Of a DNA stretch of 64,000 nucleotides, positions 1-64,000 are shown in pieces. The DNA is taken from the NCBI GenBank assembly GCA_021605075.1, contig BPLQ01011166.1, forward strand, positions 471,264-535,263, in the 5' to 3' direction. The first letter of the stretch is position 1. The number at the start of each line of letters is the position of its first letter. The stretch comes from Caerostris darwini (taxonomy: Eukaryota). The notes beneath the pieces are model-generated. The model was not told the origin of the DNA, made no database searches, and saw only the letters and a list, made by a program, of their open reading frames with translations. The position numbers and the translations under genes are program-made.

Positions 1-620
1 TTTGTATTCCACATTGCAGGTAACACATTTTGGAACTATGGCCGAGCATTAGTCCCCTCGATAATGGGCGCTGCAAAACTCACAAACAACAGGTTTTTTA
101 CAAATTGTTGTTGTTGTATCCCTCATGGAAGGAGGGAAGAGGGGTGCAGCTTCTGTTCTGATGGAGCACCCGTAGGTAGAAGTCTGACTTCTTCTCCGTA
201 ACGCTCTTACAGTCATAGGAGATTGGGAAACAGACTGGTGCATAGACTTCTCTGTCACATCTGCCAATCTCAAAATCATCAGTGGAAATAATTTATTTGC
301 CCTGTCGTGCGATACGTATATGTAGCGTAGTGTAGTGACTTTGAACGATATATTTTCTTTGGGAATCTTGGGGGGCATTTTGAGTACTTTGAGTTTTTAT
401 TCCAGTACAATAGTGAAAGACCGTGCGTCGTGTTCGAATGTTGTCTGTAAATTTGCGAGAATGTCGCGGGAACAGTAAAATTGATATCAGCATCGGAAGA
501 ATATTCCATTAAATTTGAATTTACAATGTTCATCGCCATAGAAAGTGCGAAAAACACACCTACATAAAATGTAAACTTTCTTGAAACTACATGGATAAAT
601 AAACGAAAACTAACAAGTTG
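1..620 (-). other. GC-richer unassigned block with overlapping minus-strand ORFs (109/114 aa) lacking recognisable homology; possible terminal exon or TE fragment
   Basis: Local GC content is clearly above the AT-rich surroundings. ORFs 49..378 and 279..623 on the minus strand show no conserved motif I can recognise. Confidence 0.15.
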
Positions 621-1376
621 CAATAAAAGTAGAACGTGCTAAAAAATAAATAGATAAATATAGATGACTTACCCAAAAAGAATAGTAAAACAAAAAGAAA
701 TAGACAAAAAAAAAAAAAAAAAAATACAACCAGAATAAAATAAAGTAACCCTACGAGTCACTGATGACTACTAAGTCATCAGTGGCCTCACCAACTACTT
801 TTTAATTTTTAACAATAGGTTAATTCCTGTCTATGATGGAATCTGTCACATACCTCCTCATGAATATTTACATCAGGATGATATTGTAGATTAATACGGA
901 GAGCCTTATTAGCGTATCGACCTCCAGCTTCCTCATTACTAGATGCTGTAACACAGCGGTGGTCGCATGCTCTTTGAGTTAAAAAGAATTAAAAATTAAA
1001 ATTGCCCTTTTTTAATTTAATTATAATTAAATATTTAGCTTTAATTAGAAACAAATTTTTGAAGAAGAATTGAATGAAGATAAATAAATATCTTTAATAA
1101 ATTATAAAGTAAATATAAAATTCTATACACATGTATATTTCTGTTTGAATTTTTAAAACTATGTTTTTCCTCTTACAAAAGTTTTTAATTGCATTTTTTT
1201 TAAAAAATATTTGGAAAACTTTATGTATATATATATAGAGAGAGATTAAAAGCAATGTAATTATTTAACTAGTGCAGGGGTCGACAACCTTTTGAGTCGG
1301 AAGAGCCAAAAATAGCAATTTACAAAATTTCAAAGTTTTAAAGAGCCACAAAAGTTTTTCTTGCCAAAAATAAATA

Positions 1377-2254
1377 ACAGGTGGGCTCAAAATTTCATAG
1401 GCTGACACATAGATGGCGCTAATAGTATTAAATCCATATGAAGTTTAGTTCATAACCTTCAAAAGACACGTGCATAAATTTGATAGCTGTTGCACTATTA
1501 GTATGTGAGTTATAGCATTTTTAATGAAGTTATAGCATTTTTAGTGTTCATCACTTGCAGTCTACTCGGCTGACTGTCGATTTGGCTCCGGTGTGAAATG
1601 ATGGAGCCATGTTTCATCCATTGTCACATATCGACGCAAAAATTCGGGTTTATTACGATTGAACAACTCCAAACACTGCTTAGAATTCTCAATTGGTTGT
1701 TGTTTTGGGTCGATTGTGAGCTCGCGCGGCGCCCACATTGAACAGAGCTTTTGCATATCCAAATATTCATTCACGATTTGTCCAACACGTTCCTTTGATA
1801 ACTTTAGGGTCTCAGCTATCTCAATCAACTTCACTTTACGGTTATCAGAAATTGTTTTGTGGACTTTTTTGATGTTTTCGTCGGTAACAGCCTCTTTGGG
1901 GCGTCCACTGCGTGCATCATCCTCGGTGCTCATTTCGCCTCGTTTAAATTTAGCAAACCACTTCTCTACGGTTGATTTTTCTGGTGCAAAGTCCGAATGA
2001 TGTTTATCAAGCCAAGCCTTGGCTTCAATAGTATTTTTTTCGCCAAAAAGCAATGCTTTATTAACACATGAAATTCCTTTTTATCCATTTTTTCAAACTA
2101 ACTAAAGTTGCTTCACTAAAAATGCTATAACTCACATACTAATAGTGCAACAGCTATCATATTTATACACGTGTCTTTTGAAGGTTAGGACTAACTAAAA
2201 ATCATATGGATTTAATACCAGTAGAGGCCGATTTAATAATACTAGCCCACCTGT
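1377..2254 (-). mobile_element. Internally deleted mariner element (878 bp) nested inside the hAT element; flanked by TA
   Basis: Ends ACAGGTGGGCTC... / ...GAGCCCACCTGT are flanked by TA (1375-1376 and 2255-2256). The terminal sequence resembles the Himar1 ITR start ACAGGTTGGCTG. About 150 bp at each end are inverted duplicates of each other (1377-1530 vs 2110-2254). The element encodes only the N-terminal 163 aa of a mariner transposase. Confidence 0.8.
1562..2053 (-). pseudogene. Truncated mariner transposase (N-terminal HTH DNA-binding region only; catalytic DD34D domain deleted)
   Basis: The 163-aa ORF contains KFKRGEMSTEDDARSGRPKEAVTDENIKKVHKTI...RYVTMDETWLHHFTPE, which is near-identical in pattern to the Hsmar1/Mos1 N-terminus. 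The ORF runs straight into the terminal repeat region. Confidence 0.85.
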
Positions 2255-2489
2255 TAGTACTCGCACAAATAAAGTTTTTTGAAAAAAAAAAAACTAATTT
2301 ATTTATTTATAAGAAAACATATCTATTTATTCATTATTAGATAATTACTTATTATTTAAGTAAAAAATTAAAACAATTAAACGTTTACTTACAACACTGA
2401 CTTGTACTTCAGTAACAAACAATTGAACAAACAAATTCAATGGAAGCGATGGCTTTGCATGGTTATTCAAGTAGAAAATTTAAACTTTA

Positions 2490-3723
2490 CTAAACAATGT
2501 AATTTGTACTTAAAATAAATAAAAAGCAATAACATACATTTGAGCAAACAAATTCAATGGGAGCATTGGCTTTGCATGGTTTTAGAAAGTTTGGTTCATA
2601 ACTTGTTGCTTTAAGTTTCAAACACGCCTCTAAATTTTCATTTGTTAGTTGGCTTCTTACTTTACTTTTAATTATATTCATGCAAGAGAACGCTTGCTCG
2701 CACGAATATGTCGATCCGAAGATAGTCAGCACTCCAAATGCCAACTTCTTCACCTCACTGTAGCAATCTGGAAGACTATTCCATGCGTCGAATATAAGTG
2801 CCTCAACTCGCGGCATTTCTTTTAAAGCTGTCCACTTTTGTTGCGTTACGTACATACATTTCTGGACCTCCAACTTGCTTTGCAACTCTGCAAAATTTTC
2901 CTCTCCACAAAGCTTTACTTTTTAAATCAATCAATTGCATTTCTAGAGATCCAGTATCAATTCCAAATGGCTCAATGTGGATTTCGTTACTATTTGTGTT
3001 GAGATGATTTACTATGAATGCTAGAGTGATTTTGTTGGTTTTGAATTGCTCAAATCTATCATTAATTTTTTTTATAACTGTGCTGAAGTACCTCGTGTCT
3101 ACAGTTGCACTAGTTTTATCACGATATTGCTTTAGAAATTGAAAATGAAGTAATATACCGCTCTGAATATCTTCTGCAAAAAAAATTAATTTTTCTTCAA
3201 AACAAACCAATTCTTCTACCAAAACATAGTCTGGGTTTCCCTTTCCTTTCAGTTTTAGATTCAGCTCATTGAATTTCGCTGTGATATCCACCATAAAGCA
3301 ACCATTTGCCGTTCTCTAACTCAGGGTGATTAATGCCTTTTTTATTTAGGAATGTATTTATTTCATTGAAGCACAAAGCAAAACGCTTCAATACCTTACC
3401 TTTAGAAGAAGGAGGTCGGAATACTGAGTCTTTATTTCGTTTAAGAATTCTTTAAACTGACGATGGTAGAGTGCTTTTGACAAGATGCTGTTAACAATCT
3501 TGATTACCAAATTCATGACCTGAACTATTTCGGCCGGAAATATTTGAGCACAAAGCGCTTCTTGGTGTATTATGCAGTGAAACATAAGAATTTCGTGGTT
3601 TATTTTGCTCTGAAGAATCGTTGTTGCCCCTTTATTTTTTCCTGTCATACTTCTGGCTCCATCAGCTGCTATTGAAACGATTTCATTTAAATCGATCTTA
3701 TTGTCTTCAAGGCATTTTTGCAC
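2490..3723 (-). pseudogene. hAT transposase remnant, frameshifted into 3 ORF pieces (C-terminal hAT dimerisation domain at 2490-2885)
   Basis: ORF pieces 2490..2885, 2803..3294 and 3388..3723 hold motifs IAADGARSMTGKNKG...IHCIIHQEALCAQ and FGSTYSCEQAFSCMNIIKSKVRSQLTNENLEACLKLK (hAT C-terminal domain). Further upstream at 3723-4000 the minus strand reads [38 protein letters not shown], which is typical of GTF2IRD2/Charlie-like hAT transposases. Confidence 0.7.
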
Positions 3724-5406
3724 GGCATTCGCTATATCTTCCCGTCTAGTTTGTCCCGTTAGTGGTCCTAGTTAGTGGTAGCAATCGTAGTTCTTCTTTT
3801 GGACCTTGGGAAAACATATACCTGACAAAAAGGGCAACTTGTACAGTGTCTTTCATGTCGCAAGACTCATCTATAGCCAGTGATAAGGCAGAAGAAAGTT
3901 GAATATCTTCCACCTGCAAATATGTTACATTTTGAAGATATTTTAGCTATTCTATCTTGTACTGTTTTAGTGGATAGTGGCCAATCTTTGATTTTTTTCA
4001 AGATTTCTGGTTTGTTTTTGAAATCACGAAACAGTTCTTCAAATTCCTCGTTAATCGAATCAGAACGATCTTAAAATGTTTTTGTTTTTTTATAAAATGA
4101 ATAATATTTGCGTATGGAACTAAAGAGCCGCAGTTTCACATCCAAAGAGCCGCAGGTTGCCGACCCCTGAACTAGTGAAATCTCAACTAAATTTATTCAA
4201 AAAAAAAAAATTTTTTTTTCCCTAATTATTTCTGATAGTCCAAATTATATGATATAATGTACTGTTTTAAATTGTATCACAAATTTTAAAAACGATTTAT
4301 CTCAGATTTTGAAAAATTTCAAGAAAAACAGGAAAAAAAAAAAAAAAAATTAATTATTTTAAATTCTTTCCAAAATTTCTGATGCATTACATCCATTAGA
4401 ACATTAAAATGGCTTCCTTGAATGAAATTGTATTGAGGAAAACATCTGTTGAACCAGATGAGTCCTTTTTCAATTCTTTCTATTAGCTCACACTCTCCCT
4501 ATATATATCTTGTTCAAATTTTCAATCGTTCATAAAATACTTTTTAATCATTCACTCAAGTTCTAATACATTTTTTTTCAACTTGTAGTGGATGACACTT
4601 GATATTAATACACTTTTTTCAAATATTAATTCAGTCATTAAATTTAATTAATTAATTTTAGTTTTTTTTTTTTTAGATTTAAGTTACATCTATCTACCAA
4701 TAGATGGCACCAGATAGACTTAAAAAAATGAATGAAAATTATTTGTAAAGGTCTTTCTGCAATATAGTTAAAAAAAAGTAGGAATTGACTAGGAATTATG
4801 TTTTTATATTACTTGTTTTAAATTCATCCTAGGACTTACTAAAGATACTCAACAGATCATCAAAAGGACTCATCTTAGGTGGGTTTAGTAACAAAATAGC
4901 ATTTTTATTTTTCCATTTTACAAAATTATTATCTACAAATAACTCTTCTCATTTTTTTTTTAAATCTTCCTCTTCCTGCGATTATACTTCTGCTATTTAA
5001 TTCTATGGTTATGTACTGTTTCTACTTTAGTGAGTCATTTATTTTTAAAGGACCGATTGGTATTTTCTAATGGTGGGTTAAAAATTCTTCATAGAAATTT
5101 TTGTTGCCAGTGTAGAAAAAATTATTCCAGCTTATCATGATAAAACATGAACTTAATAAAAAAAAAAAGATAAGGTTTCCTTCCAATAGTTTGATTTTTT
5201 CTTACGTAACATCTTTTTATCAATGGTTTCACTTAGAAAATAGCTGTATGACACATTATGCTATTAAGTATTAAATATGCATATTATTGCTGAGAGAACA
5301 GACAACTTTCTCTTTGTATTTTACCGTCTTTAAAAAAATGGTCTCTTGGAATATAAAATGTTTTAAAAGCAATTACTTATATGGTATATGTCAAAGCTTG
5401 CATCAA

Positions 5407-5692
5407 TTTTTTTTTTCTTCTAATGCAGCTGGCAAATAGACCGTGATCTTTCGCCATAAGGGCTGCACCGATGTTACTCACTTTGCATTACCCAGGGGGC
5501 GCGTGTCACTTGATGGTAAGCCACGGACGCGGAGTAACAATGCCCCCGCAGAGCTCTACGATCTTGTTAGGGCCGGGACCTACAGCTTAAAGTGGATTCC
5601 GAACCACTACAAACACACCCATGGCAAAGCCGGGATTTGAACCCGATACCTGTGGTACCGAACGCCAGAGCGCTAGCCATTCGGCCCCTGCA
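5407..5692 (-). mobile_element. tRNA-derived SINE copy (subfamily 1), poly(A) tail seen as poly-T at 5407-5416
   Basis: On the minus strand it starts with a tRNA-like head with A box TGGCTAGCGC-like and B box GGTTCAAATCC. The ~280 bp body is shared with copies at 39093, 62966 and 63443. Putative TSD TGCATCA flanks both ends. Confidence 0.75.
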
Positions 5693-8600
5693 TCATAATG
5701 TAATATGTCAAATAATGAATTTTTATTTTAAGAAATAGCTATAATTCTTATCTAGTGATTAAAAAAAAAAATTTTTGAATTATTTTTATACATGCATTTC
5801 AGGTTTTATAGCTTAACATATACGATGGTAGCCTAGATTTTTTTTTTTATTATTTACTATATTGGCAATAAGGGGAAAATAGTCTCATCCTACAATAGTT
5901 TTTTGAACTCTAAATATGTAAATTTTAATACTTCTATATATTTGTAATTTTTAATATTAATTAATAAAATTATTTTTGATATTTTGTAATTTTTAGAGAA
6001 ATTTATTCTTTGTTAATTATATATTTACTTGTATATTTTATCCAGTGTATTTATGAAAGGTAGAATTTATTTTTGTATAATTGCATATTTTTATTAATAA
6101 ATATATATAATTATCTTTTCGAGGAGATCCCCATGGTAAAGAAGCAAATTGAAAATAGAGTGCTAACTCTGAACAAAAAGGACCAATATATGTCTTATCA
6201 CAGTTTTAGCAAATCTACGAGGTTACACGTGAAAATTCTTATTTTTATGCTGTTGAACATGTATTAACAGTAATTGTTTCAAGTTTACAACAAAGAGTTT
6301 AATGAGATAATCTACATTACATACAGGCCACCAATGTAAAAGGCAAATTAATTTAAGTTAAAATATTTATTATTTAAAAGTCACTATGAAGCAGTATACA
6401 TTAAATGTTCTCTGGAATAGAAATGACATAGCCGAAATTCTTAGATGTATCTTTGCAATCTGATAATTCATCAGCAGTAGTTCTATGTTCAAGTTGAGGA
6501 ATAAATAGCACATGGAATTGCAAATTCCACGAGGCTTATGCTCTAGAACCCTCACAGTACCAAAAATCATGCCTATTAACTTTAGATTCAAAAACATGCA
6601 CATGCATTACCTATAAATAATACTTAATAATTAAAGTATGAGGAATTTTATAACCTAACATTTTTGTTTATACTTTTTCTATTGCTAAATTAATTTATTT
6701 TTCTAACAAATGAAGGTTATAAATATACGAAGTCCATGTGTCTAGAATAGAAAATACTCATTTATTTACCATAAGATAGTGATTTCATCTAACAATTATT
6801 TGGATACCTTATTGCTCTTCCATCTACAAACATAATTGATTAGTTCACTTTATTATCGATTCAGAATTATTTAAGCATAACTTACCACACATCACTTAAT
6901 ATTAAAAAAAAATTTAAAACACTTAAATGTTTATTTATATATAATAGTTGCATATTTTTTAAATATACCTACTAATGAGAAATTATAACTTGATAAGCCC
7001 CCATTTTCAATAATTTAATATCTGTATAATGAATAATGAACAAAATTAATAGTCTTAGTTAAATAATTTTCTTAAAAGGTATTTAAGTTAAAAAAAAATC
7101 AACCTAGCTGTTCTTTACCTTTTTACACTTCATTAGGTATTTACTATAAAATATCAATAGAAAAAAAAAATAGATAGAATTAAGGGACATGGTGAGAATT
7201 TGTAAAATCATAAAGTTTAATTTAATTAAAAATATTCTACAAATAATTTTGTTGGTAGAAACATTAATGTATATCATAAAAATTTATTACAGTAAAATTA
7301 TCATAAACTAGTAGTAAATTTTGATTTACAAGAAATATGTCCCACAGTATGAAAGGATCAACTATCATATTGAATTACATTTATAGAATGCAATCTTGAT
7401 ATAACGTTAACATAACTTGATTATAATAAACAGCAAGCTTTTTGTTTGAACGAATTTAATACTGGTTAAAAAAAACCATAAATGTAAAGGATATTTTACT
7501 TTTGATAAAACTGCTCAAAAAATTTTATTTCATAATAAAGTTGTTTTTTACACTTAAGTTTTCCTACAAGTTTGTTTATATCATTTTGAATCAGTCGTGT
7601 TAAACACAAAACAAAAACTATAGCTGTTTAAAATCGTGCAATTAAATAATTTCAATTTATTAAATAGATTATAGTAAAATACTATGTTATCACCTTCTCT
7701 TCCATAGAAAAAAAATATCAAACAGATAGCAATACAAAACTACTCCCCCTAGTCAGTTTTGTCTATATTCCTTGTCAGTGAGATCAATACTACAACTATA
7801 TATTTAATGTACTACACAGCAAATGTTCTTAAATTTTGATGACATATTTAATCATTTATATAAGTGTGCTTTAATACAATTTGTACATTTTAATCATTCC
7901 ATTTCTATCTAGAATGCTTTTATTTTTGAAATTTCTTAAAACTACATCAATATTTGATAATCTGATATTGTCATGGTCTTGAACATGATTTAAGAGGTTA
8001 CTGTAACAAAAAAATTATTCCAGGTCTTTGTATTTTAAGAGGCTAAACACAACATGCCCCATCTATACAAACAAGCCTTTTTTGCAAATCAGGTTGATTT
8101 ACCTCATCCATGTCTGTAGCAAAATATAAAAATGTTGGAAGTACTATATTTAAATACTATTTTGATTTGAATTATATCAGAAAAATTTAAGTAAAACTAC
8201 TCCACTGATGTATTCAGAAATATATATAAATTTTATGAAGCATCACACTCAAATATAACATGTAATTTTCAAGAAATACATTTTTTTGTACGTAAAAAAA
8301 AATGTTATGGAAAAATAAGAATTTCTTTAGATTAAATGGTTATTATTTATTATAGGAATTTAACAGATATATAATATAAAAAAAAAAAGTTATTCCTTCC
8401 TAATAAACCTACCGCTTCTCTTTGTCTTTCCAGCAAAAATATAAAATTTATTAAGAAAATCCATCTTGATTTACTAGATATTTTAACAATTTATTTTACA
8501 GATAGAAAAATGAAAGAATTGAACCAGTGAAATTTTCATGACAAAATCCCTATGGTGTTTCATTAAAATTTCAATACTGTTATCAAGAGTAACCTCAAAT

Positions 8601-9104
8601 TCTTATTAAAAAAGTAAATACATTATGTTATACACAGATGAATGAAAAACAGAATTTTTATATCCAATTTTTCTTTTGAAAAATTTAAGGACTCTCCAGC
8701 TTAATTACATGTCAATAAAATGGTTAACATGTTCTCATAAATACAGAAATTTAAAATAATGGATAAGTTGATTTAAATCAGTAACAATTAAATATTATTT
8801 TTTTTATAAAATTGATCCATTTTTACAATACTAATTTAGATAACTATTTCCATTCATCAAATTTATTGTATAATTTAAACATTCCAAGATTAAATTTTTA
8901 ATAAATCTTTTTTCCCCCTTCCCTTAAGTTTTTGAACCAGTTCATAGTAATATATTTATTAAGTTAAAAATTGATTTCATTCCTATTAATTTAGGAAATT
9001 TTTTTTATGAAATGTTCTTATACCATTTCTGCCAAGAACTTGAAATAATCCTTTAAATAGTAATAAAATGGACACATTAATAGTATATTGGAAAATAGGA
9101 AACT

Positions 9105-9144
9105 GCGCATGCGTATCTGAAATGTTTCCTATGAGCATGCGCGC
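9105..9144. promoter_or_regulatory. Two GCGCATGCGC-type palindromic motifs (NRF-1/ewg-like consensus) 26 bp apart in a local GC-rich island
   Basis: CTGCGCATGCGT at 9103-9114 and AGCATGCGCGCT at 9134-9145 read directly from the sequence. The surrounding DNA is otherwise AT-rich. Confidence 0.3.
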
Positions 9145-9225
9145 TAGGGAGAAAAAGCTAACGGACGTCCTATGGTAACTAACATACGGTATGCAAAAAC
9201 TCTCTAATGTAAGCTTTTTAAGAAC

Positions 9226-9470
9226 GAATTCCGGTACTTGCGTATTAACTGTACCTTGGCGGTTTTTAAGTGTCGCCAATCTTTATTATTTGGAATAAAA
9301 ATATTTTGAAAGCGTTTTGATTTTAAATAAAGTGTTTCATAAATATTTTATTATTTGGAACAAAAATTTTAAGTGAAGATTGCCGCCAAATCTGTAGCTG
9401 CGGTTGGTGCGTGTGCTCTTTATTGGCACAACTGTCGCCAAGCTACCGTTAATACGTAAATCCCGAATTC
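9226..9470. repeat. Foldback / MITE-like palindromic element (~245 bp) with GAATTC-ended inverted arms
   Basis: Left arm 9226-9300 (GAATTCCGGTACTTGCGTATTAACTGTACCTTGGCG...) is the reverse complement of right arm 9400-9470 (...CGCCAAGCTACCGTTAATACGTAAATCCCGAATTC). An internal direct repeat TTATTATTTGGAA(T/C)AAAAAT is also present. Confidence 0.5.
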
Positions 9471-9594
9471 CTATATATCATTAAAAGGGTTTTTCTTAAA
9501 AACTCTTAATAACAATAAATTATAAATAAAATTAAAGAAGCGACATTTAAGAATTTTTTTTAAATTTTATTAAAGTTCATACAGATTGATCCAT

Positions 9595-9609
9595 TTATAT
9601 AATTCCAAT
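9595..9609 (-). CDS. RPL23A: Ribosomal protein L23a (uL23), exon 5 (IGII + stop)
   Basis: The acceptor cag precedes ATTGGAATTATATAA. AATAAA polyadenylation signal ~30 nt downstream on the minus strand (plus-strand TTTATT ~9563). Confidence 0.8.
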   Translation of the reverse strand: MGII

Positions 9610-9788
9610 CTGTAAAGAAAAAGAAAACAGAATTAATATATTAATAAACCAGTAATAGAATCTAGTAATATAATTCTCTAAAAATAAATGATTAAACTTA
9701 AATGTACATGCTGTATGGCTTGTCATAATATTATTTAATTTGTTTCTTACGACAGTAGTTAAAACTTAACTAATAGAATACAACTTAC

Positions 9789-9858
9789 CTTGTTAGCTAC
9801 ATCCAATGCATCATAGTCTGCAGCTAAACGTACATAAGCCTTTTTCTGTCCATCGGGT
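9789..9858 (-). CDS. RPL23A: Ribosomal protein L23a, exon 4 (R)[23 protein letters not shown]
   Basis: Near-identical to the conserved uL23 C-terminus. Acceptor ttttttgacag and donor gtaagt. Confidence 0.85.
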
Positions 9859-10672
9859 CTGTCAAAAAATAAATTTAATTAGATAAGGTAAAATCAACTA
9901 CGTTTTCAAGTAACTTCAAAATGATCTTTTACCATTTAAATAAATTTGTGCAGTTTCAGAAAATTCACAAGTAACGACCCAACAAACAATTTTAAAAGGT
10001 CACTACATATTTATACAATGACACTGCAGCTTGATAATATACTAGTTTCAATAAAAAAAGAATATTGTATATGTAAAATTAGAGGTGGCCAAAATATTCA
10101 CATCATATGAATTAACAATATCAAATAAACTTAGCTTAGAATTAAGCAATAAAAATTGTAATCTAGTTAAAACTTTTTCCAATTACATCGAAAGGAACTG
10201 AAAAATGGATGTTTTTTCTATTTAAATAGTTTGTTAATTATAATTAAATCTCTAACTATATAAGAAACATTAAAGTTTTTCGCTTAATACAAATTATATC
10301 CAACAAATAAAATCCCTATTTCAACATAATAAATGAAGTTATAAAAAGCACATATTTTAAAGTAAAATTCAGGTTTCTCACTAATCAATATTTTTTATTA
10401 GTCAAAGCTAGATTCAAGATTATGAAACAAATTCTGTAGACCAAATTAATCAGATAACATTATCTAAGTGACATTTTATTACATAAGGGCAGTTATCCAT
10501 ATCTGATCATTGGACTTACAAACTTAAGTAAAAAAACTTTCGATAACACAAGTTATGCCAAATTTCCAGATCCTTAAAATTTCTAAACTACTAATAAAGA
10601 ATTATATTTTGTGATAACTTTTTCAAATTCACACAATATAATAAAAATGACAAGTAAACATGAAATTCTTAC

Positions 10673-10849
10673 CTAATTAAGGTATTGACTTTCTGGACAT
10701 CAATGTTGTAAAGTTTTTTAACTGCATATCTAATTTGAGGTTTATTTGCCCTTTTGTGTACAATAAAAACTAAGGTGTTATTATCTTCAATTTTCTTCAT
10801 AGCCGACTCAGTTGTAAGAGGATGCTTAATTGTAGACCATTGATCAAAT
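10673..10849 (-). CDS. RPL23A: Ribosomal protein L23a, exon 3 (R)[58 protein letters not shown](R)
   Basis: Essentially identical to the uL23 core (human ...[60 protein letters not shown]). Donor gtaaga. Confidence 0.9.
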
Positions 10850-11000
10850 CTGAAAAAAAAATATATATTTTTTTTTAAATAAAATTATCCCACAAAGATC
10901 CTGTAATTACTTAAAACTGGCTGATAAGAATATTAGCATAGTCAAGCATTTATTAAATAAATTAAATCATATACTCTAATTAATGTTATTAGATATTTAC

Positions 11001-11352
11001 CGAGGTCTCTTAGGACAACTTTTCCTGGGATATTTGGGATTTCGCTTCAATGACAGAGTGGTAGGTCTTCTAAACTGAACAGTTGTTCTAATTTTCCTGA
11101 CCCTGGTTCCATGAGCTCCTTTAACTACTCTCTTCTTTGCAGCTAAAGCCTTTGCTTTAGCAGGACCACTCTTACCCTTTTGTTTAGGAGCAACTTTTTC
11201 AGGCTTCTCAGCTTTAGCTGGTGAAGCAGCCTTGGGTGCTGCAGGGGGTACATTCTCTTTCTTGGCTTCCTTGGGCTTCTCAGCTTTAGTTGCTTTAGCA
11301 GGAGCAGCTGCAGCTGTCGCTGGTGGTGGAGATGAAGGTGCAGCACCTTTAG
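11001..11352 (-). CDS. RPL23A: Ribosomal protein L23a, exon 2: Ala/Pro/Lys-rich N-terminal extension followed by [39 protein letters not shown](R)
   Basis: Matches minus-strand ORF 10997..11368. The conserved uL23 segment [27 protein letters not shown] is recognisable. Donor gtaaat. Confidence 0.85.
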
Positions 11353-12055
11353 CTATTAAAATAAGCATTTATGATTAAACATTTAAAATTAACATTTTAA
11401 AAGCTGTTGCATAATTTTTTTAAGACAACTGAGCATTTTTAGAGCAAGGGTGATTAATAAAAAATAATCCGATATTTAAATTCTTAAAAGGTAAAAGAAA
11501 TAAAAAATTAATATTTTTAAGTAATAAATTGTTATTTAACCGAAAATCTAAACACATGTATAAAATATTTTTTTTAAAAATATATCAAATTGAATATAAT
11601 AGTGATGTGATTAGCTCGACCTGAGTTTAAAATATCTAATCGTAAAAAAACAGACAATTTCACTTCAAAATAATTTTCTTAGCAATAACTTATTAAAGGT
11701 ACATGAACTTAAGTTTAATGAGGTAGCATAAATATGTTCAACAAATATGCGTTCAAAATTGAAAAAGAAAAAAGTAGGCTTAAGTTTCTACAAGCATGCA
11801 TCATTTACTACTAAACAGATAACACAAATATATCAATGAAATGGAATATGAATATAGAAATAATACCACAAGTACAAAGATTTAAGAGTTATATCCCAAA
11901 AAGTATGCAAATTAATACACGAGAACATAAAAAAACGTCAACATATGAAGCCGCCATATCAGACATGAGGAATGAAGAATTCCAACATTTAATATATCTA
12001 CATAAAATATAATCTTATTTGATTTTATACACAAATACAATATAAAATTAATTAC

Positions 12056-12092
12056 CTTTATCAGAAGCTCCTTTCTTTGACTTTGGACCCAT
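12056..12092 (-). CDS. RPL23A: Ribosomal protein L23a, exon 1 (MGPKSKKGASDK + 1 nt)
   Basis: ATG at 12092..12090 is followed by GGTCCAAAGTCAAAGAAAGGAGCTTCTGATAAAG|gtaattaa. Phase 1 joins exon 2 to give ...[10 protein letters not shown]. Confidence 0.7.
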
Positions 12093-12446
12093 TTCTAATT
12101 ATTCTTTACCAACCCGAATTAAACTTAAGTGAAAACCACGTTTCGTATTCTTGCAGTTAGTCCCTTGCCAGTTTCCAATCTTAAACTTAAAAAATATTAT
12201 TGAAAACAACTAAACTCTAATCTGACTCTTATTTAAATTTGTCCAACTAGTACAGTGAATTTTTATGGCAAAAAAATTCTATACGAATTTTAAAAATGAA
12301 CTATTTTCTATTTTCTTTGTGCTTTTTGTATAAAAAAAATGAAATTAAAAGATGATCTTTTGTATAATATAATTTTCAAAAAAATATTTATTTTATAAAA
12401 AAAATTTTTTTTTTCTGACCTCAAACAATATGCAGTCCATTTTCTT

Positions 12447-12970
12447 GGGGTCTAGCTGCACAATCTAACAAGAAATCTGTACAAATTATTCAAAACAAAC
12501 TTCTTCGTATTATCACTGGTGCACCCTGGTTTGTCCGCAACTCTACAATTCATCAAGATTTGAAAATTGATTCTATTGACAACTATATTACTAAACTTTC
12601 TAGAAATTTCTTCAATACCATTGCTACTCACGAAAACCCTCTCATCAAGGCACAAACTATATTTACGCAATTGAATGGAAAATACAAGTATCCTTTCTCT
12701 ACTTCTAAATGGAATCGAAGCCTCAAACCACCATAATTTTCTGCTCACTTATCGCTTTTTAGATATTTTACTTCAACGCATATTTACTGATCATAAATTT
12801 CTTGTTACGTTTCCATCACCGATGATTTACATTTTCCTTACTTTCTTCTTTTTTTTTTCTCTCAAATCATACGATTACTATTATCTATTTATCATGACTT
12901 TTCTTTCCTACTGCCTTCACATACCATTGAGCTTCGCGTTCAGGCACTCGACATCTTTATTCAACAATGA
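12447..12970 (+). mobile_element. 5'-truncated copy (3'-terminal ~525 bp) of the plus-strand LINE family also seen at 55206-58418
   Basis: About 93-95% identical to 57886-58418. Encodes the ORF2 C-terminal tail (...LLRIITGAPWFVRNSTIHQDLKIDSIDNYITKLSRNFFNTIATHENPLIKAQTIFTQLNGK). Sits ~350 bp upstream of the RPL23A start codon. Confidence 0.8.
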
Positions 12971-13267
12971 TGTCCATTTTCTTAAGTAGTTTATTAATTA
13001 TTATGTGAAGCAGTTTATAAAAAATGTCTTTACAATCAGCCACTTTTTAAAAAGTTGCTCGTTTTCATCCCCTATACTGAATATAAACCACAACATCTAC
13101 GGAGCATGGGGGAGAGCGTTTTAAACAACATTTTAGTGGTTTCCTAAAATCTTTTATGCTGGTTAATAAATAATGTGTTATATAAATATTTTATTTAATT
13201 TTTAAGTATTTCAAACAAGAAATACATTCAAAATTTTCCTATTACTTATAAGTTTATTATTGCTAGA

Positions 13268-13298
<31 letters not shown>

Positions 13299-13745
13299 AT
13301 GTTAAAATACAAACAAGAAATATATACAATATATTATATATTTTTTTTACATTAATTCAAACTTTGGGACAATCTAAAATGACTGAGTTATTTGAATCGG
13401 TACGATTCATCGGAGTTCCTTGGTCGCGAAGCGACCAAACCTCCTATTAGCAAGAAATAATTAAACAGTGGTAGTCGGTCACTGCCCATTGATAACGAAA
13501 AACAATTTGCACAATATATAGAAATAGTAAAAATATAAAAGAAAACATATACAAGAAAATACAAAGCACAACTACTAAAAAAAAAAAAAAAAAAAAAGAG
13601 AAAAAGACCGGAGAGAACCTAAAGCCGAAGCACAACATAGCACCCACGCAGGAGTATTTAAAAGAACAAACAAAAATATACGTGGAGCGCGAACTTAACC
13701 TGAAGTTACCAGGACCATAGAAAAATGCAAGAGAAGAAATGCAGT

Positions 13746-16434
13746 CTACTGATTGATGTTTATAACACATCTAGGTCTTTTACGAGACGAGTGCAGAGAA
13801 ATATCATATTCAAATTGATTTAATGCTTGGATGACAGAGTTACTAGATCTATTGAGTGATGAATAAAAGTTTTTTGCAATTTTAGCCACATATTCCCTAA
13901 AGCTAGGCATGGAAAGTGCATATTTAATTTCGTTGTTTCTAAAATACCATGGGGCATCAACAATCATGCATATAACTTTGTTTTCAAGCCGTTCTAAAAT
14001 AATAAAATTGCTTTTGGCTGTAGAGCCCCAGACTGGACTCGCATATGCTATTATCGGACGAAGATAAGCTAAATAGATTAGTGTTTTTAGTTCAATTGTT
14101 AGTTTAGAATGTCTGCCCATGACAGAGTAAAATTTACGCAAAACATTATTAAATTTATCGCGCAAGTAGTTAATATGAGCCTTAAATGTTAGTCTTCTAT
14201 CAAAAATTACACCTAAATACTTAGCTTCTTTAGACCAGGAAATGTTAGTATTAAAAATAGTTATGTTAGGAGGATTATAGACTTTTTTCCTGGTAAATAG
14301 CACTGCTTCAGTTTTCGTGACATTGAGTTTAATTTTCCATTTTTCTAGCCATGATTCAAGAGTGTTGATGTAGTTTTGTAAGTTTTTCTGGATGATGTGT
14401 AAATACCTTCCCTATGTAATAATTGCTGTATCATCAGCGTAGAGTGTCAATTTAATTCTGTGGTCTTGTGGAATGTCATTAGTGAAAATATTGTACAGGA
14501 AGGGCCCCAAGATCGATCCCTGAGGAACACCCGCGAGAATCTCGCAGTTTTTAGAATCAGTATTGTTAACAGAAATGATAAGACTTCGCTCAGAAAGATA
14601 GTTGTAGATAATTTTGATAATGTATGGAGAGTAATTATAGTTAATCATCTTATAAATTAGCCCCTTTATCCAAACCCGATCAAAGGCTTTCGCCACATCG
14701 AGGAAAATTACTGCAGTGTCCTGCTTCCATGAAAATCCTTCATTGATGGTTTCAGAGAGGTTGTACAGTTGGTGCGTGGTAGAAAGATCCTGCATAAAAC
14801 CAAATTGTTGAGATATTAGAATGTTCAGAGCCCTAGATTCATGATTAAGCAGATCAGCAATCACCCGTTCAATAATTTTACTAAAAGTAGAAAGTAAAGA
14901 AATCGGTCTATAGCTATGAGGTGAAGTAGGATCTTTGCCCGGTTTTAAAATAGGAAGTATTCTAGCAGTTTTCCATGTTTTTGGAAAGTAATTAAGAGTT
15001 AAAATAGCATCTGTTATGTTGCAGATTTGGAGAATGCATTTGAAGGGAATATTTTTAAGCATCTTGTTAGTAATGCAGTCAATACCAGGCGTCTTGCTAA
15101 TTTTAAGGTTAGAAATAATGTTAATCACTGAAGAGGCTTTAGTGGAAGGAAAGTTACTGTTAGTACTATTATGCCGAGTTAGAAAAGACGCGATGGTGCT
15201 TTCAACATCATTATCCACCTGAATATTGTTGGATGGGTTTTCTTGAAATTGATCCTGCAGCGAAGTTGCTAGAATTTCAGCTTTTCGGATGTCAGTAGTA
15301 ACTTCTTCATTGCTATCCTGTAGTGAATGTATTTTAGACCTTTTCTTACGAAGGTTGCTGCAGAGTTTCCAGATCGAACCATTCTCAACTTTTGCTGTTT
15401 CAAGGCGCCGATCCCAACAATCATTCCGGTATTTTGCAATTGCCCTTTTAAGAATATTCTGGTGATGATTATAAACATTTTTGCTGCGAGGATCACGATA
15501 AATTTGCCATAGTTTACTCGCGTTGTTCCTATTAGTTATCAGAGTTTTAATAGAAGGGGTAAGTAGGTTTTATTGTTAGTAGGAATAGGCTTAGAGGCAG
15601 CTTGATGCGCAGTAATGATTTTATGTGTTAAGTCTTTAATGGCTTCTTCAATATCAAGCGGAGAATTTAATGGCGTAAAAGAGTAATTAAAGTTACGGTC
15701 AAGGATACTAGAAAATTTAGACCAGCAGGTTGTAACAAGCGGGTTAGTCAGAACATGCATAACGCGGAGGTTAAAATCAATAATTACTGGGTTATGATCC
15801 GAAGAAAGTTCGTCAAGCGAATTAATGGTATTAGAAAAATGAAAGTTATTAGTGACAACTAAATCTATAATAGAGGTAGAGCGAGTGCCAATTCGAGTAG
15901 GAGTGTTAGGAGCAATAATATCTAAATTATAGTTATTCGCATATCTTTGCAAAGCAGCGCCAGTATTATTTTGGTTAGTACAGCCCCAAGCAGTATGATG
16001 TGCATTAAAGTCCCCGCGAGTATAACACTATTATTCAAAGAAAATAAAACGTCTAAATCATGAGTAAGATTAGAGGAAGCAATTGCATTAGGAACATAAA
16101 CAGAGCTAATAAAAAGAGAGGGAAGATTCGGAAAATTTAAAGAAATAATAGTGGCTTTTATCCCGATTAACTGTGGAGTATCTATATGGCGATGTGGCAG
16201 AGAAGCTTTGATAAAAATACCCGTGCCCCCAGAGAGAGGATCTTGAGGTCCATCGTTTCTATAAAAAGTGTACCCCATTAAAGAAGGTGTTTGTGAGTGC
16301 CTAAGGTGTGTTTCCTGAATCAGTACTATATCTGGGTTATAATTATCAACAAAGTTAGTAAATTCAGTCAATTTGTACCAAATATTGCATGCATTCCAAT
16401 AGCATATGCGAAGACCAGAAATCAACTGAGTCAT
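13746..16434 (-). pseudogene. LINE ORF2 (endonuclease-reverse transcriptase) split by frameshifts into at least 4 ORFs
   Basis: Pieces 15922..16434 (APE endonuclease), 15539..15952, 14412..15218 (RT fingers/palm with the YADD motif) and 13746..14303 (RT C-terminal). Confidence 0.75.
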
Positions 16435-16823
16435 TACGGGGCATTTTGGATAGTTTGGGATGCAAGGCCATTGACAAAGACCTGCAACTTATCAGCTTTA
16501 TTGTCTGTACTCCTTACTTGGTGGAGAATACCATCTAGATCATTAAGATCAGAGAAAATAGCAACGAACTCCTTCATAAGAAGCAGGGTTTTTTGAATAA
16601 ATTGGGCTTGGCTAGCAATGCCCTGCAATTGGCTCAGTTGATTTGAGGTTAATTCATTATTAACAGTAACAGCATTACCAGAGTTGCTTTGTGGTGGAGA
16701 TAAATTTTTTGCTGCAGCTGCATACGAGAAATTTTGAGAAACCTGACGAACAGGAGTATACTTAGGAAAAGTTGCGTATTTAGCAGTATTAATTTTTATC
16801 TTTGGAAACTTCGAACAGCCTCG

Positions 16824-18239
16824 CTAGGCAGCCGTGTGGCCGAATTGACCACAATTAATACACTGTGGTATCTCCAACTTATCATATAGCTTGCATTCCT
16901 TATAGGAATGTTCTTCGCCGCATTTTAGACAACGGGCTTTGAAGCCGCAGTTATTTGAGCTATGATGAAAGAAATTGCATTTAAAACACTGCAGCGTGAT
17001 AGGTTTCTTATTATATCTCTCAACAGCTACAGCTAAATACATTAACCGATTCAGCTTAAAAATATCCTGATTCTTATTAGATCGAGACAAGGTGATTTGA
17101 AATATGGGTAGTGGCTGTTTGTCTTTGGTCCTGGTAAGTTGCGTAACCTTTTCGGCAATGAAGCCTTTGTCTGCCAGGGCAGATTTAATGTCATCCGTAT
17201 TGGTATCCCGATGAAGTCCTTTAATAACAGCCTTTAAGGGCCTAAGGAATTTCGGAGTTATTACAAAGAATTCAATTCCACTAGTACTCAAAAATTTAGT
17301 AATAGCTCTGTGTTGGACTTTCGAATTGGGAAAAATCTTTAGCATTTCCCCAGCAAGCTTTATAAAAACATCCCCTTGGAAATGTTCATCTATTAATTTC
17401 AACATATCATTCAGGTTACCTTTGGGTTTGACCATTACTGGTGGCATCTTGCGAACAACCGTAACAGTTTCCTCATCTACAGCTGCGTCAGTGCTAAGTG
17501 CTTGATATTGATTTGTAGTAACTAAATTCTCACTTGCAGACGACTTATTCAGAGTATAGTTTGCCTCAGCAATTTGTTTTTTACTTGGGGTGCGAAAGTC
17601 CCCTGATTCATTAACATTAGTACTAAGTTGACTAGCATTTCTCTTATTCTTATGTTTTACACTAACATTTACTTTGCTAGAGTTGCTAGCATTGATAGGA
17701 TTTACAGTTTTACTATTAGTACTTTTAACAACATTCTTAACATTATTAACAGCATTCAAATTACTATTACTACTACTATTAACAGGTAATTTAGTACTAT
17801 TGTGCAAATTGCAATTCTCAATAGGACAATGAAATCGACTCACCCACTCCTCCAGGAACTTGCGCTTCTGCATCAGATTCTCAGTCATCTGTAAATAATC
17901 TTGCTGGAGATCAGATCTTTTCGCATTGGCTGGATCTTTTCGCACTATGGAATCGATGACATCCATTTCCTTAAGGGCAGTAGTCAGTTGGCGGCACATT
18001 CCCTCAGGGGAGACTTTTTCAGCCGTATTATCAACATTGCTTGCACCTGCATGTGGAGAGGGTACTTCCGAAACCTGTGGCGAGAGTACTTGCGGCGGGT
18101 CCTGAGAAGGTCCGTTCCCCTCGGTGTTAGTATCCATCTGATTCAACGATTGGCAGTAGAAACTATGATCATGATCAATGTTCATGTTCAATGTTCTCAA
18201 CTGATCGTACAGGAAAAGTTTTATAAACGAATATCTCAC
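16824..18239 (-). CDS. LINE ORF1 protein (471 aa) with three CCHC zinc knuckles, apparently intact
   Basis: C-terminal CFKCNFFHHSSNNC, CLKCGEEHSYKEC and CINCGQFGHTAA knuckles. Ser/Asn-rich low-complexity middle region. Confidence 0.75.
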   Translation of the reverse strand: MRYSFIKLFLYDQLRTLNMNIDHDHSFYCQSLNQMDTNTEGNGPSQDPPQVLSPQVSEVPSPHAGASNVDNTAEKVSPEGMCRQLTTALKEMDVIDSIVRKDPANAKRSDLQQDYLQMTENLMQKRKFLEEWVSRFHCPIENCNLHNSTKLPVNSSSNSNLNAVNNVKNVVKSTNSKTVNPINASNSSKVNVSVKHKNKRNASQLSTNVNESGDFRTPSKKQIAEANYTLNKSSASENLVTTNQYQALSTDAAVDEETVTVVRKMPPVMVKPKGNLNDMLKLIDEHFQGDVFIKLAGEMLKIFPNSKVQHRAITKFLSTSGIEFFVITPKFLRPLKAVIKGLHRDTNTDDIKSALADKGFIAEKVTQLTRTKDKQPLPIFQITLSRSNKNQDIFKLNRLMYLAVAVERYNKKPITLQCFKCNFFHHSSNNCGFKARCLKCGEEHSYKECKLYDKLEIPQCINCGQFGHTAA

Positions 18240-18784
18240 TCAGATCGTTATTAAAGTCAGTCAAAGGATTTCAAATTTCAACATCCTTGAAGGTTTTTAA
18301 GAGAGTTGAAACCATAACATCAATTTTCAATAACAGAAAAAGATAAATCATGACTGAGTTATTTTTACTAAAAGAATGATGAAACGTAGAATAATATAAT
18401 TTTCAGACAACCCAGGTTTACGGCTAAAAAAATTTTTTGGAATAATATATTCAAAAATGGTTAAGGCTATTCAACTATCTATATAGATTTAATAAATTTT
18501 TCAGTTCTTATTTTAACGTAATTTTTAAAAAAATTTCCTTAAATTTAAGACATAAGGCTCGGAGCTAACAGGGCGCTCTATGACTGTCTTTTACATTTGT
18601 AATAGTAACCCTAAATGCCGGATTGAGGGGGAGGAAATCTCAAGCCGTATAATATATTAGTTTGTCTGTGTATGCTTTTTTTATTTATTATTTATGCTTC
18701 TTGCTGCTTGTAAAACGCATGGAATTTTTCGACTTTTTTTAATTTTCTGCTCTTTTTAAACTCATACGAATAGAACAAATTTAT

Positions 18785-19460
18785 ATGAATTGTGAATACA
18801 TGAAATATGATTTCATTTTTTTGACTATAAGCAGAAAATATCACGCATTTTATAAACGAAACGAGATCCCAACAACTGCCAAAATGACAAAAGTTTTGAA
18901 TAAGAGAGAACTACTGAATCTGAACATCAGAACAATTAGAAGATTAATCAATGACTTAGATTTCGTTGTTCGGAAAACGAAATAGATTTCCAATATTAAT
19001 CCACGTCTTAATGCGGTGACGTTGATTTAAGGCAAAGTAGCGTTGCAGTTCTGAGGATACTTAAATTCATTATAGATGAGATATGAATAAATTTGGCCAT
19101 ACTAAAACAACAATACAGTGAAAACATCCAAACAAGTGTTTTTATCTCGTCTATTGTTAAAGGACCTGCAGGGAAATGATAACTAACGCGGGGAATAAAA
19201 ATAACATTTATTCCGAAATTTTGGAAATTTTCAAAGAAAATAATAACAGCAATGGTGATTATCATTCCGAAATGAATGGAGCACATTTTGAGAAGTGGTT
19301 TCAGAAAATTCTGCCATTCATAAATGCTAACAGCGTTTTTGTCATGGATAATGAACTATATCACAGCGCTTTTTATGAAACCAATCCGAGTGAGTTAATA
19401 AAAAAAGGGGACATATTCAAACAGGCCAGACTATTGTTTGGAAAATTGACATGTTGAAAA
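18785..19460 (+). mobile_element. Degenerate Tc1/mariner-superfamily (DDE_3-type) transposase remnant
   Basis: ORF 19176..19457 contains ...HSEMNGAHFEKWFQKILPFINANSVFVMDNELYHS, the conserved region around the second catalytic Asp of Tc1-like transposases. No intact ORF or TIR identified. Confidence 0.4.
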
Positions 19461-20638
19461 ATGAACTTCAATTGGCAGTATCCAATATCCGTAAATAAAT
19501 ATGAATCATATAAGATAGACGTTTTGGAAACTATTCATGGTCATACAATTCTTCGATTATTTTCATATCACTGAAAATCGATTCCAATTGGAGGACAAAT
19601 AAGAGGGCATGTCACATCAGAAATAAAACTTTCAAAAATGATGAGGTGATGAATCTGACCAAACTGCCACATATTTGAGTAAATGTCTTCAAAGAAGAAA
19701 CCCGTATGTAGTAATTAGACGGAATGACAGAAACAACAATTAACAATTGGAAATTCCTCATTAATTCTGAATCAACGGAAGCTGCAAATTCAGTAAGTGA
19801 TTAAGGTGAAATGGAAATTTAGTAATCAACATAAAACATTTGCACATTTCTTTTATAACGTATAAATTTTTTTAATTCAAATAATAATGCCTAATTAAAA
19901 ATTCAAACGAACATTTTTTTTTAATGAAATGAAAAATGTGTTGCATTAAAATCAAACTTTTCATTTTAAACGAGTATGAATTTAATGAAAACCATACAAA
20001 CATCAACAGTACAAAAAAAAATTGCAATTGATGTATATTTTTACAAATAATAATAATAAAAATAATAATAAATAATAAATAAAATGCTGAACTTTTTTAT
20101 GTCTTAAAAAAAAAACATCTCGCATCAACAGTCCAGATATCTGGGGAGACATACGACAGGCAAGTGCAGGCACTAACTTCTAAAAATTCTCCCTTCATCA
20201 ACTATCGATTGCTGTTCGTAGTATACATAAATAGAACATGACCTTGTTGTCATTGACAAAAAATCATATTTAAAAGTTTAAATTTTTTCAAATCTCTTTT
20301 TTTAATCATATTTTCTTTTTAGAACTTACTTTTATTTTTCTAAAACCATTCCAATCAATAACTCATAATGCCTACTATTAGTATATTTCAATTTGCTTAT
20401 CTGATTTTAAAAATAAAATATAAAATATATAATAAATATAATTTATTTCTTAAAACTTGAAAATAAATTTTTATTATTTTTGTTCGAAACATATTGATAA
20501 CTGCCGTTCAATATTTTTCGTCAAATCATGAAATAAAATATATTTATCCTTTAAATATTAATTTTTTATTTTTATTAAATGCTATTTCTTCCTACACATA
20601 TATTTCTAAAGAATCCTTCATAATTGTAGCAGCCGGAA

Positions 20639-20662
20639 CATATATATATATATATATATATA
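20639..20662. repeat. (TA)n microsatellite
   Basis: atatatatatatatatatatata. Confidence 0.9.
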
Positions 20663-22399
20663 AGATGAAAGAAAACTACTAACGCAGGGTTGATCGGGAT
20701 CCAAAATTTCAGAAAATTGCGAAAATTTGAGGCTTCTCAGTTCCGTAAATTGCGTGCTACATATTACAAAAATATGCCTTTTTCAAAGAATATTATATTT
20801 TCCATTTTTGAAATAAGTATGCTTAAAATGTTCCTATAATTTATGTAGGCAATAGTGAAAAACAATATATTTGGGATATATATTGTTTTATACCATTAGC
20901 ATACCATTTTATACCATTGTTCCTCTGATGCTTTCTTTCTTATTTTATGATGGAAAGTAGAAGGGGGATGAATCTTTGTTTCACGCGCAATTTCATAAAA
21001 TTCGACATATAGTTGAACAGAACTTCAGAACCAATATCACCTCTGAGAGGAGGTGAATATGTGCCAAAATTTTTGATAATTCCAAAAAAGGGGTGCTGCC
21101 AGTTCAGAGAACTTCACTGTCACCCATAACCCCCCCCTTCTAGACAATCATCTCCTCGGAAAGAAAAACCCCATCTTTTCACTAAGTTCTGATAATTTCA
21201 AACGCCAAAAATTACAATCTTCATGGTTACTTTAACATCTTTTGAGAGAAGCACACGGCGTCGTATTCAAGACACGAATTCATTCTTGGCGAATCAGAAT
21301 GTCGAATTTTTTTCATTTGCATTTTTACTCAGCTGTAGGATATAGCACCCTTCAACGTAGGAAGTCCCAACTTTATTTGGGGGTTAAATGTTAATTTGGG
21401 GAGTATAGCATTTTTTTTTTATATAAAAAGTCCCCTTTTACTTTTAAGGCTCATTCCCACCTAGTCGATGACGCGACATTGCGACAGGCAAGACAATTTT
21501 TTCCCTTCACAACGAAACGTCAGAAATAGCATTACGCCTAGTGAAGTTCCGCTTCTAGTTGAAAGTTGGTCAACTCTTGTCGCTTAAACGCTTCTCGCCT
21601 CGGTGAGAAAGAGCTGTTACTGCAAAGTACAAACTAAACTAAAACTAAATGATCCCCTCAATTTTGCTATCTTACAACGGATAAAATGTGAGTAAAATTT
21701 TTTTGCCTATTTCTTTAACCAGAATTTGTGGGCATTTTACACAATGGAAATGAAGTATCGTATTCCTCAAGCATACTCATTAATATGATAGAAATGAATG
21801 AAAACATAAGAAGTTTTTTTTAAGAAGCGATACAATATAAAATCAGATGTTCATAGGTTTAAAATAATGTAGAAAAGCAGGACATTATGTGAAACTGGAA
21901 AGAAGATAAGGAGACTAAAATGATGTTTACATACATAACATTTTATTTTTAATATGCGAGAGAGACAGCAAGGTCTTAAAAGACGTTGCAAATGGAAATA
22001 AGAATAATAATCTCGTACAAAAAATTTTATAAATTCAATTTAGACTGAATACTAAAACATCTATCTTCTATATCAATGTGATGAAAATATTTGTAAAAGT
22101 TATTCCTTTCAGCGAAAACGATTTTTTCAAATTTTCCCAAATACAGTGAAATAAAAGTTGAAGGAATTAAAGGATTAATGAACTAATGTGAACTGAAGAA
22201 GGTTTGAAAAGGCAAACAATAATGATGATAACGCTCATGAGTTGTTTTCATGAATTAAGTGAAAAGCAAAAATGTTTTTTAAAAATCTTTACGGAGTAGA
22301 GGAAAAAATGTTTTGATTTTCAAATTCAGAGTGAGAAAATACTGTAGATATTAACAAAAAAATTCTATGAGATAAAATTTGTTTTTATAAACCAGCTTT

Positions 22400-23165
22400 G
22401 TTGGATTTGGAAAAGTTTTGGATCACAAAAATCCGGAGAAAGTTCAGATATATTTAGGTATTACCTATTTTAACATATACCGCCAGACATAGAAAATGCA
22501 ACACCATGAATATTAGGCCATATAAATATGAAAATTGTGAGGGATACGCCAATGAAGGATGCAGATCTGAAATTATCGAAATGATGTCGAGAACGAGCGA
22601 CTTGGCTGACTGAATGACACAGTGTGATAAGTCTCTATTCTACCTATTTGATGACAGTCGCAGAGTGATATTCTTGAGAGTCTGGCAGATAAAATCAATC
22701 CGATCATTATTGAACATCATTATTGAATGTGGCATAATAGTTTCGATGCCGATAGACACTATAAAAGGTCAGCCCTCATATGCACCAAAAGTACATTGGC
22801 AGCACAATGATACGTTGATGAAGTGCTGCAGTCGGTTGAAGTACCTTACATTCAGCAACTGAAAAAGGGTATATTCCTTCAGGATAATGCGAGATCACAC
22901 ATGGCATTCATCAGCAGACAAGCCTTGCAGCATATCCAGCTGCTTCCTTCGCCTGAAATGTTACCTCATCTCTCATCGTGGCCTTGTATGTGATTGGTCT
23001 TCATGTGTCTACTCTGCCCTAAGCTCAATCAAAGGACGAACTATGGAGAATATATGAGCTTCCATCCCTTAGGACACTATCTGTACACTAACTGAATCTG
23101 TACCTCGTAGGATAGCAGCTTGCATCCTACTTCCAATGATCCCCTATACATTTCATCGCTGTATA
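22400..23165 (+). mobile_element. Degenerate Tc1/mariner transposase remnant (frameshifted)
   Basis: Plus-strand frames give IFLQDNARSHMAFISRQALQ (the DDE region FQQDNAxxHTA) and TESVPRRIAACILLPMIPYT (the C-terminal SMPRRxxAVIxAKGGPTxY motif). Confidence 0.5.
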
Positions 23166-26100
23166 AATTATTTTCTTGTAAACAAAATCACTTATTTACC
23201 TATGCATTCTCTGTTTGTGTATCAATTTTCATCCTCATTTCAATTTTTTTCCTCAAGCATTATTTGAAGAGTAATATGTAAAAGCAGATTGGAAGACACG
23301 CTCAATTAATGTAAAATATTGTTTACAAATACTATAAAAGAGAATAATGCAGTCCTTGGTAGAATGTAACTTCTTTCACTCCACAAACTAACATTTGACA
23401 AAGAGTGATAAGCCATCACATCACAGAAAGGATAATTGAATACTTCATTCTCCAAATTTGACTTCATGGTTTTCAATTGAGGGGGTACTATTCAAATGCC
23501 TCACAGTTAACTAATTGCTTTACCATAGTAATAAATTTCTTACATCAATTCAAATACATTATAAAATACACTTAACTGTGATGTTACATGTTTAAAAAAA
23601 TTATTTTATTTTTACATGTGAATATATAGAAAAATATTGGTACATGTTTACCATATTTGACTGAAAGTAAAGAATTGAAGCATTTCATAGAACATTACTA
23701 ATTTCAGTTGAACTAGTAACAGTAAATGTAATTAACTAAAACTAAAAAAATTCATCTTCATGAACCAAATTTCTTTTCATTTTTACAAATTTTGTAAAGT
23801 ATCACGAATTCATAGAAAATTTAATGTACTTACATTATTTTTTAACATTTATATTATTTACTTAAATGTATCTTAGTTTTCCTATTATAATCAATATCTT
23901 TTTTATCAGTTAATTAAGCAATGCCAATATATATCTTCACTTTATTAAAATTCCCAAATGATATTTTAAATAATTAATGAAACATGGTTTTTACTTTTTA
24001 TGTTTATATAATATTAAAATATTAACTTTTGTTAAAATTTTAATGATATACATTGTAAACATTTTGAATCAAATCTGTTGATCTCGATTTACAATTATTT
24101 ATCGTTATCCATGTATATCTGCTATACAATTTGTTAATATCTAATAAATTGTATAATCAGTTTATTGTAAAGAATTATGATAAACATATCTATGTGATGC
24201 TATTTGTTTTTAATACATAAAATTTGATTAATTATGTTTTTGACCTGCATTTATGACTGGACAAACTATTATCAATTTCTTATGAGAATTATACAATATA
24301 ATATGCATAATCTGATTTTACTTTTAATTTACTAAATTAACAATATATTTCAAAACTCTTGAGATTGATTTAAAATACCCTTTTATCATTAAAAATAATC
24401 TTAAATTAACTTCAATAAGCTTATTTGAATGTATCTAATGATTACTTTTATAAATGCCTTAGTAAACTTATTAAATTATTGAAAATGTTTAATCTAATTT
24501 TGGGTTATAACTTAATTGAAATGTATGTGTATTTAAATTCAACAACAGTATAATTCCATTTTTGTTAACTAATTTTAAATTTAGTTAATAATATTGTTTG
24601 GTAGCTTAAAGAAAATGTACCAAATAAAAATCAAGTTCATCAATAAATAAATTGATATAATTAAATTTCACTCACATTAAAAATACATTATAATGCTATA
24701 TTAGATGTTCCATTCAATAAAAGAAATGAAATATTTTTTATATGGTACAACAGAAATATTCTTTTTATATCAATAAGTTAAATTATGATAATTTAGTGAA
24801 AACCATTTTATCTATTTAACAAGAATAAAAATCACAAGTTGTCAATTTAAAAAAAAAAAAAAAATTGAATGTCTTTTCAAATGGAATGTTTTTGTTTAGT
24901 TTTATATAGAATTGGTTTGTATTTCCATAGACATCCAGTAAATGCTTCTTCTATTCAATGTAATTTCATCATCCTCAGTATAATTTTTTTTTTTAAATAT
25001 TGTAGAATCAAAGTTGCTCTTAAAATCAGAAAAATGTTATGCCAGTTTAAGATTTTGAAGGATGCAAAACAGAAAATTTATAGGTTCATGGGAAGTCAAA
25101 GGAAGATTGTACATGAACAAATAATCCGTGGATTATATCAGAACAATTTCTTTATACTACTCAAAATTATGATTGCAGATCAGAGTAGAAAATGGTAGTT
25201 AAAAATAGTATTCATGTATACCTTCAAATTCATCAACATAACAAATTTTTGATAAAAACTGAATTAACACAAAATAAATATTTATTAAACTTTTAATTAG
25301 GATTTGATTTAATGCATTTAAATTACAATGTCATGATATAACAATCAATATATTATAAAAAGGAACAACAACAAATACAAAAACATATGTATAGATTGAA
25401 TAAACTTAGTAAATAGACAGTAATAATAACAATTTACAATTAGAAATAAAAATTATATATTTAAAATAAATCAAACATATTAACAGTATAGATTTTTAAG
25501 CAGAATGAGAACAATATTTTTAATACTGTATAGTTGGCAGGTTACATAAGTTATTTAATATGAACAGTAAATAGTATATTAACTGTATTCTATAACAATC
25601 TTTGAGGAACATAATTCTTCTTGTTGCATTTATAATATAAATGTAATATAATGCCTTATGACTAAAGAATAAATATTTCAATCTTCATAAAAATAATTAT
25701 CCAAGTTTAATGTAAAATTTTTAAAGAACAACAAAAAAGAAAGAAAGAAATCAGAATGGATGAAAAATCAGCAAATAATAGCAAATTTAAATGAAAATTT
25801 AAGATTGTGTTCAATACAGTAAAATAATTATAAAATAAAAATATACAATTATTTAATAAACAAAATTGCAAGAGATTTCATTGTTCATGAAACATAATAA
25901 ACTGATCAACATAGTATAATGCTAGTTTAATAACAGTAAAAGTTTAATAAAGAAACATTTAAAAAAAAAAAATTTTCAATGAAAATAATTATATTTTTTT
26001 AAAATAAGAAAATAGTTCATTAATAATTTATTCATAATTTTTAATGTATAATAAGTTTTATTATACATTAAAAAGAAGGCCTACTGCATAAAAAGCATAG

Positions 26101-39394: not shown

Positions 39395-40704
39395 ATAATC
39401 CGATTCAAACTTATTTTAAATAGTAGCAAAGCATAGTGAACGTGGATCACTGTGAAAATTTGTTCTTCATTGTTTTTAAATTATAAAAGTATATTGAATA
39501 AATATATAATAAAAGTATATTGAAATAAATTTGCTTTCTTAAAAATGTAACAGTATTTCTGCAATTATTAATTTCATTATGCCATTATTATCGTTTATTT
39601 TTTTAACATTTTAGTTTTAAAGTGTTTTACTTAATGAATATTAAATTTTTTTCACAATTTGACTTTTATATTTTTATTTGTCTATTAAATATTATATAAA
39701 TTAATGTCTTTTTAAAATTGTTCAGTTTAGATATAATTAAACTTAATATCTATGTAAAGTTTAATTAACATTCTAGAAACTGAAATTTTGATAAACTAGA
39801 TAACATTTAATGCTTAGAAGAACGATTTATTTTGCAAATATAAACAAGTTTAACATTTTTTTGAATTTTAATTTTGTAAACATCTTTTGTATGCATGTTC
39901 TTAATTATTATTATTACCTATTTATTTATTACTATTTTTTTTTTTACATTTCTATAATTAAAACTAGTATAACTTTACCAAAATATTTAAAAGAGTAGTA
40001 TACCTTTATAAATATTTAATAAGAAATTTTAAGTTGATTTTTTGAAATACTTAGCTATGAATACATGTAATATTTCAATCGATTGTTACACCTTTATTCA
40101 TAAATTTCACTTTGACTGATAAAATTTTTAATCATCTGTATGTATTCTTATCTTCTTTGAATGAAGACTTGTAGATGATTAAATTTTGTTCTTTGAATGA
40201 GCACACTTATCACTTTCAAACAAAATATCTCTCTGTAACTGATAATAACATTGCATTATCTTAAAAATAAATCAATATTCCATTAAAGTTGTTTTAGAGC
40301 AGTTATGTTATCTATATCATATTGTGTTAACGCCCACAAGATTTAATTTACGCCTACATGAATTAATGGTTTTTAAAACAATTTGAATTGTAAATTATAA
40401 TTAAAAAAAGGATTATAAATAAAATAAGAATTATGTTTTAAACAAGATTACCTTTAATAATATTATTAAAATAATAATTAAAATTTTATTCAAAACTGAA
40501 TAAAAGTATTTTAGTGCAAGAGGTTTGATTTTCAGTGATCATATCTGGAATCTAACCTAATTACATAACAATTTCCCCCTATGGCAATCTAAAATAACTT
40601 ACAAAAGGAATGATTATATTTTAGAAATTACTTATTTTCTATAACATGATAGATAAAAATATTCATTTGACACCTTCCTAAAATAATAAACTATTTGGGG
40701 AAGA

Positions 40705-40752
40705 AGAGGTATGGGAAAATGCTAATAAGAGGTATGGAAAAATGCTAATCCA
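40705..40752. repeat. Tandem duplication of a ~24-bp unit (GAGGTATGGGAAAATGCTAAT x2)
   Basis: Read directly from the sequence. Confidence 0.7.
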
Positions 40753-40986
40753 TAATCTGAAGTTCGGATAAATATAATAAACACATAATAGGCCAGATTC
40801 TAAATTATTTTTTTAATAAAATTAGACAACTATAACTTTATATCTTTGTACATTTTTTTTTTTTATCAGGAACAAAAATAAATAAATTTGTACTTTATTT
40901 TTCAAGATTAGAAGTATTAAATATTTTTTCTTACTTAGGAATTTTATTTATTTTTTCCACCATGGGGAACTAAATAAACTGGTTTA

Positions 40987-42296
40987 AAAAGTTAAGCAAC
41001 AAATTGAAAACTAATTATAACTTGCAAAGTTCTGAAGCTAATTGGACGAAACTTGGTGAAAATATGCAACTTAAACATACCAGAAAATTCTGTATATATA
41101 ATTTATATTTTGTAATTTCAACAGCAATATAAAATGACCTATATTCAAACAAAAAAATTTGCCAATAGCGAGATTGGTCCTCTTGAACAATAATACAGGC
41201 CTCATAGAGATGTCTTAAGCTGTTTATAATGTAGTCCATGAGCTGCATGGCATCACGCCTCTCAAAATTACGCTAACATGCTCAACGGGATTAAGGTTAG
41301 GAAAGTATACAGTCCCAATAAAATGGCCCATTGGTAAATGAGGTGAGCACTGTGAGGAACAGACATCATCTGCTTGCAAAATAAGGGTATTACCAACAGA
41401 GGCAGCATACGGAAGAACAATAAGATCTAGGATGTTGTCTCTATATCTTTGAGTATTGACAGTCCTTGGCAACACATAGGTTTGTGCAGTCACCTAACTC
41501 CTTATATTAGCCTTCCACACTTTCCTTCTTATTACACATTACTTCCTTCATAGATGCCCCTTTCTCACATGTTAGACAGAAGATACATCATGTGATTCTC
41601 TCCATATGTAAACACATTGAGAATCACTCTATAAAACAAAGCAGGTCTTGCCAGTGAATAGAACACCTACCCTATGATTTTCAATTCAATTTACATAACT
41701 GTGTGCCCAATGCTTCCTGATGTGGCAAGAAGAAAGTGGGGCATACAATACTAGTCACCTAACATACATAGCTCTTTCATGCAGCCTTCTGTGTACTACC
41801 CTTGCTGATACTGTCCTTCCTATAACAGAGATAAGAGTAAATCTAAGCAGCGATGAAGTTGAAGTCCTGTTACACCATGTACTTCCTCAAAAGTGCTGTT
41901 ATCTGAGGAAGTTTCACTTGCGCAGGTCTTTGAAAAATTTAACAGCAATTAGAAACTAGTTCCACAACCAATTTGCTACAGAAAGGTCAACATTTAGTCA
42001 TATTGCAATGTTGATGCTTCAAATTGACCTATAGCTCTTAAACACAATTTATTTGCCTCCAACTCATTTTTACATTTTGGCCATAATGAAATTGATTGAT
42101 ATATCACTATTCCTTGAATAGCAGCTCCCTCCTAACCAGCTAGTTTTAAGCTATATCAAATTTATGTAAAACAATGGCAGTGCTTTTTTATATTGTTATT
42201 CAATCAGCTTACTATTATTTGTAATATAACAAAATTTTAAGAATAAAATACTTTTAGCCAATTTAAAATAATTTTTCAATTAGTTGCTTAACTTTT
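40987..42296 (-). mobile_element. Tc1-like DNA transposon (~1.3 kb) with ~24-bp TIRs, transposase degenerate
   Basis: TIR AAAAGTTAAGCAACAAATTGAAAA (40987-41010) vs reverse complement of 42273-42296 (AAAAGTTAAGCAACTAATTGAAAA). Minus-strand ORFs 41224..41493 and 41015..41248 encode the Tc1/mariner C-terminal half (ILQADDVCSS ~ LMQDNAxxH; NLNPVEHV ~ SPDLNPIEH; INSLRHLYEACIIVQEDQSRY ~ SMPRRxxAVIxAKGGxTxY). Confidence 0.7.
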
Positions 42297-43820
42297 GGAA
42301 TCTAATGTAGTTTAAATTGGCAATTGTAGAATTTATAATTAATTGTTGAAATACTTTTACAAATTACACATGCAGTTCAAAAAAGTAAACTAGCATATAA
42401 CAGACACTTTTTAAAAATGTCAAATATCAAAATAATTAATTTAAATAGTAACTTCATTATAAAATTATTAAAAATTCTACATTAAAAAAGAAATATTATA
42501 TTTACATGTTGCATAATATTTTACAAATTCAATTATGTACATAAAACATTAATAAACTACTCTCAATATAGAAATTTTTTCATCCTAAATGTGCCTTTTT
42601 TATGAGTTACAATAATATCACAAAATTTAATTAATCTCCAGTCAATTCATACAATGTTAACAGGAAATATAGACTTTATCATGGCATAGAATACTGTTCC
42701 GAAATTCAAAAAGAAATATAGTAAGAATTTCTCTTTCAATGACATAAATAAATATACAATATGTATGAAAGAATTAAGATATAATTTGCTGCTTATAATG
42801 ACTATAATTCAAAAGTATAATTTGCAGAATCATTATTCAAGTTGCTTAATACATTGCAATTATTCGTTTTAAAAAATTGTAATAACTATAGGCAATATTC
42901 AATATTTAAAGGAAGATCTCACATAAAACAAACATTTGCAAATCTAATCAAAAGAATAAGAACATAGTAATTATACATAACTAAAAAAATCATAATCCAT
43001 AACTTTGATACGAACAACAAAATGTATAATTTTAAAACTATTCCTTTGTACATAATGAAAGTTTAAAGATAAAATGGATAGGCTGTTTAAAAAGAAAGCA
43101 AAACAATTTAACCAAAAAATTGCTATAAAACAATATTTTGCATTTTATGTGCAAATTTCAGTTAATTGGGACTTTTTAAAAGTTAATTAAAAATATTATT
43201 AAAAGATAAACATAATTATATATATATATATATTATTAATATTTTTAATATACATAAAATATCTCTCTCATTATTTATATATATATATATAGAGAGAGAG
43301 ATTTTAAACTCTTTTGGGAATTTTCCCATATATATTTATTTGTAAATATGAAAGAAATTTATTTTTATAAATACTACTTTTAAAATTCATAGAATTGTGA
43401 TTAGCTACATAATTTTTCAATACAATTTATATGTTTGTTATTTTTATTATTATATATATATTCATACAAAAGATTATTTAAATATGAACTTAATCTATAA
43501 AGTAAATAAAATTTAAAAGAACATTACTTTCAGATGAGGAGGCAAGAGGCGGCCAATCAACGTTATATAAATCCAGAATTTTATGAAAATGACTATTGCA
43601 GTACAATTAAAATATTACAATATTGCATAAAATCCTAATCATATAATGATTACACTTGATCAGCCGGTATTGCACCAAGTTACCGGCAGTCTTGCAATCA
43701 AGTGACGCCCAATGTTTTCAATGAAACGCCAATGATTTGACTTGACTTGACTTGATTGTTAATGTTTCGATTTGTTTTATTTTGCTTGTGAACAAAAATT
43801 TCTAAAAATCTATTGACGGT

Positions 43821-43920
43821 TTTTTTTTTTTTTTTTTTTTTTTGGTTTTTTTTCCCCTTAGTGTAAAGAAATTGAAGAGAAAATTCTAATAAAAGTTTTT
43901 CTGAACAAAATTTCTTCCCT

Positions 43921-43957
<37 letters not shown>

Positions 43958-44104
43958 ACTCATGTGAAATGCTACTATTATTTTAAAAGTAGCACATACG
44001 ACACATTAAAAGCACAGCTTGTTAATCGAAGCCTGCCTACAATACATGATTAAATGAGTTATCGTTTGGACTTCGAGCTGACCAGGGTTTTTTTTTTTTT
44101 TTTT
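43821..44104. repeat. Cluster of three long poly-T / pyrimidine-rich tracts (T25-T32) within ~290 bp
   Basis: T-runs at 43821-43850, 43921-43952 and 44086-44104, each followed by a TTCCCCT-like pyrimidine motif. Confidence 0.6.
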
Positions 44105-44874
44105 TCTTCCCCTCTCCCTCAAATCGGTTTGTTTTCTAATGTTTCTCCTCATTGGTATGTGATTTTTTCCCCTCTTATTCTGTCTTAATCTCCTTATTAC
44201 CTTTCTCTATTTGATTTCTTTGGTTCTATGTTATTATTTTGTTGTATAAAATGAGTAGCTAAATTCTAGAATACTTTTTTTTTTCCTTCTGTATTTTACT
44301 GTGTAGGCGTAGAATTGTTCGGGCTTTTTTAGCTACGAGCGTTTCTCACTGCCTTTACTCAGTAAAGTGCATATTTATATTCCGTTTTAGTCAGTAGTTT
44401 TTTTTAAATATTTGGTTTTGTTTATTTTATTCTATTGTATTATGGCTGTTGTCGAAGGAGTTTCGCTCTCCTCAAACAGCACAACTATGTCTCTCTCCCC
44501 TGCTGACCAATCAACTAGTATTGTCGAAAATGATGCCGAACAAGAACTTTTTGATTTGTATGTCACGTGAACACTTTTCCTCTCTTAACTGTAACCAACC
44601 GTACTTCGGTTTAAGAACTGTACTTCCTTGTTAGTAGTTAGCCGCGCTAAGATGCGCTTTCTCTGTCTGTATGTCTGTCTGTAAATTTTTGTATCTTCTC
44701 GTCATTAATATGCTGAAATAAAATATTTAAATAAGAATATTGGAATGAATTGGCTGCTTCCCGCCCCTTTGGATACCTCTTTCTTCAATAATCCTGGAAC
44801 TGGAAGGGTAAGAGAAATTTTGTATGAACCTTTCTAGTTTTATTTTGGAGGATTGTTTTGGTGAGGTAAAATTT

Positions 44875-44894
44875 GGCATCCCTGCCGGGATTGT
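44875..44894 (+). other. Candidate primer-binding site of the BEL element (TGGCATCCCTGCCGGGATTG, complementary to a tRNA 3' end ...CAATCCCGGCAGGGATGCCA)
   Basis: Starts with TGG, and its complement ends in a T-arm-like TTCAATCC...CCA. It lies 15 nt after the last base shared by the two LTRs, so the LTR end is uncertain. Confidence 0.35.
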
Positions 44895-45163
44895 AGTCAG
44901 TTAATATTTAGATGAGATACTTTTAATTTTGAAATGGCGAGTGACGAAAATAGTAAAGAGAAATTATATTTGTTAAAAAAAGAAACGGAGTGTTTCTAGA
45001 ACATCCGTTACAAAAATTCTAACAAAATTAGAATCGGAACTATCGAACATTGAAGAAATAGATATTGATAAATTAGAAGAATTAGTTGAAATGCTAACTA
45101 CTAAACATGACTCGTTGAAAGAAATAGATAACAAATTAGAACCTCTTTACGAAGTAGAAGATA

Positions 45164-46426
45164 TTGAAACTGAAATTGAAAATACAGACGAATATGATGA
45201 AAAAAGTTGCCCTGTGGAAATTTCGTGCAAATAAAAAAATTCGCTTGTTAAAAAAAGAATTGAGTGAAAATAAATGCGAAACACTTTCCGAACAAAATAA
45301 AGAATTAAATGAGTCGAAACAAGTTAACAGTATAAGAGTAAAATTGCCGAAATTAAATATTTCCAAATTTTATGGTGATATCAATCAATGGCTAACGTTT
45401 TGGAATAGTTTTGAATCTGCCATTCACAATAATGATTTATTAAATAAAGTAGATAAATTTAATTACCTTAAAGCTCATTTAGGTGGTACTGCTTTAAATA
45501 CTGTAGAAGGTTTTTGTATTTCTGCTTCTACGTATGATTCGGCAATTAATTTATTAAAAGAAAGATTTGCAAGAAATGATCTATTGATACATACTCATAT
45601 GAATAATATTTTAAACATAAAATCATTGAGAAATTCCAACGATATTTGTTCTTTTAGAAAATTCTATGACAAAATTCTAACAGAATTAAGAAGTTTGGAA
45701 AGTTTAGATTTGAAAATAGAAAATTATTCCGCTGTTCTCTGCCCTATAATTCTAAAAGCCCTTCCTCAAGATATTCTTATAGAATATAATAAAACTGAGA
45801 ATGAAAATGCTTATAATAATATCGAAGAACTACTGAAGTTTTTAGCTTTGACCTTGAGATCGAGAGAACGCGCAGCCATGATGAGTAATAATTTCGCAAT
45901 CACTTCTGATTTTCGACCTCGGCCCTTTTCGCCTCTCGATAAAGTAAACGACCGCGGCTCAAGTAATAAATTAGGTTGGGAAAGAATTCCTTCAGGAGCA
46001 GAATTAGTTTCAACTAATGTTAATGAAAGAAATAAAAATATAACAAATTGCGTTTTTTGTGAGTCATCGGATCATCCTAGTTCTACTTGTGAATACGCAA
46101 TAAATTTGTCTATTGAAGAAAGAAAAAATATTTTGATGAAAAAGGGAGCTTGTTTTAAATGTCTTGAAACTAAAAAACATATTTCTCGATTTTGTAAGAG
46201 TAATGTAATTTGTTCCCACTGTTCAGGAAAACATTCTTCGATCATGTGCTTTTCAAAATTTAAACAGAAACAAATTAATAAAAATGAATCTTCAGAAACT
46301 ACTGTTCTTACCAATCAGTCATTTTTGAATGAAGTTTATTTGCAAACATTAGTAGTTCGAATCCATAATAAAAACGTAGAAAATTATATTCGGGTAATTA
46401 TTGATACTGGATCACAAAGAAGTTGA
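45164..46426 (+). CDS. BEL/Pao gag + N-terminal protease (420 aa), truncated at the protease DTGS motif by the nested insertion
   Basis: Pao-type gag motifs (KFNYLKAHLGGTALNTVEGF...YDSAINLLKERFARNDLL), Cys/His clusters and C-terminal IRVIIDTGSQRS. Confidence 0.75.
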   Translation: MKLKLKIQTNMMKKVALWKFRANKKIRLLKKELSENKCETLSEQNKELNESKQVNSIRVKLPKLNISKFYGDINQWLTFWNSFESAIHNNDLLNKVDKFNYLKAHLGGTALNTVEGFCISASTYDSAINLLKERFARNDLLIHTHMNNILNIKSLRNSNDICSFRKFYDKILTELRSLESLDLKIENYSAVLCPIILKALPQDILIEYNKTENENAYNNIEELLKFLALTLRSRERAAMMSNNFAITSDFRPRPFSPLDKVNDRGSSNKLGWERIPSGAELVSTNVNERNKNITNCVFCESSDHPSSTCEYAINLSIEERKNILMKKGACFKCLETKKHISRFCKSNVICSHCSGKHSSIMCFSKFKQKQINKNESSETTVLTNQSFLNEVYLQTLVVRIHNKNVENYIRVIIDTGSQRS

Positions 46427-46626
46427 ATTTTCCGCTAGAATAAAAATAGAACGTAGTAAGCGTTCGAAGTAGAATAAACATGTCGTAATTGTGAAAATTG
46501 ATTATCGTCTTTTATTTTGCCGTCTGGATTTTAATAACACTACGCAACCTTTACAATACCGCCACATACTTGGTGACCCGTGAATTGTTTGCAAACAGTG
46601 AATTATTTACAAAATGACTGAATCTA

Positions 46627-47437
46627 ATGAATCGGCGAAAAAAAGATGAAGTAGCGCGGGTAAGTGTCAAAATACCTCCTTTTTGGGCTGAAAAACCAGA
46701 AATATGGTTCTTTCAAGTTGAAGCACAGTTTTCAATTTGTGGAATAACAGCCGAGGATACAAAATTCAACTACTTAGTTTCGCAATTAGAACCGAAATTT
46801 GTTGAAAGTTTGTGGGACATTATAAGTGATGATAATAGAACAAAATATACCGCTGCTAAAGAACGTTTGCTGAATACTTTTAAAGAAAGCGAAAATAAGC
46901 GTCTTCAGAGACTGCTGACAGGACTTGATTTGGGAGATCTTAAACCCAGTCAACTTTTACAAAAAATGAAAAACCTGGCTACTGATGGAATAACTGATAA
47001 GGTACTAACAACATTATTTCTACAAAAAATGCCTGATTCTGTGCGGAATATTTTACTAGTTAGTGATGAAAATTGAAAAACTGGCATTAATGGCGGATCG
47101 TATTCTTGAAATGCAACCAAAACAAGAACTTTACCGCGTAAGCAATAATGTTTCATCAGGATCAGATGCCATGACTGAGTTACAACAACAAATTACATCT
47201 TTGGAAAATAAACTTGAAAAACTGAGTGTCACAAGGAACTCTCGTTCCCAAACAACAAATAGCGGTCGATACTCTTCTTCTCATCGAAGTAAGTCTCGCA
47301 ATCGCTCTTACAATCCTTCTGGCAAATACTGTTATTACCATTTTCGTTTTCGAGAAAAATGTTTTCCTGATAAATGCAAAGCTCCATGTGCATGGAAAAA
47401 CAATCCTTCGGAAAACCAGAATCAGCAACAGAATTAA
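46627..47437 (+). CDS. Gypsy-like gag (two overlapping ORFs, one frameshift) with Cys/His motif CYYHFRFREKC
   Basis: Retrotrans_gag-like motif PPFWAEKPEIWFFQVEAQFSICGI...KFNYLVSQLEPKF, with a basic C-terminal tail. Confidence 0.65.
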
Positions 47438-47519
47438 CGGCAGACTCTGCTGCTGAAATACAACATATTGCCGTCAATACCGTCTATTTGTCAACGACAA
47501 AAAAACGGGTTTACGCTTT

Positions 47520-48557
47520 TTGGTTGATAGTGGAGCGGACGTAAGTCTTATTCCTTCTACTTCTAAACACAAATTTATTAGTGACTATAAATTATATGCT
47601 GCAAATAATACTGCAATCGATACTTTTGGTACAGAAATTTTAAATCTTGATCTAGGTTTACGCCGAGAATTTCAATTCCCATTTATTGTGGCCAAAATTA
47701 GTAAACCTATACTAGGTGCAGATTTTTTAAATAAGTTCAATTTATTAATTGATATAAAGCATAAAAGATTAATTGATGGTGTAACTAACCTTGCAGTTTA
47801 TGGTGACATTGCACCCATCTCTATTAATGAAAGTGTAAATACAACGAGCAGCTTATGTAAATATTCTGATTTATTTTCTATGTATCCCAATATAACAAAA
47901 CCAAATTTTCTTGTTTCAAATGTTAAACATAATGTAAAACATCATATTGTAACTAAAGGACAACCTATAAATTGTAAAGCAAGACAATTAGATCCAAAAC
48001 GGTTGGAAATAGCTAAAAGAGAATTTAAATATATGCTAGACAATAACATCATTAGTCCATCTAGCTCAGAATGGGCAAGTCCATTACATATAGTAACAAA
48101 GAAAGATGGTTCTTTTCGTCCATGTGGTGATTATAGAAGATTGAATGATTTAACTATACCTGATCGATATAACATACCTCGAATCCAGGATTTTCAACAT
48201 ATTTTAACTAATAAAACTATATTTTCTAAAATTGACATTACTAAAGCATATTATCACATTCCTGTAGCAGATGAAGATAAGGCAAAAACTGCCATCATCA
48301 CACCTTTTGGACTTTATCAATTCAATGTGATGAGTTTTGGTCTCAAAAATGCCCCTGCAACATTTCAAAGGTTTATAAATGAAGTTCTTTATGGTCTAGA
48401 CTTTGTGTTTCCATACTTAGATGATGTGTTGATCGCCTCTTCTTGCGAGGAAGAACATCGTTCACATCTTAAAATAGTTTTCCAGCGTTTAGATAAATAT
48501 GGTCTACGGATTAATATTAGCAAATCAGTTTTGGGAGTACCTGTAATAGATTTTTAG
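47520..48557 (+). CDS. Gypsy-like protease-reverse transcriptase (345 aa)
   Basis: MVDSGADVSLIP (the aspartic protease D-S/T-G motif); RT motifs SPLHIVTKKDGSFRPCGDYRRLN, FGLKNAPATFQRFINEVL and YLDDVLIAS. Confidence 0.8.
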   Translation: MVDSGADVSLIPSTSKHKFISDYKLYAANNTAIDTFGTEILNLDLGLRREFQFPFIVAKISKPILGADFLNKFNLLIDIKHKRLIDGVTNLAVYGDIAPISINESVNTTSSLCKYSDLFSMYPNITKPNFLVSNVKHNVKHHIVTKGQPINCKARQLDPKRLEIAKREFKYMLDNNIISPSSSEWASPLHIVTKKDGSFRPCGDYRRLNDLTIPDRYNIPRIQDFQHILTNKTIFSKIDITKAYYHIPVADEDKAKTAIITPFGLYQFNVMSFGLKNAPATFQRFINEVLYGLDFVFPYLDDVLIASSCEEEHRSHLKIVFQRLDKYGLRINISKSVLGVPVIDF

Positions 48558-48831
48558 GCTATCAAATATCTGCGGAAGGTTCACTACCTCAACCTCAAAA
48601 GATCAAAGCTATCATAGAATATCCATTGCCAGAAACTATGCACGAATTACGTTCCTTCTTAGGAATGATCAATTTTTATCGTAATTATATAAATAATGCC
48701 GCAAAAACTCAAGCCCCTCTACATGAACTTTTGAAAGGATCTACAAAAAAGATCGACGCAAAATACCATGGACCGATGAAACTAGACAAAGTTTTGAAAA
48801 ATGCAAACAAGATGTTGCTCAAATAGCGTTA

Positions 48832-50568
48832 ATGGCATATCCCAACTCGGATTACCCTCTGGCACTTCTCACAGATGCATCTGATTGGGCTATTGGATCA
48901 GTTATTCAACAAAAAGAACCAAATGGATGGAAGCCAATTGCATTTTTTTCTAAAAAACTTAATGATGCTCAGAAAAATTACAGCGTTTATGACCGTGAAC
49001 TTTTGGGTATATATTTATCCATTAAACATTTTAAGCATTTACTTGAAGGTCGAGATTTTGATATTTATACTGATCATAAGCCGTTAATATTTGCTTTTAA
49101 GCAAAACAATGATAAAGCCTCCCCCAGACAACTCAGACATCTACAATATATCTCACAATTCTCTACTAACCTATACCATATCAGTGGTCGAAACAATGTA
49201 GTAGCAGACAGACTGTCTAGAATTGAGGACATCGATTCACCTATTGTCGATTATGACTTGATAGCTGATGCACAAATTAATGATGATGAACTGCAACAAT
49301 TGAAATTACATTCCAAATCATTACATTTTAAAGAACACCAATTGCCATCAGGAAAGCTCTTGTATTGTGATACCTCTACTTCCAGTATCAGACCATTCAT
49401 ACAAAAAAATTTTCGAATGACAATATTTAATACAATTCACAGTTTAGCTCATTCTGGAATTCGAACTACTGTAAAAGAAATAACTAAAAGATTCATTTGG
49501 CCAAATATGAAAAAAGATGTTAAACAGTGGACTCAAACTTGCATCAACTGTCAGAAAAATAAAATAACTAAACATACAAAATCAGAATATTCACAATTTC
49601 AAGCACCAGATGAGAGATTTAGTGTCGTTCATATAGATTTAATTGGACCTTATTCACCTTCCAATGGATACACATACTGCTTGACGTGTATTGATCGGTT
49701 TACCTCTTGGATGGAAGTGGTACCGTTATCAAATATCACTGCAGAAAGTATAGCAAAAGCTTTTTATGAGCATTGGATTACCCGATTTGGTGTACCTACT
49801 TGTGTTATTACTGACAGAGGCACTCAATTTATTTCAGAACTATTTCGAAGTTTAGCTGCGCTATGTGGTGTTAAAGTAAACCATACGTCTTCTTACCATC
49901 CTCAGAGTAATGGAAAAGTTGAACGTCTTCACCGTACCTTGAAAACAGCTATTAGATGTCATAACAACGTTCGTTGGACGGACACATTACCAACGGTTCT
50001 TATGGGTTTGCGAGCTGCTCTACATGAGGACTCTAAGTATACAATAGCTGAAATGGTTTATGGAAAAACTATTAAATTACCAGGCGAATTCTTTGAAGAA
50101 TCCAAATTGCCAATATATGATGATAATTTTGTAAGCAATCTCCGAAAACAGATGGCTGACTTAAAACCATACCAATCCAAAAACAAATGTAAACAAAAGA
50201 TCTTCATTCCAAAAGATTTGTACACATGCTCACATGTATTTCTGCGAATTGACAGAGTTAAAAAACCTTTAGAACCCCCATATGAAGGACCCTATTTGGT
50301 ATTGCAAAGATCCCCGAAAAACTTTCTTCTATCAATTAAAAATAAACAAGTTAATATTTCAGTGGATAGATTAAAACCGGCATATGTGTTACAACCTAAT
50401 GAACTTCTGAATCCAACGTCATCAAATGATCATACATCTGTGCCGAGTGAACAAACATTTATACCAAGTCAGCAAGTTGCACAACCAAATACAACAACAC
50501 GTTGTGGAAGACAAGTAAAACTTCCTGTTCGTTTCAATGACATTATTGACTTTTCTTCAAATTTATAA
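48832..50568 (+). CDS. Gypsy-like RNase H-integrase (578 aa)
   Basis: RNase H (LTDASDWAIGSVIQQ, TDHKPL). Integrase zinc finger (HSLAHSGIRTT...CINCQKNK). DDE core (VVHIDLIGP, TDRGTQF). GPY/F C-terminal (PYEGPYLVLQRS). Confidence 0.8.
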   Translation: MAYPNSDYPLALLTDASDWAIGSVIQQKEPNGWKPIAFFSKKLNDAQKNYSVYDRELLGIYLSIKHFKHLLEGRDFDIYTDHKPLIFAFKQNNDKASPRQLRHLQYISQFSTNLYHISGRNNVVADRLSRIEDIDSPIVDYDLIADAQINDDELQQLKLHSKSLHFKEHQLPSGKLLYCDTSTSSIRPFIQKNFRMTIFNTIHSLAHSGIRTTVKEITKRFIWPNMKKDVKQWTQTCINCQKNKITKHTKSEYSQFQAPDERFSVVHIDLIGPYSPSNGYTYCLTCIDRFTSWMEVVPLSNITAESIAKAFYEHWITRFGVPTCVITDRGTQFISELFRSLAALCGVKVNHTSSYHPQSNGKVERLHRTLKTAIRCHNNVRWTDTLPTVLMGLRAALHEDSKYTIAEMVYGKTIKLPGEFFEESKLPIYDDNFVSNLRKQMADLKPYQSKNKCKQKIFIPKDLYTCSHVFLRIDRVKKPLEPPYEGPYLVLQRSPKNFLLSIKNKQVNISVDRLKPAYVLQPNELLNPTSSNDHTSVPSEQTFIPSQQVAQPNTTTRCGRQVKLPVRFNDIIDFSSNL

Positions 50569-50971
50569 TTCATCCATTCCATTTTAAAAATTAACTTGAT
50601 TTATGTATGTAAATGTTTATATGTAATTGTATTTGTAATTATTTTGTGCAATTTCAATTTGTATCAATGTGTATTTGTTCGCTATTATTTGTATTGATAT
50701 ATTAATTCGTCTACCATTTTCAAAGTAACGTAACTTTGTTACTGGTAGGGGAGTGATGTAGCGACACCTATTGATGTAAAATGGAATACAAATTGAACGA
50801 CTTCTACTTTCACTGTTAAAAAAGGGAATTTTCCCGCTAGAATAAAAATAGAACGTAGTAAGCGTTCGAAGTAGAATAAACATGTCGTAATTGTGAAAAA
50901 AAAGATAAAAGAATATATTTGAGTGACAGGAAAAATTTGCTTGGAACAAAAACATCTTCCATGGAAGTTAT

Positions 50972-53900
50972 GTGGAACATCTTAGTAGCTGTTCAGACAA
51001 TTCTGGGATGGACAGTAATGGCAAAAAAATTTCTGATGCTAAGTTAGATAGTTCTCTTCTTGTTCTGTCATTATACATAAATGATGCTAAAATTACAGAC
51101 TTATGGAATTTAGATTCGTTGGGTATTTTAGATCCTAGCGAAAAGCAATCGAAAGAAGAAATGCAGAAATTAGTTTGGGAACATTTCGAATCAACAGTTA
51201 GCAGAGAAAATGACGGAAGATATATAGTATCTCTTCCTTGGATAGATAGATGTCCTTCAATTCCTGATAATAAATATTTGGCTCAGAAACGTTTAAAAAA
51301 TACTGTTAAAAATTTGAATGCAAACAACTGTTTAGTAGAGTATGAACAAGTGTTTAAAGAATGGGAAGAAGAAGATGTTATCGAAGAAATAGTACCTGGT
51401 CCAAATTGTTATGAAGTCTCAAGTGTACACTATTTGCCGCATCGAGCTGTCATAAAAGAAAATTCTACTACCAAAATAAGACCAGTTTTTGATGGTTCAG
51501 CTCGTGTTAATAACTCTATATCTTTGAATGATTGTATTGAAAAAGGACCCAATCTCATTGAACTGATTCCAGCTGTTTTGAATCGATTTAGGTTGGGTAA
51601 CATTGGTGTCACTGCTGATATTCGTCGAGCATTTTTACAGATATCTTTAAATGAAAAGGACAGAGACTATTTACGCTTCTTATGGTGGAAAGAAGGTGAT
51701 CCTGAAAATGAAATTATTTATAGACATTGTAGAGTTGTTTTTGGCATTAATTGCAGTCCCTTTTTGTTAGCTGCAACTCTCAATCATCATTTGAATCAGA
51801 CAACCAAAGAATTTAAAGAGATAGCTGAAAAACTACAAGAATCTTTATATGTGGACAACTGCGTAGCAAGTGTTGATTCAGAAGAAGAATTAAAGTATTT
51901 TTGTAATGAATCACAGAAATTATTGCAATCAGCTAAATTTGATCTACGTGGTTGGAAACATACTAAATTTAAAGAAACTGTATTGAATCAAGAGGAGAAT
52001 GAAGATGAAGTCGAAGTTCCTTTGTTAGGTTTATCTTGGAATACAGTTGATGATACTTTATCATGTGATTTCAGAAAATTTAAATTAGAAGATGAACCCA
52101 TTACAAAAAGGAAAATATTGTCCTTAGCTCATAAGATTTTTGATCCAATAGGATTCACTTGTCCTGTGACATTAGTTCCGAAGATAATACTACAAGAATG
52201 TTGGAAAATCAAAGTTTCTTGGGACACAAAATTGCCAGAAAACATAGTAAAGATGTTTAAGAAGTGGAAAAACCGAATTATCGAATTAAAGAAAATTGCT
52301 ATCCCTCGAAGATTATCCCGATTGTCATTCAAGCAGGGTAAATTATCTATTCACGTATTCTGTGATGCCTGCAAAACATCTTATGCTACTTGCATATTTT
52401 TAAGAAATGAGTTTCAGGATCAAGTGACTTGCCAACTACTTCAAGCTAGATCCAGAGTAGCCCCTCTAAAGAACATAACTATCGTGAGGTTAGAATTACT
52501 AGCCTGTTGTATTGGAGCAAGACTTGCTGATACAGTTAAGAAAGATTTGAAACTTGAAGATGTTGATGTATTTTATTGGTCAGACTCTATGGACGCTTTA
52601 CATTGGATCAAGAAAGAAGGCCCATGGAAGACATTTGTTGAAAATAGAGTCAAAGAAATTAGAAAATTATCTGAAGTAACTTCATGGAAATTTGTACCTG
52701 GTCATCAAAATCCAGCTGACCTTCCCTCACGAGGTTGTAATGCCGAAGAATTAGTGAAATCTCAATGGTGGGAGGGACCTAGTTGGCTCTATCAATCTTT
52801 TGAAAAATGGCCTACTTCTGAAATGTTTCCTGATTTAGAAGTTGTTAATTCAGAAAAAAAAAGAAAAGTTGTTATATCTGCATCTAATATCGAAACAGAA
52901 ACTTTTGAATATTTTTAAGAATTTCGTCTTACAAAAGATCGTAAGAATTATGGGGTGGATACTTCGTTTCATCAACAATATTAAGAAAAGGGTAAATGAA
53001 AGAACTTTTTGTAACTTAAGTGTTGAAGAATGTGATAAAGCGGAGAAAATAATTTTAAGAAAAGTTCAAAGAGAATGTTTTGAGAAAAACAGAAATCTTT
53101 CAATGCAGACCTATTTAGATCCAGATGATCTCCTTAGAGTAAAGACAAGAATTATACAAAGAAAAGATCAAGAAGTTTTCGATATCCAATTTTGCTACCA
53201 TCAAAGCATCATATAGTAGACAAATTAATATTTGACAAGCATGTTGAACTTTGCCATGCAGGTATACAAGTCTTGATGTCTACGTTACGAGAAGAATATT
53301 GGATTATAAAAAGCAGAAAGACTATTCGTCAAGTCATTAGAAACTGTCTCCGATGCAAAAGATTTTCCATACATCCTCTTCAATCTATTAGTGCTCCACT
53401 CCCCGAAGATAGAATAAGAGAAGCTCAAGTATTCGAAGTCATTGGTGTAGATCTGTGTGGACCATTGTTTTTGAAAGACAACAAAAAATGTTGGATTGTC
53501 TTATTTACTTGTGCTATTTTTCGTGCTGTTCATTTAGAACTTGTAAGTTTTCTTTCTACAGATAGCTTCATATTAGCTTTAAGAAGATTTATCTCTCGTA
53601 GAGGAAGACCTTGTACAATATATTCTGATAATGGTACAAATTTAGTTGGTACATCTAATGAACTGAAATCTGTTAATTGGGAAAAAATAGAAGAATTTGC
53701 TGCCATTAAGAAGATTAATTGGAAATTAAATCCGCCATCAGCCCCATGGTGGGGTGGATTTTGGGAAAGACTTATTGGTATGTTAAAAGGAATAATGAGA
53801 AAAATCTTGGGTAAAGCTAGTCTGCATTATGAAGAAATGCATACTGTTATATGCGAAGCAGAAAGCATAATTAATTCAAGACCATTAACATATCTGTCTG

Positions 53901-54520
53901 AAGACATAGAAGATCTTATTGCACTTACACCAGCAATGTTCATTCAAGAAATAAAAGAAGTTGGAATGCCGGATTTAGATCAGATGGATTCTAAAAGAAT
54001 GAATAAACGATTTATGTATAGACAAAGACTTCGTGAAGATCTCAGAAGGCGATTTCGAAATGAATACCTTGGTCAACTAAAAGAATTTTCCAAACTCCAG
54101 GAAGAAGCAAAAATTAAGGAAGGTGATATCGTCTTGATTGGTGATAGCAACATGAAAAGACTAAATTGGCCTTTAGCAAAAGTAGTGAAACTTTTTCCTG
54201 GTAAAGACAATAAAGTTCGAGTTGTTGAATTGAAAACCAAGAATGGGTGTTTCATAAGACCTATACAGCGCTTATATTCATTAGAAATTAGACAAGATGA
54301 AAGGTGTGCCTTGCAGAGTAGGACTCCACCATCTGACTCCTTCCGCAACAAGTGCCCCGACACTGATGATTCCACATCAGATCCAGTGACTGTCATCGAA
54401 TCCAGTGATTGTCCACAATCTATTGACTGTCAACCATATGACAGGTGTGATAATAGTGATACTTATCAGACATCCCGTTGTGGAAGAATCCTAAGATCTC
54501 CTAAGCGATTGGACTTATGA
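50972..54520 (+). pseudogene. BEL/Pao pol (protease C-terminal part, RT, RNase H, integrase), in 3 overlapping ORFs with 2 frameshifts, GTG-initiated in the ORF track
   Basis: ORFs 50972..52918, 52842..53216 and 53192..54520. Pao-type RT (DIRRAFLQISL, YVDNCVAS). Integrase (HAGIQVLMSTLREEYWI, CLRCKRF, SDNGTNL). DUF5641-like tail. Confidence 0.75.
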
Positions 54521-55205
54521 TTTTGAGTTTCATTATTCTCTTGAAACTCAAAGGTGGGAGAATGTCGAAAATGATGCCGAACAAGAACTTTTTGATTTGT
54601 ATGTCACGTGAACACTTTTCCTCTCTTAACTGTAACCAACCGTACTTCGGTTTAAGAACTGTACTTCCTTGTTAGTAGTTAGCCGCGCTAAGATGCGCTT
54701 TCTCTGTCTGTATGTCTGTCTGTAAATTTTTGTATCTTCTCGTCATTAATATGCTGAAATAAAGTATTTAAAAAAGAATATTGGAATTAATCGGCTGCTT
54801 CCCGCCCCTTTGGATACCTCTTTCTTAATAATCCTGGAACTGGAATGGTAAGAGAAATTTTATATGAACCTTTCTAGTTTTATTTTGGAGGATTGTTTTC
54901 CAAGCATCAACAATTTTCATCAATCAGCAACTTCAGACATATCGAATAACCATGAAATGAAAGAACTTCTACTCATGACCAAATTCTTTTGGAGTTTGTT
55001 TCGTTATCTTTAATATTTTTGCGATGAAAAAATCGGAACAAAATGTGTTGACCACCGTTACCGGAGTTTTGCAGATCGAACTAATGTTCCTCAATTATAA
55101 TTGACAACCAGACGGAAGAACTTCCCAAATGCCTTTTGCAAATTAAAAGTTTTTCAACCACACCTGGATGACTACAGAATTGATCACGACCCATCCAACC
55201 TATAA

Positions 55206-58200
55206 ATGTCAAGAATTGTCCTAAAAACCCTGCTAATTTCACTCCTGCTCCTCCCAAAAAAGGTCAACGCTTGGACGGAGAGACTTAAAAAACAATTACA
55301 ACAAATGAAGCCTGAAAACTCCAACCAATTGTCTCTTGAACATCAGAAGGCTTCTCCAACTCTTCCTCCTTCTTCAGATGACTTTCCAACTCTTTTACCC
55401 AGACCTCTCACCATACTACTTCTCCAATACTCTGCAGGCTTCCACGGAAACACCTCCAATTCCACTCATTCTGCAACAATTAGTTGGGGTACTTTCAAAT
55501 CTTTCTGTTTTAATAACTGCTCTTCAAAATCAACCAGTCAATAACATTCAATAGATCGACCAATAATTCTATCTTATGCGTGACTTGGAACTCCAATAGT
55601 CTTAAAGGAAAAATTAATGATTTACAAAATTTTATATCTGAAAATAAACCTCATGTATTTGCTCTCCAAGAAACACATCTTCGGCCAGGCGATTCCTTCA
55701 AAATTCCAAATTATATCATATATCGCTCCGATCGTCTTACCCACAGAGGAGGAGGCACGGCTATCTGCATTCATAAAAATATTAATCATCATCAAATTCA
55801 TTTTACTACAACCAGCTTTGAAAACTCTGCTATCGTTATTAATCTCAAGAATAACCTAAAAATTACTGTTGCTAGCATTTATCACCCTCCAATTGGTAGA
55901 TTCCTCACACAAGAACTTGATACAATAGCGAACTCGAATCAACAAGTACTTCTACTTGGTGACTTCAATTCCAAGCATCCTGCATGGAATAATGGACGCA
56001 GCAACATAAATGGTTCTATTCTCTTCGATTGGACAAATCTTAATGCATTCAATGTTATTGCTCCTAATGATCCCACGTATTTCTGCCTTCACAATCCCTG
56101 CAATAGTACTCTTGACATCGCACTTCTTAAAAATTTAAACGCTGGGCCTGCTTCTACTATCAACGATCTTTCCAGTGATCATAACCCTGTGATAGTTGAA
56201 GTGTCTCCTAATTCATTTACGCCCTTCCTCAATAGCCTAATCACAACTACCAATTGGAATATTTTTACTAAAATTCTCTTTCAAAGCATTCCTGATAATC
56301 CAGTCATCTCCAATATTCAAGATATTGACAAAATAATTGATAAATTCAACTATGCTGTTATTTCTGCTATCAACCTTGCTAACAAATCTAAAGAACTCAG
56401 TACACCACACCAAAAACTTCCGACTGAAATCACCTCTAAAATTGCGGGAAAAAACAGAATTCGAAAATTATGGCAAGATACAAGGTTTCCTCCGTTCAAG
56501 CAATCCTTCAACAAGCTTCAAAAAGAAATAAAGCAAATGATTCACAAATTAAAAAATGACAGATGGAATGAATTTTTATTAGGCCTAAATCCAGAAGATA
56601 ATTCTCTCTTCAAAATTAACAAGCATTTTACCAAAAAATATCCCAAAATTCCTCCACTGGTAGGATCCCCCGGTCTTATATTCTCATCTTCTGATAAAGC
56701 GAACTCTTTTGCTGAAAACCTTGAACTCTCCTTTCAAGAACACTGAACCTTGCTATTACTCACAAATTGAGCATGTTGAAGATACAGTAACTTCCTTTCT
56801 AGCTGATCATCAAAATTATCATAACAATATTTTTTTTTCTCCATCTGACATAATTAACTTAATCAAGAATCTCAACATTCGGAAATCTTCTGGACCTGAC
56901 AGCATTCCAAATAAAGCCTTAATGTGTCTCCCCCTTAATGCCATTACTCATCTTGCAAAAATCTGCAACAGCTGTACTAAATATCACTACTTCCCTCCTA
57001 TCTGGAAAAAAGCAAATATCATCATGTTCCCAAAACCTGGAAAAGATAGGAAATTTCGTCAAAATTATCGGCCTATCAGTCTCCTTAGCTGTCTAGGAAA
57101 CATCACTCAACTTGTCATCAACTTCTACGTGTCACCAATATCATCACTGAAGGATATAACTATAAATATTTTACAGGAGGTGTCTTTCTAGATGTCAAAA
57201 AAGCTTTCGATCGACTGTATCACAATGGACTGATCTACAAAATGATCAAACTTCAATTTCCAACTTGGATCCCACTTATCATTACAAATTATCTTAAAAT
57301 TAGAACCTTTCAAGTTCAACTTCATAATGAATTCTCCAAAATCGGTCGTATTTGTGCTGGTATACCACAAGGAAGCGTGCTAAGTCCTGTTCTTTACAAT
57401 ATCTTTACCTACGACTTTCCTCAATGCACTAACATCTCCACTTGCCTATTTGCTGACGATTCTGCTGCTCTTGCCCAAGATGCTTCTTTATTAGATATAC
57501 TTTATTTATTAGATTTATTAGATTAGATACTATTAGATATTTCTGAATATCCTGGAGGATTGGCTAACTAAATGGCGCATCGCAATTAATGTCTCTAAAT
57601 CTCAAGCTATCGTTTTCCGAAAAGGTCACGCCAGACAACCATATATTAATCTCTCCCTTTTTGAACAACAAATTGAATGGGCAACTAATATTAAATATCT
57701 CGGCTTAATTATAGACAATAAACTTACGTTTCGAGCTCATATTCAAAAAATCAAAGAAAAATGTTGGAAAAAATTTTATCTCTCTCTACCACTCATTAAT
57801 AAATTTTCTAAATTAACTTTGTCAAACAAACTTCTTCTCTACAAACAAGTTCTTAGGCCTATCCTTACCTATGCTGCCCCAATCTGGGGTCTAGCTGCAC
57901 AATCTAACAAGATATCTGTACAAATTATTCAAAACAAACTTCTTCGTAGTATCACTGGTGCACCCTGGTTTGTCCGCAACTCTACAATTCAACAAGATTT
58001 AAAAATTGATTCTATTGACAACTATATTACTAAACTTTCTAGAAATTTCCTCAATACCATTGCTACTCACGAAAACCCTCTCATCAAGGCACAAACTATA
58101 TTTGCGCAATTGAATGGAAAATAGAAGTATCCTTTCTCTACTTTTATATGGAATCGAAGTCTCAAACCACCATAATTTCCTGCTCACTTATCGCTTTTTA

Positions 58201-58418
58201 GATATTTTACTTCAACGCATATTTACTGATCATAAATTTCTTGTTACGTTTCCATCACCGATGATTTACATTTTTCTTAGTTTCTTCTTTTTTTTTCTCT
58301 CAAATCATACGATTACTATTAACTATTTATCATGACTTTTCTTTCCTACTGCCTTCACATGCCATTGAGTAGATGAACGCTTCGCGTTCAGGCACTCGAC
58401 ATCTTTATTCAACAATGA
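55206..58418 (+). mobile_element. Non-LTR retrotransposon (Jockey/R1-like clade, a family distinct from the minus-strand LINE), with APE endonuclease and RT. ORF2 is frameshifted, and the 5' region and ORF1 are unclear
   Basis: Endonuclease ORF 55580..56746 (LQETHLRPGDSF, GGGTAICIH, LLLGDFNSKHPAWN, SDHNPV). RT pieces 56709..57191 (the ORF reads YRPISLL; YFPPIWKKANIIMFPKPGKD also present), 57242..57526 (the ORF reads FADDSAA) and 57819..58124 (LLYKQVLRPILTYAAPIWG). The 3' end at ~58418 is defined by the end of homology with the truncated copy at 12447-12970. Confidence 0.75.
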
Positions 58419-60299
58419 GGATGAAGTGAATATTTTTTTAATCTGTTTTCGAAGCTGATGGCCCTGGGTACTGAAACGAGTAAGCAGTGAAGGGGAGAGA
58501 CTTCGAAAACCGCAAAAAAGGGGAAGAGAAGAGTGCAGACTTTCCGAACAAAAAAAAGTGAGGAAATTATTAGGGGAAAAATCCCCTAAAAACAGGACCA
58601 TAAGATCATGAAACTCCCTTATTTACTAGATCAAAAAATTGCGAAGGTAAAAGGCAACGAAATGGAGTCAAATATCGTAAAAAGACGAAAAGTTTGCAGA
58701 CAACGTTTTCTACCTCTGGGCCTGGATTCGTTTGGCGCTTTCTTAGAAAAGAAATAACAGGTCGGTGCTGCTCACTAATCTCATGCGAATGTCCTATCTT
58801 TTTTGATGCTGCTTTATCTTAATATATCCAAATATTGTTAAACCTAAATAATGTAAAAAGGCATTTAATTATCTATTTTGCTTATTAACTCAAAGGGCAT
58901 GAGACCACCGCTATGTTTCAACATTTTACAAAGAAGGAGCTAGTGGCCGCTACGCGGCCAAGGATCTCCGTAATAATCTACAATAACAACAACCTAAATA
59001 ATGTCTTGTTATCCTAATTAACTAAACTTTTCTGTAATATATTCTTAATCACATTTTGTTTGATTTATTTTCATTATATTTTCCATGCTTATTCTATAAC
59101 GTTTTTTATATTCTACTTCTTCAGAAATATTTGTAGTTTATTTAAATGCAGCTTTTATTCAACTGAAGGAAAACTAGGAATATCTCATTTATGAGAATAA
59201 GTGTTCATAGTGACAGAGGTTTCAGAGGTGGTTCATATTTGTATCTAAATTCTCACTCATGCTCCCTCTCTTTTGACTGTATGACCACTAATGATCAAAC
59301 TTTAAAAAAAAAAAAAAAACACACATATATATATATATTCGCTAAAAGACTTTAGTAAGAAAATGTGTTAATTTAATTTTCAATACAAAAATAATTTCTT
59401 ATATAACTGTTACATTTTAAATTTATAAAATTTTAAACGTGTAAAATTTTTCTTAGTCATCAGAAAAGAATAATAAAACTTAACGAAATATACCGCTTTA
59501 AAATTGTAAGTCTTAAGTTTGATATAAAAAAAAATATTTTAGACAAATGATTCCGTGGCTACTTTACAAAGTAGCTTATATCAATCTTCTATATTAATAT
59601 AAAGTATATATCTGTAACTTTAAATTACTCAGTAGCTGGCTGCATCATAATGCATATTTGCATTATGCAAATATAATATTAAATAAATATTCAAAATTGT
59701 ATTAAATTATTTTTTTTCAGAAGTCTGCGATACAAATAAAAAATATATTTCTAAACAAAATTAAATTTTGCAATGTTTTTTTAAGTACCATAGTTTCCTG
59801 CTTTATAATTTGCAGCACTGTAATATAAAGGTGTATTTTTGGCCTGAAAGGAATACGTCTTGCATAATCCGCAGGTGATTCGCATCTGCTCTTTGACCTA
59901 TCATAACCAGGAGTGGACAGACGTCAACAGGAATCTCATACTGATTCCACATTTCTTTTGGGACCCGTGTCATTAGATACATTAGCCAATATTTATTTAG
60001 CGTTATTAGAAATCAATTAGACAATAACCAGTAATTTTATAGAATAAATACAATATTGTCTATAACCTAATAACAAGCCTTATTCATCTACTAGTACAAC
60101 GCATGATGTGCATCACAATTAGTATATTTTTGTAAAAATTCGGTTTCCTTACATCATCCACTGCTGCGTATCTTTGTGTTAAGAAGATTGATAATTTTTT
60201 TTCCTCATACAAAAAGTTATGCCATTTTTTTTTTATTGTCGTTTATTTAAAAAATTATTCTTAGGGATGATTTTTAAAATAAATTGAATTTTAAGAAAC

Positions 60300-60821
60300 T
60301 CCGTCTCTCAAAAATGTCCACAGTTTTCAAGCAAATATAAAAAATACAGTAAAAGAACATTCAATTTAAACTTTTCAAGAAGCAAGCATTGCTTCATCCA
60401 ATCAGTACTCTCCATCGGATAACATGAAAGCTCAAACGAAAATGAATAACTCCCCACTACATAACAGAGAAATCCATCTCTCAAATTGGTGTAATTCTGA
60501 TCTTCCTACCAGCACTACAGTTTCATTAAGTACAGCATTTCCCCTTCTTGATGTGGATTCTTTAATATGTGTGTATTGCATCTCATTCTCTTTCTCGTTA
60601 TCCTCCCTTCCTTTTATTTTAATTGTTTCCTTCAATTACCAACATTAAAGCTCATTCTATCATAATTTTGATTCAGAGTAAAAGAATCGGAACAGTAACT
60701 CTAGTCTCTCGCATTCAAACTTATCGTCGATCTCATGTTCAGCTAGCCACTTTACAGAAGGAAAAACTTGCATTTAAAAAAGACAGTCTAGAAATCTTTA
60801 GTTTTTCAGATTTCGAGGAAG

Positions 60822-60861
<40 letters not shown>
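60300..60861 (+). mobile_element. Possible retroposed sequence ending in a 37-nt poly(A) tract (60825-60861)
   Basis: A long pure A-run ends abruptly. Upstream 500 bp has no recognisable coding content. The 5' boundary is unknown. Confidence 0.25.
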
Positions 60862-60863
<2 letters not shown>

Positions 60864-62965
60864 CCATCAGCCTCTAGTTTTGAAAAAACTATATCGTCAT
60901 TCTAGTAAATACAAAATTAAATTCATGCATTGAATATTAATTTCTTTGAACATTTTTACATTGATAAAAAAACATAGCATGAAAGAAAATTAATGCAAAA
61001 CAATGATTAGGAAATGAAAAAATACAATGAAAAAAAATACACATAAGCATTAATGTGTAAAAAGTATCAAATATTGAGTTGTCTCCGTGATTCAGATCTA
61101 TTAAAAAATCCGTTAAGAATTACGAATTACGAATGAGTATATTTTACTGAAGGTAACTAGATTTCAACTAAGCTGTGTCCATTCTCGAGAGCAAATGGAG
61201 TGAGTGACGCGCTGGTTCTCTGAAATCTGGACGAGACATAGATTCATGTTACCTCATATTTCTGCAGTTGGGACAGGTAAAACTCCAGCTGCTATATAGA
61301 GTAGCGATAAATAAAATGCACATGTCGGTGCAGTAATGTAAACTTTCGGTGTACAATATTAATGTTTAAAGTTACGTCAACAGACACTTTATACTTAGAT
61401 TGCCTTTGGATTAAAAGGCATCCTTTTAAAATATGCAATTAATCAGAGGTACATTAAAAAATAGTAAAATGATTGTATATCGTAACATAATTATCACTCC
61501 AATTGATTATTTTTCTGCTAAATAAATATTCAATTACATTTTTACACAGATTTTATGTATAAAAGACTTAAAGTTATTGTACATTACCTGTAACATATTT
61601 AATAATAAAGTTAATGTCATTAATTCCCAGAACCTTTGAAGTGCAGTCTTTGTCGCCTACCGACAATCATTTGTTAATTCTATTCGCATGTAAGTTATTG
61701 CCTTTTCATTCCCAAATATAATTTAAAAATTTCATACACATTTTCGTAGAAGTCTGAAAAAAGCTAATCCATTTTATTAATTAAATCGTAGAACAAAAGA
61801 AAACTTAGCGAGTTTGTTTATCTAAAGTGCATTAGAACTAAAATTGCAAACGCTGGTTTCCACCAGATACCAAATTCGTAAGACTTAGAATGCCAGCCAA
61901 TTGGAAGTTTAGCCTCTTTTCCTTTCTTTCAAGATAGCTTTTGACTTGAATTTCATCCAACTTCTGAACACCAAGTCTCAGCAGAAAGAGGGCCTTTAAC
62001 CAATGCGTAGTTTATTTTGGGATGAGGATATTTATGCTACTAGCACATTAAAAAATTAGGCTATAAGTTCAAAAATAAGTTCTTTCATGCACTCGCTCAA
62101 ATCCATTTTTTGGTGGGCATTCACTTTAATTTACCACATTTTAAATATTTTCCCTTTATTCGTCTACCCATGGTCAGTGTGACCACAAGAAATAAACCTC
62201 TTTGCAGCGAGATTCCAGTCGTTTTTAGGAATGTTGTAAGCTCTTAGATGCGTGACCAAAATAATGGAGTTCGTTCTGCAAAGAAATTTATAAAGAGAGA
62301 AAAAAACTATGGAGAAAAATGACAGTGGTCGGAGAAATGTTGATAGCGACATTGTAATTTTTAGAGAATATATAACACATTCTCAGTAGAGCATGTAGCT
62401 TGTATGCAATGATGTTTTCCCCCCGTATTATTGGCGTATGTTCATTCTGTATTATTGGCGGGATGAGAAAAGAGGAGCCCTATTATGTAGCTGTTTGTAA
62501 ATCAAAGGCTTAGTTATTGTTGTTTTTTAATTTAAATGAATGTAAATTTAATGTCTCTAAATATTTATTATTTTGTTCTATCAAAAAATAAAATTACTTT
62601 TGTGTTTTATGAGAATTATTTAAAATTTATTAATTATTATTCATATTATAGATAATTTATCAAATGCCCAATCTTTCTACGCAATGAGAAATTTTTTTTA
62701 AATTAAAACTTTTATCCTTTTCTGTTTATTTATATATTGTGATTCACATTATGATAATAAATCATTGTGAAAAAAAATTATAGTTGTCAATGAATTAATA
62801 AGAATAAGAGTAACCATTTTTATTTTTATCACATGGGAACACCCGAAAATCTTCAAGAGTGCAGAGAACTATTGGATTAGTCTTTAGAACTGTTGAATAT
62901 TTCGAACTTCAAACCCAAAAGAAAAAGTACCGTACAGGATCACAAACCGTACTTTATTGTAACCG

Positions 62966-63255
62966 GCCGAGAGGATAGAGCTCTGGCGCTCGGTACCACA
63001 GGTTTCGGGTTCGAGTCCCATGTGTGCCATGGATGTTTGTAGTGGTTCGGAATCCACTTTAAACTGTAGGTCCCGGTCTAATATGATCGCAGAGCATTGC
63101 GGGGGCATTGTTACTCCGCGTCTGTGGTTTATCTTCAAGTTACACGCGCCCCCTGGGTAATGCAAAGTGAGTACGTCTGTGCAGCGCTTGCCTTAAGGCA
63201 TCCAAAACCAAGCTGTCTAAGTGTTTGCCAGCTACATTAGAAAGAAAAAGAAAAG
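62966..63255 (+). mobile_element. tRNA-derived SINE copy (subfamily 2) with perfect 15-bp TSD ACTTTATTGTAACCG
   Basis: TSD at 62951-62965 and 63256-63270. tRNA-like head GGCCGAGAGGATAGAGCTCTGGCGCTCGGTACCACAGGTTTCGGGTTCGAGTCCC carries a B box. A-rich 3' tail. Confidence 0.85.
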
Positions 63256-63442
63256 ACTTTATTGTAACCGTTATCTTGTGTGGATTAGGCCAATTGTAAA
63301 GTGTATAAAATCGGTTTACATGGATCACTCGAGGGAGCTTTTGGAAATATTTTTACGAGTTGCCCGCAGAATGCTGGATAAATTTATAATCTTGTATAAC
63401 TTGAATCCAATTACCAGGGCTGGACGGTTTACTTCATAAAAT

Positions 63443-63744
63443 TTTTTTTTTTTTTTTGTTCCAATGCAGCTGGCAAACACTTTGACAGCTTGGTCTCGGA
63501 TGCCTTAAGGCAAGCGCTGCACAGACGTTACTCACTTTGCATTACCCAGGAGGCTCGTGTAACTTGAAGATACGGACGCGGAGTAACAATGCCCCCGCAA
63601 CGTTCTACGATCCTATTAGGACCGGGACCTACGGTTTAAAGTGGTTTCCGAACCATTACAAACATCGATGGCACCGCCGGGACTCGAACCCGAAACCTGT
63701 GGTACCGAGCGCCAGAGCGGTAGCCACTCGGCCATTCAGGCCCT
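63443..63744 (-). mobile_element. tRNA-derived SINE copy (subfamily 2), inverted relative to the 62966-63255 copy and ~200 bp away from it
   Basis: Reverse complement is ~90% identical to 62966-63255. Poly-T at 63443-63457 is the minus-strand poly(A). tRNA-like head AATGGCCGAGTGGCTACCGCTCTGGCGCTCGGTACCACAGGTTTCGGGTTCGAGTCCCGG has the Ser/Leu-type D-arm GGCCGAGTGG and a B box. Confidence 0.8.
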
Positions 63745-64000
63745 CTGAAAAATATTGAATGCCGTAAACGTTCTCATTTATGTTTTTACACAAAGAAACG
63801 ATGTTATGGTTCAAGGATTAATGCTTAATTGATGGCTTGTTATCTAACGTAAGAAATTAATTCGATTGATCAGAAAAATTTGAATTTGCTAAGTTGGTGG
63901 AACCTTTATAGTGACATATTTAAATTCCTCAAGTTTCCAGACTTAAACTACGAATCTTGGAAAGTGAACATGAAAGTAATCCCCGTGGGGACATCGTGGG

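Follow-up and report, generated by a model that had tools for sequence, protein, structure and literature searches.

Copying of foreign RNA during reverse transcription is a known process that is seldom documented. Retrocopies within LTR elements, replacing part of the internal ORFs, were described by Tan et al. (2016, Genome Res, PMC5131818); their junctions show microsimilarity with a median of 6 bp, and a TSD or poly(A) is often absent. The carriers include Pao/BEL elements such as BATUMI of Drosophila and BEL18_AG of Anopheles, and Ty1-mRNA chimeras in yeast are among the cases cited there. A second system is the HERV-W processed pseudogenes made by LINE-1 (Pavlicek et al., 2002, summarised in PMC5016936). 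According to that summary these are RNA-shaped, with a 5′ LTR reduced to R-U5, a 3′ LTR reduced to U3-R and the entire internal region kept, and they carry poly(A) tails, 5–15 bp TSDs and a TT/AAAA motif at any genomic location.

In this study, a locus was analyzed at which a Gypsy-type element lies inside a BEL/Pao element, both in a window of 64 kb (the whole stretch of DNA analyzed). Retroposition mechanisms have, to our knowledge, barely been studied in chelicerate-like genomes. Similar to the chimeras of Tan et al. (2016), the cargo sits within an LTR element in which both LTRs are retained, replaces part of an ORF instead of interrupting it and lacks a TSD, a short overlap (GAAAA) is found at the 3′ junction, and the carrier is of the BEL/Pao group. 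In contrast to those examples, the cargo here would be a whole genomic RNA, about 4.5 kb from end to end, from a second superfamily of LTR retrotransposons, and the host is chelicerate-like. It shares its shape with the HERV-W pseudogenes, but differs from them, as they are summarised, in having neither a TSD nor a clear tail, in the loss of target sequence and in being embedded co-oriented in BEL. An ordinary nested Ty3/Gypsy provirus is likewise one LTR-type element with complete gag-pol inside another, whereas the cargo LTRs here are complementarily incomplete, no TSD is present and host sequence has been lost.

Results

Part of the protease region of the BEL/Pao carrier is replaced

The carrier was assigned to BEL/Pao by its LTRs, DUF1759 gag, DxGS protease, RT, Peptidase_A17 region, integrase and DUF5641; DUF1759, Peptidase_A17, RVT_1 and DUF5641 were identified as Pfam domains. 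Its parts are as follows.

44522–44859, + strand: BEL/Pao 5′ LTR, TGTCG...GTTTT, 338 bp, direct repeat with 54563–54899
45164–46423, + strand: BEL gag (DUF1759) and N-terminal part of the protease, ending ...IIDTGSQRS (ORF, Pfam and tblastn)
50895–54520, + strand: resumption of BEL, with the end of the protease region (EKKDKRIYLSD...VAVQTILGW), RT, Peptidase_A17/RNase H region, integrase and DUF5641
54563–54899, + strand: BEL/Pao 3′ LTR, preceded by the PPT AAAGGTGGGAGAA

The two LTRs are identical at 331 of 338 positions, and the resumed part carries about three frameshifts. No TSD was found around the BEL LTRs, the flanks being ..CTAGTAT and CCAAGC..; since a LINE adjoins the 3′ LTR, the original 3′ flank may have been displaced. 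Further copies of the BEL or the Gypsy family were found neither in the 64-kb window nor in the sequence collections searched, where the closest relatives reached a protein identity of 61–72% at best and the best matches came from spiders.

The ORF at 45164–46426 ends in ...IRVIIDTGSQRS with a stop codon at 46424–46426, as the preliminary description had reported, and the BEL frame breaks directly after DTGSQRS, so that the cargo begins three codons after the DTGS motif of the protease. In tblastn comparisons, spider BEL polyproteins aligned as far as 46423 and then again from ~50895; the coding sequence therefore resumes at about 50895 rather than at ~50924, where the pol frame had been thought to reopen. 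The residues missing from the site lie between DxGSQxS and ELKxxxIxLSD / EREPNEI of the spider polyproteins and correspond to about 74–95 codons, i.e., roughly 0.22–0.29 kb of protease coding sequence. No other large deletion (>50 bp) was found in the BEL or the Gypsy element on comparison with relatives.

The cargo carries a full-length Ty3/Gypsy coding region

The cargo has the same orientation as the carrier, and its parts are listed below.

46425–46497, + strand: 5′ repeat copy, read as R of the Gypsy LTR, with AATAAA at 46473–46478; 5′ LTR without U3
46498–46568, + strand: sequence read as U5, in the 5′ copy only, flanked by the repeat and the conserved PBS
46571–46579, + strand: PBS TGGTGACCC, the complement of the tRNA-Trp 3′ end, separated from the 5′ repeat by 73 nt
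46627–47437, + strand: Gypsy gag, DUF7041 and a basic, zinc-knuckle-like tail, with one frameshift near 47070
47520–50568, + strand: Gypsy pol, with PR (DSGA), RT (YLDD), RNase H and integrase with a GPY/F-like end, and frameshifts near 48550 and 48750
50729–50756, + strand: conserved PPT block CGTAACTTTGTTACTGGTAGGGGAGTGA, composed of CGTAAC-TTT-GTTACTGG and the polypurine tract TAGGGGAGTGA (alignment of seven sequences)
50757–50825, + strand: sequence read as U3, in the 3′ copy only, beginning TGTAGCGACACC; the LTRs of relatives begin at the homologous TGT
50826–50899, + strand: 3′ copy of R, with AATAAA at 50875–50880; 3′ LTR without U5
50895–50903, + strand: 3′ junction, with GAAAA (50895–50899) common to the end of R and the BEL codons GAA AAA AAA

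A gag gene, the order PR-RT-RNase H-IN and a YxDD motif assign the cargo to Ty3/Gypsy (Metaviridae), and the Pfam domains DUF7041 gag, RVT_1, RT_RNaseH, Integrase_H2C2 and rve were all detected, a domain set shared by 2300 homologues. YLDDVLIAS and the GPY/F-like C-terminus can be read in the translations. Both gag and pol are full length relative to their relatives, with three frameshifts in total; pol is full length against P0001, and the match to P0001/P0002 extends over the full length. The earlier view of a complete Gypsy element thus holds for gag-PR-RT-RH-IN with its YLDDVLIAS and GPY/F-like motifs, but not for the LTRs, which are incomplete at both ends.

Family landmarks place the LTR boundaries outside the direct repeats

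Eight relatives of the Gypsy family (L001–L006 and L010–L011), taken from spider genomes and Logan contigs, provided the landmarks. Their LTRs measure about 230–481 bp (L002, L004, L005, L006, L010 and L011), with lengths of about 230, 357, 452 and 481 bp confirmed by long direct repeats, and 4-bp TSDs (AATT and GGCC) flank relatives. The LTRs start with TGT immediately after a block CGTAAC..GTTACTGGnnnnGGAGTnA and end 2–3 nt before the PBS TGGTGACCC. The PPT block has 23 invariant columns across seven aligned sequences, and the PBS is invariant among six aligned relatives. These landmarks of the clade of DUF7041-gag relatives, a PPT block and a tRNA-Trp-type PBS, are both present in the cargo (two alignments). 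The PBS also agrees with human tRNA-Trp, in reverse complement, as printed in bioRxiv 10.1101/400127. Because the LTR bodies of the relatives are too diverged to align, U3 and U5 were assigned by landmarks and not by a contiguous homologous LTR.

The direct repeats of ~72 bp that had been reported to bound the coding region are real: the copies at 46425–46497 and 50826–50899 (73/74 bp) align over 74 positions with one indel and are otherwise identical. However, the LTR start TGTAG lies at 50757, directly 3′ of the PPT block, and the 3′ repeat begins 69 nt further on. The PPT block occurs once in the window (0 expected), as does the PBS in the 64 kb (0.07 expected). Since the PPT with the LTR start and the PBS are both located outside the repeat, U3 is absent from the 5′ LTR and U5 from the 3′ LTR, that is, the first 69 nt of the former and the last ~71 nt of the latter are missing, and the full Gypsy LTR was reconstructed at ~214 bp (the end of the 5′ LTR being uncertain by about 2 nt, 46566–46568). 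Judged from these sequence landmarks, the cargo very probably ends in a truncated R-U5 / U3-R structure, with a 5′ LTR equal to R-U5, a 3′ LTR equal to U3-R and the common repeat equal to R. The supposed ultra-short LTRs are accordingly the overlap of a 5′-truncated 5′ LTR and a 3′-truncated 3′ LTR. The purine run AAAAAAGGG, taken previously for a polypurine tract abutting the 3′ repeat, does exist, but it lies within U3 ahead of the 3′ repeat copy, and the PPT block of the family is at 50729–50756. LTRs extending beyond the repeat, which the preliminary description had looked to other genomic copies to reveal, were found in spirit, through family landmarks and not through copies from the same genome.

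The position of the polyadenylation signals was also considered. In the relatives, AATAAA lies 90–139 nt from the LTR end, and AATAAA(C)ATGTC occurs in both the window and L012, about equally far from the PBS. The Gypsy sequence runs on for 19 nt past the AATAAA of the 3′ copy; at the corresponding point of the 5′ copy T-rich sequence follows, typical of a poly(A) site, and U5 is T-rich right after this predicted site.

The junctions differ from those of an integrated provirus

No TSD was seen at either junction of the cargo, the repeat ends are not TG...CA, and no TGG directly follows the 5′ repeat; the absence of a clear 4–6 bp TSD and of an adjacent primer-binding site had been remarked on before, and the PBS lies 73 nt downstream. 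A canonical provirus has two complete LTRs (U3-R-U5), starting right behind the PPT and ending right ahead of the PBS; these are lacking here, and host sequence has been lost without a 4–6 bp TSD. The earlier proposal of an insertion into the BEL protease remains valid in that a Gypsy-type element lies inside BEL, three codons past DTGS, but the event does not resemble an insertion by integrase.

The 5′ join reads AGAAGT-T-GAATTTT. A TATA-like motif, TTAAAAAA, stands just 3–10 nt ahead of the 5′ boundary, a spacing too short for it to direct initiation at that point. The boundary may be a switch point and not a cap site; only a weak DPE-like GAACGT is found about 28 nt downstream of it. At the 3′ junction BEL resumes at the A-rich GAAAAAAAAGAT, which shares 5 nt with the end of R, or 9 nt in the case of a polyadenylated Gypsy RNA. 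The run of eight A's there can be read as the BEL codons EKK, and no clear poly(A) tail beyond these A's was present at the 3′ junction. The combination of a poly(A) tail and a 5–15 bp TSD that marks LINE-processed pseudogenes was not found at the cargo junctions.

Discussion

We know of no normal reverse-transcription intermediate of an LTR element with the order R-U5...U3-R, which in the retroviral replication scheme occurs in RNA only. The insert is thus probably a copy of a full-length Ty3/Gypsy genomic RNA (R-U5-PBS-gag-pol-PPT-U3-R), with RNA as the template, and not an integrated provirus. Its shape, that of the element's own mRNA, together with the replaced part of the BEL protease, points to a foreign RNA copied during reverse transcription. 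Template switching mediated by BEL (LTR-mediated retroposition), with BEL rather than a LINE as the source of reverse transcriptase, is the likeliest of the origins considered and has in our estimate an even chance of being right. Inside a BEL virus-like particle, the BEL reverse transcriptase would have been making minus-strand cDNA from BEL RNA and, at the A-rich GAAAAAAAAGAT, would have switched to a Gypsy RNA packaged in the same particle, starting at its polyadenylated 3′ end. It would have copied this RNA up to, or near, its 5′ end and then returned to the BEL RNA a few hundred nt upstream of the point of departure, right after the DTGSQRS codons. The chimeric cDNA would then have been finished and integrated as a BEL element. 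As a whole, this mechanism might equally well be right or wrong. The evidence comes from a single locus.

The same R-U5...U3-R shape is found in the HERV-W pseudogenes made by L1, so a retrocopy of Gypsy RNA placed into an already integrated BEL, by LINE TPRT primed on the poly(A) or by capture of cDNA at a double-strand break, was considered and judged unlikely. The 3′ junction on an A-run, with a T-rich bottom strand, suits poly(A) priming equally well, and non-LTR elements encoding endonuclease/RT occur in the window. However, this origin entails a target-site deletion of 0.2–0.3 kb, a sizeable one, with no TSD, leaves no poly(A) tail other than the A's readable as BEL codons, and requires a chance landing inside BEL in the same orientation; co-orientation is obligatory under BEL switching and just 50% likely under its rivals. 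Moreover, 15 of 15 polymorphic retrocopies in Drosophila were LTR-mediated and 0 LINE-mediated (PMC5131818). An origin at the DNA level, either by normal Gypsy integration trimmed by two deletions over the LTR/BEL boundaries or by patching of a BEL break with a contiguous genomic Gypsy stretch copied from within the 5′ LTR to within the 3′ LTR, is a rather improbable account. It fits an old TE nest with frameshifts in BEL and Gypsy alike, the short overlaps such as GAAAA that arise in microhomology-mediated joins, and a 5′ boundary at no demonstrable TSS. Against it, two independent events exactly at the junctions would be needed although no other deletion over 50 bp is present in either element, and it leaves unexplained both endpoints within 214-bp LTRs of a 4.7-kb element and the position of the 3′ endpoint 19 nt past AATAAA, where the LTR has its best poly(A) site (estimated chance roughly 0.03–0.2).

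The near-identical 73/74-bp repeats enclosing the coding region, with the purine run AAAAAAGGG ahead of the 3′ copy, would also suit a complete Gypsy element with LTRs of ~72 bp integrated in the BEL protease region. This is very hard to credit, given that the 3′ repeat lies 69 nt past the conserved PPT and LTR start of the family, that 73 nt separate the 5′ repeat from the conserved PBS, that the LTRs of relatives measure about 230–481 bp, that a TSD and TG...CA ends are missing, and that 74–95 BEL codons have been lost.

Automated LTR finders and human readers alike would call such a cargo a nested element with ultra-short LTRs and so date or classify it wrongly, whereas PPT, PBS and poly(A) landmarks taken from relatives reveal an RNA-shaped copy. 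The R region of this Gypsy family can also be read off from the locus, at about 74 nt. It is possible, at slightly less than an even chance, that BEL/Pao particles in this arthropod packaged a complete genomic RNA of an unrelated Gypsy element and reverse-transcribed it into their own cDNA, giving a composite element. If so, BEL LTRs could carry an entire Gypsy genome along, which would let retrotransposon superfamilies recombine and let TEs spread independently of the integrase of the cargo; had the chimera been amplified, it would document traffic between these superfamilies. These results suggest a clean, single-locus example in which reverse transcription of an LTR element can capture an entire foreign retrotransposon RNA, and not just pieces of cellular mRNA.

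Replacement of BEL/Pao Sequence by a Gypsy-Type Cargo

The window is AT-rich eukaryotic DNA, and the nearest relatives of its transposable-element proteins are found in Araneus, Trichonephila, Uloborus, and Cordylochernes (spiders and other arthropods), at 55–72% identity. The following elements were delimited.

Transposable elements and associated tracts in the window
44522-54899: BEL/Pao element (carrier), LTRs of 338 bp, 331/338 identical; DUF1759 gag, RT, Peptidase_A17, integrase, and DUF5641 domains
46425-50899: Ty3/Gypsy-type cargo; DUF7041 gag, DSGA protease, YLDD RT, RNase H, H2C2/rve integrase with a GPY/F-like end
46425-46497 and 50826-50899: direct repeats bounding the cargo, identical except for one indel
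54900-58400 (+): non-LTR retrotransposon beginning directly after the BEL 3′ LTR; Exo_endo_phos endonuclease ORF at 55580-56746, then RT-like ORF fragments reaching about 58120; a 95% identical copy of the terminal 0.5 kb (57885-58400) lies at 12446-12952
13746-18239 (-): second non-LTR-type element; PRE_C2HC (ORF1-like) ORF at 16824-18239, RVT_1 ORF at 14412-15218
43805-44121: several long poly-T tracts (20–30 T), just upstream of the BEL element

A Gypsy-type sequence bounded by short direct repeats does lie inside the BEL element, as the preliminary description had it; its interpretation as a complete element with ~72-bp LTRs is corrected below. The cargo is full length relative to its closest relatives, with three frameshifts, and self-BLAST found no further copies of it or of BEL parts in the window.

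The BEL gag-protease frame terminates in ...IRVIIDTGSQRS, with its last codon at 46421-46423, and by tblastn the match of spider BEL polyproteins breaks off at 46423 and picks up at ~50895. By multiple alignment, the peptide with which BEL resumes, EKKDKRIYLSD, fits (E)LKxxxIxLSD, a motif conserved among BEL proteases, and VAVQTILGWTVM, further downstream, fits the LGW motif; a second possible register from tblastn, EREPNEIHILLGAD, shares this starting nucleotide. In either register 74–95 BEL codons after DxGSQxS are absent, so the cargo replaced part of BEL and did not simply split it. No other large deletion was found in carrier or cargo, and intact BEL copies are predicted to carry about 220–290 bp between ...CAAAGAAGT and GAAAAAAAAGAT. 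The BEL pol is itself interrupted by ~3 frameshifts (51026-51047, about 52900, and about 53200) and the protease tail has more in-frame gaps relative to spider homologues, indicating that the carrier is now non-autonomous. No TSD of the BEL element was found, its flanks (5′ ...CTAGTAT, 44500-44521; 3′ CCAAGC..., 54900-54915) being without extended similarity; the original flank may have been displaced by the adjoining LINE.

LTR Landmarks in Relatives of the Cargo

Nine contigs with relatives of the Gypsy pol were fetched, and their LTRs were delimited by long direct repeats where genomic flanks exist.

LTR lengths in relatives of the Gypsy cargo
L004 and L005 (Trichonephila contigs): 452 bp
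L010 and L011 (Trichonephila contigs): 354–357 bp
L002: 481 bp
L006 (Araneus contig): about 230 bp

TSDs of 4 bp were seen at L004 (AATT) and L011 (GGCC). In all relatives with defined LTRs, the 3′ LTR opens with TGT, and the conserved block CGTAAC-N3-6-GTTACTGG-NNNN-GGAGT-N-A abuts it upstream; this PPT block contains 23 invariant columns. An invariant TGGTGACCC lies 2–3 nt past the 5′ LTR end. Comparison of this PBS with the published human tRNA-Trp, whose reverse complement is printed as TGGTGACCCCGACG... (bioRxiv 10.1101/400127), identified it as the complement of the tRNA-Trp 3′ end; tRNA genes, looked for in the window to name the primer, were not found.

Further features of these contigs were recorded. 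CGTAAC-N3-6-GTTACTGG (window 50729-50745) contains a short inverted repeat, GTAAC/GTTAC, and occurs without variation immediately before the PPT in L001-L006, L010, and L011 despite a pol protein identity of ~55–65%; a hairpin was rejected, as the predicted fold was no better than that of shuffled sequence. L006 (Araneus ventricosus BGPR01050486.1, 1-8664) is a tandem or recombinant arrangement, with two tandem copies, 2.6 kb repeated at 98% identity, and differing LTR ends (...GCATAATCTAAATCCC after pol, ...GCATAAGCGCGCTACAAAC in the copy before the PBS). The terminal 30-nt repeat of L002 was considered as a collapsed circle, but the contig simply stops after the first 30 nt of the following LTR copy. 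Among relatives with a 5′ region the closest is L012, in which the PBS is a variant, TGGTGACTC (140-165), and gag is preceded by a leader of about 400 nt, which is unusually long.

The Bounding Repeats Are the Overlap of Two Truncated LTRs

Both landmarks occur once in the window. The PPT block lies at 50729-50759 (0 occurrences expected) and places the LTR start at 50757, with the 3′ repeat beginning 69 nt further on. TGGTGACCC lies at 46571 (0.07 expected in 64 kb), with the 5′ repeat 73 nt upstream and the gag ATG 56 nt downstream. Thus, the first 69 nt are missing from the 5′ LTR and the last ~71 nt from the 3′ LTR, and the 73/74-nt repeat is only the overlap of two truncated LTRs. Joining 50757-50899 to 46498-46568 gives an LTR of 214 bp, near the low end of the family range, and a full Gypsy LTR is predicted to read TGTAGCGACACC...(R)...CCGCCACA(TA), about 214 bp, with 4-bp TSDs on its copies. 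The purine run AAAAAAGGG, previously taken as the PPT, falls inside this reconstructed LTR and is not the PPT.

Mag-like elements with LTRs of about 77 bp exist. Naturally short LTRs were rejected for the cargo, having no usable literature support and relatives' LTRs being about 230–481 bp; a provirus with complete ~72-bp LTRs is likewise contradicted by the PPT and PBS positions. The reconstructed LTR is too diverged from the relatives' LTR bodies for a significant BLAST match (48% column identity), and the sole stretch shared is AATAAA(C)ATGTC, with L012. In an exact-pattern scan a 20-mer of R had no match among viral contigs; three metagenome-contig matches were dismissed as chance, the contigs being bacterial with 57–59% GC.

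The Cargo Has the Shape of a Genomic RNA

Two LTRs that have their middle segment in common, the 5′ one missing its left part and the 3′ one its right part, make an R-U5...U3-R structure, which is that of LTR-element genomic RNA and, in the standard retroviral reverse-transcription scheme, of no DNA intermediate of normal replication. Support comes from the 3′ boundary. AATAAA lies at 50875-50880 and the Gypsy sequence stops 19 nt after it; in the 5′ copy the point homologous to the cargo 3′ end is followed by T-rich TTGATTATCGTCTTTTATTTTG, which fits the downstream side of a cleavage site; AATAAA lies 90–139 nt from the LTR end in relatives; and the AATAAA(C)ATGTC of L012 is about as far from its own PBS. 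A TATA-like TTAAAAAA upstream of the 5′ boundary is too near for a start there, and TATA/Inr/DPE motifs were not counted as evidence; the 5′ boundary may accordingly be a template-switch point near the RNA 5′ end. At this single locus, the cargo is very probably an R-U5...U3-R copy replacing BEL sequence, and an RNA origin is likely. HERV-W processed pseudogenes made by LINE-1 are defined by the same R-U5 left and U3-R right ends (PMC5016936).

Junctions and Origin of the Chimera

The 5′ junction reads ...AGAAGT-T-GAATTTT. At the 3′ junction BEL resumes with GAA AAA AAA GAT, and R itself ends in the first five of these bases, GAAAA (50895-50899); were the Gypsy RNA polyadenylated, the two would overlap by nine bases. 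Template switching is described as the route of LTR-mediated retroposition, with Pao/BEL elements among the carriers (Tan et al., 2016, PMC5131818). As in those cases, the cargo sits co-oriented inside an LTR element keeping both LTRs, replaces part of the carrier ORF, lacks a flanking TSD, and overlaps the carrier sequence at a junction. This match favors a double template switch, in which Gypsy RNA would be co-packaged with BEL RNA and the BEL reverse transcriptase would switch onto the Gypsy RNA and then back; we give BEL-mediated switching about an even chance of having made the chimera.

Alternatively, a LINE-mediated retrocopy or DNA-break capture could have entered an integrated BEL copy with target deletion. 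LINEs are nearby and the A-run would suit poly(A) priming. The BEL location and co-orientation, obligatory under template switching, would be coincidence under retrocopy and capture alike. The same coincidence burdens DNA-level trimming or patch repair, which would moreover need two events exactly at the junctions and leaves the agreement with the poly(A) site unexplained. Under template switching, the chimera would add a new case to a known process, unusual in that the cargo is the whole retrotransposon genome of another superfamily.
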